Positions 1 to 64,000 of a DNA stretch of 64,000 nt are shown here, in pieces. The notes under the pieces were generated by a model. That model made no database searches, was not told the origin of the DNA, and saw nothing but the letters and a program-made list of their open reading frames with translations. Location: the IMG/VR virus record IMGVR_UViG_3300038417_000443. The stretch is one strand, 5' to 3'. Both the position numbers and the translations under genes were made by a program. This stretch comes from an uncultured virus (IMG/VR IMGVR_UViG_3300038417_000443). Taxonomy: Duplodnaviria; Heunggongvirae; Uroviricota; Caudoviricetes. Positions within the stretch are counted from its first letter, which is position 1. Each line of letters opens with the position of its first letter.

Positions 1-401
1 CGGGAACAGCGGGAGCAGGCTCAACGGCACCAGGACCAACTGGGCCAACCGGCTACACAGGGGCCCAAGGCACTGCCGGAACAGCGGGAGCTCAGGGAAC
101 CGCTGGCACCGGGTCAACGGCACCAGGCCCAACTGGGCCAACCGGCTACACAGGGGCCCAAGGCACTGCCGGAACAGCGGGAGCTCAGGGAACCGCTGGC
201 ACCGGGTCAACGGCACCAGGCCCAACTGGGCCAACCGGATTTACTGGGGCTCAAGGCACCGCGGGAACAGCGGGAGCAGGCTCAACGGCACCAGGACCAA
301 CGGGGACAACCGGAAATGCAAATATTTACTACGGAACCGGAGCTGCCCCAGCAACAGCTGGAATAGCCGACGGTGCTCTTTATATTAAATATATAGCATA
401 G
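1..401 (+). CDS. C-terminal part of a collagen-like (Gly-X-Y, Thr-rich) fibre protein, 5' truncated
   Basis: Frame 3 reads [31 protein letters not shown]... and ends ...[13 protein letters not shown] with TAG at 399-401. Absent from the ORF track because no start lies in the window. Confidence 0.85.
48..300 (+). repeat. 93-bp (31-aa) tandem repeat within the collagen-like gene
   Basis: ACCGG(C/A)T begins at 48, 141 and 234; the first two units are near-identical. Confidence 0.9.
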
Positions 402-408
402 GAACTCT

Positions 409-1107
409 ATGACTTGGATTTACGATGATTTTGAAAGTGGAACAAATGGTGGATCTATCGGTGGAAGCTCAATGCCTGGTGGTGGTGGATCGTGGACCCT
501 GACCACCGGTGTTGTTCAGATGTCCAATGCACAAAAATACAATGGATCTCTCAGCCTATCATTTGTAAATAATAGTTCCCAAAACGATTGCCAATTCCCA
601 TTAATCCATGGAACAGATTATTCAATGATATTTAGGGTGCTCTGGACTGGTTCTCCAGCTCAATTAACGAATTTAATAATGCACGGGGACGGAACATCCA
701 TAATTCAATTATATTTAGCAACCAATGGGGACTTAACATATTATGATACATCGGGCCACGTTGTTTCAAATTTGTCTATTAACGTTTGGCACTTAATTGA
801 AGTTACCCATATTAGTTGGTCTGGAAAAACATATGATATATACGTAGACGGGGTTATTGTTAAGTCTGGGGCAGCCATGAGAGCGCTTACTTCTCAGACC
901 GATGTTTGGCGTTTCCAACAACCCCTAAATGCAGGAACCTGTGTCTATATAGACAATATTATTGTTGGGAAATATGAGAGTATGGATATTTATAAGCTTT
1001 CTGTATGGAAAATGCTGGTATCCGGTTTGTTAATGAAATCCGGCGCATGGAAAGATATCGCTTATATTCAGGTTCTAAAAAGCAGCGCCTGGAAGGATAT
1101 TGCATAA
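409..1107 (+). CDS. Tail/receptor-binding protein, probable LamG/concanavalin-like beta-sandwich
   Basis: DDFE N-terminus, WHLIEV...YDIYVDG and YIDNI motifs; lies directly after the fibre gene. Confidence 0.55.
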   Translation: MTWIYDDFESGTNGGSIGGSSMPGGGGSWTLTTGVVQMSNAQKYNGSLSLSFVNNSSQNDCQFPLIHGTDYSMIFRVLWTGSPAQLTNLIMHGDGTSIIQLYLATNGDLTYYDTSGHVVSNLSINVWHLIEVTHISWSGKTYDIYVDGVIVKSGAAMRALTSQTDVWRFQQPLNAGTCVYIDNIIVGKYESMDIYKLSVWKMLVSGLLMKSGAWKDIAYIQVLKSSAWKDIA

Positions 1108-2132
1108 TGAGGGCATCCACAAAACAGCCACAGGGCGATGTTATAGAATATAAAGACTTTCTCGGGATCTCTAATGCGAAGGATTTGACGAGGATACCGA
1201 AGGGGTATCTTCTTCGTGCGGTGAATTTTGATGTAGATGTCGAGATGATGTTACATCGGAGAAGGGGGTATAAAATACTTCTTCCGATTGGATCTCATAG
1301 CCTTTGGTCTAATGAGTTTGTTTGCTTCTTTGTGAGTAATGGAGACCTATATAGGTTGATGGATGATTTAACCTATTCTGTTATCCTGGCAGAGGTTGGG
1401 GATAATAGAATGGAATATATAGATGTTAATGGGATAGTATACTTTACAAATAATCAGATAATTGGATATGTTCAGGACGGAGTTGCGTATCCATTTCCAG
1501 AAGTAGATGAGGAGTATAAAGTAAAAATGATAGGAGGTACAATTCTTGAATTCCTTAATTCAAGGCTTTATACGGTTCAAGATGATACCATCTTTTTTTC
1601 AGATGCCGCAAGACCCATGGTAATGGATGCGAGACATAATTTTGTTCAGCTTTCTGGAAAAATAAGGATGCTTCAGGCAGTTGTAGACGGATTATATGTA
1701 AGTGCTGGAGAACATGTTTTCTTTATGCATGAGCATGTTAAGCCAACAACTGGTCATGGTGGAGACGATCCCCCTAAATGGAAATATATTCCAATTATAG
1801 ATGTTCCATGCTTTGAGGGAATGTCGATTAAGATTGAAGGAGAAAAAATTTCTCCAAAGATAGAGGCAAAAGTAATTATCTGGCCTGGTGGTGAAGGTTG
1901 TTTTCTTGGAAAGCCTGGTGGTGAATTTGAAAGACTTACCGGAAGAAATTTCTTTCTTGATGGAGTGGCAAATGGGGCTGGGGCTTTTTTAGTAAGATCA
2001 CTTCATGGACATTTTAATCCCGGATTTCCCCAGTACGTCGGGGTTTATAATATGTTACCTGGTTTTGGCGAAGGGGAAAGCTCTTTAGAGCTTCCAATAT
2101 TGACTACCCAAGGGGTAGGAAAAACATCTTAA
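1107..2132 (+). CDS. Virion structural protein (tail/nozzle-like, beta-rich)
   Basis: ATG at 1107 overlaps the upstream TAA (TAATG coupling); FLGISN...LLRAVNFDVD...LHRRRG pattern typical of podophage tail proteins. Confidence 0.55.
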   Translation: MRASTKQPQGDVIEYKDFLGISNAKDLTRIPKGYLLRAVNFDVDVEMMLHRRRGYKILLPIGSHSLWSNEFVCFFVSNGDLYRLMDDLTYSVILAEVGDNRMEYIDVNGIVYFTNNQIIGYVQDGVAYPFPEVDEEYKVKMIGGTILEFLNSRLYTVQDDTIFFSDAARPMVMDARHNFVQLSGKIRMLQAVVDGLYVSAGEHVFFMHEHVKPTTGHGGDDPPKWKYIPIIDVPCFEGMSIKIEGEKISPKIEAKVIIWPGGEGCFLGKPGGEFERLTGRNFFLDGVANGAGAFLVRSLHGHFNPGFPQYVGVYNMLPGFGEGESSLELPILTTQGVGKTS

Positions 2133-2145
2133 AAGGAGAGGTCTC

Positions 2146-2946
2146 ATGGCTCAAAAGTATTCGACTGCGTTAGTAAATTTATTAACTGGGGGTCGCAGCC
2201 TCAGGTCGATTTTGGACAATTTTGTCCTACAAATTTATAGCGGTGCAGCCCCCGCTGATGCAGATGCTGCCCCGACAGGGGTACTGCTTTGTACTGTATC
2301 CTTAAATAGCGGTGCAGCTGGCGCAACAGCGGAACCCTCCTATGACAATTGGTATTTTACAATTGCAGTCGGTGTGGTTGGGGGACAAACGGTTATACCC
2401 GTGATAAGTGTCGACGGAATTACTGGATCTATTCCATACACGGTTTACGGTACGGCTGATACCTCTGAAGCTAAAAAAGCCGCCAGGGTGGCTAACGCAA
2501 TTAATCGGGCTGGTCGTCCCGTAAAGGCTATTGGGGTTTCAGGTCCGAGTGGTCCGAGCGGGATGGTATCCGTGCATCCTGTAGTTCGAGGATTAACAAT
2601 GTCTGTATCTGACGGTGGTGGGAATTATGCCATTACCCAAGTGCAGTTAGCTGTAGCTTCCAGACCAAATACATTGCAGTTTGGTCCCCCTTCGGCTGGA
2701 ATTATTTCAAAGCTATCGGGAGACACATGGACTGGGGTAAACATTACAAACGGTGTGGCTGGTTATTTTAGGCTGGTTCTTCCTGACGACACCCTTGCGG
2801 CTGACGTTACTCCATTTACGCAACCAAGGGTTCAGGGTTCCGTTGGAACAAGTGGCGCTGATCTGAATTTGGATTCGGTTCAGTTCGTTACTTCGGCGGT
2901 TACGACCATTACTGGTTTCTCAATTCAAGAACCAACTTCTGCATAA
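2146..2946 (+). CDS. Virion structural protein
   Basis: SD AGGAGAGG; LQIYSGAAPADADAAPTGVLL and GYFRL...RVQGSVGTSGADLNL motifs seen in phage virion proteins. Confidence 0.6.
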   Translation: MAQKYSTALVNLLTGGRSLRSILDNFVLQIYSGAAPADADAAPTGVLLCTVSLNSGAAGATAEPSYDNWYFTIAVGVVGGQTVIPVISVDGITGSIPYTVYGTADTSEAKKAARVANAINRAGRPVKAIGVSGPSGPSGMVSVHPVVRGLTMSVSDGGGNYAITQVQLAVASRPNTLQFGPPSAGIISKLSGDTWTGVNITNGVAGYFRLVLPDDTLAADVTPFTQPRVQGSVGTSGADLNLDSVQFVTSAVTTITGFSIQEPTSA

Positions 2947-2959
2947 ACAGGAGTAGCCA

Positions 2960-3961
2960 ATGGCTAATACAGGCACCGCCTATCTTAAACTACCGCCTTT
3001 GCGGTTAGTATGGAACCGTAGCATCGGTTCCAACATCCTATCCCTGCCCCTTCTTAATGTAAGTGGGCTGGGACTGAATGCAGGGGTGTTTGTATCCTTA
3101 TCCCTTCCAAGATTATTGGTACAGGCCACCGGGCTTCACGGAATAGCGGGAGAAACTTCAAATAATCTTTTATTACCCAGGTTGGCGGTTCAATCCTCTG
3201 GGCTCCGTGGAATAATTGGTGAAACACCCAATTCACTCCTGCTTCCACTTCTTCATGTTTTAGCGGGAGGCGGAGGACGTACCGGAAGTGCTGCACTTAA
3301 ACTTGGATTATTGAGGCTGGTATCATCCGGTATAAAGGGATTAGCGGGTTCAGCGGTCCTACAGCTCCCCCTATTAAACGTTGTAAGCGAGGCTTATTTT
3401 GTTTCTAAAGGGGGCGCAGTTCTTTCCCTACCTCTATTAAGGGTAATCGGTTCAGGGAAAGAATTATTAGAGGTAAAGCTTGGCCTTCCAATACGAAAAG
3501 GGTTCGCCATGAACCTTGTCAACTGGGCTATTACTGAATACGAGGATTACCCGTTTAACTCCTTTGCGTATTTTAACGGGTTACAGCTTGGGGCGCACGA
3601 AGAGATGGGAATATGCGTTCTTGAAGGACCCGACGATGCCGGTCAGGATATATTGGCTTATATTGAAAGCGGAACAGAAGATCTTTTTAAAAAGTTTATG
3701 GTAAGACTCGAACGCGCAATAGTGGAAAGCAGGCAGGATGGACCACTCGTTTTGAAGGTTATAATGGGCGAAGAAGAGACCTCTCCAGTCGCAGAATTAC
3801 CCATAGAATCTTCTGGTAGACATATGCATGAAGAAATAGTTAAATTTCCAAAATCACTTAAGGGTCGGTTTGCATCGTTTAGATTAGAAAATGTTGACGG
3901 ATCTGATGTTGATATTAAGAGATTAAAAGTATTTTTAAAGGAACTTCCGAGGGCAAGATAA
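2960..3961 (+). CDS. Virion structural protein with N-terminal LxLPxL repeats
   Basis: Repeated LxLPxLxV..G units, then an AMNL..WAITEY.DYPFNSFA domain; structural context. Confidence 0.55.
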   Translation: MANTGTAYLKLPPLRLVWNRSIGSNILSLPLLNVSGLGLNAGVFVSLSLPRLLVQATGLHGIAGETSNNLLLPRLAVQSSGLRGIIGETPNSLLLPLLHVLAGGGGRTGSAALKLGLLRLVSSGIKGLAGSAVLQLPLLNVVSEAYFVSKGGAVLSLPLLRVIGSGKELLEVKLGLPIRKGFAMNLVNWAITEYEDYPFNSFAYFNGLQLGAHEEMGICVLEGPDDAGQDILAYIESGTEDLFKKFMVRLERAIVESRQDGPLVLKVIMGEEETSPVAELPIESSGRHMHEEIVKFPKSLKGRFASFRLENVDGSDVDIKRLKVFLKELPRAR

Positions 3962-5739
3962 TGGCTGATTGGATGAAAATGAATCCGTCTGCCATTGTAA
4001 AGATTGTTCTTTCTGGAAACAGGGATTTGGCGGGAATGTATGTCGGGGAAGCGATGAACTTCCTGCACATCCTTAAAAATAGAATGAATTTAGGGGGAAT
4101 AGAAAGCTTATCTGGTCCCCCTCATATCCTGCCGGATGGGACGACAATAAGGGTTAGTTCCGTATATGGTCAGGATCAAGTTATAATTGACAGCCCTTTC
4201 CCCCCACTGGCTATCGCACCCACGGGTCAGGTAGAGGAAATAAAATGTACCATACTCCTAAAAAATCTCCCAACTATTGTTCAACCAATGAAATACCCCA
4301 AGGAGATTCATTCAGGAGAAGTATCGGGAACTGATTTTATAAAGACTTATTACACACATGATATTTCCCAATGCCCTGAATGTAGGAATATAAATTGGAC
4401 ATTTAAATTTAAATATAAGAAACCCGTTGAGCCGAGACATTGGGTTGATCCAGTTACGGGTATAGAGGATATAAATAATCATACCGTATGGTCGCTTTCC
4501 CCTCCTGCTTGGGGAGAGATAATAAAGCATTTAGATAATCAAGCCGGAGGATATATAATTTGGAAGGCTTACACGGAAACTGGAGAGCCTTATTCCAGAA
4601 CAGGACTTGGAATCCTCCTACTTACCGCAGAAATAAAAGATTCCATGGGGAATGTCCTGTGCTCAAAGAAGAAAAAAATAGACGTTGATTGTTGCCATAA
4701 AGACGCCAAAATAAGACCTGTTGAAATATGGTGGCAGGGGTGGCCTCCAAATCATTGCCAACCATATATGTACTATAAGGGTGTTGCGGTTTGTTTAATG
4801 CCAAAAAACCTCCCCAACTCTGATTTATATCAATATGCGATATATCATAGTCAGGAGGGTGGTGGTGGCGGTCCACTTTATTCTATCGCTGATGTTAACG
4901 GGAGCTGTCTTCCTTTAACATGGGAAGTTGCGGGAGGTCAGGGAACAATGAATGTTCCGGATAAAACCGGAACAATGGCTTATTATAAATTAGATCTGGG
5001 TGTAAATCTGGGAGATTGTTATGCTACTCCTCTTATAAAACTAACCGATAGATGTGGTACGTCATATACGGTACAAACAACACCCTGTTGTGGATCAGAA
5101 TTACCAGTGGAAATTTGGTACACATCTCTTATGATGGGATGTGGTTCATCACAAGAATTAACAGGAAATGGAGGTTGTCCCCCCTATGCCTGGGCAGTAT
5201 CCAGCGGTGGAGGAGTGTTGTCGGGCGACAATGGCCTTTCGGTAGTATATACCGCTCCACCTACAAATGCAAACTGTGTCGATAATCCGACTATTACCGT
5301 TACAGATTGTTGTGGAAATAGCGCTAATATTAAATTAGCAATCAATTGTGATAGTTCAGCGGGTCCGGCATTAGAATTGTGGACCACCTCATTTCGTTAT
5401 TGCTGTTCTTATTGTCCTCCGCAACAAGATTGCAGTAAATGTGGTCGGTGTGGTAGAACGGGTTATCGATGGCAGCATTGGGAATGGAATTGTGATGGGT
5501 CAGTACTTTTATATTACGACGGCGGGGAACCTATATCCAAAGATATAGTATGCCCTGGTTGCGGTAATTATGAATGGGTAAACTGTGCAGACAATACCAT
5601 TGCAGCAAATACCTGTGATCCTTGCTGTAACGGGGATATTACTCAATGGCACCTTGGTACCGTAACAGATGACAGGACCGATGCAATGAAAGCTGCCGGG
5701 TGTTGTCCTATTAATCCAATTACTGGATTACCTTATTAG
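3961..5739 (+). CDS. Cys-rich putative virion/adhesion protein with two Ig-like repeats
   Basis: 592 aa, about 34 Cys by hand count; duplicated PVEIW...GxCxPxxW...TDxCG unit. Confidence 0.5.
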   Translation: MADWMKMNPSAIVKIVLSGNRDLAGMYVGEAMNFLHILKNRMNLGGIESLSGPPHILPDGTTIRVSSVYGQDQVIIDSPFPPLAIAPTGQVEEIKCTILLKNLPTIVQPMKYPKEIHSGEVSGTDFIKTYYTHDISQCPECRNINWTFKFKYKKPVEPRHWVDPVTGIEDINNHTVWSLSPPAWGEIIKHLDNQAGGYIIWKAYTETGEPYSRTGLGILLLTAEIKDSMGNVLCSKKKKIDVDCCHKDAKIRPVEIWWQGWPPNHCQPYMYYKGVAVCLMPKNLPNSDLYQYAIYHSQEGGGGGPLYSIADVNGSCLPLTWEVAGGQGTMNVPDKTGTMAYYKLDLGVNLGDCYATPLIKLTDRCGTSYTVQTTPCCGSELPVEIWYTSLMMGCGSSQELTGNGGCPPYAWAVSSGGGVLSGDNGLSVVYTAPPTNANCVDNPTITVTDCCGNSANIKLAINCDSSAGPALELWTTSFRYCCSYCPPQQDCSKCGRCGRTGYRWQHWEWNCDGSVLLYYDGGEPISKDIVCPGCGNYEWVNCADNTIAANTCDPCCNGDITQWHLGTVTDDRTDAMKAAGCCPINPITGLPY

Positions 5740-5747
5740 GAGGAGAA

Positions 5748-6230
5748 ATGGTTGAAAAAAGAATTGCTGACAGATTTGACGAGTGTGAACATAAACTAAG
5801 GCAGGTTGTAATTAAAGCGGCAGAAGAGATTAGAAAGGCAAGGGGGCTTCCAGAAGAAAAGAATATCACAATTCTTTTTAACGAAACAGCACCTCTTCTT
5901 GGGGTTGCAATAAAGCAAATAAGTTCAAGAGACATAGACCATCTTCCCATTCCGGGAGAGATGAGAGACGAAAAGGGCAGGCTTCTTGTCCCAAGAAAAG
6001 ATTGTCCAAAATGTAGTGGAGTAATGGTGCTCGGCCCAATATGTCCATCATGCGTAGATTCCGAAAATGGAAAGTATCATTCGGGGTATAAATGCGAAAT
6101 GTGTCAATTTGTAGACGATAAGAATGAAATGTTTTTTGCCGAAAGATTAACAAGTATGGGGGTTGAGGTTCCGCAAGGCATAAAACAGGCCATTGGAATA
6201 AAAACCCTGACCGATAAGGGGCTTGAATAG
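5748..6230 (+). CDS. Zinc-finger hypothetical protein
   Basis: SD AGGAGG; three CxxC pairs (CPKC, CPSC, CEMC). Confidence 0.55.
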   Translation: MVEKRIADRFDECEHKLRQVVIKAAEEIRKARGLPEEKNITILFNETAPLLGVAIKQISSRDIDHLPIPGEMRDEKGRLLVPRKDCPKCSGVMVLGPICPSCVDSENGKYHSGYKCEMCQFVDDKNEMFFAERLTSMGVEVPQGIKQAIGIKTLTDKGLE

Positions 6231-6238
6231 GAGTTTTT

Positions 6239-7603
6239 ATGGCAGCACCAATAACAGATGCGATTCAACACCGTTGGGATATGTTTGAAATATCTCCCAA
6301 TATTATACAACATCAATTTGAATTGGCCCAGGGATACGCGGCAGATGCCTACAATGTTGCTCAGGGGCTCCTTAAGGACCTGGCGAGCATTGCCAGCAGC
6401 CTTAACCAGATCGATACAAACGTAGTTCTTGAGGGAGTCACCCTTGCGGTTCCTCCATTTACCAGTTTAAAACCGGTTCAGCCTGATTTTACGATGACTA
6501 CATATTCTCCTCCGGATAAGGCTGTATTTAAAAACATAGACTTGAGCGATTTAATTATTCCATCGGTGGCCGGAATAATCGTCAGAACCGATGCAATAGA
6601 TCCACAGGCGGGAGGATATTCTTCGGCGTTGCTTACCGCATTAAAAGCAAAAATCCTTTATAATGTTACGTATGGCGGATCTGGACTCGGGGAAGATATT
6701 GAAACACAAATGTGGCAGAGGGATGAGGCGAGGGATCTCCTTGATCACCAACGGGCTATGGACAGAATCAGAGCCGAGTGGTCTGTAAGCGGATTGCCCC
6801 TTCCAGACGGAGCCCTGATAGCAGCTCTTACGCAAGAAGAGATCGATTACACAAATAGACGTAATGATAAAAATAAAAATATCGCCATTGAGATGGCAAA
6901 AATCGCTGATACGAATACAAGATTTGCAATTGAACAGGCTTCAAGGCTTGAGCAAATATTAATGAATTTTCAACAGACGTTACAGCAAAGAATATTTGAT
7001 GCGTCCGTAGCCACTGCAAAAATGCAAATAGAAAGCATAAATGCAGAAATTGCCAAACAGAGAATTATGACCGAAATTTACAGAACGGTTGCAGATGTCA
7101 GGATAGAAGAGGCAAGAGCCATTGTTCAGATTTATACAGCGGAGGTTCAGGCCTATGCCACACAGGTTCAGGCCGAAGCTACTCGGATAGATTCTATTGT
7201 AAGAACATTTATGGCAGAAGTGGAGATGTATAAAGCTGACGTTTCTGTGTATGAAGCTCTTTCTAATGTAGAATTAAAGATTCTTGATGCGCAATTAAGA
7301 ATTGCAATCGAAAGGGCAACCTTAACACTCAAAAACGCTGAACTTCAAATTAGGGAATATGAGTCTTTAAATGGACTTAGGATAGAAGCAATAAAGGCAG
7401 AGGGTTCTATCGCTGCACAATTGGTTGCAGGTGCTCTTTCTGGTCTCCAGGCAAGTGCCCATATGTCTGCAACCGATAGCGCTGGATATAGCTACAATGC
7501 ATCTGAAGTTGAACTTGAAGCTCAGAGAGAAGCGGCAGCGCTTCAGTTAGAATCTATGAAAGAAGCAAGTGCGTTAGAGATTGCACAAATAACAAGTGCT
7601 TAA
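6239..7603 (+). CDS. Coiled-coil internal virion (ejection) protein
   Basis: Long Ala/Glu/Gln-rich helical region; precedes the largest virion gene. Confidence 0.55.
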   Translation: MAAPITDAIQHRWDMFEISPNIIQHQFELAQGYAADAYNVAQGLLKDLASIASSLNQIDTNVVLEGVTLAVPPFTSLKPVQPDFTMTTYSPPDKAVFKNIDLSDLIIPSVAGIIVRTDAIDPQAGGYSSALLTALKAKILYNVTYGGSGLGEDIETQMWQRDEARDLLDHQRAMDRIRAEWSVSGLPLPDGALIAALTQEEIDYTNRRNDKNKNIAIEMAKIADTNTRFAIEQASRLEQILMNFQQTLQQRIFDASVATAKMQIESINAEIAKQRIMTEIYRTVADVRIEEARAIVQIYTAEVQAYATQVQAEATRIDSIVRTFMAEVEMYKADVSVYEALSNVELKILDAQLRIAIERATLTLKNAELQIREYESLNGLRIEAIKAEGSIAAQLVAGALSGLQASAHMSATDSAGYSYNASEVELEAQREAAALQLESMKEASALEIAQITSA

Positions 7604-7613
7604 GGGGTAAAAT

Positions 7614-8702
7614 ATGAGTAACGGTGATCAGGTAAATTCCGCGGGTTTGTTAGATCCCGAATTAAAAAGCAAGGTTGGTGTTCTCGGAAGGCAAGCTGGG
7701 GATAGTATCTATACGGGCATGGCTCCTTATGGAACCCCTCCAACAGAACCATTCAAGGCAAAACCACTTCCAGCCGATGCCCCTGCCCCATGGAGACCTA
7801 AGCCTGCGGGATATCCCACCGAACCAGAAAGAAGGGCTGGAGGCGGATCTTCTATTGGAGAAGAATATACTGGTGAACCCGCTGCGGTTACTCCAGCGAT
7901 ACCAGAAAGAACGGTAGCTCAACCTGGTTATACCAATTACGCCCCTGGAATAGATTATAAAGCAGAACCAGAAACAGCAGCAACACGGGCTGGGGATGTA
8001 ACTGCAAGGCGTGGACTTGAGGAAAGATCAACCGCAAGAATGGGAGAACTAAGAAAAGAAGTTGAGGGCGGTATGCCAGCCCGACAGACACTGGCTGAAA
8101 AAGAAGCCGCGGGAGGTGGCGGAGAATTTGATTTTGGTTCTTATAAGAGCGCCCTTGCCTCTATAGGTGGAAAACCGGGACTTAAGACAAGAATGGCTAT
8201 TTTAAGCCATATGATGGGAGAACACGAAAAGAAAACAGAGGGAATCCAGAAAATGAAAGAACTGGAAAAAACCTATGGAGAAGGTTCTGCCCACATGATT
8301 GCAGCGAAATCAGAGGCCAGGTTCCGAGAAATTCAGGGTCAAAATGCATTAAATTTGGCTCCCCATGAAATAGCTAAAACCATAGAAGATACCGCTCACG
8401 TCAGAGCACAAACCGAAGCTATTCCATTTGATATAGCATATAAAAGATCTATGGCAGAGTATCATCAGAGCCTAATAGAGTCAAAGGAATTTGCAAATGA
8501 ATCTGCCTATTTAAAAATCCTTGCAGAAAAGATTGAAAAGGGCTTACCGGGAGATCCCGAAACAGTAAAGGCCCAGAAAGAATTTGACCAAGTGGTTGAA
8601 AGCAAAAGAGGGCAGATGATGGTGGAAAGATTTGAGAGACAAAACCCGATGTATAAGGGAAAGGTTAAGTGGGAAAACGGTAAGCTTACGGAGATTAAAT
8701 AA
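7614..8702 (+). CDS. Putative internal virion (ejection) protein
   Basis: Pro/Gly-rich N-terminus, helical C-terminus; context. Confidence 0.45.
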   Translation: MSNGDQVNSAGLLDPELKSKVGVLGRQAGDSIYTGMAPYGTPPTEPFKAKPLPADAPAPWRPKPAGYPTEPERRAGGGSSIGEEYTGEPAAVTPAIPERTVAQPGYTNYAPGIDYKAEPETAATRAGDVTARRGLEERSTARMGELRKEVEGGMPARQTLAEKEAAGGGGEFDFGSYKSALASIGGKPGLKTRMAILSHMMGEHEKKTEGIQKMKELEKTYGEGSAHMIAAKSEARFREIQGQNALNLAPHEIAKTIEDTAHVRAQTEAIPFDIAYKRSMAEYHQSLIESKEFANESAYLKILAEKIEKGLPGDPETVKAQKEFDQVVESKRGQMMVERFERQNPMYKGKVKWENGKLTEIK

Positions 8703-8705
8703 AAT

Positions 8706-11700
8706 ATGGCCGAAGACCTTGATCGAGCCCTAAGCGAATTTAATAGCGGAATATCTCCTCAAGTGCCAAAACCGGCTCTACCAGAAGAGATCTCTAAAAC
8801 CACTGCCCCCGAGGCGGGTGGAGGGATAAAAACGCCTTCTGGGGGTCGTAGTGACGATCTGGGAAGCGCCCTGGAGTCATTCAATAAGGGGTTAACCCCA
8901 GCTCCAGTCGAAAAGTCTGTCGGAATACCAGCAAAGAAGGGGTGGACAGAATCTCCTGCTGCCATGGGAATAGGCGGGCACATTGAGCGTGGATTTCAAA
9001 GAGCTCCTGAATTACTTCAAAAACTTGGTGACATTGCAAATAAGGCCCTTGGCCTACCAGAACGGTGGCATGTGGGCGGAGAAACACCTACTGAGGCCGC
9101 GATAAGAATTCTTGAGCCAAAACCAGAGCAAAAGGCTGGAATGGAAGAATTAGGAAAAACTCTTCCTGGAATGATTGCTGGGGGTGTTGCAGAAGCCCCA
9201 GGAGCGATCGCTCCATATATGATAGGTGGGGGCATAACCGCTGCATTAAAAATCCCTGGGCTCGCTGCAAGCATCCTAACGATGGCTGGAATCGGAGCTA
9301 CGGAAAGAGCAGACAGGGGTGTTGAAGCGGTTCTTAAAGGATTACCAGAAGATGTTATTATAGGTGGCATTTTTCATTATCTCGGACCAGCCTTTAAGAA
9401 AATTTTACCGGGGGGAACAACCACGGCTGGAGAAATTTTAGCGGAGGGTGGAACAGAAGTTACTCGTGGTGGGCAAACGAGAGTAGTTAAAGCGAGTGTT
9501 ATGGCCGCCATGTTTGGAGGCCAGACCCTATATGAAACCGGAGATATCAAGCAAGCAATATCCTCTGGATTTGTAGGAGCGTTATTGGGAGCTACCAGTG
9601 GCAAGAAAGGCGAAAGGGGAATTTATCCAACTAAATTATTAAGTGTTAGTGGGCAGAAAAAAGAAGAAACAAGAATTAAAAAGATAGAAGTTGCTCCAGG
9701 ATATGACGAAAGAGAACCAGGGGTAATGCCCGATCCTTCTGATTTTATAAAAAAACTTTATCCAAATTTAAGGGAGGGGGAAGATCTACAATATGACGAA
9801 GCGCATGTCCCTGATAAAATTCCAATGGGCGCGCTTATACACGAAATGGTTGAAGGCGAAACCGATATAATAAAGGCTCTTCAAATTAATCCCGAAGAAG
9901 GGTCTATTATTCTTGATCTTAAAAATGGAAACAGGGCTGAACTTAAACAAGACAAAAAAAATCAGCTCAATCTGATTGCGACAGAAGGACCAGACGGAAT
10001 CCGACACAAACGTTCCAATGAAATGACAGAAGAGGAAGCAAGAAAGTTTCTTGGCTTCCCCAAAAAAGAATATAGTGCCGAGGAAAGAAATAAAATAAAT
10101 ATTATCCCTGTTGAAAAAGTAACTAAAATTGATACAAAGGTTCCAGTAAAACAAGATATATTAAAACCCGAACCAGGGGGAAAGCCCTCGGAGACCCTCC
10201 TCCCTCCGACTTCCGTTCCCCCTGGGGAGGGTGTATTTAAAACAAGCGAAGAAGCACAAAGGGGCATCGATAAAAAAATAGATGAATTAACGGCAAAAGG
10301 TATGCCATTTGAAGAGGCAGCAAAACATCCGGAGGTTGAGAGACTTTTTAAACAAAGAGATTTAATAGATAAGAAAGATCTTGACACATGGAAGAACGCT
10401 ATTGCCAAAGACAGTGGTCTATCAAAAGATGAAACCAAAAAGGTTCTTAAATCCCTGGGAATTCCGGAGGGGGAAACAGGGGTTTATTTTACCGGAGAAA
10501 CCCTCAGAAACTGGGGAACCCAAACAGAGAAAAATCTTTCAAGACTTTATAATCATTTTTCAAGTGGAAAAGCTGACCAAACCATAGCAACATTTAGATG
10601 GGGTGGTACTGCTGACGAACCAATTTTGCAAGGAGCTTTAATTGAGGGAAGAGAATTTGGATGGGATGAAGAGGCGCTTAAAAAAACAGAGAAGGTGTTT
10701 AATGCAATTTCAAAGAGCCAAGGGTTAGATCCGATTGATTTAACAAAAATTCAAAAGAAATTACCTGGAGAGGGGTTAAAAAAAGCAAGAGCTGGAAGAG
10801 AAAAAATAGAGGATGGAGAAAAAAGCTTATCTCCAAAGCTCGTAAAGGGATTTATGGATATAGCCAAATCCCTTGGAGGGGTAGAGCTAAACGTTGAAGA
10901 AAGGGAACATATCCCTGGTGACGAGGAACAGATAAATGCTTTAATGCTTGATCATGGCATGTCGAGAACAGAAGCCGAGGGTGCCCTTATATATGGTCAG
11001 TATTCTCGGAACAGTCTTGGTTCTCTTGTTGAACTTGGAAAAGACGCTATCTCTAAAGCAAAAAATATCCCCGTAGAAGGAAGAAAAACAGCCATCCATG
11101 AGACCCTTCATTTCCTTGAAGATGTCAAGCTTATGCAATCCGAAAAGGATGCACTCAGACAATGGATGCCCAATGAAGAAAAAAGAATAGAGAAGCTTAC
11201 CGACATTATCCATAACGATCTCTACGGCGGAGCAAAAGCAATGCTCCCCGAATCAATTAGGAAAATAATAGTTAAACTGGAAAACTTTATTAAGGATTTT
11301 GGAAAATTTCTTAAGGGGGAAGGTTACGGAACAGAGGGCGTTGATAAAATAATAAGAGGCATTGAGACCGGAGAAATCGGGAAACGCAGGGCAAGAGAAA
11401 CTCCATTACCAGAAGTTCCTCGTGGGCCCGTACCTCTGGAGATCGACACCGCACGAGATCATATAATTAGGGCTCGTGTGGCAAAGGATGTCGAGAAAGA
11501 AATTAAAGATGATTTCGGGGGAGCTACCAAAACTATTGGAGGTGCCGTTGACGGATTAAAAAGATTATTCGCTCCTGGGGCAAGGGGAGAAAGTGCTCAG
11601 AGAACTGCGGTTGTTCTTGGTAAGAATGTTGCCGAGATGGAGAGGAACCTTGACATCTACGACAAGGGTATGGAGAAGGCCGAGGGTGCCTTTGATAAGA

Positions 11701-13970
11701 TGACCATAGAAAAACATTATACCTTTAGCCAGGCGGCAAGTTCTGGGGGTAAACAGGCTACCCCAGAATTAGATGTGCTAAGAAAACAATTTAAAGAAAT
11801 TTCTGACGCAAAGGCAAAAAGGATTAATGACCTGGACCCAGAGGAAGGGCTGTTAAAGGTAAGAGAGAATTATTGGCCCGGTGCTGACAATGCTGCATAT
11901 CAAGCCAAGAAGGGCGCTGAAATTAAAAACCTTCCTCCAACCAGAATTTTTGAGCCAACAGGTTTTATGAAGGCGAAAGACTTTCAAGAATTTAATGATA
12001 TGCTTGCAGCAGGTTATGAACCAACCGATTCTAATCCTGTTAGGCAATTTAGAACAAAAATGATGGAATGGGATAAATTTATTTATACCCATGAAGCTCT
12101 CCAACAGTTGGAGAGAACCGGGGATGCCGTCAAGATTGGATCAGGAGAAAATGTTCAGCCCGGGTGGGAAGCCATGCCTCCTCCGTATGGAGTAACTAAA
12201 ACAGGCCGGTATGTAATGACCGATCAGGCTGCCCAAGTATTTAAAAATTGGTTGTCAAGGCCTCTTGCCAGTAGCAAATATTTTGGAGACCTCTATCGAA
12301 CATATATGACGACCAGCACAGCCCTACAAAGATTTCAATTGTTCGGATTTTTCCATGGAGGATTCGTAACGGCAGAGTCGGTTATTTCACGCGGGGCTCT
12401 TGCCCAGAAACAGGCATACAGGCTTCTTTCTCATCCGGAAGAAATGGGCACATTCCTAAAGACGGCAGCCTCCGTTCCGTTGGCCCCTTGGTCGAAGTAT
12501 AAAATCGGAAGAGAAATCGCAAAAGAATGGGCATCTCCGGGCACATCCACAGATCCAAGAGTAATTAGCGCTGTCGATAATATAATGCGAGCTGGTGGTG
12601 GAATATCCCAAGAGAAGATGTTCACCAATTACTGGACCGAAAGCATGAAAAAAGACTTCAGAGAAGGTAAAAATATCAAGGGGGCAATGAGATCTCCATT
12701 TGCAGCGATGGAAATAATAATGAAGCCGCTCATGCAGAGTTATGTTCCGAATCTTAAGCTGGGGGCATTTGAAGAATTATCCGCCGAACTACAGAGGGTA
12801 AAACCAGGCCTATCAGAAGAAGTGTACAATTCCGAAATGAGACAAATCTGGAACAGAATAGATGACAGATTGGGGCAGGTTCGTTGGCAGCGTATATTTA
12901 TGAATAACAGCACAAAGAATCTGGTTCAAATGCTGATTAGGGCTCCTGGATGGACTGGTGGAACGATCATGGAAATAGGTGGAGCACCAATAGATGCGTT
13001 TAAATTTATAAAAGATTGGCACAAAACCGGAAAGATGCCTGAGACCATGCCTGATAGGGTTGCTTACGTATTATCGTTGGCAGTTACCACGATGGCTACC
13101 AATGCCGCATTGACTTGTCTATTTGCTAAAAAAACCCCGAATGAGCTTACCACAGAGGACTACATGGCTTTCCAGACGGGGGATATCGATGAGCGGGGTA
13201 AACCGCTAAGAGGAATGTTGCCTCTTTATTCAAAAGATGTTTACGCTTATCTTAAGGCCCCCATGAGCACAATCTGGCATAAGACAAATCCGATTATTGG
13301 ATTGATCTATGAATTGGGAAAAAATAAAGATTATTACGGAACTGGAATAATCGATCCAACAAAAGGACAGGGAGAAAAAATAGGGGAGATCGGAAAATAT
13401 TTGGCAAAGGCGTTTATTCCTTTTGGTGAGAGAGGAAGAGAAAAAATAGCAGAGGAGAGAGGAACAACTGTAACCGGAACCCTTATGCCTGCGGTTGGTA
13501 TTATGCCTGCTCCTTCATACTTTAGCCAAAGCAAGGCAACCCAGAAAGCGCTCGAATTTGGGGCCCTAAAAATGCCCACCGGAGGTCGCACCCAAGAAGA
13601 GTATGAACGTAATCGGTTGTTGAACGGACACGTTAAAAGATATTTATCGGCTATGGCTAAGGGTGAACCAGTAGAAGAAGTTCTAACAAAACTCGGGGAA
13701 GATGTCCAGTCTGGTAAGCTAAAACAGCAGGACGTAATGAAGTTTAAAACAAAGATAAAGGGACAATCCCTTGAGTCCAGTGTATCCAGACTATCTATAG
13801 ACCAGGCCATGGCTGTGTGGAGAGTTGCGACCGACGAAGAGAAACGAAAGATTGTTCCTTTAATCTTTAAAAAATATCGTAACCTTAAAGATCCAAGAGA
13901 CAGGCAGGAATATGCTTCGGCGATGGAGAAAATCTCAAATGACTTATCGAAAATATATAATTTAGAATAG
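8706..13970 (+). CDS. Large internal virion / polyvalent DNA-ejection protein
   Basis: 1754 aa; Gly/Ala-rich hydrophobic N-terminal segment, central AIHETLH (HExxH), helical C-terminal region; position typical of podophage ejection proteins. Confidence 0.65.
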   Translation: MAEDLDRALSEFNSGISPQVPKPALPEEISKTTAPEAGGGIKTPSGGRSDDLGSALESFNKGLTPAPVEKSVGIPAKKGWTESPAAMGIGGHIERGFQRAPELLQKLGDIANKALGLPERWHVGGETPTEAAIRILEPKPEQKAGMEELGKTLPGMIAGGVAEAPGAIAPYMIGGGITAALKIPGLAASILTMAGIGATERADRGVEAVLKGLPEDVIIGGIFHYLGPAFKKILPGGTTTAGEILAEGGTEVTRGGQTRVVKASVMAAMFGGQTLYETGDIKQAISSGFVGALLGATSGKKGERGIYPTKLLSVSGQKKEETRIKKIEVAPGYDEREPGVMPDPSDFIKKLYPNLREGEDLQYDEAHVPDKIPMGALIHEMVEGETDIIKALQINPEEGSIILDLKNGNRAELKQDKKNQLNLIATEGPDGIRHKRSNEMTEEEARKFLGFPKKEYSAEERNKINIIPVEKVTKIDTKVPVKQDILKPEPGGKPSETLLPPTSVPPGEGVFKTSEEAQRGIDKKIDELTAKGMPFEEAAKHPEVERLFKQRDLIDKKDLDTWKNAIAKDSGLSKDETKKVLKSLGIPEGETGVYFTGETLRNWGTQTEKNLSRLYNHFSSGKADQTIATFRWGGTADEPILQGALIEGREFGWDEEALKKTEKVFNAISKSQGLDPIDLTKIQKKLPGEGLKKARAGREKIEDGEKSLSPKLVKGFMDIAKSLGGVELNVEEREHIPGDEEQINALMLDHGMSRTEAEGALIYGQYSRNSLGSLVELGKDAISKAKNIPVEGRKTAIHETLHFLEDVKLMQSEKDALRQWMPNEEKRIEKLTDIIHNDLYGGAKAMLPESIRKIIVKLENFIKDFGKFLKGEGYGTEGVDKIIRGIETGEIGKRRARETPLPEVPRGPVPLEIDTARDHIIRARVAKDVEKEIKDDFGGATKTIGGAVDGLKRLFAPGARGESAQRTAVVLGKNVAEMERNLDIYDKGMEKAEGAFDKMTIEKHYTFSQAASSGGKQATPELDVLRKQFKEISDAKAKRINDLDPEEGLLKVRENYWPGADNAAYQAKKGAEIKNLPPTRIFEPTGFMKAKDFQEFNDMLAAGYEPTDSNPVRQFRTKMMEWDKFIYTHEALQQLERTGDAVKIGSGENVQPGWEAMPPPYGVTKTGRYVMTDQAAQVFKNWLSRPLASSKYFGDLYRTYMTTSTALQRFQLFGFFHGGFVTAESVISRGALAQKQAYRLLSHPEEMGTFLKTAASVPLAPWSKYKIGREIAKEWASPGTSTDPRVISAVDNIMRAGGGISQEKMFTNYWTESMKKDFREGKNIKGAMRSPFAAMEIIMKPLMQSYVPNLKLGAFEELSAELQRVKPGLSEEVYNSEMRQIWNRIDDRLGQVRWQRIFMNNSTKNLVQMLIRAPGWTGGTIMEIGGAPIDAFKFIKDWHKTGKMPETMPDRVAYVLSLAVTTMATNAALTCLFAKKTPNELTTEDYMAFQTGDIDERGKPLRGMLPLYSKDVYAYLKAPMSTIWHKTNPIIGLIYELGKNKDYYGTGIIDPTKGQGEKIGEIGKYLAKAFIPFGERGREKIAEERGTTVTGTLMPAVGIMPAPSYFSQSKATQKALEFGALKMPTGGRTQEEYERNRLLNGHVKRYLSAMAKGEPVEEVLTKLGEDVQSGKLKQQDVMKFKTKIKGQSLESSVSRLSIDQAMAVWRVATDEEKRKIVPLIFKKYRNLKDPRDRQEYASAMEKISNDLSKIYNLE

Positions 13971-13978
13971 GAGAACAT

Positions 13979-14287
13979 ATGTCCATAATACCGGAATGGG
14001 TATGGATGATTATAGTGGGTACAGTTATTATTGGATTAATTAAGGCTTTGTGGGGCTCACGGAACAAAGGGATTCTTTCAATAAGAGATCACATAGATTT
14101 ATGCTTAAAGGCAAGGGAGGCGATAGGCGTGGACATAGATAGAATTACAAAATCTTTTAGCGAGGCTCTCATAACCCATTCTAAAAACATGACCGATCTT
14201 TTAAATAGTAAATTTGATAGCTTGGATGACAAAATAGAAAATAAAATCTTTAAACAGATTCGTTCTATGAAAAACGGAAGGGCTTAA
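13979..14287 (+). CDS. Small membrane protein
   Basis: N-terminal TM segment (WVWMIIVGTVIIGLIKALW) plus coiled coil; last rightward gene. Confidence 0.5.
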   Translation: MSIIPEWVWMIIVGTVIIGLIKALWGSRNKGILSIRDHIDLCLKAREAIGVDIDRITKSFSEALITHSKNMTDLLNSKFDSLDDKIENKIFKQIRSMKNGRA

Positions 14288-14373
14288 AAAATAAAAGCTG
14301 GTAAAAAATAGTCAGATATTCTCCGGCGGAAATCCTTCTTCAAGAAAATCTGGATCTGGAAAGTCTTCGTAAA

Positions 14374-14589
14374 TCATTTCCCCTCCTCCAACTCCTTTAC
14401 CCGTTCCCAAAGTGCAAAAACCTCTCCTCTCTCAATTCTGTAACGCTCTTTCCAGTAAAGAGCGTTATCTTCCAACTCCTTAATTCTGGAGAGGAGATCA
14501 TTGTTTTCTTTAACGATCCCCTGAACGTATGCAGATGATACCAATAATCTTTCTCCATCTTTTATCTTCTCATCCATCTCTTGAGTCAT
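14374..14589 (-). CDS. Hypothetical coiled-coil protein
   Basis: SD AGGAGG; RIKELE and RVKELE repeats. Confidence 0.5.
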   Translation of the reverse strand: MTQEMDEKIKDGERLLVSSAYVQGIVKENNDLLSRIKELEDNALYWKERYRIERGEVFALWERVKELEEGK

Positions 14590-14721
14590 CTTGGCCTCCT
14601 AATCATACTCTGCGTATCCACATTTTATACAGAAGAAAAAATAATGCATGGTTTCAAAGTTAATCTGTTGGATTAGAACACTAAATCCACATTGAGGACA
14701 GGATTTAATAACCGACACTTT

Positions 14722-14909
14722 CCCTCCTAAAGGCGGCCAATGGGCTATTTCTCAATGTTATCTGTTTCTGCATCTATTTCTTCCCACGATATAAAGTGTG
14801 GGCAATTGCATTGTGTACATCCTAAAGCCCAATGTTCTTTGTCCAAATGTCCACAGCCACAGATTTCTTTTGGATCAATCATCTTCCCCTCCTTAGGCGG
14901 CCAATGGGC
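14722..14909. repeat. Direct repeat (15-bp identical core AGGCGGCCAATGGGC plus adjacent SD) flanking a small gene
   Basis: Identical cores at 14731-14745 and 14895-14909, each next to CCCTCCT (AGGAGGG on the minus strand). Confidence 0.85.
14745..14882 (-). CDS. Small Cys/His metal-binding protein
   Basis: MIDPKEICGCGHLDKEHWALGCTQCNCPHF..., SD AAGGAGGGG upstream; the longer ORF-track start is unlikely. Confidence 0.55.
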   Translation of the reverse strand: MIDPKEICGCGHLDKEHWALGCTQCNCPHFISWEEIDAETDNIEK

Positions 14910-14999
14910 AGGATTTGAACCTACTGACCTCGTTATTTGTTTCCGGTCATCTTGGCTTGCACCCATCCATATAGAACGGGAATTCGCCACCATTGGCCG
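14895..14999 (-). ncRNA. tRNA-like RNA / pseudo-tRNA with no canonical anticodon arm
   Basis: 10-bp closing stem CGGCCAATGG/CCATTGGCCG; T-arm GTAGG-TTCAAAT-CCTGC; D-like TGGC/GCCA with an inserted hairpin; TGACC/GGTCA arm with a 15-nt loop. Confidence 0.6.
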
Positions 15000-15006
15000 A
15001 CATATC

Positions 15007-15630
15007 TTATTTTTCCCATAATAATCTTGTTTCTTTTTTTTCCAATTTAATAAGATAATAAGTAATTTGGAACTGAGGATCTGCGGTATTAACCGCAATT
15101 GCTGGCATAATAGATGCATTGGAGCCATAAGCGAGGGGATTAATTCCACCTCCAAAACCAGACACGGTGCCACCACCTCCACTACCCGCCCCAATTGTTC
15201 TTGAAGACATTTTTAGGGTAACATCGAAACGCACCTGATCATAAGTTTTTGCCCCAAGTTTTTTCATGGCACTTGGGAGACGATCTAAAACTTCTTGCTT
15301 AACATCCTCTAAGCGGATTCTGTCAAAAATGTTTCCGTTATAAGTAATCGACTTAACTACCAAGTCTTTGGTTTTATCGTATGCATCAATGATATCATAC
15401 CTTGGCATATCCTTCGTAACATCCGCAATTACTCCCGGAATCATTTGAAGTAAATAGGGATAAATGGGCTGGGGTTGCATAGGGATTGATGGACTTATTG
15501 TGGTAACGCTTACCCCTCCGGTTACGGCCACAGATCCCGACTCGGATTTAGACACAGCCAGGTCATTAGCAAAAACCGTTCCTCCTGTTAAAATAAAAAC
15601 TATAGCCAATACTGCTAAAATCTTTTTCAT
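15007..15630 (-). CDS. Exported protein of unknown function
   Basis: SD AGGAGGAGG then signal peptide MKKILAVLAIVFILTGGTVFA. Confidence 0.6.
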   Translation of the reverse strand: MKKILAVLAIVFILTGGTVFANDLAVSKSESGSVAVTGGVSVTTISPSIPMQPQPIYPYLLQMIPGVIADVTKDMPRYDIIDAYDKTKDLVVKSITYNGNIFDRIRLEDVKQEVLDRLPSAMKKLGAKTYDQVRFDVTLKMSSRTIGAGSGGGGTVSGFGGGINPLAYGSNASIMPAIAVNTADPQFQITYYLIKLEKKETRLLWEK

Positions 15631-15642
15631 ACCTCCTCCTTT

Positions 15643-15674
15643 AAAAAACGGGAAGGGGGTCAACCCCCCTTCCC
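15643..15674 (-). terminator. Rho-independent terminator
   Basis: GGGAAGGGGG/CCCCCTTCCC hairpin followed by GTTTTTT on the minus strand. Confidence 0.7.
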
Positions 15675-15686
15675 TAATTGGATAAA

Positions 15687-16010
15687 TTACTTTGTGATAG
15701 TGGCGGAGCCATAACCACTCTGGAAGCCTTGAACGTAACCACCAATTGCAAACCCAAATGTTCCACCCGTAGAAAATGCATTTGTAGTTACCGTGACCTG
15801 CTTGTTCCCACCGCTTCCTGTAGTTGAGGAAGTATACCCTGCGGTTGCCAAATTCCGAGATCCTTCAATTGCGAAGGACCCACCGTTTCCATAATTCCAG
15901 GACGTAACCTGCACCGATGAGGTAGAACCAACATTAATAACCTTAGATCCCGCAAAAGCCGGCACTGCCAAGAACACTAACAACATCGCAATCAATAAAA
16001 TCTTCTTCAT
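15687..16010 (-). CDS. Exported Gly/Ser/Thr-rich small protein
   Basis: Signal peptide MKKILLIAMLLVFLAVPAFA; SD AGGAGGT. Confidence 0.6.
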   Translation of the reverse strand: MKKILLIAMLLVFLAVPAFAGSKVINVGSTSSVQVTSWNYGNGGSFAIEGSRNLATAGYTSSTTGSGGNKQVTVTTNAFSTGGTFGFAIGGYVQGFQSGYGSATITK

Positions 16011-16096
16011 AACCCTACCTCCTATGAAATTTTATTATAGGATTTGTCTCAATATCCGATAACCATAGGGGTATACGGGTTAATTCGGTCCATCTG

Positions 16097-16372
16097 CTAT
16101 TCGGTGCCCTTGTCAATTTTTATCACCCCCCTCGGTATAATGTGTTCTCCCAAAATAAGATCGGAAAGAAAATCATCGTGTCCACCAAGCGTTAGCCATT
16201 TTTTATACACCTTTTCCATAACCATTCTTGCTTCTCGGCTTGGAAACCATGCCCAATAAGCACCTTGTCCCTTTCCCACCCTAATTAATCGTGGCGCCGG
16301 TAGATTAAGGAACCATCGGTAAATCTGTTCACGGTCAGCTTGTTCTACCTGATCCATGGTTGGATAATCCAT
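16097..16372 (-). CDS. Hypothetical protein
   Basis: Tightly packed in the leftward operon. Confidence 0.45.
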   Translation of the reverse strand: MDYPTMDQVEQADREQIYRWFLNLPAPRLIRVGKGQGAYWAWFPSREARMVMEKVYKKWLTLGGHDDFLSDLILGEHIIPRGVIKIDKGTE

Positions 16373-16373
16373 A

Positions 16374-17123
16374 TCACTCCCAGTCCCATTTTAGTTTTTC
16401 TCGAATTTTTTCGCCTTTACGAATACCTATTTCTTCGGTCTTGATCCTACCAAAAATATCCAATCCATGTTTATTCAGGGTTCTTTCTAAAAGCTGTACC
16501 AAAGAAACTTCCGTACAATTTGGAATAATCAACCTCTCGCCCCTCCAATAACCGTCCCATATCTGTTTTGCTGCATCGTCGGTATCGATAACAAATCTGA
16601 TCATTTTGCGATCTGTTATTTTTATTGGCCTACCCTCCCTGATTGCCTTTTCCCATATGGGGATCACGGAGCCACTTGAATTTAAGAAATTTCCACAACG
16701 GGCAATATATCCGTCGTACCCCCTGGCTAAATATTCCCCTATGGCCTTTGTCATCCCATATAAATTAATTGGTTCCACAGCCTTATCGGAAGAAATAAAA
16801 ATAATTTCAACTTGATTTTCGTAAGCTTCAGAAAATAATTGTCTCGTCTTAATAATATTATTATCAATGAATGAATCGATGTTCTCTTCCCCCAGTGGTA
16901 GGTGTTTGAAGGCCGCGCAATGCACGACCACATGACACGGATATCGGTTATATCGCCACTCGCTAAAATCTGACAAATGTACTTTTACCGTGGGGAAGTC
17001 TTCTTTAAATTCAGCCACAGCCCACTCGTTATTATCGTAACCTATTATTTCATGTTCTCCGACAAGAAGCTTGGTAAACGCTCTACCAAGGGAGCCCGCA
17101 ATACCGGTGATAAGTATTATCAT
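16374..17123 (-). CDS. UDP-sugar 4,6-dehydratase-like protein (CapD/PseB, Polysacc_synt_2 family)
   Basis: TGIAGSLG, HCAAFKH, ISSDKAVEP..YGMTK, RCGNFLNSSGSVIP and GIRKGEK motifs; ATG at 17123 with SD GGAGGGG. Confidence 0.85.
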   Translation of the reverse strand: MIILITGIAGSLGRAFTKLLVGEHEIIGYDNNEWAVAEFKEDFPTVKVHLSDFSEWRYNRYPCHVVVHCAAFKHLPLGEENIDSFIDNNIIKTRQLFSEAYENQVEIIFISSDKAVEPINLYGMTKAIGEYLARGYDGYIARCGNFLNSSGSVIPIWEKAIREGRPIKITDRKMIRFVIDTDDAAKQIWDGYWRGERLIIPNCTEVSLVQLLERTLNKHGLDIFGRIKTEEIGIRKGEKIREKLKWDWE

Positions 17124-17314
17124 ATCCCCTCCGTAATTTCTGTTATCCGAAGAATAGGCCATGCTGGCTGCATAGCCCTGGATGAGTAGAATTTTACGAA
17201 ATCTGATATCTGCCAATTTATTAATAGGATTCCGTCGGTTGTATAAGCAATAAAATATTCACCCTTAACTGGTATCCTAATTTCACCCGTTTCTTCTACC
17301 AACCATTTTCTCAT
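17120..17314 (-). CDS. Hypothetical protein, paralog of 37373-37612
   Basis: MRKWLVEETGEIR...PILRITEI; ATGA coupling at both ends. Confidence 0.6.
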   Translation of the reverse strand: MRKWLVEETGEIRIPVKGEYFIAYTTDGILLINWQISDFVKFYSSRAMQPAWPILRITEITEGI

Positions 17315-17402
17315 AGTTTTCCCATTAAGTATCCTAACATAATTGAAATGAGGATAGCCAATAATAGCCAAAATGGGTGGTGTGGATCTAAGGGTTTCAT
17401 TA

Positions 17403-17771
17403 TTAAACCATAAGACATTTTTTTATTTGAGCTTGTCTTCTCGGAGAAAGCAGTTGGTAAATAGTCATTAAAAAACCTCTCGCTCTTGATCCAGAAGAAA
17501 GCCATATAGAGCACCCACTTTTATGCGGAGGCGGAATGCTTCCTCCAAATAAAGATCTTAGTCTTTCCAGTATCCATCTGTCTTTTTGAGATACCAGCGC
17601 TTCTATCGATCTCCTCGAATAATGACAACTTCCCTCCCCCTCATAAATCCCAGCGGCCCAGTAAATATCTTTCATGGCTGGGTGAGCAGATGGACTTGAT
17701 CCGGGTTTTATTCTTCCCGTGTTTATTTTTGCAAGTTTTTTTAAATGATTTAATTGATTGATGGTTGACAC
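17403..17771 (-). CDS. Free-standing single-motif LAGLIDADG homing endonuclease
   Basis: WAAGIYEGEGS motif then VSQKD..IL.RL...FGG; likely GTG start at 17771. Confidence 0.8.
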   Translation of the reverse strand: MSTINQLNHLKKLAKINTGRIKPGSSPSAHPAMKDIYWAAGIYEGEGSCHYSRRSIEALVSQKDRWILERLRSLFGGSIPPPHKSGCSIWLSSGSRARGFLMTIYQLLSPRRQAQIKKCLMV

Positions 17772-17781
17772 TATTGTTCCC

Positions 17782-18657
17782 CTATAAAGAAAGGTGCAGG
17801 GCTGGTTTATAATATTTTGAATTTGTAATTCTTTCGTATCCAATTCCGATACAAATTCCACCAAGGGCAGACGGTTGATATGCCTTGGCCTCAGCATAGG
17901 TCCCGCGACTATTTACTGCGGGATCTGCGAGGGGGAGGGGACCATGGCTTGCATATGCCTTAAGCCAAGCCCCCGTACGGGCAATTACCTTACTGCGATG
18001 ATAATGGATATTGTCTGGAGAAATATATTGCCGATCAACGGTGGTTCCGACCTTCGCATGTGAATGTCCCATTAACGCAATATCGGCATCTATGATTTTT
18101 AAAAGGTTCTCAACCTGATTAAGATGCCCCCCAGCCGTTCTTGACGAACCTATTCCATGATGTGCATAGAGAATAGTATCGGCTTCCGGATGTCCTTTAA
18201 CTCCGGCGGATATTCTAACCATGGCAGAGGTTCCAAGAAATTCACAACCAAGCAACTCACATAAATACTGATCTACACTGTTTCCTCCAACAAAATCCCA
18301 TCGATGATCCCCCTCCAATAATCCAATCCAGCGCCCCCTTGTTGGAGCCAGTATTTCAAACAGCTCATTTGCCTGCCCCGTAATCAGATCATCTATTATT
18401 TCCCTTGTGGATTCCCTTAAAACCCCCAACCCCTGTCTTTGTGAACTCGGAGTAAAGTCAAGATATTCCCCCATCCCCAAAAACGTGCATCCGTGATCAA
18501 GCGCCCACTGGATATTATCCTTCAAGTGTTGAACAGGAAAATCCTTGCTCCCAAAGTGAACATCTCCAATTGGCATTAAAATCATATTTTGATTCTTGGC
18601 AAGATCCCACGGGATTGGCGGATTATAGGCGCTGGGTTTGTACGTCAGGTGTATCAT
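17782..18657 (-). CDS. Calcineurin-like metallophosphoesterase
   Basis: GDVH, GMGEYLD, EGDH, AHHG and GHSH motifs. Confidence 0.75.
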   Translation of the reverse strand: MIHLTYKPSAYNPPIPWDLAKNQNMILMPIGDVHFGSKDFPVQHLKDNIQWALDHGCTFLGMGEYLDFTPSSQRQGLGVLRESTREIIDDLITGQANELFEILAPTRGRWIGLLEGDHRWDFVGGNSVDQYLCELLGCEFLGTSAMVRISAGVKGHPEADTILYAHHGIGSSRTAGGHLNQVENLLKIIDADIALMGHSHAKVGTTVDRQYISPDNIHYHRSKVIARTGAWLKAYASHGPLPLADPAVNSRGTYAEAKAYQPSALGGICIGIGYERITNSKYYKPALHLSL

Positions 18658-18875
18658 TTAGTCCCCTTTCTATTAATAAAAGTTATTTGTTCCATGGTCT
18701 TTATTTGAGAGATCAGGCTATTAAAGTCACCAAGGAGCCTCTTGAGAAGATAGTCAAACATTATTTTATCTTCATGCTGGGATATTACTTCTCGGTGCAT
18801 ACTCCTCAGCGTATCGTTGAAAGCCCCCACTTGCTGATTAAGCTGACTATACTCTTTCCCTCGGCTTCTTTCCAT
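18654..18875 (-). CDS. Hypothetical protein
   Basis: MERSRGKEYSQL..., coupled to both neighbours. Confidence 0.4.
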   Translation of the reverse strand: MERSRGKEYSQLNQQVGAFNDTLRSMHREVISQHEDKIMFDYLLKRLLGDFNSLISQIKTMEQITFINRKGTK

Positions 18876-19621
18876 TATATCCCCAATCCAACAGCAATAG
18901 CGATACCTGCCGCAACTCCTACCACAAATCCTACGATACCCCACAATGGGGCTCTCCTGGCTTTCTTCGCAAGATCTTGATTAACCTTAGCCTGGTCTGC
19001 GATAATCTTATCCTTTTTAACGTTCTGGGATTCTGCAAATTCCTTCCCTTCGAGTGCCAACTTTACTTCTTGCTCTGTATTTTTTACTATTTGTTCCAAT
19101 GTAGAGGATTTCTTTTCGAGCAGACCATTTGCTTCTTTAAGGTTTGCATTTTGCTCCTTAAGTAATGGGTTTTCCATTGCGGTTTGCAATAATTTATCAG
19201 AGTTTGCCCAATCAAATAAAACCCCCTCTCGTGGAGCTGGAACCCCGGCAGAGATGCCCTCCCCACCATAACCAAGTTCTTTGTATTTGGCAATGCGGTC
19301 TTCTTTCCCAACGGGTATCTTGAGCGAAGAAATTTGGTTCTGAAGATCCGTATTCCTCTTTGCAAGAACGGAGTATTGGGAGTTAATCTGAGCAATGGTC
19401 GCCTCTAATTGCTTGGCCCGAAGCTCAAGGTTGTCAAATTTTGATTGCCACTGAACCTGCTGCTCCTTCATAGAAGATATCAGGGCATCGTTTGATTTAA
19501 GGAGGGCACTGTTTTTGCTTTCTAATGCAGAGATACTAAGGTGACTATAGATGCCCCAGATTATTGCTATAATCAGAAACGCTCCCAATATGTATCCACC
19601 ATACTTTTTAATCCAATCCAT
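18875..19621 (-). CDS. Membrane-anchored coiled-coil protein, spanin-like
   Basis: N-terminal TM, long coiled coil, C-terminal Gly/Ala-rich TM; near the transglycosylases. Confidence 0.5.
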   Translation of the reverse strand: MDWIKKYGGYILGAFLIIAIIWGIYSHLSISALESKNSALLKSNDALISSMKEQQVQWQSKFDNLELRAKQLEATIAQINSQYSVLAKRNTDLQNQISSLKIPVGKEDRIAKYKELGYGGEGISAGVPAPREGVLFDWANSDKLLQTAMENPLLKEQNANLKEANGLLEKKSSTLEQIVKNTEQEVKLALEGKEFAESQNVKKDKIIADQAKVNQDLAKKARRAPLWGIVGFVVGVAAGIAIAVGLGI

Positions 19622-19774
19622 TTCATTCCTCCTTATTGTTTAAATACTCGACGAAGCACCCTGTAAAATATTCCTATTCCATATCCGACAACTACAATGA
19701 AAAGGAAAAAACCTACAAATTTTAAAAATACAATAGCCATATCAAAAAAGGGCAATGGTTACATATTTTACCTC

Positions 19775-19993
19775 CTACCAATTCCACTCGTCAAAGCTAT
19801 TTAATTTTAACAAGTGTTTTTTGGCCTCAGCCATTACTTCTGGAAGATTAGTTGGATTATAAGACTTAAGAAGGTCAACATATTCCTCTATCGTAAAACC
19901 GAGAATTTCAATACAACACTGAAGATCAATCCAAATATTTATTTTAACTCCCAAAAATTCATTATATTCAAGAGATTTAAATATATTATACAT
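19775..19993 (-). CDS. Hypothetical protein ending DEWNW
   Basis: SD GGGG before ATG 19993. Confidence 0.45.
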   Translation of the reverse strand: MYNIFKSLEYNEFLGVKINIWIDLQCCIEILGFTIEEYVDLLKSYNPTNLPEVMAEAKKHLLKLNSFDEWNW

Positions 19994-20001
19994 ATTTCCC
20001 C

Positions 20002-20706
20002 CTACCATGTTCTAAGTTGAGCTATTTGTTTAATCTCTATACATTCAATCCGATCATGCATTTCACAGCCCACATTCCAATAACGACCTACTTGTTCTTG
20101 TGTATGAGTGTGTCCGGCAACCATCCCCTTCATTGATAGATCAGCATTATTGGCCCAGTGTATTAAAGCATCCCTGACCTTTTTGTGCCTTTTTGGATTT
20201 TTGCTTACACTCCATGGGTCTTTAACCCCTAAACGCTCTAAGGGATCTGCAATATATCTTACAAACACCATACAGAGAGGCCAAAGCATATCGTTAAGAA
20301 GGTCTCCTTGATACCCATGAACAAAGAAAAACTTACCAGCCAGATGATCTAAAACCAATGCTTCTGGATACCCAAGCTGAATATCATGGTTTCCCGTTAT
20401 CCTAAAGAATCTCCCTGACAATCGAAGTGCATCATGTAAATTATAAAGTTCTTTATATTTTTCTCGGATATCCTTTACGTTCTGGTATTTCCACATGTCT
20501 TCCATATCCCCGGTTACAATAAACGTCCATCCTCCATTTGCATAGGTTTCAGCAATTTTCAAATATCGGGAATAGTTAGGATAAAAATAATCAATCTTGC
20601 CTTGGTTATTCATGTGAATATCAGAAAACACCACTACAGGGTCTTTTGTTTTTAAGTAAATTGGCGGACTTTGCCATAGAAGATCCAGCCTATCTTTTAA
20701 ATTCAT
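20002..20706 (-). CDS. Metallophosphoesterase (LpxH-like fold)
   Basis: SDIH, GDMED, GNHD, VHG and GHTH motifs. Confidence 0.8.
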   Translation of the reverse strand: MNLKDRLDLLWQSPPIYLKTKDPVVVFSDIHMNNQGKIDYFYPNYSRYLKIAETYANGGWTFIVTGDMEDMWKYQNVKDIREKYKELYNLHDALRLSGRFFRITGNHDIQLGYPEALVLDHLAGKFFFVHGYQGDLLNDMLWPLCMVFVRYIADPLERLGVKDPWSVSKNPKRHKKVRDALIHWANNADLSMKGMVAGHTHTQEQVGRYWNVGCEMHDRIECIEIKQIAQLRTW

Positions 20707-21287
20707 ATTATCTCCTTAAGTTTATAGATACGAGAGACATACCCAATGGTTTCGTCTGAATTCTTGCCCGTAATATCGTGAAGTCGACCAGCAACCACAG
20801 ACCATTCATCGGAATTAGCTATCTTTCTGGCCTTCTGAATATTACCTGGCCCAGCATTGTATCCTGCGAATGTAAATTTTCGTCTTTCAGTTTTTTCAAT
20901 AGGCTTAAAAAATGTATCCACCTGATCATCATATTTGATACCAGCCTGGACGCTTTCTTCTGGGTCCCATGGATTCTTAAGTCCTAAACCAATTCCTGTT
21001 TTAGGCATTATCTGCATTATTCCTTGCGCCCCACACCAGGAGAGGGCTTTTGGGTCGAGATCACTTTCTGCAATCCCCTGGGATTTCCACCATTTCCAAT
21101 CATCGAAAGGAAAATAAAATTCACCCCACCGTTTGAAATAGAGATCATATGCCAAGGTGTATCTTGACCCTGTGCTTTTAGCTGGGGCAACAGTTACAGG
21201 GGCAGCGGTAACTGCCGGTGCAATCCAGTTGCAGCTAAGCAAGGGCAAGAGAAATAAAAAAAAGACCAAGTAGAATCGAAATCGCAA
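20703..21287 (-). CDS. Lytic transglycosylase (SLT domain, MltF-like) with signal peptide / possible lipobox
   Basis: AES..DP.A.S..GAQGIMQIMP, AGYNAGPG and ETIGYV motifs; TTG start after AAGGAG gives MRFRFYLVFFLFLLPLLSC. Confidence 0.85.
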   Translation of the reverse strand: MRFRFYLVFFLFLLPLLSCNWIAPAVTAAPVTVAPAKSTGSRYTLAYDLYFKRWGEFYFPFDDWKWWKSQGIAESDLDPKALSWCGAQGIMQIMPKTGIGLGLKNPWDPEESVQAGIKYDDQVDTFFKPIEKTERRKFTFAGYNAGPGNIQKARKIANSDEWSVVAGRLHDITGKNSDETIGYVSRIYKLKEII

Positions 21288-21420
21288 TGGGGTTCTCCTT
21301 AATAACAACATCGGTGTCAAATGCCTTGAAGTAATAATTATCGATGGCCTTATAGGCTCCAAATAATAAAGCCATAAATAAAATCTTTCTAAAAACTGAA
21401 GTCAAAATGGTTTCCAGCAT
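21235..21420 (-). CDS. Holin-like small protein with two TM segments
   Basis: 61 aa, two hydrophobic segments, between two SLT genes. Confidence 0.5.
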   Translation of the reverse strand: MLETILTSVFRKILFMALLFGAYKAIDNYYFKAFDTDVVIKENPIAISILLGLFFISLALA

Positions 21421-21422
21421 TT

Positions 21423-22007
21423 TTATTTTCCTCCTACAAGTAAATATAAATTCCCGAGATTCAATAAAATCCGCTTAACGTAGTATCCGTCCTTTCCGCC
21501 GAGATATCTATGGAGAGCTTTTTCGAGATCCCCGTTTTCTTGTTTTAAAAATCCATTCATAAGAAAGTTACCGGATTGGATTGCTACACTTATATCGTAA
21601 AGGTCACGTTTTTCTTTTGCAAGCTTCGCGTCTATAAGGGTTTTTCCATGAAAGTGCCAGATGATTTGCATCAATCCAATTGCGCCCTTGGGACTGGTCG
21701 CCGAGGGAACAAATTCGGATTCAGCGGATATCATTGCCAGAATAAGAAGTGGTCGTTCGGTTTTTAAAGCTTCCTTAACGATCAACCGGGCGGTATCAAT
21801 TGAGATTTTTTCTGATTTTGAATAAATCCAACCCGCCAATATGCACTGGGTTGATAGAAGGCTAACCCGAGCGTGTTCGCTTGTTTTTACCATTTCGCTA
21901 TTAGCCCCATAAATAAACCCCAGAGCCCCCACACATGCCACACCATAAAGTATGACTACAATAACAATCCACTTATCTAATTTATCCATAGATATATTAT
22001 ACCCCAT
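21423..22007 (-). CDS. Lytic transglycosylase (SLT) with N-terminal TM anchor
   Basis: AESEF...ATSPKGAIGLMQI and ALHRYLG motifs; hydrophobic N-terminus. Confidence 0.8.
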   Translation of the reverse strand: MGYNISMDKLDKWIVIVVILYGVACVGALGFIYGANSEMVKTSEHARVSLLSTQCILAGWIYSKSEKISIDTARLIVKEALKTERPLLILAMISAESEFVPSATSPKGAIGLMQIIWHFHGKTLIDAKLAKEKRDLYDISVAIQSGNFLMNGFLKQENGDLEKALHRYLGGKDGYYVKRILLNLGNLYLLVGGK

Positions 22008-22387
22008 CCTCCGAGATTTTACCAGTATTATTTTTTTGAGAAATAATACATTTCCCCACTTATTCTTGAATATGCATTACACCTATAATAATATATAATC
22101 CCAGACTTAAACTCCGGTCCACTTGAAGATGAAACAGCACCGCCAAATTGACACCTCCGATTACATTTTGAACATCCTGGAAGCTGCTTATTGTGGATCT
22201 CTTTTGGTATCATTTTTTACCTCCGGAAGATCTTCGTCAAAATCGGGACAGGCTCGGGGCAAGGTCAGAAAGGGGTGGTTTAAAAAAAGATGCTCCTTAA
22301 ATTTAAGCTTATCGCATCTTCCTTTAACGCCATGATCTGATACCTTTAGGTAAAAACACTCTATGCAGATGGTGCCGAGATCATCTC

Positions 22388-23116
22388 TCATAGCTTGATT
22401 CCCTTCCTTTTCAGGATTTGATGAATGGAATTAACGAGCAAAAATACCTCTTTTTCATCGGGCAATGAAATTCTTCTTTCATGTCCGAAGTCTCCATCGG
22501 GGCCTATTCGGAGGATGTTGTAGCCCTTTATTGGATTGTCTGGATGAATCTCATCCCACAGAATACCATAGGCAGCTACCTGGAACCACATATTTTGATA
22601 AATGGCCTTGCTCGTTTTTAAATCTATCAACTCCAGATCCGTCACCCCACCACCAATGTCGAGGCAACCCCCAAATTTATACACTTCACTTACCAGTGCT
22701 ATCTCACTATGGATTAGCTTAAATTTAGTTCTCTCCTTCCACTCAAGAAATGCAAGGTAGCACCCCTCTGCCTTGGCTTTTGTATCGGGTGGCACATCCG
22801 TCATGTCTGGTTCTGGGAATCCCTTTAGGTCGTGCTCCACAAGTAAATGCCCGAGGGTTCCGGCATCAGCAGCCTTATCTCTTTTTTCGTATAATTTAGA
22901 TGATTGGAACCCCCTAACGGTTCTTAAAACATCCTCCAGTCCATTCCCATCCGCTACGGCTTGCAATACAGCACGGGACAATCTCTCACAATTTTCCATT
23001 CCCTGGGTGAAGGCCCAAGGGATAAGAGCGGGCTTATTTAAGATAGCTCCGAGGATAGTTGTGACCCCGCTTACCGGAGTTCCATTTTTTAATCTGTAAT
23101 TGATGGTCGGTGACAT
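22388..23116 (-). CDS. PD-(D/E)XK exonuclease-like protein
   Basis: VSGVTTIL, GTLGH, GGCLD...IDLKTS...QVAAY motifs. Confidence 0.75.
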   Translation of the reverse strand: MSPTINYRLKNGTPVSGVTTILGAILNKPALIPWAFTQGMENCERLSRAVLQAVADGNGLEDVLRTVRGFQSSKLYEKRDKAADAGTLGHLLVEHDLKGFPEPDMTDVPPDTKAKAEGCYLAFLEWKERTKFKLIHSEIALVSEVYKFGGCLDIGGGVTDLELIDLKTSKAIYQNMWFQVAAYGILWDEIHPDNPIKGYNILRIGPDGDFGHERRISLPDEKEVFLLVNSIHQILKRKGIKL

Positions 23117-23127
23117 AATCTCCTCCT

Positions 23128-23397
23128 TTAAAATGGTTCGATATCTACATCGTCAAATCCCTCGCTACCCCCCGGTGAACTAAACATGTCCCCCTGCGGA
23201 GCCTCCTTCTGCTTGGCCGGCTCGGATAAAAACATTAAATAATCCGGACTATTTGCAGCCTGTTTTCGGGTATTTTGAAACACCACAACATTGACCTTAT
23301 CCCCGGGCGGCATCTCGTTTAAATCTATGATACCGGTTATAAATGGCTTTCCTGTTGACTTCGCAATTCTCGACCACAACGCTCCGCATTTTTTCAT
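23128..23397 (-). CDS. Putative single-stranded DNA-binding protein
   Basis: GALW...GKPFITG, N..K...NSPDY and an acidic DDVDIEPF tail. Confidence 0.65.
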   Translation of the reverse strand: MKKCGALWSRIAKSTGKPFITGIIDLNEMPPGDKVNVVVFQNTRKQAANSPDYLMFLSEPAKQKEAPQGDMFSSPGGSEGFDDVDIEPF

Positions 23398-24368
23398 TAT
23401 TTTCCTCCTTTTTCTTTCATTGCTTTATCGATAAATCCCTGACGAAGCTTGTCTTTGAGCTCGACAAGAAGTTTAAAATGATTTGGATGAAGTTTTAATT
23501 CCGCTTCGGCACCGTTTTTTAACCACCAATCCCTTAAAATTGAAATATGAGCAAACCTCACCATGTCATCGTGATATTTTACGAAGAGAGTTGCGGAAGG
23601 AGATGTATCGGCCGGTTTCCCCTCTGGAATTTCTGTCGGAGGCATATGCGATCCAGTGGGTCCAATAACCTCAGATCCTGGAAATAGCTCATTTGCAACC
23701 TTAACGGCTTCCGCCGCTTCCATTCCAAGACGGTCTTCTGGGGTTAACATTTTTTCAACACCCCTTTCCAAGGCAGGATGAATAGCCACGCTTTTTACCC
23801 AAATTATTTTATCTGGTTTTTTAGGATCGGGTACCTGGGTTGCAAATTTGCTTATCCATTGTCGAATAAAGGCCGGGTCCCAAAGCTCCAGCGTGATTCC
23901 GATACTTTTACAGGCTCGCATCAAAGCATTAGATCGAGCTCCCTCAGAAGCATCGGACCATGACATCCGCTTATTGTTAGAATCCCAGAGTTGCTCCCCT
24001 ATCACAAAGGACACCGGGACGCCCCTAATAATGAACCAGTGAGGCCACAAGACCATATCTCCCTTAGTCTTGGGAAAACCCACAGGTATAAGCCCCCAAC
24101 TGATTCCGAGCGCGTTTCTGAGCCTTGTAACGTAATGCATCCAGGGAAGGTAGACAAGCCCATCTGTTCTTATCTCCACAAGGTTCTCGTCAACTGGGGC
24201 ATAGAGAATTGATTTTTCCGTATCAGATAGTTGAATTGTGCCCACAAGGGGAAGTAATTTCTCTATTTCTGCCCCAAAGTCCACCATTTTTGTTTGAGGC
24301 TGTTTTGGCTCCTCAACCTTGGCTGGTAGTTCAGTATTGCCTTCGGACTTCATAATTTCATCACTCAT
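23397..24368 (-). CDS. Rad52-superfamily single-strand annealing protein, Mgm101-like
   Basis: VEIRTDGLVYLPW..Y..RL..ALG..WGLIP and EGARSNALMRACKSIGI..ELWDP.FI match the Mgm101 core as I recall it. Confidence 0.8.
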   Translation of the reverse strand: MSDEIMKSEGNTELPAKVEEPKQPQTKMVDFGAEIEKLLPLVGTIQLSDTEKSILYAPVDENLVEIRTDGLVYLPWMHYVTRLRNALGISWGLIPVGFPKTKGDMVLWPHWFIIRGVPVSFVIGEQLWDSNNKRMSWSDASEGARSNALMRACKSIGITLELWDPAFIRQWISKFATQVPDPKKPDKIIWVKSVAIHPALERGVEKMLTPEDRLGMEAAEAVKVANELFPGSEVIGPTGSHMPPTEIPEGKPADTSPSATLFVKYHDDMVRFAHISILRDWWLKNGAEAELKLHPNHFKLLVELKDKLRQGFIDKAMKEKGGK

Positions 24369-24828
24369 TTTTTCCCCCTAACTGTTCTATTTTCCACACT
24401 CCGTCATGTAAGGCTTGATGACAGTTTCGACACAAAAATATTAGTTTCACTGATAAAAACTTTTTTATAAAAGATTTCGGGATTAGCTTAAACCAATGAC
24501 ACAATAAATCTGCCTTATGACCCTTTTCCCTTGAATCAAGGTGATGCCCATCAATTGAACCGAAGCTCTCATTGTATCCACATCTTTTACAAGAAATTTT
24601 TTCTATGTTAAGATATTCTAATAGCCATTCTATATTTTTCTTTTTATTTCCAAGATGAAAACTGCTGGAGCGATCTTTCCAATACTCCCGATGACTTTCT
24701 CTATATTTTTTATTATATTCCCTATTTTTTTCAGCATTTTTTCTCTTCCACTCTTTTGATAAATTATTACATATTTCTTTATTATTTTCGTAATAATTAT
24801 GATTATACTCTTTTGTGTTTTTTGTCAT
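24361..24828 (-). CDS. HNH endonuclease
   Basis: CKRCG...DGHH...LCRNCHQALH. Confidence 0.75.
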   Translation of the reverse strand: MTKNTKEYNHNYYENNKEICNNLSKEWKRKNAEKNREYNKKYRESHREYWKDRSSSFHLGNKKKNIEWLLEYLNIEKISCKRCGYNESFGSIDGHHLDSREKGHKADLLCHWFKLIPKSFIKKFLSVKLIFLCRNCHQALHDGVWKIEQLGGKNE

Positions 24829-25307
24829 TGTATTTTTCTTTTTTCAAGATATATTTTCTCAACTTGAGTCTCATAATAAAAAATAGCAATTGCCAAGGCT
24901 GACCAAAGGTGCGACGATATTCCATTAGTCACTTCCTTTCCAAGGCGGGATATCAACGTAGCGCGAATATCTTTATCCTTGCTTTTTACAGTGCCCGTTA
25001 AAAATAACTTCACGTCTTTTCGGTAAACCAACTTAACCGAACAAGAGGCCGCTTCCATTACCCGGCCAATAAAATAGCAGGTTTCAAAAACATCCTTACC
25101 CACAGCCTTCCCAAAATATTGCATCCCTTCTACGGCAATAATATTTCCCGGATATGCGATACGACAGTTTCTAATTCCATTCAGGAGATCCTCGTTGCCG
25201 GTATTCTCCTTGTCAAGAATTTTATTCCCATCCCACACCACATAACCTGATTCTCTTGTGCCCGGATCAATTCCGATTACTATCATGCTCACCCTTCCCT
25301 TCGACAT
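24825..25307 (-). CDS. ruvC: RuvC-like Holliday junction resolvase
   Basis: IGIDPG..SGY, IAVE, K..LTG...SKDKDI and H.WSALAIA motifs. Confidence 0.7.
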   Translation of the reverse strand: MSKGRVSMIVIGIDPGTRESGYVVWDGNKILDKENTGNEDLLNGIRNCRIAYPGNIIAVEGMQYFGKAVGKDVFETCYFIGRVMEAASCSVKLVYRKDVKLFLTGTVKSKDKDIRATLISRLGKEVTNGISSHLWSALAIAIFYYETQVEKIYLEKRKIQ

Positions 25308-25637
25308 CTATGAATAAATGGTTTATTAGAATTTCCGTTAGATATCGTAAGTTTCTCCCCACAATTTCCGCAATCCACAACAATATGGCCCCCGGATTCG
25401 ACAATACCCTTGGCATCGTAATCCATCCTACACCTGACGTGTAAAAATCTTTCGTTCCCCCGCTTAACCCATCGCATATATCCCCTCCATTCAACATCTT
25501 GATAAATAGTTTTATTCATCTTCCCCTCCCCAGCTTACACTTCAATATAATTACTATACCACATTTTTTACACTTTTTTCCGATATAAAAAATATTGAAA
25601 CGTTCTTTTAATGATTCATAAATTATAAATTTAATCC

Positions 25638-27308
25638 TCATCTTTTCCTCCCCACATCAGCCCAATCTATTTCCTCCCTTTCCCAATCTGAAGTTGCCTC
25701 GATCTTGCTACCCTTATAAATCTTAAATCTTCTTACTTTATTCCGTGGATTATCCGAGGAATCCCGCCAGTTATGAGCCTTCAATACAGCAATGCGGTGG
25801 TCTTCCCCAAATGGCTGATCCATGCTAAGATAAAGGCGGGGTTTTTCAAGCGTAGCTTCTCCACCCTTTGCCACCGCCCTTCCATGAGGCCTCTGGAGCA
25901 TAATTAATGCCGTACCAGATTTTAATCTGTCGTTTATGTTTTTAATCAACAAACCCATTTTCCAGAGCTCGTCGTAGAGCTCAAGGTAATCTACGATATT
26001 TACCCCATCCGGATCAATGGCATCTTCAAAGTTACTGGTTACTTTTTTAAAGGTTGCGGGTTTCCACACATCTCTTGGATACCCAAATAATGCTATCCGA
26101 TCCCTTAATTCTAAAACCCCAAGCTCGGAGCTTAAGTACGTCACCTTATGCTCCTTAAGATTTTTAAGGCAATAGTTTAAAGAAAAGGTCGTCTTTCCAC
26201 TGCCCATAACCCCAGCCAAAACCGCCACGCTTCCCGGATAACATCTATAAAGTTGTTCAACCTCAAGGGGCCAGGATATATTTATTACCTCACCCTCGGC
26301 GGCGTCAAAATCCATCTCTTCAAAATTACCTTCCTTAATTCGATACGACCCCCTCCTGTTTCCAGACTTTTCTACAATACCTTCTTTAATCATCTTATCA
26401 AGCATTGCCCAAATTAATTTAAGATTATTTATGTCATTTAGGTTAAGGTCTCTTGCAATATCTTTTATCTCAAAAATCCCGGGAGCCACTGAAATCCAGT
26501 CCCGAACTTCTTGGGATATATTTATTTCTTTCCGTTCCGCCCTCGATAGTGCAGATTGCACCTTAGCCTTAACATCTTCAATCGTAAATGGAGGTCTGCC
26601 ATCTCGATTTTGATTGCCATAACCCGCAAGGATTTCCAAAACCTTTTGAGTCTGTTCAGAATAAAGTCCCCCTTTCGTCAAACTATTAGCGATGGTAAAT
26701 AAATCCTCGTCTAATTGCCCCCCGGTAAACATAGTTGTTGCATCAGTTGGGCCTCTTTGTCCGTTGTCCGTTTTATCTCTACCATGGCTTGTTCCAGCCC
26801 AGGTACGTAATAAATTCTCGAAAATAGTACCCATGGAAGGAGCCGAAATGTCGAATATGCTCTTTCCATCTCTCCAATTCCACCCACCAGTATTGGTTGT
26901 GCTTGGATATACTGCAACGTATCCTCCTTGGGTTCTTATGTCAACCCCTGGGGCTATGTGAGCCCTGTTGACAAACCCCCTTGTATATTTAAAAAAGAAA
27001 TGCCTTCCGCCTCTCGGTGTTTTTTGGGTCGGAACATCCGGAGGAAGCATCGGCCCCACCGATAAAATAGCATCTTTGGTATCGCAATCAACCACAGTAA
27101 GGTCGGAGATTTCTCCGGTAATTATACCCAAATTATAATCCTGTCCGGAAAACCATTCTATAATTTGTTCTGCCGAGGCGATTTTGGATTGGTATGGCAA
27201 CCAGGATTCAATTGCCGGTTTTTTCCCACCCGATAACAGGGGTATAACGCTCAGGCCACGCTCTCTGTACATCAAGGCCGCCTTTAAAATTGTTATTTTA
27301 TTTTCCAA
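25638..27308 (-). CDS. Bifunctional primase-polymerase fused to a RecA/DnaB-like helicase domain
   Basis: [41 protein letters not shown]-terminal Walker A GVMGSGKT and IVDYL. Confidence 0.85.
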
Positions 27309-27783
27309 GGATATTCCTTCTATTATTCCTTTGTGTTTTTAGATCCGCCCACCTACAATTTAAAGGCTCATAATTCCCATCATTGTCTATTCTGTCTATG
27401 GTCATCCCAAGGGGTCTTTCTCCCATATCCCTAAGAAAATTTTTGAAGTTATTTTTCCACTCTTTGCAAACGACAATTCCCCTTCCTCCATAATTTTTAT
27501 AATCTTTATCTTTTGTATTATGACATCTTAATTTCATAGATCTCCACGATATATACGTACCCGATCCAGTTCTGCTATACCCGTGCGTTTTTCTCCTACA
27601 CCCACAGCTTTTTGTGTCCCCACTCTGCAAATATCCGGTAGGAAACAATACAATTTTTCCACACGAGCAAATACATTTCCAGACAACACTTTTGTTACCA
27701 TTTCTTCCCATCCTTTTGTCTGTTTTTAAAAGGACAGTTAATTGCCCAAATTGTTTTCCAATAAGATTTTTTGATGCGCTCAA
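27298..27783 (-). CDS. HNH-type homing endonuclease (YGGRGI family), copy 1
   Basis: [40 protein letters not shown]. Confidence 0.85.
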
Positions 27784-27930
27784 ATCAATTTCCCCACAGC
27801 CCAGGGGCCAGCCTTGACCCCCTGGACTTGACTAAGCTTACAAAGTTCTGTAAAGGTATTCCATCTGTTACAGATTGATTATCAATAATAACCCCACACC
27901 CAGGACACCTATAAATTCCGGGATAGTTTT

Positions 27931-28329
27931 TTAACTGATCCTGAGATAGGGTAATCTTGGCCCAACAGTATGGGCGACAATGTCGAGACATTCTTTTTCT
28001 CCTATAAATTTAAGAAACGCATTTTGAAGATAGACAGCCTGGGATAAAACAAATCCAAAATCATTTTTCTTAGGCTTCTTCATGGCCCTTGGGAACATTT
28101 GGTAGAGTTCCGGGAAGGTTGAGAAACCGAAGTCTGGAGTTCTAAACATATTTGTTAAGATTTCGAGAACATGTTTTCTGGTAAATTCGGGCTTAACGTG
28201 TTGGCACCACTTGACAAGGGTTTCTCGCTCCATTTCCCTGGAGCAGATCTCGCAGTGGTTGTAGCCGGCGATTAATATAGCAGGACTCTCAGGATGTCTT
28301 CGGCATTGGAATTCCATTTGATCCTCCAT
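27931..28329 (-). CDS. Hypothetical protein with Zn-binding N-terminus
   Basis: CxxH...CxxC. Confidence 0.45.
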   Translation of the reverse strand: MEDQMEFQCRRHPESPAILIAGYNHCEICSREMERETLVKWCQHVKPEFTRKHVLEILTNMFRTPDFGFSTFPELYQMFPRAMKKPKKNDFGFVLSQAVYLQNAFLKFIGEKECLDIVAHTVGPRLPYLRIS

Positions 28330-28378
28330 TTGTTTTTATCCTAACACAATTTACCCTAAAACACCAGTAAAAAATTAG

Positions 28379-28510
28379 AGGGGGTCGGTTGTAGGCGTGG
28401 CGTAGACTTTATGTTCATACTTCTATGAACGCCTCGTTTGCGAGCACTCACCTGTCGAGCGAACACTCGTCATCTCACCCAATACGCCGTGAGAGGCTCT
28501 CCGACCCCCA
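28379..28510 (-). ncRNA. Candidate structured ncRNA or leader
   Basis: Closing stem GGGGGTCGG/CCGACCCCC, inner GGCGTA/TACGCC, three internal hairpins; promoter immediately upstream on the minus strand. Confidence 0.45.
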
Positions 28511-28514
28511 GAAG

Positions 28515-28600
28515 ATTTAAGTATAGCACAGGTCGGTCCATTTTACCAACAGATATTTTTATTTGTTGGTATTTTGTCTCAAATCATGCTATACTTAAAT
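28515..28600. promoter_or_regulatory. Mirror-symmetric back-to-back promoters (TTGGTA-N18-TATACT with extended TG)
   Basis: ATTTAAGTATAGCA (28515-28528) / TGCTATACTTAAAT (28587-28600) and TACCAACA (28544-28551) / TGTTGGTA (28564-28571), with equal 15-nt gaps. Confidence 0.6.
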
Positions 28601-28657
28601 TACATCACCATAGGTACTGAAATCACAATAATTTTAAACCAAAAAGGAGGTATTTTT

Positions 28658-28921
28658 ATGAAAACAATTTGGAAGTATTCAATGGATCAACCCGATTGCA
28701 CTTTTGATATGCCCTGGAACGCTAAGGTTTTATGCGTTCAGGTTCAAAATGAGATACCCCAATTATGGGTATTAATTGATCCATCGGAATATAAAATTCC
28801 AACACGATTCAAGACATATGGAACGGGGCATGACATCCCCGATAATGCAGGAATATATATCGGAACCTTCCAAATGTTCAGAGGAAGGCTTGTGTTTCAT
28901 GTTTTTCAGGAGACCTTATGA
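28658..28921 (+). CDS. Conserved phage hypothetical protein
   Basis: SD AGGAGG; MKTIWKY...GTGH...YIGTFQ...LVFHVF. Confidence 0.65.
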   Translation: MKTIWKYSMDQPDCTFDMPWNAKVLCVQVQNEIPQLWVLIDPSEYKIPTRFKTYGTGHDIPDNAGIYIGTFQMFRGRLVFHVFQETL

Positions 28922-29277
28922 ACTCTAAAACATGTAAGATGCTGAGAACAATAGTGTTTGCCAATAATTCTTCATCTATGGAAAGAAATACACGTAAGTG
29001 GGCGATTTATGAGGATAAAAAGAAGAGGATGCTGGTTTGTCTGGACCCAAGACAGATTTACAAAACCATGAAAAAAGCATATAAATCGGCTCCTCCAACA
29101 GAAAAAGTATCCTTCAGAAAGGACATAAAAAAAGATGCAGAAAGAATTAAAAAAGAGTTTCCACGAGGCTCTGGAACGCTATCAACGAGACAACCATCTC
29201 TGCTCGGCAATATACTCCACATGCAACCGACTGGAGAGGGAGTTCGGGAACTTGGCTCTCAGCCAACTAATGCCTGA
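28918..29277 (+). CDS. Basic hypothetical protein
   Basis: ATGA-coupled to the upstream gene; Lys-rich; 3' end overlaps the integrase. Confidence 0.45.
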   Translation: MNSKTCKMLRTIVFANNSSSMERNTRKWAIYEDKKKRMLVCLDPRQIYKTMKKAYKSAPPTEKVSFRKDIKKDAERIKKEFPRGSGTLSTRQPSLLGNILHMQPTGEGVRELGSQPTNA

Positions 29278-29950
29278 TCGGGTAAATATATGGAAATCTA
29301 ATCGGCTTAAAGAAGCGGCCGCAGCCACGGTTGCAAGAGAGATTTTTGTGTTAAAGCATGTTTTTAAGCTGGCAGTGGAACAGTGGCAATGGATCGACCA
29401 TAATCCCATTAAGAACGTCTCCACGCCCCGTGTAAACAACGCTCGAACAAAGTGGCTCTCCCAGGGTGAGGAAGATGCCTTAATGCTCTCCTGCCCCCCT
29501 TGGCTCGCTAATGCGGTAGGGTTTACGATACAAACAGGGTTAAGAATGGGTGAGGTCATAGGTTTAAAATGGTCTGATCTGCATGAGGATTATATTTTAC
29601 TTGAGAAAACAAAAGAAAAAAGGCCGAGGGCGATTCCGCTGTCGCCAAAGGCCAAACAGATTATTGAATCGATTCCGAGGAACATTGAAAACATTTTTCT
29701 GGATGGAGAGAGAAGGCAAATTTCTACAAACCATCTTGAGTATAAATTTAAACAGGCCATCCAAAGGGCGGGTCTTCAAGATCTCCATTTCCATGATCTT
29801 CGCCATACGTTTGCCTCACGACTTGTTCAGCGAGGAGTAAATCTATTTCAGGTTCAAAATCTTCTTGGTCACAGTTCTCCGGTAATGACTCAACGGTATG
29901 CTCACTTGGATCTTCAGTCCCTAAAACTGGTTCTCGCTCAGACCGTATAA
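29135..29950 (+). CDS. int: Tyrosine recombinase/integrase
   Basis: TGLRMGE (R), KTK (K), HDLRH, LLGHS and TQRYAH (Y); core-binding plus catalytic domains. Confidence 0.92.
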   Translation: MQKELKKSFHEALERYQRDNHLCSAIYSTCNRLEREFGNLALSQLMPDRVNIWKSNRLKEAAAATVAREIFVLKHVFKLAVEQWQWIDHNPIKNVSTPRVNNARTKWLSQGEEDALMLSCPPWLANAVGFTIQTGLRMGEVIGLKWSDLHEDYILLEKTKEKRPRAIPLSPKAKQIIESIPRNIENIFLDGERRQISTNHLEYKFKQAIQRAGLQDLHFHDLRHTFASRLVQRGVNLFQVQNLLGHSSPVMTQRYAHLDLQSLKLVLAQTV

Positions 29951-30179
29951 CCGTCATTTCGTCTAAAATCACAAGAGCGCCTTCTCTTGCCTGTACAACG
30001 GGGAGACTCAATATCCATTTATCCCGGGCCATTAAACCCGCCGCCACAGCCGTATGACCCAATAGTGCATCCGGGAGTCCACACTTTACAGAAAAGTCTA
30101 TAACCTGGTTAACTCCAAGCTTTCTCATGGCTATTATAGCCTGCGCTATCGAAGCTGCCCTTATGTCCATAATGCCCAC
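29748..30179 (-). CDS. Hypothetical protein with convergent overlap of int
   Basis: Continues the leftward operon; 203-bp antisense overlap with int. Confidence 0.35.
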   Translation of the reverse strand: MGIMDIRAASIAQAIIAMRKLGVNQVIDFSVKCGLPDALLGHTAVAAGLMARDKWILSLPVVQAREGALVILDEMTVIRSEREPVLGTEDPSEHTVESLPENCDQEDFEPEIDLLLAEQVVRQTYGEDHGNGDLEDPPFGWPV

Positions 30180-30197
30180 TTCTGATCCTATTAATAG

Positions 30198-30476
30198 CTA
30201 TATTTTGAGCCTTTTCTGTAATTTTTTTATAGCCTTATTTTCCGCTGTTTGAACAGCGTTTAACCAGACCCCATAGATTTCTGCTATTTCTTCTTGAGTA
30301 GCTCCTCTTCGCATACCGGGGAAGCCGGCCCTTTCTTCCTCCGGCGTGATTTCGCACATGCAAGCCCCAGCCTCCTCAACATATGGAGTAACGTCAGGAT
30401 CGGCCTTACACCGGAAAATTTGACGAAGCATACTGTGGGGGCAATCTGTATAAAAGCATACCTTTTTAGCTTTCAT
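30198..30476 (-). CDS. Sigma70 region-4-like HTH protein
   Basis: TQEEIAEIYGV....VQTAENKAIKKL. Confidence 0.6.
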   Translation of the reverse strand: MKAKKVCFYTDCPHSMLRQIFRCKADPDVTPYVEEAGACMCEITPEEERAGFPGMRRGATQEEIAEIYGVWLNAVQTAENKAIKKLQKRLKI

Positions 30477-30741
30477 AATCTAATCCTCGCCTTTCTGCCT
30501 CTTCGATTAAATCGTCATAAATCGGAATAAAATACCCAGGCTCGGAATTCTGGACTCGGTCATATTCTTCCTCAGCGTACCATTGGGCCATTTCTCCGTT
30601 AAAGTTAGGGTAAGGATACTCCTTTTTAATTTCGGATACGCTTCTCTCTATCATTTTAATTGTATTGAGCAGATGATCATTTCCCATGTCTTTAATCCTG
30701 ATCTTTACACCATCTTTGGTTTTCCATTTTTTAGTGTTCAT
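30466..30741 (-). CDS. Conserved phage hypothetical protein
   Basis: WKTKDG..I.IKDM..DHLLNTIKMIER...EEAERRG. Confidence 0.55.
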   Translation of the reverse strand: MNTKKWKTKDGVKIRIKDMGNDHLLNTIKMIERSVSEIKKEYPYPNFNGEMAQWYAEEEYDRVQNSEPGYFIPIYDDLIEEAERRGLDYES

Positions 30742-31523
30742 CCCTTCCCCCCCCCTCCCCTCAATTCTATAAATTCTTTAATCAGAGCCACGGTAGCCTC
30801 GATTCTTAGGTTAAGCGGCTTTCGGCCTGGGGTTTCCGTACAAATAGAAATTGGACAGCCAAGGGTCCAGAGGGCATGTTCAAAAGAACCATCAAATTGA
30901 TTATAAACAATACCACCACGTACAAAATTTTCAGGAAGACCAGTTTCGTAGATCCTGGTTCCATCTGGAACAAGACCAAAAAACTTCCCACCTTCTTTCC
31001 TTATGTCAAGGGCGTCCAAGTGTTCTTCGGCAACCTGCCCAGCTCGTCCTCCGGTTTCTCCATAATAATAAAGATAAAAATTTTCTTCATGATCTGTCTC
31101 ATGGAGGGTGAGAAATCCGAACCTGGAACATTTTAGCAAGAGATCCATATTCCAAAGTAATACTTCTCCTTCTGAGGACGGTTCTTCTTTCATTCCCCAA
31201 AGATACCCACTATTAGTCCTTCCCGTATATCCGTTTCTTCTCCCAGCCTTAAATGCAACGGGTGCGACTATAGGTATAAACGCCAGCTTATTTTCATCGA
31301 ACCAATACTGACCTGATTCTTCAATAAATCTTAGGATTCCCAAAGGCCCAGCGATCTCGTCGCCATGGGTTCCCCCTGCAATCAATATGGATTTCCCCGG
31401 AACATCCCCCCTCGATTTAACCATCCAAATAATCTGTCGGCCAGTTTTTCCAAGAGGAAGCAATACCAGCTTCTTCTGGATACAGGCCGATACCAACCGT
31501 TTCCAATAAGTTTCAAGGTTCAT
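30738..31523 (-). CDS. M14 zinc carboxypeptidase / succinylglutamate desuccinylase-like
   Basis: GGTHGDE (HxxE), RRN, LTLHE and CTETP motifs. Confidence 0.8.
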   Translation of the reverse strand: MNLETYWKRLVSACIQKKLVLLPLGKTGRQIIWMVKSRGDVPGKSILIAGGTHGDEIAGPLGILRFIEESGQYWFDENKLAFIPIVAPVAFKAGRRNGYTGRTNSGYLWGMKEEPSSEGEVLLWNMDLLLKCSRFGFLTLHETDHEENFYLYYYGETGGRAGQVAEEHLDALDIRKEGGKFFGLVPDGTRIYETGLPENFVRGGIVYNQFDGSFEHALWTLGCPISICTETPGRKPLNLRIEATVALIKEFIELRGGGGKG

Positions 31524-31541
31524 TTTTAACCTCCCTCTGTT

Positions 31542-33546
31542 TTAAATTTTTACATAATCTGATCGCTCATTTTCTTCTGGCCCGCTTAGGATTTCATCGT
31601 CGAATACAACCGCCTTAAATCCATCCACAAACTGCACCATATACATTTTTGTCTGATCACAGTCTTGCTCCTTTTTTATCACCTTAACCCTCTGATGAGT
31701 ATGATGCCATAACTCGGCATCGTTTGAATCTTCCCCCTCGTAACAATGGTATTCAAACCAGTTTCTCCGCATCCCTCGCATTTTTTATACCCCCTAATTT
31801 AAAAGTTGATTTCCGTGTATTGCCTCTAAACAATGGTCAAAAACATCCAACGCCTCTTCACAAGAAATGCACAGGAGGGCTTTGCCCGTAAAGGTATTGG
31901 TCACAATCCAATCCCCGTATTCACTTTTCCATACCGCCACCCGATTTCCATTTAGCTCGTAAGCCATAGCTTGTTCAACTTGCATTTTTCTACCTCCTTT
32001 TTTTAAATAATGGTTTAACCCCCTCGTAATAAACATAGAGGAGCGGACAGAAGAAATATAATAGAAATAGCCAGATTAGGATTTTACGGATCATTCCTTC
32101 ACCCAATCCGGGCTGATCCAGGACAGCTCCTCGCAAATTTTCTTCCAATAGTTTACGGGTTGATCGTATAGTCTTTCTACGATCAATTCCAGCGCCCTCA
32201 TTTTTAATTTATCGGGGGCCCCAACCGGAAAGGCCGCGCAGTAAGAAACATCCCCAGGATCAACCCATTCTTCCCCGCAGGCACAGGGTTTTCTCCCACA
32301 AGTGCAGTAATTGGTGTCCGATGTATAAACATCGAAGCGCAACAGCTCCTCGTCTTCCGGGTCGTTGGGATTATAGTCTCCCGACCAACCCTCTCCTAAT
32401 TCTACCCACTCAACCTTACACTTTCCTTTGATTATTTCCATTTTCTTCTTCCTTTTTTCTTAAATTTTTCATTCTTTCAGATCGTTTAGCCCGTTCTTCA
32501 TCGGATAAATTCATTATCCGAACTTCCCTGCATTTTCCCCTTTTATCCTTGGAACATTTACCTTCGGCGAGCCTTTTTGCGCAAACCGCCTCGGCGATTC
32601 TTTGATTCCAACTTTCACAATAGTTGTAGATGGTCACGGTTTATTTTACCTCCTCTACGTTTATGTAACCTTCTATTCGCTTAAATATTCCAATCCTTTT
32701 TAAACTTGAGGGATTATAAGAACCTCCGGTAATATGGATACTGACCTCGTCCTCCCCGGTTTTGGGATTTACGTGGAGTGCCACATAAGCCCCAATATTC
32801 CAGCCCCGGATATGCCCCTCAATACCGCTTTTTGCCGAGCCTTGCCTTGTCGCTTTTCCCCTATTTCCCTGAATACTTGCATAAAATCTTGACATGGTTT
32901 GTTACCTCCCTATAAGTGGATTTTTATCTCTGTGCATTTTTAGGTGCCTATAAAATCCGTTTCCCCAAATAATACGGCCACAAATTTGACAATAATGAAA
33001 TTTCCAATAATGTTTTTTAAACATTTTTTTGATGGATAACTCCCGTTTTAATTAGTGTCATAGCTGTTCGGCCAAACCAGCCTTGTAGCGTCCATGCCAT
33101 TCCTGAATCAACCAAAAATTGCCAGGCCCTAACTTGTTCTTCTTCGCTCGCTCCCTCACCCTCACAAAAACCTTCGGCAATAGCTGTTGCCAAATAAGGT
33201 GTCATTTTTCTCATTTTTTAACCCTCCTTTCAATTTGTTTAAATTCTCCAACGACCAACTGAAATTCACCCTCCTCAATTATAGCATACCCCAAACCTGC
33301 AACAAGAGCATGAATTAACTGCCTATGAGTCATGGCCCTGCCATCATCATCAAAGCCAAGTTTATCAACAAAATAACGATTCAACAATTCCCATCCCTTA
33401 GGCCTGTAATCTCCAATATTAGGAAATGGGAATGGAGGGAAGTGACCCCGGTCCTCCTCTTCAAACAGATATGGCCTTGCGTGTTTTCTTGATGCCCGTG
33501 CTGCCTGTTCTCTACTTAATTTTCTAATAGTCTGTAAATCCATCAT
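31542..33546 (-). other. Cluster of small early hypothetical genes (31542-31781, 31794-31985, 32091-32441, 32416-32637, 32641-32895, 33017-33214, 33211-33546)
   Basis: Short co-oriented ORFs, most with GGAGG-like SD; no function recognised. Confidence 0.55.
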
Positions 33547-33569
33547 GGTCTTATACCTCCTGTTTTTAT

Positions 33570-33598
33570 TTTATACCATATTCTTTTTTAAATGTCAA
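33570..33598 (-). promoter_or_regulatory. Sigma70 promoter
   Basis: TTGACA-17 nt-TATAAA with extended TG; SD AGGAGG downstream. Confidence 0.75.
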
Positions 33599-33788
33599 GA
33601 AAAATCTTTGTAACATTCAATTTAATCTTCTCTTTTGAGTTGAATATTTACAATTCCTATTCCGGCTGTTTTTAGAGCAATAGCTATCTCCTGATAACCA
33701 ACAACTATATCATCCGAATTAGTTTGAACGATAATCGTCCACCGGTTCATTTTTATCGCCCCCTTTGGTTTAAAATTCCTTGGAACGT

Positions 33789-34043
33789 TTAAATAAAACT
33801 GACTTCTGTTTTTGATACCAAAACAGATTCTTGCGTGTTTACAGATTGAATTTCACCGGCCATTGCAGCAATATCTTTTTCATCTTCATCGTCAGCGATA
33901 ATTTCTATAACAAGTGCCCTTTCGCTTACGCCCTTCCAATATCCGGTTCCCTCAAATAGAGTAAATCCATTAAACCAGTTTGAAATAATTTTGACAATCT
34001 TATCTCTGTTAATATCTTCTGTATAAATTCTGTAAGTTTTCAT
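33789..34043 (-). CDS. S-adenosylmethionine lyase-like protein (T3 SAMase fold)
   Basis: GFTL..G.GYW....E.ALVIEI...N.QESVL pattern; early-gene position. Confidence 0.6.
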   Translation of the reverse strand: MKTYRIYTEDINRDKIVKIISNWFNGFTLFEGTGYWKGVSERALVIEIIADDEDEKDIAAMAGEIQSVNTQESVLVSKTEVSFI

Positions 34044-34057
34044 TTCTTAACCTCCTA

Positions 34058-34660
34058 TTAAAAGATTTTTAAGGTTAATTGACTATTGTAACTTTTCATA
34101 GACTTAACTATTCGGTGATAGGTTAACCATACTATCGCTTGAAACTGGAGCGGTAACAAGTCGTATTTACCTGCTAATTTCTTAATTTCTGATTTAAGAA
34201 ATTCAATATTCTTTTCACCTGTATATTTACTGCAATCATTTCTGTCCGATAACTCGTAATAGCATGCGATCATAAACGTATCGATCGTTATGCTATTATC
34301 ATCGAATGGATTTAACAGGTTTAGATAAAATTGAGTCACCTTAGGACCCCGCAGGGAGGGAAATACTTTTTTTGACTTATAAATCTTGATTGCTTTTTTG
34401 AGGTTTAAAGAAAAACAAGGGGTTTTTAGGTTAGAAGGAAGTTTACCTTTGAATTTTAAAACGTGATAGGCAAGATTGATGTTTTGTTGGTATGAAATTT
34501 GCGGGGATAACACGGCAGTTATACCGCAAACTAATTTCATAGGAACGTCAAAATGGTTTGCCATGTCTTTTAAATAGCTGTGTTGGTCTGCATACCAATG
34601 TAAACCCATAGCCCTTTCTATTTCTGTTGATTGGAGATAAACCCTTTCAAAGTTATTCAT
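34058..34660 (-). CDS. Phage HhH-glycosylase-like protein
   Basis: WY...AVLSPQ....N...GPKV..FY.NL...TIDT...QAIVW pattern. Confidence 0.5.
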   Translation of the reverse strand: MNNFERVYLQSTEIERAMGLHWYADQHSYLKDMANHFDVPMKLVCGITAVLSPQISYQQNINLAYHVLKFKGKLPSNLKTPCFSLNLKKAIKIYKSKKVFPSLRGPKVTQFYLNLLNPFDDNSITIDTFMIACYYELSDRNDCSKYTGEKNIEFLKSEIKKLAGKYDLLPLQFQAIVWLTYHRIVKSMKSYNSQLTLKIF

Positions 34661-34857
34661 TTTCTTTTTTCTCGTTTAATTTCTTAAAAAATTCAGTCCT
34701 ACTCGCTGTCTTTTTAACAAGATCAAACTTAACAGGAGTAACTTCTTTGCCGTCAAACTTGTCCTGTGCATCTTGATTTAGTCTTTTGGTAATCTCTAAG
34801 CTATGCATAATTTACTCCATATCCGGTGTTATGTCGGATTATCAAAAGTTTAGAAAA

Positions 34858-35055
34858 TTAAACCTTAACCAATCCATTTCTAACATCTTCAAGGGTTATG
34901 ATCTTCCCATCTTCCCTTGTAATCCTGTACCACGTTTTATCAAAATTATTTCTTTTTGTTAGTGCTTCGGCAAAACTATTTGCGATAACTTTTTTAGATG
35001 CAATCGTCTTGCCATTTGGATTTCCCTTTTGTCTGTATTCAATTTTATACTTCAT
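34858..35055 (-). CDS. Small basic hypothetical protein
   Basis: MKYKIEYRQ..., downstream of a sigma70 promoter. Confidence 0.45.
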   Translation of the reverse strand: MKYKIEYRQKGNPNGKTIASKKVIANSFAEALTKRNNFDKTWYRITREDGKIITLEDVRNGLVKV

Positions 35056-35077
35056 TTTTTTACCCCCATCTATTATT

Positions 35078-35106
35078 TTTATAGCACAATCCAAAAACCT
35101 TGTCAA
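35078..35106 (-). promoter_or_regulatory. Sigma70 promoter
   Basis: TTGACA-17 nt-TATAAA with extended TG; same architecture as 33570-33598. Confidence 0.75.
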
Positions 35107-35114
35107 GTCTTTTT

Positions 35115-35384
35115 TTAAATATAACCTAAAATTAATAACCATGATTGATAACCATGTGGGCATATCCCGTCAGGTTCGACTCTGCACCCGTCAGGAGTTT
35201 TGCAAATTCCATCAAAGGACCATTTCTCAAGAGTTTTAATACTTGGCACCCTAACCCTAATGGCTGCGGGATAACTAACGCTCACAATCCTAAACTTTGA
35301 TAAATATTTACGATAATCGTCAATACTAATTCCATCCTTTAATATTCGGATACCACGTTCTCTTGAATATACTGTATTTTTCAT
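35115..35384 (-). CDS. Conserved phage hypothetical protein
   Basis: DGICKTPDGCRVEPDGICPHG..SWL. Confidence 0.55.
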   Translation of the reverse strand: MKNTVYSRERGIRILKDGISIDDYRKYLSKFRIVSVSYPAAIRVRVPSIKTLEKWSFDGICKTPDGCRVEPDGICPHGYQSWLLILGYI

Positions 35385-35419
35385 TTTAATCCCTCCGGTT
35401 TAAATTTTAAGAATATAAC

Positions 35420-35435
35420 TGCAATCTTTATACCA
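35420..35435 (-). promoter_or_regulatory. Sigma54 (-24/-12) promoter
   Basis: TGGTAT-AAAGA-TTGCA, intergenic, upstream of ATG 35384. Confidence 0.55.
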
Positions 35436-35458
35436 GTTAAACCCCCTTCGCTTTAGAG

Positions 35459-35596
35459 TTACTTCCAATAACGGCACACAAAGACAAGTGAGCCCCCAGC
35501 CACATAACGATAATTGTCAATACAAAAGCCGCGCTCGATTGCCCATTGTGAAAAACTGTTTCTATCTCTTTCATTAAAGAAATGCCTTTGGTTCAT
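35459..35596 (-). CDS. 45-aa first leftward gene
   Basis: SD AGGAGG; MNQRHFFNERDRNSFSQWAIERGFC... Confidence 0.45.
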   Translation of the reverse strand: MNQRHFFNERDRNSFSQWAIERGFCIDNYRYVAGGSLVFVCRYWK

Positions 35597-35626
35597 TTTT
35601 TTAACCTCCTGTTTGAGATTTATACA

Positions 35627-35642
35627 AGCAAACCTCATGCCA
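35627..35642 (-). promoter_or_regulatory. Sigma54 (-24/-12) promoter
   Basis: TGGCAT-GAGGT-TTGCT, intergenic, upstream of ATG 35596. Confidence 0.6.
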
Positions 35643-36022
35643 AACTTAAATAAATTTTAATCCTAATAAATTCATATACTTATTAAATTCTATAAATTCC
35701 ATACCTGATCGAATACTTACCACAATTCCATCGAATTATACAAAATTGAACAAATTAAAGGATATGGCATTGATATTATTAAGTAATTCTATATTACAAG
35801 ATTGAACAACAGAATAACCTATTGATATATCTAAACAATTATAGATTCCATATCATTTTATTAGAATCAATTAGACTTATACGAATCTAATAGAATAGAC
35901 TTACTTCAATTAAGTAAAACAATCAAGGTTTATCTATTCAGAATATATGGTTACTCATTAAAACAATTACTATTTAACTACTCTGTATTTAATGGTTACT
36001 AAGTATTAATATAAATTATAAA

Positions 36023-36147
36023 TTAATGGATATATAATATATTATATTAAGAGAATCTCTTAAAGAGATTCTCTTTTAATGGATATAGAATATATAGTTA
36101 TGATAGATATGGAATATATATTGTTAACGGATATAAGATATATATTT
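36023..36147. repeat. Iteron-like 24-bp repeats and palindrome in the AT-rich divergence region
   Basis: TTAAyGGATATA..ATATA-like units at 36023, 36076, 36100 and 36124; AAGAGAATCTCT-TAA-AGAGATTCTCTT at 36049-36075. Confidence 0.6.
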
Positions 36148-37372
36148 ATATTAGATTGTTTTACGAATAGATTAGAATAAGGTTTAAAACCTTGCAAAAT
36201 GCAAGGTGCCCAATCGTCTTGCGTATTCAGTTCGATTTTGTCAAGAGATTCCCGGTCCCGGTCTGTGGGTTAATGGTCTGTCTATAATGATAACTTATTG
36301 ATTCGATTATGTTTCAATTAAATATAGTATTCATTTGAATCGAATTTGGTCTGTTTACTGGTGGCGGAGGTTGATCTATGCTATAATCTGAACCATTATA
36401 GGGGATGGGTGGGTACCGGCAGCAGTCGTCAAAGACCCCACAAGGAACTCCAAGATTCCGATAGAGGTCTCTCTCTCCCTTATAGATAAATCTTTTTTAA
36501 ATTTTAGTATAGGCCTATGAAACTTTATATCTTTGCTTTAAAAAATTTTTGGTGGTCTTTAAGGACTGGGCGTATAATGAATATTGTAAGATTGATTTCT
36601 ATTTTAACCGTAAGAAAAAGGCAAAGGAGGTAAAAGACATGGATATCGGGTTGTTACGAGTTGGACAAATTGTTCGGATGAGACTAACAAAAGAGAGGGT
36701 GATGGTGGTTTATATTGGATACGGAATTCATCCTTTTATCTCAATACGTTGTGCAAATTATGAAACTCATTCTGTAAATCCAGAGGAACTTGAAGATGTT
36801 AATATGGAGGGTTTGACATGGGAGAGGTAAAAAGGGTTAAGTTGATAAATTACCGCAGCGTTGAGTGCTGTCCCAATTGTCTTTACTGCGATGAAGTTGG
36901 GGTTGACGAAGAAGTGTTGGAATGTAAATTATCTTTCGATACTGTTTCCCACGATGCAATTTGTGATTTTTACGAGGGGGTGGGGGTATGAAATTCAGGG
37001 TTGACTGGAGGGAATACTACGATTGCGAAGGGCCCCAGACCGTTAGGGATCTTAACGATACCACGATCGAAGTTTCCAGACTTATCGGTAAACGCATTAT
37101 AGACATAACTCAGGATAATTATTTTGGATTAATATTCGAGGTGGAGGAATGAGATCCAGGGAGCGACGCAAAGTTAAGCGCACGGTCTATTTTACTAACC
37201 ATCGAAAGATCCTGAAGTATATCGAGGCATTTGCCGTAACTCACGATATTACCTTGTCCTCGGCAATTTTGGGATTTATCGGGATTGGGTTAATGTATGA
37301 GGGGATAGAGGTCATGTCAAGAGATCTTCAGATATCGATGCCGCATAAGGAGATTAATAGAAGGAGGATTGT

Positions 37373-37612
37373 ATGAGAAAATGGTTGGTTGAGGAAACAG
37401 GGGAGGTTAGGTGTCCGAGGAAGCGTGAATCCTTTTTGGGTGGTTATGGGATTGACACAGCCAGCATTGACTATGCGGCCAGCAAGCTTCCCATTCTTCG
37501 GGTAACGGAGATTAGCCCTGATGACATAGTTATAAATGGATTGAACTGGCACAACTGGCCCCTTGAGTCACAACATCCGTTGTCCGATCGACTGGACGAA
37601 TGGAACTGGTAA
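37373..37612 (+). CDS. Hypothetical protein, paralog of 17120-17314
   Basis: MRKWLVEETGEVR...PILRVTEI...DEWNW. Confidence 0.6.
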   Translation: MRKWLVEETGEVRCPRKRESFLGGYGIDTASIDYAASKLPILRVTEISPDDIVINGLNWHNWPLESQHPLSDRLDEWNW

Positions 37613-38695
37613 TTGGCTTCAGGACACCTCTTTATTGTAATTCTTTGGGGTCTGGAAGGCATTTTAAGGTATGGGTATGGGGGAGACCATGGGTAAAATA
37701 GTGAAGGATAAAAAGAAAATATTAGATCGCATAGTTAAGTGTGCAATATCACTCGATAAAGAAAAGGAGGAGGAGTTTAAGTGCCCGGCTTGCGGAAAAA
37801 CACGGGGTCTTTTTCTGGTTTCTGGGATACGGGGATTGGTGTATGTGTGCGAAAATAAAGGGTGTAAAGAATACAATACGATTAAGGAGGAGAAAGATGA
37901 AAGGGATTAAGCTTGAGTGGAATGAGACTGGGAATACGATAATAATGGACTCGAAGATGTTTCTTCGTTTAATACGATGGTTAAAAAAGGATTACGATAT
38001 TGAGTTACTGTCGTATACCGGAAAGAAGCCAAAAATTTAAAGGAGGATAAAACATGACAATATCTATTACATGCCCAAGTTGTAAGAATGTATTTTCAGC
38101 AGAAGTAGTTGTAATTCCTGGAGCAGTACAACCGCCTGTGATTGTGATTGATAAATTTGGTAAGATTGTGTGGGACAAATCATCCATCCTGGCAGTAGAT
38201 CATCTAAATGATCCAATTTACATGGCTGGAAAATATCCATGGCAGATTCAGATGCAAATGGATGTGGATAGTAATAAACCTTTTATTACTTCTTCCATTC
38301 TGGGGCAGGCTATAAAAAATCCTAACTATGTAAAGAAGTAAAATTTAAAGGAGGGGAAAGATGAATCCAACGTGTAAAGATTGCGGGAAAGAGATGAAGT
38401 GTGGGGACTGTCGATATTGGGTTATTGATACCGAAAAAGGAAGCAATGATGGGGAATGCAGAGCCGATCCGCCCCAGGTTCTTTTGGTTCCGATGCCTAC
38501 CAAGATCGGGCTGACTCCGGGGCTCAGTATCAACGGATTCTTTCCGAAGACGAGGCCTGATCTTTGGTGCGGAAAGTTTATGCGGTTAACGGTTGTTGGG
38601 AAATCGACGGTTGTTAAAATGAAAGATCCAGTTTTGGGGGATACCAACGATATTTATACCGAACCAGGCGGAAACCCAGCATCATAGGAGGAGAG

Positions 38696-38911
38696 ATGCC
38701 AATCTGGGAATTTGAGTGTCTTGAGTGTACCACGGTTTTTGAGAAACTTTATTTATCAAAAGAGCCCGGGCACCCAGAGTGCCCAGTGTGTGGGAGTATG
38801 TGTTGCAAGAGATTAATGTCGGCATCTAATTTTGAACTTAAGGGTTCTGGCTTCTACTCAACCGATTACAAACCCAAAGGGAGGGTTAGGGAGGACAAGG
38901 ATGTCGCTTAA
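38696..38911 (+). CDS. FmdB-family zinc-ribbon protein
   Basis: MPIWEFECLEC...CPVCGS...RLMS...LKGSGFYSTDY. Confidence 0.8.
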   Translation: MPIWEFECLECTTVFEKLYLSKEPGHPECPVCGSMCCKRLMSASNFELKGSGFYSTDYKPKGRVREDKDVA

Positions 38912-39646
38912 CGGAAAAATAGAAGTTCTTGTTGTTAATGGGAGATTGAATCTTGTAACATCGTTAGACCCAGTACTGGTTTCATTGTGCTTGATGAAGG
39001 TTGCAATAAAGTTACTGGAAGATCAGGTGACGAAGAGCGGCAGTGTTATATCGATTGGGGGATTGATGTCGTGAAGAATTTTTCAATAAAAATAACCGCA
39101 AAGCAGCTTAGGGATTTTTTAATATGGGAACATGATCACCAAATGAAGTTGTTTCCGTGGATGGAGGAAGAGGATGAAAATACCGGACAGGCTGTTGGTG
39201 ACGTTTCAACCGGAGGAGCAGGGGCTTCTGTCGGCGGAAGAGACGTTTGGGTTGATGAGTCTTTTTGATGAGGTAGGAATGGATTTATACATGACACACC
39301 TGAAAAAAAATCCAGAGACCGGTATGAAAGAAATAACCCTTGAGTTCTGGAGGAAGTTTTAGATGGGGCCGATTTTAAACAAGTGGCAATTTGTTTGGCA
39401 TATTCAGCCCCATAGTTATTCTATGTACGGATATGAATTTTCATTTGGGGTTGGAAAATTTACTTCTCTACCAGGAATGGGATATAGAATTGAACGTAAA
39501 CATCACAAGGGGATTTTTATAACAATTACGTTGCACCCTCCTTTTTGGACATACCGAAGAAGAAGAGTTCTGGGTAGATACGTCACATATCCAACGGGGT
39601 TTTCTTTTTATTTGCGACATTGGATAAGAATATGGTAGGAGAAAAA

Positions 39647-40189
39647 ATGAGAGACTTAATTAAAGATCCCTGGATTCAGGTTCACAGTGGGAAGGTGATA
39701 GATCTTCTTCGACCCAAGGTTGAAGATATTTTGCTGACCGATATTGCCCACTCCCTATCAAACCTATGTCGATTTGGCGGGCACTCTGATTTTTATTCAG
39801 TGGCCCAGCATTCGATCTTAGTTTCTCGGATACTCCCGCCAGAAGATGCCTTGTGGGGACTTCTGCATGATGCAAGTGAGGCCTATTTAACGGATATTCC
39901 ACGGCCATTAAAATTATATCTTAACGGGAAATATAAGGATCTGGAGAAGATTTATATGGATGTTATCTGTGAAAGATTTGACCTCCCAAAAGAAGAGCCC
40001 CCTTCCGTGAAGAAGGCCGATAACCGATTGCTATTAACGGAAAGGCGGGATCTACTTCTTGAGCATGATGTTGATTGGGGGATTGATGCAGTTCCGCTTT
40101 TCGAGACTATTGTTCCAATGCCCCCTACAGAAGCAAAATGGATATTTATGGGGGAATTTTATAAAATTAATACAGGGGGGACGGCATGA
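39647..40189 (+). CDS. HD-domain phosphohydrolase (YfbR/YfdR-like 5'-deoxynucleotidase)
   Basis: DIAHSLS..CRFGGH, YSVAQHS, LLHDASEAY..DIPRPLK and KKAD...L.TERRDL. Confidence 0.85.
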   Translation: MRDLIKDPWIQVHSGKVIDLLRPKVEDILLTDIAHSLSNLCRFGGHSDFYSVAQHSILVSRILPPEDALWGLLHDASEAYLTDIPRPLKLYLNGKYKDLEKIYMDVICERFDLPKEEPPSVKKADNRLLLTERRDLLLEHDVDWGIDAVPLFETIVPMPPTEAKWIFMGEFYKINTGGTA

Positions 40190-40379
40190 GCTTGGAGGAA
40201 GACCTGAAAGAATCTATTGAAAAGATTAAGTTTGAAATCATAGAACAACGTGAAGAGATTCTCCGGGCCTTTATTGCAAAGTATGGGTGGCAGCCTGAGG
40301 ATTGTGAACAGGTGTTGGATATGTCGGATTACGCATCTGGCACGATTAGATGGTCTGTGAGAAAGAAGGGGGGTTAAGG

Positions 40380-40847
40380 GTGATAAATAATCTTAATTTA
40401 ACAGGGAAGAGGTTCGGGGCATGGAGGGTGTTATATCTTTTTCAGATTATAGGACAAGAAACATATTGGAGAGCCGTTTGCGATTGTGGTACAACTTCTA
40501 TTGTCTTGGGAAGTGCTTTAAAGAGCGGGGAAAATTTTGGATGTGGATGTCTGATAACAAGAAGGGGAAAGTCCGCGTGGAATAGAACCCGAATGACATG
40601 GATTGATATGATAAGAAGGTGTGAAGATCCTTATCGGAAGGATTATAAAAATTATGGTGGAAGGGGAATTAAGGTTTGTATTGATTGGCATTGTTTTGAT
40701 AATTTTTTAATAGACATGGGAGAACGTCCGGTTGGAATGACCATAGACAGAATAGATAATAATTTGGGATATTTTAAAGAAAACTGTAGATGGGCAACAC
40801 CAAGAGAACAGGCAAATAACCGAAGAAAGAAGGGAGGGGAAAAATGA
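40380..40847 (+). CDS. HNH-type homing endonuclease (YGGRGI family), copy 2
   Basis: [34 protein letters not shown] start. Confidence 0.85.
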
Positions 40848-41212
40848 GGTATGATGAACTTGAAAAAATAGTTGAGCTCGATATGGTTCCCCCGGCAAAG
40901 AAGTGGAAGGGATACGAAAAGCTGCGCGAGGTTTTTATGGACGCCATGTATCGCGCCTCATGCGGAAAGGGGAAGGAGCGCCATGTGACGGGGGATGAGC
41001 CGTTTGAAGAACAGTTTATCTTAAGGGGGGCTCGAACTTTTGGAATAGCGGCTCTACGTTTCCAGATCGCAAAGAAGAATGAGGAAGTCGGAAACCTGGT
41101 TGACCACCAGGCTAAAATTAATGAATTTTTAGACATAACGGTTTATGCTGCCGCTGCAGTTATTCGATTAAGGGAAGTAATTGAGGAAAGGTCTAAAGGG
41201 GTTCCGGTATGA
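40844..41212 (+). CDS. All-alpha NTP pyrophosphohydrolase-like (MazG-like) phage protein
   Basis: GKGKERH...PFEEQ...Q.AKK.EE...EFLD..VYAAA pattern. Confidence 0.45.
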
Positions 41213-41329
41213 GCTCTATAATTGTTCACCTTTGCAAAGACTGTGGAGTTTCATATCTCGCTTTTAAAAAAGACAAGAAGTGTTGGTTCTGCGGATCTGG
41301 TAAGATAAAAATTAAACGGATAGGAAGAC

Positions 41330-41692
41330 GTGGGTGTTCCCATGACTACACGGTTTAGGATAAATTGTTTTGACTGTTTGAAACGAAACGGATGTACTCA
41401 ATTGTGTGAGAAGGCCCGTAAGTTTGTGGATCAAGATCAGGTTCCATTGAGGGAGAAGGTTCTTGGTAGGCCCCTTCTATACAGCACATGGGGGGTGTGG
41501 GATAGATATGAGGTATCCGGAGGGGTTGTTCTGAATGATCGTCAACTTTGTCTGCTGGTTTTGCTTAGCTCTGGGGTTCCGAAGGTAGTGATTAAGAAAG
41601 GGATGAAGATGTCGCAGGTTTCCCTTGACAATTGTGTGCGCGCGATAAAGAAGTCATACGAGAAAAAGAATACAGAAATTAAGGGGAATTAA
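41330..41692 (+). CDS. Putative HTH transcriptional regulator with Cys-rich N-terminus
   Basis: CxxC...C...C and a LuxR/sigma-like C-terminus (LNDRQ...); just upstream of the packaging genes. Confidence 0.4.
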   Translation: MGVPMTTRFRINCFDCLKRNGCTQLCEKARKFVDQDQVPLREKVLGRPLLYSTWGVWDRYEVSGGVVLNDRQLCLLVLLSSGVPKVVIKKGMKMSQVSLDNCVRAIKKSYEKKNTEIKGN

Positions 41693-41716
41693 TCTATAAG
41701 TGATGAGAGGAGAGGT

Positions 41717-42304
41717 ATGCCTGAACCCACCGAGAATCTGCCGGAAGTTATAAAGCCAAAGAAAATTAAGGGTGGGTATACTCCTGCCGCTGAAACCGCA
41801 GTTCATCGGGCCATGTTTACGTTTTACGAACGACTTGGTAAAAACAGAAGTCTTCCAAAGGTCGCAAAAAACTTTGGGAAATCTGTTCCGTTTATATCTA
41901 CTTTAAGTCGTTGCTTTCGATGGCAGGAACGAATTCATCAGCACGATAAAGAAATAAAAGATCCGGTAGTAATTGCCACCCAAGACAAGGTCGATTCCAG
42001 TCGAACAAAACTTGTTACCGTAACGCATGATATTGTGGATACGCTCTACGAGCTATCCAAACTATCCAGAAAAATTAAAGATTCCGAGCTTAGCGAGTTG
42101 TCTGAGGCGGATGAAAAAAGATCTACGGTACTTCTGGTCGCCTTGAGGATATTTGGGGTCGAAGTTTCCAAACCAAAGGATCTACGCGATCTTATTTCCG
42201 TTTTAAAAGATATTGTGGACTTTCAGGGCTCGGTTCCAGAAGGCCCACAGAAGATGGAAATTGCTAACGTGGAAAAATTATTGATCGTCAAGGATTTAGA
42301 TTAG
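41717..42304 (+). CDS. Terminase small subunit (probable)
   Basis: F..Y..LG..RSL.KVA...S....WQER HTH pattern; upstream of terL. Confidence 0.6.
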   Translation: MPEPTENLPEVIKPKKIKGGYTPAAETAVHRAMFTFYERLGKNRSLPKVAKNFGKSVPFISTLSRCFRWQERIHQHDKEIKDPVVIATQDKVDSSRTKLVTVTHDIVDTLYELSKLSRKIKDSELSELSEADEKRSTVLLVALRIFGVEVSKPKDLRDLISVLKDIVDFQGSVPEGPQKMEIANVEKLLIVKDLD

Positions 42305-42313
42305 GGAGGAGCT

Positions 42314-42817
42314 GTGGACAGTAGGGTGAAGGATATCAGGGGGCAAAGATTTGGAAGATTAGTTGCGGTTTTTCCATCCCCCTTAAGGTATCGAAGGTCC
42401 GTGGTGTGGGCGTGCGAATGTGACTGTGGGGAGTATTTATTAATTAGGGAAAACTCATTATTTACAAACGGGGCAAGAAGCTGTGGTTGCCTTGATAGAG
42501 ATAGCAAAACAAAACATAATCATTGTCCCGCAGGAAACGAATCCCCAACCCATATGACATGGAGAGAAATGAAGTCGAGATGCTCAAACCCACGTCATAA
42601 AAGTTATAAGGACTATGGAGGGAGGGGTATTTCAGTTTGCAATGAATGGAAAAATGATTTTAGGAGTTTTTTAAGGGATATGGGGGAGAGACCTTTTAAT
42701 ATGAGTATCGATAGGATAGATAATAACGGAAACTATGAGTCCGGAAATTGTAGGTGGGCTGATTATATAACACAAAATAATAATAGGAGACCAAAAAAAT
42801 GGAACGTAAGCCAATAG
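42314..42817 (+). CDS. HNH-type homing endonuclease (YGGRGI family), copy 3
   Basis: WACECDCG, SCGC, YGGRGISVC..W, SIDRIDNNGNYE..NCRWA. Confidence 0.85.
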   Translation: MDSRVKDIRGQRFGRLVAVFPSPLRYRRSVVWACECDCGEYLLIRENSLFTNGARSCGCLDRDSKTKHNHCPAGNESPTHMTWREMKSRCSNPRHKSYKDYGGRGISVCNEWKNDFRSFLRDMGERPFNMSIDRIDNNGNYESGNCRWADYITQNNNRRPKKWNVSQ

Positions 42818-44666
42818 TTAGGCACTCAGATGATAGTGTTACGACCGAAGGTGATGGCATCATGGGACGATATCTTGACCATGAGCACGATCATAAAAAG
42901 GGTAAGGGTGAGTGTGAGGAACATACTGGCATGTTCGGTCACGATGAGATGCATTCGATTGAACACAACGAGAGTCCCGTCAGGCGACACCCCCCCATGC
43001 CAAAGAAAATTAAGAAATGAATCTATGGCAATTCAGGTGTACCGCATGTGAGATCATTTGGTATATGGAAACAACTGGTGAAAGACCTGATTGTCATTTT
43101 TGCCCTAAGTGTGGTGGGAAAATAGAAAGATGGTTTACGGAGTTGATGAATTAAAAACGGTTAGGAGGAGGTTATGATATTTTGTCGTAAGGGGAATATT
43201 GAACGAAAGTTCAATGTTATTATAAGCCTTTTACAGTCTATTTTAAGAAGGGAGATTATTATGTCGGCAGCAATGGATGCATTAAAAGTTCAGGGACAGG
43301 CTATATCGGATGAAATTACAAAGGTGGTTATTCCTTTGCTTCAACAGCTCGCGGCCGGAAAGGAAGATCCAGTAGCTATTCAGGCAGTGACCGATCAGTT
43401 GGCAGCGGCGACTAAGGCGTTGAGCGATGAAGTTACATCAGTGTCACCTCCGGTTCCTCCGGCAGTATAAGGAGATATAATGCCATATAAGAAAAAGGTT
43501 TTAAAAGGTGGCAAGGTAAGAATTACCGGTCCATCTGGTGTTCATATGAAGGCCGGGACCAAAAAGAATGCCGAGGCTCAGCTTAGATTGTTGCATGGAA
43601 TTGATAAAGGCTGGAAACCGACTAAGGGAAAGAAACGGGGAATCCCCGAAAGATAATTGGAGTTGTAATGCTCCATTTGAGTAACAAGAGAACCCTTATG
43701 ATAGAGCAAGGGTTTTCTGCATGTCCAAAGGGAGAGCCAGAAATTAAATTAGAAATGAAAGGGGGTGGTAATAATGGCAATGACAAATTGGATTGCCCCA
43801 ACAGCATTACCCGCAAGCGTAAACTACGCTATTACAAGAATGTTGCTACAAACTAATTGGGCAGGAACCGCTGAATCGAAATTTGGATGGGTGAACGTGG
43901 TAGTTTATCTGACCGATATTTCCGTAACCGTAGGACCGTATGGATCGGCAATTCTGGCAGAGGTTTATTCTGATGCTGGGCCACCAGATTATAAACTCTG
44001 GTACAAGTTCGTTCCGGCATTGATCCCGAGTTAAATGGGAGATTTGGCTCTCCCTTAATTATTTAAAGGAAAGAAAAGGAGAAATAAAATGTACGGATGG
44101 ATATTTTTAGGAGTGGTGGTGTTAGTTCTTACGCTTGGCGTCGTTGGGGCTATCGTCTATAAGAACAACAAAGATAAGATTGCCAAGGCAGCGGCAACGG
44201 TTAAAACGGTTGTTGCTGACGTTAAGGGATCAACGGCACCGAAGGCTTAAGATTTTTTTGCTAATACTTTTTAAGGAGAAATAAAATGGGTCATGTGATG
44301 AGTCGAGCCATTGTGAGGAAGCGTCCAAGGGTTGATATTACTCTTCTTCCAACTGGTCCGCAGGCCGATATTAACATGAGTTTTGACGGTGAGGTTTTGT
44401 CAAGGATTTTTTATGAGGCATGTAACCTCACAAATGCCCCGACGAGACAGTTGGTTTTTCTTGATTCAAACGGGGCTACTTATTATACCAGTCCAGCATT
44501 TCCCAGTAACTTCCCCACCTCTTATGCGGTTCAGGGGGCTACTGGAATGGCCGGTGGGCTTGAGTTGGACGGAAAGTATACCATAAAGCATGTTTTTAAT
44601 GGAGCTTCTGGGGCAACCGCGGGTATACCAGGGACGGATGACTATTTAACCCTATTTGTGCGATAA
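42799..44666 (+). other. Small late genes: His-rich 42799-43020, coiled-coil 43174-43470, basic 43480-43656, 43774-44034, TM 44089-44250, 44286-44666
   Basis: Co-oriented ORFs, most with an SD; functions unknown. Confidence 0.5.
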
Positions 44667-44669
44667 AAA

Positions 44670-46229
44670 ATGGAATATTCTTATTCCGATGTACCCACGA
44701 TCAAAGCCTTTGCAAAGGACAGTACATTCATCCGAGCAATTACTGGTCCGTTTGGATCGGGCAAAAGCTCGGGATGCGATATAGAAATTTATCGTCGAGC
44801 AGTAGGGCAGGAGCCCAGTCCGGACGGAGTTAGAAAAACCCGGTTCGCCGCGGTGAGGAACAGCTACCCCCAGCTTCGTGATACAACGATTCCTACATTC
44901 ATGCATTGGTTGGGCCACATGGGGGAGTGGAAGGTTTCTGATCACGATTTCTTTTTAAATACTTCCGCTCCGGATGGAACCCCTGTTCAGTCTATTATTC
45001 ATTTCAGGCCCCTTGATAAACCCACCGATATTAAAAATCTTTTATCACTTGAAGTTACGGCGGCATATTTTAACGAGATAAAGGATATTCCTTTATCGAT
45101 TATCAACGCCATGAGGGGCAGGGTTGGTAGATTTCCCCCAAAGGATGTTGACAAAGGATTTATGGGTGCTTCATGGAAGGGGCTCTGGGGAGATACAAAC
45201 CCGCCAGATGTTGACCATTGGTTCTATAAATTATTTGAGGAAGATCGCCCCCATGCTTGTAAGGATTGTAGAACCCCAAAGAATCAAATGGTGCTTCTTC
45301 CGAGTAGAAATCCGGATAACAGTTTGATTCCAATGATGTCAAGGAAATGTCCTCAATGCAAACGTGGGATAGAGAATGCATTTCCGCTTACGAAGGTGTT
45401 TCATCAACCGTCTGGTCTTGGACCGGATGCAGAAAACATAGGAAACCTTCCTCAAGATTATTACCAAACTCTTGCGGCTGGAATGGACCAGGATTTCGTA
45501 AATGTTTTTTGCCATGGGTTATACGGATATGTTAAAGAGGGCAAACCTGTTTATGCAAACTATAATTCCGATTGGCATTATTCAAAAGAAGCGCTTAAGG
45601 CTCGTCCGAATTATCCTTTAATTATTTCCTTTGACAACACTGGCCTGACCCAAGCTTGCGTTATCTTGCAATACCTACCGAACGGTCAACTCCGTATTTT
45701 ACACGAATGGCTCGTTGAAGGAATAGGAACCAGAAGACTTACAAGAGATTTGGTCAGGCCTTTTACCTACTCGACCTATCCTGGTATCCAGATTTATCTA
45801 ACCGGTGATCCAGCCGGTGTAAAGAGGGCAGACACAGATGAAAGAAATACTTTTGAAGAAATCGCCGAGGCGTTTGGAATCCAAGCTACCCCGGCCAGAA
45901 GCAATTCTTGGCAATCTCGGTTTAACGCAGTGGATAGTTTTCTTGTTAAAAGAATCGGAAACAACGAACCGGGCCTTCTTGTATCCTCCGAGTGTAAAAT
46001 GCTTCACAGGGGGTTTATGGGGGAATATCGGATGCGTCGACTACAGGTTGTAAGTCAGGAGAAATTTGTTAATAGACCCGAGAAAAATCTTGTTGCTAAT
46101 GTGCATGATGCACTTCAGTATGGTTGTATGTTTGTGGAAGATATGCACGATCTTATGCGCAGAGATAGATTTGATCCAAGCGAACAAATAATTCAACAGG
46201 GCGCCGGTGATTGGAGCGCTTTTAGTTAA
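44670..46229 (+). CDS. terL: Terminase large subunit
   Basis: Walker A GPFGSGKS, RNSYPQL, Walker B-like YFNE, DTNPP; nuclease region GDPAG and HDALQY. Confidence 0.92.
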   Translation: MEYSYSDVPTIKAFAKDSTFIRAITGPFGSGKSSGCDIEIYRRAVGQEPSPDGVRKTRFAAVRNSYPQLRDTTIPTFMHWLGHMGEWKVSDHDFFLNTSAPDGTPVQSIIHFRPLDKPTDIKNLLSLEVTAAYFNEIKDIPLSIINAMRGRVGRFPPKDVDKGFMGASWKGLWGDTNPPDVDHWFYKLFEEDRPHACKDCRTPKNQMVLLPSRNPDNSLIPMMSRKCPQCKRGIENAFPLTKVFHQPSGLGPDAENIGNLPQDYYQTLAAGMDQDFVNVFCHGLYGYVKEGKPVYANYNSDWHYSKEALKARPNYPLIISFDNTGLTQACVILQYLPNGQLRILHEWLVEGIGTRRLTRDLVRPFTYSTYPGIQIYLTGDPAGVKRADTDERNTFEEIAEAFGIQATPARSNSWQSRFNAVDSFLVKRIGNNEPGLLVSSECKMLHRGFMGEYRMRRLQVVSQEKFVNRPEKNLVANVHDALQYGCMFVEDMHDLMRRDRFDPSEQIIQQGAGDWSAFS

Positions 46230-46240
46230 GGGGTAATACT

Positions 46241-48307
46241 ATGGTAATGGTAAGAACCCGAGAAGAGATAGTTGCCGAAGAAAAAGAAAAAGATAAGCGA
46301 GAAGCAACGGCTATCGGTGAAGCCTCCGAAGTTGATGAGCCCAAAGTCCTAAAGATAATAGAATTTTTGGATAAACGATGGGAACGAGCCCGTAGGGCGA
46401 AGGTAAATAATATTGAGCCCATAATTTTTAAAAATATTCGCCAGGCCCAAAGTAAGTATGAGCCCAAGAAATTGGCGGCTATCAGGGAAATGGGCGGATC
46501 CGATGTTTTTATTCAAATCACCGATACCAAATGCCGAAACATGATTACCTGGATTAGAGATATTGAATTTCAGTCTGGGGGTAAGCCTTGGGGTATTGAA
46601 CCAGAGCCAGTTCCAGAGCTTTCTAAAGAGTTAATGGATGAGATTAAGGGAATATTTGTTAAATCAACAATGGATCAGATTATGGGATCTGTCCCCCCAG
46701 GAGCACCACCTCCGGATATGAACAAGGTAATCCAAGAGGTGCAGGCCAGGATGCCACAACTGGAAGATGAAATGCAGGTGGCCGTTAGGGATAAGGCTGA
46801 GGAAAAATCTATTCAGATGACGAGAGAAATGGATACCATTCTTCGTAAGGGTGGATGGTATAATGCCCTAAACGATTGTATTCCAGATTTGGTTATAAAA
46901 AAGAATGCGTTTATTAAGGGACCAATAAAAAGGTATAAGGCTGTTAAAAAAATTATAAAGGATGAGGCGGGTAACAACAAGATAGATTATGTAAAGGAAG
47001 TGGTAAGGGAATGGGAAAGGGTTTCTCCTTTTGACTGTTATCCAGAACCTGATGTTAATTGGATAAGTGAGGGGTATCTATTCCACCACGTTGCATATAG
47101 AAGAAAATATCTTGCAGAGCTTATCGGAGTACCAGGATACCGAGAAGACGAGATCAGAGCCGTGCTCAAAGAGCATCTTGAGGGTGGGCTAAAAGAATGG
47201 ACGGGAATAGAGGGTCAGCGAGAAGAGGCCGAGAAAAAAGATACAACGGCAGTTTGGGAAAGCGACCGAATAGAGGGTCTTGATTATTATGGATCTGTTC
47301 AAGGGGAATATTTAATTGAATGGGGGGTTGAGGTTCCAGACCCAGACATTGACTATGAATGCACTATTTTTAAAATAGGAAAACATGTAATTGGTGCAAT
47401 AGTAAATCCAGACCCAGAAGGAAATAAACCTTGGTCGACGGCTTCGTTCGAGGATGAATCAGACAATATTTGGGGAAATGCGTACCCGGAAAAGATTGAA
47501 GACTGTCAGACCGTTTGTAACGCCTGCGCCCGCGCAGTAGTGAATAATATCGGAATGGGCTCTGGGCCACAGGTTGAAATTAATATAGACAGAATTCACG
47601 GTGGGCTTAAGGGGGACATGAGGTTAATACCATGGAAGAGGTGGTTAACTACAAACAAAATGATGCAGACTGGACAGGCAATAAACTTTTGGCAGCCCCA
47701 GATGCATGCACAGGAAATTCTTACTGTATACAGTGCGTTCTCGAAAATTGCGGACGAAAGGGGTATCCCGTCCTATGCTCATGGAGATCCCCAGGTGGGG
47801 GGTGGAGGAAACACTGCCTCTGGGCTCTCTATGTTAATCACCCAAGCGAGCCGGATCATCAAGGGTGTTATCAGAAATATGGATCGATTCCTTATCATCC
47901 CGTCGATTGAGAATACATACAACGATATGCTGATCGACCCTAAATACGTTAAGAAGATTGGGGATATAAATCTTGTGGCTAAGGGAAGTTCGGCCCTTAT
48001 CGAAAAGGAACAACGAGCGGTAAGGATGCTTGAGTTCTTGAACTCCACGAACAATGATATTGATCAGCAGATTACAGGTATCAAGGGTAGGGCATACTTG
48101 CTCGGTGAAGTTGCAAAATCCCATGAGATTGATCCGGAGAAGGCCCTTGCGGGGATGCTTAACCCTCAACCATCCCCGGGTGGAGGAGCTACTCCACCGG
48201 CTAAGGTTGGGGGTGGTGTAGATGAAGGGGGCAACAAGGTACAAGGACAATCTACTCAGTTGGTACATGGTGCCGGAGGACATCCGGCCTTACCAGAGAG
48301 GGGGTAA
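46241..48307 (+). CDS. Portal protein
   Basis: 688 aa directly after terL; RVSPFD.YP, SGPQVE, PWK.W and TASGLSML motifs of podophage portals. Confidence 0.85.
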   Translation: MVMVRTREEIVAEEKEKDKREATAIGEASEVDEPKVLKIIEFLDKRWERARRAKVNNIEPIIFKNIRQAQSKYEPKKLAAIREMGGSDVFIQITDTKCRNMITWIRDIEFQSGGKPWGIEPEPVPELSKELMDEIKGIFVKSTMDQIMGSVPPGAPPPDMNKVIQEVQARMPQLEDEMQVAVRDKAEEKSIQMTREMDTILRKGGWYNALNDCIPDLVIKKNAFIKGPIKRYKAVKKIIKDEAGNNKIDYVKEVVREWERVSPFDCYPEPDVNWISEGYLFHHVAYRRKYLAELIGVPGYREDEIRAVLKEHLEGGLKEWTGIEGQREEAEKKDTTAVWESDRIEGLDYYGSVQGEYLIEWGVEVPDPDIDYECTIFKIGKHVIGAIVNPDPEGNKPWSTASFEDESDNIWGNAYPEKIEDCQTVCNACARAVVNNIGMGSGPQVEINIDRIHGGLKGDMRLIPWKRWLTTNKMMQTGQAINFWQPQMHAQEILTVYSAFSKIADERGIPSYAHGDPQVGGGGNTASGLSMLITQASRIIKGVIRNMDRFLIIPSIENTYNDMLIDPKYVKKIGDINLVAKGSSALIEKEQRAVRMLEFLNSTNNDIDQQITGIKGRAYLLGEVAKSHEIDPEKALAGMLNPQPSPGGGATPPAKVGGGVDEGGNKVQGQSTQLVHGAGGHPALPERG

Positions 48308-48449
48308 TGATGACCGAGGTAATATACATTGAGGATTGTAAATGTAAGAATCCTACAGCTACTACAAACACACCAAGGATGACCGTAGATAAATTTAAAC
48401 TTGTGGTTCAATGTGTAGATGGACCTTCTTGTGATTCTTGTGGTAGGGA

Positions 48450-49472
48450 ATGGAAGCGAATGGTGGACAAGTGAAGGTTGTAATTCTTTATAACCTTGAC
48501 GAACGGCTCATTAGTGGGGAATATGGAGAAGCTCTTGCTGAATTATCTCTCCAAGAAGAAATAGAGATCGTAGAAAAATCTCTTGAAAAACTGGGGTATC
48601 AATTTAGGACGATTGCAATTTCAAATTCAACTCCAATTTTGGCCGTAGCCAATTTAGTTTATAGTTTGAATCCAGATTGTGTTTTTAACCTGGTTGAAGC
48701 AATTAACGGTGATTCTCAAATGGAGATGGCGCTTCCCGCAATGCTTGATCTGATGAAAATTCCCTATACGGGATCGGGGGCATTGACATTAGGGCTTTGT
48801 CAGGATAAGGCAAGGAGTAAAGCAATCCTTAAGTGCGGTGGGGTTCAAACCCCTGAGTTTGAAGTTTATGGTTGGGATACCCCTCTATCAGACCATACCA
48901 TGTTTCCTTCCATCGTGAAACCCCTGCACGAAGATGGGAGTCTTGGAATTAATGCAAAAAGTGTAGTAAAAAATCACGTAGAGCTTGCTATCGCCGTTTA
49001 TAATATATTAAAAGAATATAGGCAAGAGGCTATTGTTGAGGAATATATTGAAGGAAGAGAATTCGGAATAGGTGTTATAGATTTCAATGGTGGTCCGGTT
49101 TCATTTCCCTGTTCTGAAATTTTATTTAACGGCTATCCACAGGGTACGCCGAAAATTGTTAGCTACAATGCAAAATGGAATCCAGAGACGATTGAGTATA
49201 AGGAAAGCATCCCCCATTGCCCAGCGGATATCGATAAAACATTATCAAGTCGATTACAGGCAATCGGATTAAAGGTTTTTAAGTTGTTTGAATGTCGAGG
49301 GTACATCAGGGTAGATGTTCGGGTAAGGGGAAACGATATATATGTAATTGACGTAAACTGTAATCCTGATATTTCACCTGGAAGTGGTGTCTGTACCGTG
49401 TTGAATGCCGCTGGAGTTCCCTACGAAGAGTTTGTTAAAAATTTAATAGAGGGGGCGTTGCGTGGCAAATAA
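48450..49472 (+). CDS. ATP-grasp ligase, D-Ala-D-Ala ligase-like
   Basis: IPYTGSG, DKARSK, IVKP.HEDGSLGI, EEYIEGREF, GYIRVDVR and IDVNCNP; start may be GTG 48471. Confidence 0.85.
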   Translation: MEANGGQVKVVILYNLDERLISGEYGEALAELSLQEEIEIVEKSLEKLGYQFRTIAISNSTPILAVANLVYSLNPDCVFNLVEAINGDSQMEMALPAMLDLMKIPYTGSGALTLGLCQDKARSKAILKCGGVQTPEFEVYGWDTPLSDHTMFPSIVKPLHEDGSLGINAKSVVKNHVELAIAVYNILKEYRQEAIVEEYIEGREFGIGVIDFNGGPVSFPCSEILFNGYPQGTPKIVSYNAKWNPETIEYKESIPHCPADIDKTLSSRLQAIGLKVFKLFECRGYIRVDVRVRGNDIYVIDVNCNPDISPGSGVCTVLNAAGVPYEEFVKNLIEGALRGK

Positions 49473-49848
49473 ACCCTTTGGATATTTGTTAACAGCCGAT
49501 TGTTATAAATGTGACCCCCACACACTCAATGATGTGAACATATGTTACAATTTTTTAGAGGAGGCTGTCAGGGCTTGTGGGGTATCGATGCAAGCGCCTC
49601 CGCTGGTGATAAGGACTCCAAGTGACTTTCCAGAAAAAGCGGGCCTGTCTGCTGTCGTGTTTTTAGTAGAGTCATCTATTGTTTGTCACACCCTATGTGT
49701 TAAGCAATTTTGCTCTGTAGTTTTTTATACTTGTAGCACAATAGATAGGGCAGCAAAAAAGAGATTGTTAAAACTGTGTCATCGATTTTTTAAGCCAGAG
49801 AAAATTGGATCACGTTTGATTAAAATCGGCACAGATTATTATGACTAA
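49462..49848 (+). CDS. S-adenosylmethionine decarboxylase-like proenzyme (SpeD class 1B fold)
   Basis: GLSAVVFLVE|SSIVCHT self-cleavage site and YTCS; the usual ESH reads ESS here. Confidence 0.75.
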   Translation: MANKPFGYLLTADCYKCDPHTLNDVNICYNFLEEAVRACGVSMQAPPLVIRTPSDFPEKAGLSAVVFLVESSIVCHTLCVKQFCSVVFYTCSTIDRAAKKRLLKLCHRFFKPEKIGSRLIKIGTDYYD

Positions 49849-49859
49849 CGGGGGGAGCC

Positions 49860-50192
49860 ATGATCAATCCAGGTTTGTTTCCAATCGACGAAAAATTCCT
49901 TTTGGCCATTTCTCGACTTGAAGACGAAAATAATTCTAATTTTTTAATTATATGTGATAAACTTTCCGAAGTTTCCACGATGATTACCCAGACCAATCTG
50001 CATGGCTTCCCGGACTATCGGTTAAACTATGTGGAGCGGTTTAATTTTATGCGCGGATTTTCTGCGGCCCTGGATCTTTTAAAAAATATTTTTAATAACC
50101 CAAATGCGTTGCTTATAGAACTAAAAGAGCAGGATGATTTTCTTGAGGCTCAAGAAAGAGCAAGGCAAGAGCAGGAAGGAGAGGCAGGATGA
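49860..50192 (+). CDS. Hypothetical protein
   Basis: SD GGGAG; head module. Confidence 0.5.
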   Translation: MINPGLFPIDEKFLLAISRLEDENNSNFLIICDKLSEVSTMITQTNLHGFPDYRLNYVERFNFMRGFSAALDLLKNIFNNPNALLIELKEQDDFLEAQERARQEQEGEAG

Positions 50193-50608
50193 GAAAGAAG
50201 CAATGGATAATTTGTGCAACACTCGTTGCACTAATTTTTGCTTTCGTAATATATAATGTTTTTGCAGTTGTTTCCCCAGAGTTCGAGACGTCAAAAAAAC
50301 TGGCCCTGACCGCCACTCCCGATAGCGACGGGGATTGTATTATCGGGAAAAAAATAACAGAGAATGGGGTTCAGGTAGTATATCTTGTTGGATATCTTTT
50401 TCGTGTAAAAACCATTGCAGGATGTGTTGCAACTCCAGAGAAGATGGTGAGCGTAGCCTATAACGAAACAGATGGTGTCTATTCAACCTCAATAACTGAT
50501 ATGCAAACAGGAAGGATTTTAGTATCAAGGGAAATATCGCAGGAGCAGGCCTCAAAAATAATGGGTATCATCTTGAAACATTTGGTTAATTCTGGAATTC
50601 CGATTTAA
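50189..50608 (+). CDS. Membrane-anchored or exported protein
   Basis: N-terminal hydrophobic segment. Confidence 0.5.
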   Translation: MRKKQWIICATLVALIFAFVIYNVFAVVSPEFETSKKLALTATPDSDGDCIIGKKITENGVQVVYLVGYLFRVKTIAGCVATPEKMVSVAYNETDGVYSTSITDMQTGRILVSREISQEQASKIMGIILKHLVNSGIPI

Positions 50609-50684
50609 TCTTTCTAAAAACAATACAGTAATATATTGATTTTAATGCATTAGTGTAGATGTGTGTAAATCTTTACCAAGAACT

Positions 50685-50745
50685 CTACCTGAATACCTTT
50701 TTGGATCAGGTGGAAATATAATCGAGAATACCAACTGGATCTCGG
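50685..50745 (+). promoter_or_regulatory. Twin hairpins (GAATACC-loop-GGATC) in the scaffold 5' UTR
   Basis: CTACCTGAATACC-TTTTT-GGATCAGGTGG and TCGAGAATACC-AACT-GGATCTCGG; different outer stems, same core. Confidence 0.55.
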
Positions 50746-50758
50746 AAAGAGGTATAAG

Positions 50759-51724
50759 ATGGGAACAGGAGTACCGGCTCAGGCCCTAAAGGCTGCCGAA
50801 GAAGCAGAAAGGCTTTATCAGGAACAGATCGATGTGTTGGCGGGCAATACTGGTTCTACTGGAGAAACGGGGGAAATAGAAGCTGAAGCAACCGGCCCGA
50901 CTGGAGAGGCCGAAGTGGTTTCCGAAGAAACCCCTGAACAGAAAGCCGAGAAGATACAACACAAATATGATGTACTTCGAGGTATGTACAATAAGGAGAT
51001 TCCCGAACTTTCCTTAAGGCTCGCTGAACAGTCTGGTCAGATTAAGTCCCTTACGGATCAAATTGCTGCATTAATTGCTGGTAAGAAACCAGACGAAACA
51101 AAAGAGGTCTTCGACTCGTTTGAGCAGGACCCCAATATCGGATATCTTAAGACAGAATATCCTGAAGTCTGGAAGGGGATCGAGGTTGCCCTTGTTAAAT
51201 TAAGGGATGAGACTTCTAAAAAGATCTCAGATCTTGGTTCTCAACTAACCGAGCAGAAGAAGCATACCGAAAAGACGGACAGGGATAGGTTCTATGATGA
51301 TGTTGAGTCAATGGAAAATTACGATGAAATTAATAAGTCCGTTGAATTCAATTCATGGTTAGACGAAACCGAGCCGCTTACCGGATTTAAAAGGAGAGAC
51401 ATCCTGAATGACGCCTATGCTTCATTGGACTCAACACGGGCAAAGAATTTCTTTTCTGAATTTACGGGGAAGAAGGTTGAGCCTGTCGTAGTTAAGCAAG
51501 TTGTAAAAAAAGAAGATACGGGTATATCGCCACGGACAACCGTGACTAAAACCGTAGTTGACAAAAGTGAACTAAAAGAAAATTTTATTAAAGCTTCCGA
51601 CGTTAAAAAGTTCTACGACGACGTGCAAAGAGGGAGATACAAGGGAAGAGACGCGGAGAAGGACAAGATAGAAGCCGAAATTAATAAGGCGATATCTGAT
51701 AAACGTGTTATTGCGGGACAGTAA
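50759..51724 (+). CDS. Capsid scaffolding protein
   Basis: Acidic coiled coil, KY.VL.GMYN.E motif; immediately precedes the capsid gene. Confidence 0.75.
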   Translation: MGTGVPAQALKAAEEAERLYQEQIDVLAGNTGSTGETGEIEAEATGPTGEAEVVSEETPEQKAEKIQHKYDVLRGMYNKEIPELSLRLAEQSGQIKSLTDQIAALIAGKKPDETKEVFDSFEQDPNIGYLKTEYPEVWKGIEVALVKLRDETSKKISDLGSQLTEQKKHTEKTDRDRFYDDVESMENYDEINKSVEFNSWLDETEPLTGFKRRDILNDAYASLDSTRAKNFFSEFTGKKVEPVVVKQVVKKEDTGISPRTTVTKTVVDKSELKENFIKASDVKKFYDDVQRGRYKGRDAEKDKIEAEINKAISDKRVIAGQ

Positions 51725-51752
51725 AAACATCGGGGGCGGAATGGAGATAATT

Positions 51753-53310
51753 ATGACTTTTCCTTACGCTCCTGGGCATCCCGATTATTCGAGCACAGGG
51801 GTAGCGAAGTTTATACCTTAACACAATGGGGTATATAAAACTTCTCCTGAATAACTGGAACGGGATTTAATCCCCAACCAGAGGGAACAAGGAAAAATCC
51901 AACACCGCAGTTCGGAGGATTCCATGAAGCGATTAAGTTGGAAATACATAGCAGGTCTCGTTGATGGTGAAGGTTGTATAGATTTTCAATGTCACGTTGA
52001 CCACAAGACCGACAAGCCAAGGCTTTATCTTGTACCAAGATTAAGGATAGCCATGGCAGCCGTTGGGAAGGATCTTCTTGAATTGATAAAAATTCAGCTT
52101 GGTGGAAGCCTGTGGCTGAAAAACAGAAGCAAGAACCCAAATTGGCAAGACGCTTACTACTGGCAGGTTTCTGGTAAGCTTATGAGGCCGGTTCTACAAA
52201 ATATAGTTAATCACCTGGTATTGAAGCAAGAGCAGGCAAGGCTTTGCATCTGGTGGATAGATAGGTGTATGGGTAGACAGCTTAGTAAACTTAATGAAGT
52301 TGAGTCGATTAGGCAATGTGCCCGAGACGAATTAAAAGCTATGAAACTTGACCCGCAGAGACTAAGCGGAGAAGCCGTTAAGAAACTAACCCAGTTAATT
52401 AACGGATGCGATAGTCCAACCGAATGTTAATCGGCAGCAGGTATGGTCGTCCAAGACGATCGTTAAGTGGTATGAATATTGTTTTTTGAGCAGAATTTGT
52501 AACACCGATTATGAAGGTGAAATTAAGAACCAGGGTGACTCGGTTATAATCCGATCAGTGCCCGATACCACTGTCGTGGATCATGCTATAGGTCAGACAG
52601 TGACATATGAACGCCCCGTGTCAACAGCGATGACCCTTCTTATCGACAAAGGTAAGAGATGGGCTATCGAGCTTGATGACATCGTGGCGGCTCAGACAGA
52701 TCTCCCATTGCTGACAAAGTTTACTGACGATGCGGCAATGCAGTTGAAGATCAGTATTGAGTATTCTTTTCTGCAAGACTCAACCATCTATAGTGGGATG
52801 GGCGCCTACATGACAGGGGCAACAGCCGGTCTTAAGACTGGGTTGTTTGACCTCGGTGGGGCAACTGTAGCTCTTGCCAAGACCCTAACCCCTACCAACG
52901 TCCTTGATTATATCATCGATGCAGGTACGGTGTTGGATGAAGCTCTTGTTCCAGAAGTGGGTAGATGGATGATGATTCCTCCTTGGGTTGCTGGCATGAT
53001 CAAGAAGTCAGACCTCAAGGATGCTTCTCTTACAGGTGATCCTAAATCTCCTATAAGAAATGGCCTCATCGGTTCTATCGACAGATTTGAACTTTATTCA
53101 AGCAATCTGCTCTATAGTCCAGTTGCCACGGTATACCAGATTCTGTTTGGGGTTCCGCAGGCAATTACGATGGCTACTCAGATTGTTAAAACTCAACATA
53201 TTCCTACTCCTTCCGACGCATTTGCGGAAAGAGTTCGTATGCTTCAGGTTTACGGCTATAAGGTCATTAAGCCCAATGCATACGGTTGCATCTATGCAAT
53301 CAAGGGATAA
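51753..53310 (+). CDS. Major capsid protein, spliced: exon 1 51753-51818, exon 2 52438-53310 (312 aa)
   Basis: Joined product MTFPYAPGHPDYSSTGVAKFIP|QVWSSK...NTDYEGEI..QGDSV.IR restores the FIPxxWS coat-protein motif; SD GGAG before 51753. Confidence 0.88.
51819..52437 (+). mobile_element. Group I intron in the major capsid gene
   Basis: Exon ends in U paired to G in P1 (TATACCT/GGGTATA); P3 CTTCTCC/GGAGAAG; P7 GACTA/TAGTC; P8 CCGTTAA/TTAACGG; P9 CCGA/TCGG; terminal G at 52437. Confidence 0.9.
51924..52430 (+). CDS. Intron-encoded LAGLIDADG homing endonuclease
   Basis: YIAGLVDGEGCI motif, GG....W, L.LKQEQA; SD GGAGG. Confidence 0.9.
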   Translation: MKRLSWKYIAGLVDGEGCIDFQCHVDHKTDKPRLYLVPRLRIAMAAVGKDLLELIKIQLGGSLWLKNRSKNPNWQDAYYWQVSGKLMRPVLQNIVNHLVLKQEQARLCIWWIDRCMGRQLSKLNEVESIRQCARDELKAMKLDPQRLSGEAVKKLTQLINGCDSPTEC

Positions 53311-53323
53311 GATTTAGAAACTT

Positions 53324-53396
53324 GAGGTAGCGCGTGTCGAAGGGTTAGGCGAAAGCCGAGGTCGCGCTGAAAAGGATAGGGGTGCTATCCTACTTC
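53324..53396 (+). ncRNA. Candidate structured RNA between the capsid gene and the tRNA
   Basis: AGCGCG/CGCGCT, GGC-GAAA-GCC and AGGATAG/CTATCCT stems; alternative closing pair GAGGTAG/CTACTTC. Confidence 0.4.
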
Positions 53397-53405
53397 ATTT
53401 TATTT

Positions 53406-53480
53406 GCCCATGTAGCTCAGGGGGAGAGCGCCTGCCTTACACGCAGGGGGGCGGTGGTTCAAATCCATCCGTGGGCACCA
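53406..53480 (+). tRNA. tRNA-Val (TAC)
   Basis: GCCCATG/CGTGGGC acceptor, GCTC/GAGC D stem, CCTGC-CTTACAC-GCAGG anticodon arm, TTCAAAT T loop, encoded CCA. Confidence 0.93.
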
Positions 53481-53560
53481 TTTTTTAACAATCAACTACC
53501 GGACGTAGAGCAAAGGCTAACTTTCCGGGAAGGTTTCATACAGAGAAAAGAGGTTTTATC

Positions 53561-54037
53561 ATGGGTGCTACAATAATTTATAGTGGAACAGTTGCAAGAC
53601 AGCCAGCTCAGGGTGAGATGAGGCGGTTTATTGTTAGATCGAGGATAGATGGAAGAGTTACACCGCTTAACCCCTCTTCTACCGATACCCAAAAAGCATT
53701 TTTGATTCCAGCCGGATGGTTGGTTGAGAAGGTTTGGGCAAGACATATTTATATTGGAGCCTATTCTGGAAGCGTCCAGTTAATAGATTCTGATGCGGCT
53801 ACATGGGGAGCAACATTTGGATTTGGGGCTCAGAATGTGGGCGCAACCGTTGGTCTTGGTGGTGGAGCAACCGCTCTTCTTTCTGCTCAGGCAGCGGCTG
53901 GTGGAAAGTTCTTTTTGGCAGCCGGAGACATGCGTGCTACATTTACAGCAGCTACCTACTTCGATGGTTGCATCGATGTTTTTGCTTCAGTGATTGATAT
54001 GGCTACGTATGAAAGTCCAGCAAGCTGGAGTGATTAA
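53561..54037 (+). CDS. Putative capsid decoration protein
   Basis: Follows the capsid gene; Ala/Gly-rich beta protein containing an IPAG motif. Confidence 0.55.
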   Translation: MGATIIYSGTVARQPAQGEMRRFIVRSRIDGRVTPLNPSSTDTQKAFLIPAGWLVEKVWARHIYIGAYSGSVQLIDSDAATWGATFGFGAQNVGATVGLGGGATALLSAQAAAGGKFFLAAGDMRATFTAATYFDGCIDVFASVIDMATYESPASWSD

Positions 54038-54042
54038 TAGTT

Positions 54043-54091
54043 ATGCGTGGTTTTACCTTAAAATCGCAGGGTAGAACCGCGCATTTTTTTT
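54043..54091 (+). terminator. Rho-independent terminator
   Basis: ATGCGTGGTTTTACCT/GGGTAGAACCGCGCAT hairpin plus T run. Confidence 0.75.
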
Positions 54092-54137
54092 GGAGGGGCG
54101 AGGGGCCCGGCGATAATGGGTTTAAAAGGAGAAACAT

Positions 54138-54395
54138 ATGTTTAGAAGATCTTTTTGGAGAGTTGGAACATTGGGCCTTGAGGGTTCTAAAAAGAGTGCC
54201 TATATAACTGTTCTTGCCCGCGATGCCGATAGTAATATTATTTTATGCACCTTAACTGCAACCAACCAGCTTCCAAACCAGGTAGCAGGTTATGCTGTCG
54301 GGTGTATTCTTATTGATCAGCAAGCCAGTGCGGGTACAATTTATAGTAATCGTGGAACTGCCTTGCTCTGCACATTTACCCAAGTCAACGCGTAG
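54138..54395 (+). CDS. Small virion protein, paralog 1
   Basis: WRVG.LG.EG, VLAR, GYAVGCILI, IYSN.G shared with the next ORF. Confidence 0.6.
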   Translation: MFRRSFWRVGTLGLEGSKKSAYITVLARDADSNIILCTLTATNQLPNQVAGYAVGCILIDQQASAGTIYSNRGTALLCTFTQVNA

Positions 54396-54404
54396 GAGGA
54401 GACA

Positions 54405-54881
54405 ATGCTTAGATCAGGAAAATGGAGGGTTGGGTGGCTTGGTTTTGAGGGTGACCCGATTGGTCCACATATAAAAGTTCTTGCCAGAAATGCCAACGAT
54501 AATATTATAATGGTCATGGTTGACTTTACGGTAAATATTCCTAACCTGGTTAAGGGATACGCCATGGGTTGTATTCTGATTAACAGCCAAACTGGGGCCA
54601 TCTACAGTAACGAGGGTTCTACAACGTCGTGTTCTTTTGTGGCTTCAAGCGGGGGCGGTACTGCTGGTGCTACCGGTCAAACCGGACAAACAGGACAAAC
54701 CGGACAAACCGGAGTACAAGGAACCGCCGGAACGGCGGGAACAGCGGGAACCGCTGGTACGGCTGGAGTTACCGGAGGCTATGGAACTGCTGGAACTGGT
54801 GGTGCCGCGGCAGCGGGATCTGTTATTCTGTGGCTTGCCGGAACATCATATCAGGTTCTTACCAAAGTCAGGGATGTATAA
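54405..54881 (+). CDS. Virion protein, paralog 2, with collagen-like GQT/GTA tail (head-fibre-like)
   Basis: Same N-terminal domain plus (GQT)4 and (GTA)n triplets. Confidence 0.65.
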   Translation: MLRSGKWRVGWLGFEGDPIGPHIKVLARNANDNIIMVMVDFTVNIPNLVKGYAMGCILINSQTGAIYSNEGSTTSCSFVASSGGGTAGATGQTGQTGQTGQTGVQGTAGTAGTAGTAGTAGVTGGYGTAGTGGAAAAGSVILWLAGTSYQVLTKVRDV

Positions 54882-54908
54882 TTAATTAAATTTCTCAAGG
54901 AGGGGGAA

Positions 54909-55766
54909 ATGAACTGGAGAGTTGTGTCGCCTGATTGGTGTGTCTTTGGGAAAAGAATTGCCTCAATGCTTGGTGTTGAATGTTCTGATAAGGCCGAGGG
55001 TGCAGGGGCTGCAATCTTTATAGAAATGTTTCCCGGCATGATTGAGGAGGCGCTTCGATATAAAAATACCCCCAAGATATGCTGGTGGACAGGAACGGAT
55101 GTCAGGGTGTATTTAGAAAATAAAGAAACCTATGATTTTGGGAATTCCGCCCACGTTACAGATACGCCTTGGCTCATCTATCAACTAAGCAAAAAGGTTA
55201 ACCCCGTTTGTTTCCTACCAATGCCGTGTTCACTAAATAGTGACGCGCCACCTCCTTATCCAAAAGACCCATCAATTTTACTCTATCTATCCGACCATCA
55301 AGCAAGGGATATCCCTCGCTCGATTGAGTTTATTAAGCATAATCAGTGGTGTCCTATTTTTGTGGTAAGCGGGTTAGGGGTCCGTTTGCCAAAAGCTCTT
55401 GACGGATTTTCTCAATCAAATGTAAATTTGATAGGACAGGCCACCTATGGAATGATGGTTCATATTTTTGAGAAAACTTCCATCTATGTCCGTTTCATGC
55501 ATTTTGATGGGATGAGTCAGCTTGTTGTGGAATCAAAGTGTCTTGGGAGGCATGTTGCGTCCACGGTTATGACCCCATACTGTGAATTAATTGAACCAGA
55601 TTTTAGCCAAGCGGAGATTTCTGAGGGGATTAAAAATCTAATAAAAGATCCTCCAGACGAAGCTGGAAGAGAATGGTATAGAGCTCTTTTTAATTTCAAA
55701 ACATTTGGAAGAATAGTGGGGGAGATTTGTAATGAGAAAAAATGGGAAGTACCAAAGGGGCTATAA
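54909..55766 (+). CDS. Putative GT-B-fold glycosyltransferase (divergent)
   Basis: WWTGTDV; C-terminal IYVRFMHFDGMSQLVVESKCLGRHV resembles the GT4 E/D-G-x-x-x-x-x-E motif. Confidence 0.5.
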   Translation: MNWRVVSPDWCVFGKRIASMLGVECSDKAEGAGAAIFIEMFPGMIEEALRYKNTPKICWWTGTDVRVYLENKETYDFGNSAHVTDTPWLIYQLSKKVNPVCFLPMPCSLNSDAPPPYPKDPSILLYLSDHQARDIPRSIEFIKHNQWCPIFVVSGLGVRLPKALDGFSQSNVNLIGQATYGMMVHIFEKTSIYVRFMHFDGMSQLVVESKCLGRHVASTVMTPYCELIEPDFSQAEISEGIKNLIKDPPDEAGREWYRALFNFKTFGRIVGEICNEKKWEVPKGL

Positions 55767-56274
55767 GAAATGTTGTGAAAGAGGAATATGTGCGGTTATC
55801 CATCCCAGTGTAAAAATTGGTAAGGGGGTTCGTTTCGGGCATTGCGTTGTAATAGAAGAAAATTGTGTAGTTGGGGATAATACTTTTATTGCAAACTTCG
55901 TGGTATTGAGACCGAATACCATTATCGGAAAAGATTGTGTAATAGGCCATTTTTGCGTTCTTGAAATGGGTGTAAGGTTGGAAGATGGGGTTCATATCAT
56001 GCCCCAGTGTCACATTACAATGGGGATGGCAATTGAGCAGGGGGCATTTATCGGACCTGGTGTTATTGCCATGAATGATAAAAAAATAGATAGGAACTGG
56101 ACTCCTCCGATAGTCCGAAACCATGCCAAGGTAGGGGCGGCGGCGGTAATATTACCCGGAGTTGAAATTGGAGAGGGGGCTTTTATTGGCGCTGGTTCTG
56201 TGGTAACTAAAGATGTTGCTCCAGGGAGTACGGTAATAGGATCTCCCGCAAGGAGTGGAAAAGTAATTACATAA
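55732..56274 (+). CDS. Hexapeptide-repeat (LbetaH) acyltransferase
   Basis: Repeated [IV]G hexapeptides; GAFIGPGV..MND; GAGSVVTKDV. Confidence 0.88.
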   Translation: MRKNGKYQRGYKKCCERGICAVIHPSVKIGKGVRFGHCVVIEENCVVGDNTFIANFVVLRPNTIIGKDCVIGHFCVLEMGVRLEDGVHIMPQCHITMGMAIEQGAFIGPGVIAMNDKKIDRNWTPPIVRNHAKVGAAAVILPGVEIGEGAFIGAGSVVTKDVAPGSTVIGSPARSGKVIT

Positions 56275-56285
56275 AGGAGGGGGAT

Positions 56286-57221
56286 ATGTCAAGGATATTA
56301 GTCACGGGTGGTGCCGGGTTTATCGGATCGAATTTAACAGAGGGTTTACTAAAAAGAGGGCATTCGGTTAGGGTACTCGATAATTTTTCAACAGGAAAAA
56401 TGAGTAACTTGGTATTTGATAAAGAATATCCCCTGGAGATTATAAAAGGGGATATCAGAAGCCTCCCAATATGTAAAAAAACATCTGAAGGAATGGATTA
56501 TGTGTTTCACTTAGCAGCCATTCCTTCTGTCCAATTGTCCGTAGAAGATCCAGGGCCTTCAAATGCGGTAAATTCAGGGGGTACCTTTAACGTTCTGCTT
56601 GCCGCGAAAGAGAAGGGGGTGAAGAGAGTTATCTTTGCAGACTCTTCTGCTGTTTACGGGGATACATCAATTTTGCCGACACACGAAGATCTTCCCCCGC
56701 ATCCACTTTCTCCATATGCTTTACAAAAATATACTGGGGAACAGTATTGTAAACTTTTTTATAAGTTGTATGAACTCGAAACTGTTTCTTTAAAATATTT
56801 TAATATATTTGGACCGAAGCAAGACCCGAATTCAGAATACTCTGCTGTTATCCCTAAGTTTATAGACGCCCTTCTTAATGGAAGGCCTCCAGTTGTTTTT
56901 GGGGACGGAGAACAGTCAAGGGATTTTACTTATATTGAAAATGTGGTACATGCAAACATCCTCGCTATGGAAGCAACCTTTCTTTACGGAATGGTACTTA
57001 ATGTTGCATGTGGAAGAAGATTTTCCCTTAACCAATTACTGGTTGTCTTAAAAAGAATTATTGGGTCTGAAATACAGCCAGTCTATTCGGGACCACGACC
57101 AGGGGAGGTAAGGCACTCTTTGGCGGACATAAGTAAGGCAAGGGGTGTACTGGGGTATGAGCCGACAGTGGATTTTGAAGCTGGGTTGAAAAAGACAGTT
57201 GAGTTTATGAGGGGAACTTGA
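56286..57221 (+). CDS. NAD-dependent UDP-sugar epimerase (WbpP/TviC-like)
   Basis: TGGAGFIGS, FHLAA, SPYALQK, YFNIFGPKQDP, GDGEQSRDFTY. Confidence 0.92.
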   Translation: MSRILVTGGAGFIGSNLTEGLLKRGHSVRVLDNFSTGKMSNLVFDKEYPLEIIKGDIRSLPICKKTSEGMDYVFHLAAIPSVQLSVEDPGPSNAVNSGGTFNVLLAAKEKGVKRVIFADSSAVYGDTSILPTHEDLPPHPLSPYALQKYTGEQYCKLFYKLYELETVSLKYFNIFGPKQDPNSEYSAVIPKFIDALLNGRPPVVFGDGEQSRDFTYIENVVHANILAMEATFLYGMVLNVACGRRFSLNQLLVVLKRIIGSEIQPVYSGPRPGEVRHSLADISKARGVLGYEPTVDFEAGLKKTVEFMRGT

Positions 57222-57421
57222 AAATAGAAATAAGTAAGGAAGAACTTATTTGCCTACTGTTTTGGTATTATGCTTTTAGCGACAACGTGGAATACCAGGA
57301 TATCGATAGGAAATTGTTTGAGAGGCTCTGGGCCATTTTAAGTCTTTACAAAGAGATTCCGTTAAAAGATTTTGGAATCTCTGGGGCACCGAGATACGAG
57401 CCGGGGGAGGGACCGAGATGA
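57218..57421 (+). CDS. Hypothetical protein
   Basis: Coupled between the epimerase and GT genes. Confidence 0.4.
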   Translation: MKIEISKEELICLLFWYYAFSDNVEYQDIDRKLFERLWAILSLYKEIPLKDFGISGAPRYEPGEGPR

Positions 57422-59079
57422 GTAATCCGCTTGTTTCCATTATTATTGGAAACTATAACAAGGGAAGGTGGCTGACCGAGGCTCTTTTTTCTGCCTTTGG
57501 TCAAACATATTCTCCAATAGAAGTTGTTTTATACGACGATGGATCTACGGATCAGTCGCCGATTATTTGTAGCGCTTTTTCGGGAGTACCGAATTTTGTA
57601 TATTCAAGAGGGAAAGAGTGTTCTGGACGGTGTTCGGTATCCTATGCCAGGGCGTTGGCTTTAGCTAAAGGTGAGTATGTGGCGTTTTTGGGGTCGGATG
57701 ATATTTTAACTCCTTACCATGTTGCCGACTTAATGGAAGAGGCAATCAAAGACCCTAAAATAGATTTCTTGTACAGCAATCTTCTTTATATAGATGAGAA
57801 TAATAAGATAATTGGAGGGCCATTTTCACCGCAGGAAGATACTATTTTTGATAAGTGTTCTATAGGGCTTGTAACCTCCATTGTAAAGCGCAGCATTTTA
57901 ATGGATGTCGGGGGGTTTGATGAAGCCCTTACATTTAGTGAAGACTGGGAATTAATAATAAAATTATTTAGAGCAGGGGCGGTAAGAAAGTATGTTGATG
58001 TGGCAGGATTTTTAGGGAGAAGAACGACTGGGGAGGCCACGATGTCGAAGGTGGCCGGATCGATACTCCCGAACTTTTCCGATAAAAGAAGAATTGAATC
58101 CCATACGTATATTAGAAAAAAGCATAATCTCCCAGGCCCATGTAGGTGCGGGTGCGGGGTTGGAGAAATTATGCTTCCACCGATAGAAGGAGATCCAAGA
58201 ATATCGGCATCAATGATTGTTAGGGATGAGGAAACGGTTCTTGAAGAATGTCTCAGGTCGATTATTGGAATTGATGAAATAGTAATCTTGGATACAGGCT
58301 CTACGGATGGAACCTCCGATATTGCCAGAAAATATACTGATAAATACATATTTGGAGAATATGCGTGGAGTGATAATTTTGCAGAGGCAAGGAATGAATC
58401 CTTAAAGAGATGTACTGGAGATTGGGTATTAATTATTGATGCGGATGAATATCTTGAAGAGGGTGGAATCCGAAAAATAAGAGCTCTTATAAAAACGATT
58501 CCTGCAAACGTTTCTGCAATAGGATTTAAAACGATAGCTAAGAACGGAAACCTGATGCACGAGTCCGTCAGGCTGTTTAGGAACAACATTGGGGTTCAGT
58601 GGCACGGCCCGGTTCATAATTATTTAAGTGTGAGATCCCAATACTCCTCTGACATTTCTCTTTATTACGGGTATTCTCCCGCCCATGCAAAAGATCCGGA
58701 TAGGGCGTTTAGAATATTGAGTAAAGAGATTGAAAAAACTCCCGGAGCTCTTCGGGAGAGATTTTACCTGGCAAGGGAGTATTACTACAGGCAGAAATGG
58801 GAAGAAGCGATTGAGCATTACAGGATATATCTTGAAAAGGCTCATTGGCCCCCAGAGAAGGCTGAGGCCTGGATGCAGGTATCCAGGTGTTACAATAATG
58901 TGGGAATGAATTTTGAGGCACGTCTTGCTTGTCTAAGAGCTCTTGAAATAAACGCAGACTTTAAGGATGCGTTGAATTGGATGGGGGCCTTGTCCCAAGA
59001 TCCAGAGGTAAGGAAGAAGTGGGAAGCATACGCCACTCTTGCCGGAAATAGCAACACCTTATTTTGTTCCACAAGATAG
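57418..59079 (+). CDS. Double GT2 glycosyltransferase with C-terminal TPR repeats
   Basis: First GT-A domain (DDGSTD, FLGSDD, SEDWEL); second GT-A domain (MIVRDEE, DTGSTD, FAEARN, IDADE); TPR (FYLAREY...A...Y). Confidence 0.9.
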   Translation: MSNPLVSIIIGNYNKGRWLTEALFSAFGQTYSPIEVVLYDDGSTDQSPIICSAFSGVPNFVYSRGKECSGRCSVSYARALALAKGEYVAFLGSDDILTPYHVADLMEEAIKDPKIDFLYSNLLYIDENNKIIGGPFSPQEDTIFDKCSIGLVTSIVKRSILMDVGGFDEALTFSEDWELIIKLFRAGAVRKYVDVAGFLGRRTTGEATMSKVAGSILPNFSDKRRIESHTYIRKKHNLPGPCRCGCGVGEIMLPPIEGDPRISASMIVRDEETVLEECLRSIIGIDEIVILDTGSTDGTSDIARKYTDKYIFGEYAWSDNFAEARNESLKRCTGDWVLIIDADEYLEEGGIRKIRALIKTIPANVSAIGFKTIAKNGNLMHESVRLFRNNIGVQWHGPVHNYLSVRSQYSSDISLYYGYSPAHAKDPDRAFRILSKEIEKTPGALRERFYLAREYYYRQKWEEAIEHYRIYLEKAHWPPEKAEAWMQVSRCYNNVGMNFEARLACLRALEINADFKDALNWMGALSQDPEVRKKWEAYATLAGNSNTLFCSTR

Positions 59080-59097
59080 GGTATAAGGAGGGGGAAA

Positions 59098-59778
59098 ATG
59101 AAGATTATTACTGGCGCGTCGAGGGGGATAGGGAGATATCTTTTAGAGAAATATCTCGTTCCGGGAGAGGTCGTTTGTGGTACATTTTTTACCACGGAGC
59201 CGCCTCGATATCTTTCTAAATATTACTCTAAGGTAGACGTTTCAAATTATATAGAAACTGACAATTGGATAAGCTCTATTATGCTTACAGAAAAAATAGA
59301 ACTTATCAATTGTGCGGCAACAAATTATAACTCTTTTGCACATAAGGCAAACCCCTATGACTGGGGAGAAATAATAAGGGTAAATCTACTTGGTACGTTT
59401 CACGTTATTCTCGCCCTGCTTCCAGAAATGCGGAAGAATAATTACGGAAGAATAATTAATTTTTCTTCCATCGTTGATCGATTAGGAATCCCGGGCACGA
59501 GCGCCTACGCGGCATCCAAGGCTGGACTTCTTGGATTGACGCGGGTGCTGGCGGCAGAAAACGCCTCAAAGGGAATAACGGTTAATAATTTAAATCTTGG
59601 TTATTTTAAAATAGGAATGGGGTGCGAACTTCCCCCAGAACTGGGAAACGAAATTAAAAAAAGAATTCCAGTTAGTGAATTCGGTGATCCAGAAACCATC
59701 TATAATGCAGTTAATTTTTTGATTAATAATAGTTACGTTAACGGGGCAAGCCTCGATATTAACGGGGGCTTGCGATGA
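59098..59778 (+). CDS. Short-chain dehydrogenase/reductase (FabG-like)
   Basis: TGASRGIG, GRIINFSS, YAASK, INGG. Confidence 0.9.
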   Translation: MKIITGASRGIGRYLLEKYLVPGEVVCGTFFTTEPPRYLSKYYSKVDVSNYIETDNWISSIMLTEKIELINCAATNYNSFAHKANPYDWGEIIRVNLLGTFHVILALLPEMRKNNYGRIINFSSIVDRLGIPGTSAYAASKAGLLGLTRVLAAENASKGITVNNLNLGYFKIGMGCELPPELGNEIKKRIPVSEFGDPETIYNAVNFLINNSYVNGASLDINGGLR

Positions 59779-60605
59779 TAAAAGTAGACAGAACAAATAA
59801 TATTAGCATAGAGGCGGCTTCGATTGAAATTGGAAAAAATGTGCATTTTGGAAGGAACATTTCCATTCTGCTAAGAGGGAAATTTAGCATTGGGGATTAT
59901 AGCCACCTTGGAGACGACGTAAATATCGGGGGAAACAACGTAAGGATAGGAAGGCATTTATTCCACGATGAGGGATTAAGGGTCGGTGGGGGTGGTCACC
60001 AGAACCCAACTGCAAACCTAACCATCGGTGATAGGTGTACGCTTCACGACAATATTATAAATATATATGAGCCGATTGAAATCGGTAACGATGTAGGGCT
60101 TTCTAACGAAGTCACGCTTCTTACACACGGATATTGGCTCTCTGTTTTAGAAGGATATCCGGCTTCATTTTCTGGAATTAAAATCGGTAACGGTGTGATT
60201 ATAGGCTACAGAAGCCTGGTAATGATGGGGGTTGAGATAGCCGACAACTGCGTGATAGGGGCTCAAAGCGTAGTTACAAAAAGTCTTAGAAAAAAGGGCA
60301 TCTACGCTGGATCTCCGGTAAAACTTATTAGAGAAATTACCCCCATGTCTTACGGAGAAAAAACCTTGGTGTTGGATAAAATCATTGAGGGATATTATCC
60401 GATAGCCGCACACCATGGAGTTTCCCCTTGGATTTGTGCTTCTTATCCAAATGTTTATATTAATGGTCTTATGTTTAATGTGGAAACATTTAGGTATTCA
60501 GGGGTAGAGGACGAAGAAACTGACGATTTCCGAGATTACATGCGGAAGTGGGGAATAAGAATTTATACGGAAAGACCGTTTAGGAGTAAATATGTTTGTC
60601 AGTGA
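59775..60605 (+). CDS. Hexapeptide-repeat acyltransferase
   Basis: IG repeats, LLTHG, GAQSVVTKS, YAGSP. Confidence 0.85.
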   Translation: MIKVDRTNNISIEAASIEIGKNVHFGRNISILLRGKFSIGDYSHLGDDVNIGGNNVRIGRHLFHDEGLRVGGGGHQNPTANLTIGDRCTLHDNIINIYEPIEIGNDVGLSNEVTLLTHGYWLSVLEGYPASFSGIKIGNGVIIGYRSLVMMGVEIADNCVIGAQSVVTKSLRKKGIYAGSPVKLIREITPMSYGEKTLVLDKIIEGYYPIAAHHGVSPWICASYPNVYINGLMFNVETFRYSGVEDEETDDFRDYMRKWGIRIYTERPFRSKYVCQ

Positions 60606-61563
60606 TATCTTAAATTTATCCAGACTCAGGCTTGATGATGTGGTTAAAGATGCTAAGGGAAATTATCTTTGGCCCGACAGTGAGCTTCTTATTTATCACA
60701 ATGAATCGGTAAGGGAACTGGCAAAAAAATCGAGGTGCTTGTATGACTCCTCTACTTCAGCTATCTGTACTTACGCTGTGTATCCTGGCATTCCTACTCT
60801 TAGCATCGATAGACGTATAGTTGAGATCAACGCGGCTTATTTAACAAATTCTCAACGGCCCCTGTTTAGAAAACCAGTAAAATATTTTGATTCACATATA
60901 GCTCTCTGGGGATGGCAATCAACGGGATGGCGAAGCGTCCAAGAGATGCCAATTTATTATATTCCAAATTACGAACCGAATAAACTTCGTTTCTACCCTT
61001 ACTACCCCGTAACTTACCAAAGCAAATCATATCAAGTGGCTGGTAAGGGGTCTACTAACGATATACTTTTTGATCCAACCGCATTTACGATAACAAAGGC
61101 CTCTGGAGGACTATCCATATTCAACATAGACCAGATGAAGATTTTGATTGCAGGATCTGGGGTAACACCAAATATTGATGGGATTTATACCATAGATGGT
61201 GTTGGAAGTGATACCGTAATTAGTGTAAATGAGGTTTTTCCATGTGGGGCCGACCAGACAAAAGCAACGATTACAAAAGTTATTGATACTCTTAACCTTG
61301 AGGTTGCCAGACTTCCGCTTACAGATGTTGCAATAGCCAATATTGCCACAGCCATCCCAGAGGTGGACGAGGATTATCACATCCATATTTGTGATGGTAT
61401 TATGGCTCAAGCTTATTTAAAGAGGGATTCAGAGACTTATAATATTGTTGAATCGAAAAAGTTTCAAGATAGATGGGATTCTTTTGTGGAGGATGTAAAG
61501 AATGATCAGATAATTATCGGAGAAGATGATACAGTGTTTGAGCCCTCTTTCGGGGCCATCTAA
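60592..61563 (+). CDS. Head-tail adaptor / tail tubular protein A-like
   Basis: R.RLDD...YLW.D.EL..Y.NE; LRFYP; PEVDEDYH..I......AYLK.D.ET. Confidence 0.7.
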   Translation: MFVSDILNLSRLRLDDVVKDAKGNYLWPDSELLIYHNESVRELAKKSRCLYDSSTSAICTYAVYPGIPTLSIDRRIVEINAAYLTNSQRPLFRKPVKYFDSHIALWGWQSTGWRSVQEMPIYYIPNYEPNKLRFYPYYPVTYQSKSYQVAGKGSTNDILFDPTAFTITKASGGLSIFNIDQMKILIAGSGVTPNIDGIYTIDGVGSDTVISVNEVFPCGADQTKATITKVIDTLNLEVARLPLTDVAIANIATAIPEVDEDYHIHICDGIMAQAYLKRDSETYNIVESKKFQDRWDSFVEDVKNDQIIIGEDDTVFEPSFGAI

Positions 61564-61577
61564 TTGGAGGGGGAAGG

Positions 61578-62438
61578 ATGTATCAAAAAACAATTTGTTC
61601 AACCAAGGAATTCGTTGATGTTTGGGTTCCGTTTATATGGGGTGGAGGATCTTTTGCGCTAAGAGATAATGGGGGAGATATTATGCATGGCGTCATTATG
61701 CCATGCAGGCCAAAGGCAGGAGAATGTTATTGTAAAATACATTTTGGTCCAGTTTGGGCTCCTTGTTATCCAGAACATCCGGTATCTACTTCTTCCCTGT
61801 TGAGCGCGTTAACGGATACTATCTCCAGTGGATATCGTGAAATTATTTTAAATGTTCGTTTTGACTGTGGGGATTTTGCTGCCCAATTAGAAAGTATGGG
61901 CTTGTACTATAGAAGAGTTGATGTTTCGGTTGTCCATCTTTCAAAAGACTACGATAAGGTATTCTCAAAATATGGTGCGACACGTAGAAAAAATATTAAA
62001 CGCTTTTATAAAAGCGGTGCAACGATAAGAGAAACAAAGGATTATTCGGATGTTCTTGCTTTTTGCAGGGTTCTGAAAAAGTTAGAATCACAAAAAGAAA
62101 ATTTTCATATTCCAGATTGTTCTGCACTTTATTGCAGGTTAATAGATCTGCCGGAATCAGCAATGTTTGTTTCTGAGTTTGAGGGAAACATTATAGGCGG
62201 GTTGATTATTTTGCACGATGGGGATTCTACCTTTGCTATGTCTACTGCATCCGATAGGGAATATAGCCATATTTTCCCTTCTCCTGCATTGGAGGATAGG
62301 GGAATCCAGGTGGCTTGTGAGCGCGGGGCGTTGACATATAATTTTGGTGGTTCAGGGACAGAATCTCTTAGATTTTTTAAGGGATTATTTGGAGCCGTCA
62401 TAGAGCAAAATTGGATGTTTTCTATATCCCAAGCTTAA
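61578..62438 (+). CDS. GNAT / FemAB-like acyltransferase
   Basis: TRRKNIKR..K.G..I, IIGG, YNFGGS..ESLRFFK..FGA. Confidence 0.8.
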   Translation: MYQKTICSTKEFVDVWVPFIWGGGSFALRDNGGDIMHGVIMPCRPKAGECYCKIHFGPVWAPCYPEHPVSTSSLLSALTDTISSGYREIILNVRFDCGDFAAQLESMGLYYRRVDVSVVHLSKDYDKVFSKYGATRRKNIKRFYKSGATIRETKDYSDVLAFCRVLKKLESQKENFHIPDCSALYCRLIDLPESAMFVSEFEGNIIGGLIILHDGDSTFAMSTASDREYSHIFPSPALEDRGIQVACERGALTYNFGGSGTESLRFFKGLFGAVIEQNWMFSISQA

Positions 62439-62451
62439 AAAGGAGATTAAT

Positions 62452-62826
62452 ATGAGACCAAGACCAGTAAAACCACCATATAATCAGTATCAACAGTATT
62501 CACCATCACATTATATTCCGCTTTCCATTGCACAGTATGGACCTATCGTTATACCATACGTTCCAGACAGCTTCCAACTGGAAGGAGCCAAGGCAGATAA
62601 ATGTTTTATCGTTGTCTACGATATTAACTATGATAGCAACCAAGCTGACATTGATTTTGAAGCATGGTTGGAACTTCATTCTGGCTTGCCGCTTAAAAAT
62701 GCGGGGGATACAAAAATAGTTGAGGATTCGGCACAAGCCCTATACTATTGGGTTTTGGATAGTCCCGAAGCCCGTAAAGCAGTACAGGCCAAGGCCGCTA
62801 TTTACCCCATTAAAATTTACGGTTAA
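62452..62826 (+). CDS. Hypothetical protein
   Basis: SD AGGAG. Confidence 0.5.
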   Translation: MRPRPVKPPYNQYQQYSPSHYIPLSIAQYGPIVIPYVPDSFQLEGAKADKCFIVVYDINYDSNQADIDFEAWLELHSGLPLKNAGDTKIVEDSAQALYYWVLDSPEARKAVQAKAAIYPIKIYG

Positions 62827-62833
62827 GGGATAG

Positions 62834-63550
62834 ATGTTATTCGTCAATCATAATCGAGATCCGTATCTAAAGCAGTTAGACAAGATTGGCCCGCATGAAG
62901 TCTGGTTGGTTGATGGCGGGCATGTACGGAAACATCTCGAAGAAGAATTTACAAATTACGGTCATGGGAGAGACCCCATGTTCCGGGGTAAAATTCCAAT
63001 GAATGAGTTCTGGATCGAAGTTGGCAGCGAACCAGAAGAATTTCCCTTTTTTATAGACAGGATGCTTGCTGAAAGTTACTATCTCTCTAAGCTCATGCCT
63101 CATCTAAAAGCGGAGCGCGAGAGTATGAAGGTTGAGAATATTGGTCGGCAACGAGCCCGAAAGGATAGGGGCGAGTATAAGGACAACGGTATTAATGTTC
63201 ATATATTAGAATTAACTTATCCTAATTTAAAAACAAAGGGTGTAAAGATTTGGTTAATAGACGGTAAGAAGGTCCGGGATCATATGGATAATTTTTTCTG
63301 CCATGGGGGGCATTCGTTGGTTTATCCAGACTATGTGCCTGCTGGACCTCCACAAGAAATCTGGATTGATAATACCGCTCCCAAAAATGAACATGATTTT
63401 CTCTTGATCCACGAATTGCATGAATATAATAGAATGGCCGATGGTGAGACCTATAAAACCGCACATCCAAAAGCTTCTCGGATAGAGTACGAATGTAGGT
63501 GGAGCCCTCAAGAGAAAGATAAACAGATGAGGGAATTGGGGTTGAAATGA
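62834..63550 (+). CDS. Protein with internally duplicated domain, possible metal site
   Basis: VWLVDG..VR...F..YGH...P..EFWIE repeated as IWLIDG..VR...F..GGH...P..EIWID; HELHE...AH. Confidence 0.55.
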   Translation: MLFVNHNRDPYLKQLDKIGPHEVWLVDGGHVRKHLEEEFTNYGHGRDPMFRGKIPMNEFWIEVGSEPEEFPFFIDRMLAESYYLSKLMPHLKAERESMKVENIGRQRARKDRGEYKDNGINVHILELTYPNLKTKGVKIWLIDGKKVRDHMDNFFCHGGHSLVYPDYVPAGPPQEIWIDNTAPKNEHDFLLIHELHEYNRMADGETYKTAHPKASRIEYECRWSPQEKDKQMRELGLK

Positions 63551-63617
63551 GTTCAATTTTTGAGTTTGTTCATAAAAAATGATTAAAAAAAATAATATTT
63601 GAACGGAATAAAATACT

Positions 63618-63872
63618 ATGGATTTCAGCTTCATACACAAGAAGCGTATAATTACAAAAAATGAACAGGGGACGGATTTCGGATTTGAACATAAAAAAAG
63701 ATTGGACACCATCATCCATCCCCCACAGGCCGTGTCTGGTGTAGCGGTTGGCGGGGCCTTTTCCGATGCTTTTGATTCAAACTCATTTTGGGTAGGGTCA
63801 TTTTCAACCATTTCTGGTGTAGTAACTTCTATTAATGATTTCTTATTTAAACATATTAAGTCAATAAGGTGA
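63618..63872 (+). CDS. Hypothetical virion-associated protein
   Basis: GAFSDAFDSNSF motif; precedes the fibre gene. Confidence 0.4.
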   Translation: MDFSFIHKKRIITKNEQGTDFGFEHKKRLDTIIHPPQAVSGVAVGGAFSDAFDSNSFWVGSFSTISGVVTSINDFLFKHIKSIR

Positions 63873-63873
63873 T

Positions 63874-64000
63874 ATGAAAGTTCTTCATTCCTTTTTAAGC
63901 GTAAAACCAGATCCATCCGACACCACCCTTGTGAAGCCCTCCAACTGGAATGCCGAGCATGTGGATGAGTTTGGAGTTACCCTCTCCGTTGCAACGGGTC
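63874..64000 (+). CDS. N-terminus of a tail fibre protein, 3' truncated
   Basis: MKVLHSFLSVKPDPSDTTLVKPSNWNAEH resembles fibre anchor motifs; SD AAGGTG. Confidence 0.55.
   Translation, partial: MKVLHSFLSVKPDPSDTTLVKPSNWNAEHVDEFGVTLSVATG

Follow-up and report, generated by a model that had tools for sequence, protein, structure and literature searches.

The window analysed here, 64,000 nucleotides from a contig of about 64,300, is nearly the whole genome (roughly 64 kb) of a tailed phage and carries genes for a terminase (44670-46229), a portal-like protein (46241-48307) and an integrase (29135-29950), together with a scaffold-like ORF (50759-51724), a tRNA-Val and tail-region genes. The major capsid gene, on the plus strand, is in two pieces. 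Exon 1 (51753-51818), with a GGAG upstream of its ATG, has 22 codons and ends in F-I-P, the Pro codon being CCT; a TAA codon follows directly and is the first codon of a 619-nt intron (51819-52437) whose last base is G. Exon 2 (52438-53310) comprises 290 codons and a stop. Upon removal of the intron in silico, a frame of 939 nt is obtained with a single stop at its end, encoding 312 amino acids and reading FIP-QVWSSK across the junction, and the restoration of the host reading frame is characteristic of a group I intron. A sequence-only reading of this DNA had claimed both the stop after 22 residues and the restored junction, and intronless relatives, which read FIP-QLW or FIP-EIW at this point, agree with it.

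Exon 2 matches the phrog_267 major head protein (E 1.1e-37), and a family capsid profile matches the major capsid protein of PDB 8e16 (E 1.8e-32), a solved capsid that starts with the same N-terminal motif; NCBIfam has no family for exon 2. It is the sole copy, as no second capsid copy was found in the 64-kb window. Exon 1 shares 18 of its 22 residues with intronless relative L016, 19 with L017 and 14 with L019, and the match to these three genes confirms the intron boundaries at both ends. At the level of sequence, a single major capsid gene split by a 619-nt group I intron with its own homing endonuclease ORF is thus confirmed. It is scarcely credible that no splicing takes place, with the capsid protein beginning in exon 2 or ribosomes bypassing the insert. 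Although a 274-aa ORF does begin at a TTG at 52486, no Shine-Dalgarno sequence precedes it, a start there loses 38 N-terminal residues conserved in relatives, the exon 2 frame contains no ATG, GTG or TTG within the intron, and the entire group I core, described below, is under compensatory selection.

Other features of the window were recorded alongside. A structured RNA and a terminator-like stem lie past the capsid stop, followed by tRNA-Val(TAC) within the structural gene block (53312-53480). Between portal and scaffold are a D-Ala-D-Ala ligase-like ATP-grasp gene and an AdoMet decarboxylase (48450-49848), and a sugar-modification cluster of epimerase, glycosyltransferase, reductase and acyltransferase-like ORFs comes after the capsid gene (54909-60605). 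A second short LAGLIDADG-like ORF, apparently free-standing, sits on the minus strand behind a nuclease-like gene (17403-17897; phrog_5046, E 4e-10 over residues 75-162). Another four ORFs have matches to HNH endonuclease families (24361-24828, 27298-27783, 40350-40847 and 42314-42817); no group I core of the capsid-intron family was found near them, nor a second intron of that family anywhere in the 64-kb window.

The intron RNA, all on the plus strand, can be folded into a complete group I core whose 5' half spans 51841-51891 and whose 3' half spans 52347-52437. P1 (51810-51837) pairs the exon strand 51810-51818 with the guide 51829-51837 and contains the U.G pair U51818.G51829, the U being the last base of the CCT codon and the 5' splice-site base. 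P10 joins 51827-51828 to the first bases of exon 2. P3 (51841-51847 with 52368-52374), P4 (51855-51858 with 51878-51881) and P5 (51862-51866 with 51870-51874) are followed by the 5' strands of P6 (51883-51885) and P6a (51888-51891), whose 3' strands occupy 52347-52354, ahead of J6/7. P7 (52358-52364 with 52412-52417) holds the guanosine site G52360-C52416, and P8 (52375-52381 with 52399-52405), P9 (52420-52423 with 52431-52434) and the terminal G at 52437 complete the structure. The sequence-only reading had listed P1 with its U-G pair, P3, P7, P8, P9 and the terminal G; every one of these is present, as are P4, P5, P6, P6a and P10.

We counted pairing on an alignment of 77 introns, from which the structure had in part been derived: across the 49 proposed pairs of P1, P10, P3, P4, P6/P6a, the hairpin at the endonuclease start, P7, P8 and P9, 97.7% of 3765 cells are paired, versus 38.7-41.5% when partners are slid by 1-3 columns. 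Changes on both sides occur in 30 of the 49 pairs, including pairs in P1, P3, P6a, P7, P8, P9 and P10. Four of the five measures were reached by none of 500 shuffles and the fifth by three. When every pair of columns was scanned, P3, P8, P9, P1 and P6a came out on top. Pairing of the proposed core is far beyond chance. By helix, the paired cells amount to 99.8% in P3, 100% in P7, 99.7% in P4, 97.9% in P6/P6a, 100% in P8 and 89.0% in P9. The P1 U.G is kept in 76 of 76 aligned rows, with one gap, and its flanking pairs covary; the -4 pair, for example, is CG in 63, GC in 6, UA in 6 and AU in 1. The guanosine-binding pair G52360-C52416 is kept in 77/77, the first P7 pair varies (CG 41, AU 17, GC 16, UA 3), and the bulged base of P7 is A in 57 introns and C in 20.

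Two checks are independent of this helix model. The Pro codon at the junction is CCT in 91/91 site-1 introns among the matches listed (the classifier script required the T of CCT, and exceptions, which would have been flagged, did not occur) versus 7/52 intronless genes. Opposite a C at the start of exon 2 the guide base is G (6/6 introns), and opposite a G it is U in 65 introns (n=77); counted as pairs, the first position of P10 is UG in 65, GC in 6 and CG in 1, with 5 unpaired (n=77). The latter result bears on the exact 3' splice site. The junction reads CAG-CAG, and since G52434, G52437 and G52440 would all preserve the frame, splicing could be displaced by one codon, to G52434 or G52440, giving one Gln more or less. 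We consider this very unlikely: intronless genes have exactly one residue class between the P and the hydrophobic-W pair, G52434 is base-paired in P9, and the P10 covariation is consistent with G52437, so that the guide-base match and the pairing of G52434 together favour G52437 over the two other in-frame positions.

The P3-P7 pseudoknot core, the P4-P5-P6 domain, P8, P9 and the terminal G with P10 are the features that define a group I intron. In its periphery the intron lacks P2, P7.1 and P7.2 and has a short P5, features that bear on subgroups IA, IB4 and IC; introns without P2 are typically IC2, IA1 or IB4, according to the text consulted of PMC1995217. P4 is unusual in having four Watson-Crick pairs followed by A.A in 72/77 and A.G in 77/77, versus six pairs in the Rfam consensus and in the intron of locus L003. 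The covariance-model check proposed in the sequence-only reading failed to recover the intron: Rfam RF00028 (Intron_gpI, threshold 50 bits) gave no group I match in the window even at E<=10, none in L175 or L103, and 17 bits for the 3' half of L243. The same model missed the ORF-bearing capsid introns of L003 and L005 and gave 49.6 bits for a second intron in L101, which argues that it is insensitive to cores split by an ORF. We regard the element as a real and well-supported group I intron of a known kind with an unusual P4. Covariation supports the core structure itself; guanosine-dependent splicing would follow from the class.

The intron carries an ORF (51924-52430, plus strand) for a protein of 168 aa that begins in L6 and stops in the P9 loop. 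It matches PF00961 with 24.7 bits (cut-off 23.1), in line with the LAGLIDADG assignment of the sequence-only reading; NCBIfam has no family for it. The PHROG label 'HNH endonuclease' (phrog_5046) was rejected in favour of LAGLIDADG, on which Pfam, the PDB profile search and the fold agree. An AlphaFold model (pLDDT 84.7) has its best Foldseek match in I-CvuI (E 7.5e-08, TM 0.61), with I-CreI also matched, and shows a LAGLIDADG helix with the catalytic acidic residue E16 and an alpha-beta-beta-alpha-beta-beta-alpha fold. Prediction as a homodimer scored 0.69 versus 0.19 for the best control, with at least 91% contact agreement between runs and pLDDT of at least 80; this mark was reached by 20/30 solved homodimers and 1/23 single chains, and the score may reflect likeness to solved I-CreI-type dimers. 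The modelling supports an I-CreI-like, single-motif LAGLIDADG homodimer. Compared with I-CreI and I-CvuI (PDB 5a74, 1g9y), the modelled protein shares the single motif and the fold and is predicted to dimerize through the motif helix, but is about 20% identical and has C-terminal helices encoded by the ribozyme core.

In I-CreI-type enzymes the Gln after the second strand, Q47 in I-CreI, has a catalytic role; the equivalent residue in this family is A, T, S or V. G15-E16 and K101 are kept in the window's copy, and K101 is invariant in 36 homologs. The catalytic G-E motif is present in 74/77 ORFs, none of which is shorter than 147 aa. Fifteen of the 77 endonucleases have a C-terminal zinc-finger-like tail, CxxC...H...GxCxxC, encoded in the P8 loop (L098, L106, L107, L110, L115, L116, L184, L198, L202, L203, L215, L220, L222, L224 and L238). 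The intronless junction of the window's phage (51812-51818 plus 52438-52443) forms a palindrome of 13 bases with the first base of exon 2 at its centre, which suits a homodimeric cutter; the junctions of relatives are less symmetric.

That the endonuclease ORF runs through the catalytic core had also been claimed, and the overlap is larger than was claimed: in the window's copy it amounts to 84 nt, from the 3' strand of P6a through P6, P7, P3 and P8 into the P9 loop. Among the 77 introns, the ORF stops before the 3' strand of P7 in 28, within it in 19, in the P9 region in 26 and in exon 2 in 1, with 3 not placed. A near-invariant C-terminal protein motif, M-K-x-D-P-Q/H-R-L, is encoded by P6a, P6, J6/7 and P7; its variable residue tracks the pairing of P6a, and residues 141-144 lie within the predicted dimer interface. 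Since the last 28 codons of the endonuclease are also the core, a ribosome reading them would have to unfold the ribozyme.

A hairpin in L6 (51906-51931, plus strand) covers both a Shine-Dalgarno sequence (51914-51918) and the start codon of the endonuclease. In the family alignment its outer helix, between L6 and the first three codons, is 98.1% paired, and its inner stem, variable in sequence with a Shine-Dalgarno-like motif, has at least 3 bp in 72/77 (mean 4.0 versus 2.4 in shuffled sequences). The hairpin is not unusually stable in the window's copy (z -0.4 to +0.3; family mean z -0.5), and the pairing probability of the UG within the AUG exceeds 0.5 in just 34/77. We have moderate confidence in a start-codon hairpin that appears conserved in the family and weak in the window's copy. 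A promoter scan found 5 sites versus 6.2 expected, none within the intron, which leaves an internal promoter unsupported. A pairing of the L6 strand with a look-alike sequence at the 3' end of the ORF was also considered; it is one among many pairings of conserved columns, shows no compensatory changes and is not claimed. We infer, on sound grounds, that translation of the endonuclease would compete with splicing, as the sequence-only reading proposed: T4 td offers a precedent in the sections seen of PMC3073962, and the conserved start hairpin fits.

To place the intron among relatives, we searched with the ORF and with the RNA motif. Homologs of the ORF numbered 280 at E<=1e-3 among 316 candidates, and a family profile built from 36 homologs matched 137 loci in viral, 120 in metagenomic and 2 in genomic sequences; 80, 80 and 2 of them were listed. 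Two of these (L095, L096), identical to the window, were left out, and the other 160 listed loci reduce to 109 distinct ones including the window's own (L175). Site 1 was defined as lying after the Pro codon of F/Y/L-x-P and before E/Q-x-W/Y. By script, 91 of the 109 distinct loci listed are at site 1, 9 are shifted and 9 are other, mostly contig ends; we quote the script's counts throughout, although it mislabelled L099 and L269, both site 1 by eye. Inspection by eye placed one 'shifted' locus at site 1 and the remaining eight 7 or 10 bases further on, and found, among the flanks listed, a capsid exon on whichever side is present in the 9 unclassified loci. The site-1 introns are 571-777 nt long and fall, among the matches listed, into 77 groups at 90% identity. 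They occur in capsid proteins as little as 13-30% identical to one another.

A search with the RNA motif alone found at least 120 viral stretches, 80 of them listed and 65 distinct; 38 of the 65 are at site 1, 10 are shifted and 17 are other. By eye, ten of these 17 are capsid contexts, some at other sites with different LAGLIDADG ORFs, and the other seven look like chance matches. Across 185,579 prokaryote genomes, the family profile found only 2 loci, both in capsid genes. These two (L255, L256) lie on short contigs of metagenome-assembled genomes titled Steroidobacteraceae and Smithella, titles that may give a weak hint of the hosts. Among cultured phages (50,697 records), there was no DNA match to the intron and there were 25 weak protein matches to the endonuclease, 27-33% identical and in methylase or free-standing contexts.

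The N-terminal end of the capsid is a hotspot for introns. Those with the same endonuclease family are found at three positions no more than 10 bases from the capsid motif, directly behind the Pro codon or one base into the Trp or Ser codon (L119, L139, L158, L167, L168 and L228; L130, L154 and L335). In L130 (1883-3400) two abutting introns surround a micro-exon of 3 bases in the capsid gene: a family intron splits the Trp codon behind its first base and is followed by the three exon bases and by a second intron with a two-motif LAGLIDADG ORF, and taking both introns out restores ...E-I-W-S-D-E. The P1 of the second intron seems to need the first to be gone, which suggests ordered splicing. 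A different intron lies at the window's exact site in L003 (1807-2500), with a six-pair P4, a variant P7 and an unrelated-looking ORF; its P1 loop is almost identical to that of family member L187. Exon 2 shows an early break in 8/77 family loci, and further introns were seen in the first 35 codons of capsid exon 2 (L005, L101, L102, L115, L123, L180, L191, L194 and L217). The same 5' ribozyme motif also occurs about 120 codons into the capsid gene, at W-S/A-D-D (L257, L261, L262, L272 and L301), with ORFs that are mostly longer LAGLIDADG proteins of about 300-335 aa.

Presence of the intron was mapped on a capsid tree with 103 rows: L003, 45 intronless genes and, from the 77 intron-bearing ones, the 57 with an exon 2 of at least 150 aa. 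This was a quick search with long branches, in which intron-bearing and intronless genes had been gathered by different queries. The tree needs 17 gains or losses, at least 9 of them forced by well-supported branches, versus 34 for shuffled labels, so that the trait is clustered but patchy. The five nearest relatives of the window's capsid protein in the tree set (57-68% identical) comprise four intronless genes and L003 with its different intron at the same site, and the four nearest endonucleases (65-73%) sit in capsids only 42-49% identical. Loci L120 and L176 have exon 2 proteins that are 99% identical and endonucleases that are 47% identical. Identities of endonuclease and capsid are positively correlated (Spearman 0.54 over 1596 non-independent pairs), which argues that much of the inheritance is vertical; the patchy occupancy of the capsid tree points to homing. 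The window's intron looks mosaic by sequence comparison, with P1 and P9 closest to L194 (90% and 77%), L6 closest to L177/L179 (90% and 88%) and the ORF closest to L177-L180 (71-72%). Convergence on exons that start with Gln could be a partial explanation of this pattern.

The distribution and the protein features together bear on what the ORF does today. The intron might splice while its ORF has ceased to work as an endonuclease and persists either as a maturase or as a passenger that the overlap with the core holds in place. The lack of Gln at the Q47-equivalent position, the constraint of RNA pairing on the C-terminal codons, altered catalytic motifs in 3/77 relatives and the existence of LAGLIDADG maturases (in the portion consulted of PMC3073962) are all in keeping with such a loss, yet the window's copy retains G15-E16 and K101, all 77 ORFs are full length and the patchy distribution implies recent movement; on balance we think it quite unlikely. 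Somewhat less improbable, though still rather unlikely, is interference competition, by which the endonuclease would cut the capsid gene of co-infecting intronless relatives and selection on the phage would maintain the intron. What is targeted is a motif both essential and conserved, common to distant capsids, and such competition is described for phage PhiPA3 in the available text of PMC11878797 and, to judge by its listing, in PMC11620839, but plain homing accounts for the distribution equally well. This explanation is compatible with that of a homing intron.

We favour, as highly probable, a mobile group I intron that is spliced and that encodes a homodimeric homing endonuclease with damped translation, and our confidence is higher for the intron than for current activity of the endonuclease. 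The capsid transcript would fold into the group I core and bind free guanosine at G52360-C52416 in P7; the guanosine would cut after U51818, and exon 1 would be joined to exon 2 after G52437 to give the 312-aa capsid protein, while unspliced RNA would yield a 22-aa peptide. The ribosome-binding site of the endonuclease in L6 would be held in the hairpin, keeping translation low and allowing splicing to win, by analogy to T4 td. The I-CreI-like homodimer, as modelled, would presumably cut at the conserved FIP-E/Q-x-W codons of capsid alleles that lack the intron, either in a mixed infection or in a prophage, after which repair would copy the intron in, a movement that the patchy tree supports.

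Every ingredient of this arrangement has precedent. Phage group I introns are usually described in genes of nucleotide metabolism and replication. The rarity of capsid introns implied by the sequence-only reading was nonetheless overstated, given mycobacteriophage LittleE (PMC3706429) and the crAss-like phages (PMC7886860), as far as the consulted parts of these papers describe them. LittleE also has an intron in its major capsid gene, with U before it, G at its end and a LAGLIDADG-like (I-CreI-related) ORF, and its splicing was shown by RT-PCR and N-terminal sequencing (PMC3706429, Pope et al. 2013); it differs in being 819 bp long with the ORF on the opposite strand, an orientation that avoids conflict of ribosome and ribozyme on one RNA, and its class is left unclear in the text consulted. 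LittleE is absent from the 25 cultured-phage protein matches to the endonuclease. A capsid intron of Tuc2009 is cited in the same text (PMC3706429). Group I introns are reported to be typical of capsid genes in the Delta group of crAss-like phages, and one Zeta capsid gene is in five fragments; these introns were found by protein domains, with sites and RNA structure not given in the text consulted, and the likeness is one of description only (PMC7886860, Yutin et al. 2021).

Nor is the layout of the ORF new, since one running from P6 to P9 is already published (PMC1995217). According to the accessible text of that paper, Synechococcus sp. C9 L1917 has a single-motif LAGLIDADG ORF running from P6 into P7, P3 and P8 with its stop in P9, and no P2; it lies, however, in a bacterial 23S rRNA gene, is 743 nt long and has a complex, IC1-like P5 region (Haugen et al. 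2007), whereas the window's intron lies in a phage mRNA and has a short P5 and a short P4. In T4 td the I-TevI ORF is likewise in the P6 loop, its 3' end overlaps P6a and P7, and a hairpin covers its ribosome-binding site, but the enzyme is GIY-YIG, the gene is that of thymidylate synthase and the overlap is 20 nt versus 84 nt here (sections consulted of PMC3073962, Edgell et al. 2011). ORFs overlapping intron cores are reviewed in PMC3984707, in the part available. LAGLIDADG ORFs are rare in phage introns, with 1 intron-encoded ORF in the Bastillevirinae table of PMC11878797, again in its available part. The accessible text of PMC11878797, PMC12350094, PMC12880540, PMC11835236 and PMC10580990 holds no capsid family of the same kind. 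The capsid-site family was not found in the literature searched, which takes in few subscription journals, and the supplements of PMC7886860 or the database of PMC11835236 could hold members.

The novelty lies in the family as such, with its single capsid target and short P4, and no new type of mechanism is involved. A further reading, which we put forward tentatively and hold to be possible though doubtful, is that these introns form a distinct, uncatalogued group I subclass, short in P4 and invisible to Rfam, that is specialised on phage capsid genes. Its endonucleases would target one N-terminal capsid motif conserved across very distant phages; modules would be swapped between introns, P1/P9 coming from one lineage and L6 with the ORF from another; and the start hairpin would act as a switch between ribosome and ribozyme, giving up capsid output in exchange for homing or for attacks on rival phages.

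In these genomes, the capsid protein comes out of gene callers truncated and the intron escapes Rfam, and capsid-based phage surveys are affected as a result. The family may also be a source of compact homing endonucleases directed at a new target. With at least 77 introns more than 10% apart in sequence, all at a single capsid site, this one family provides a natural series for how 84 nt can be ribozyme and protein code at once and for how a very abundant mRNA is spliced despite an embedded ORF.
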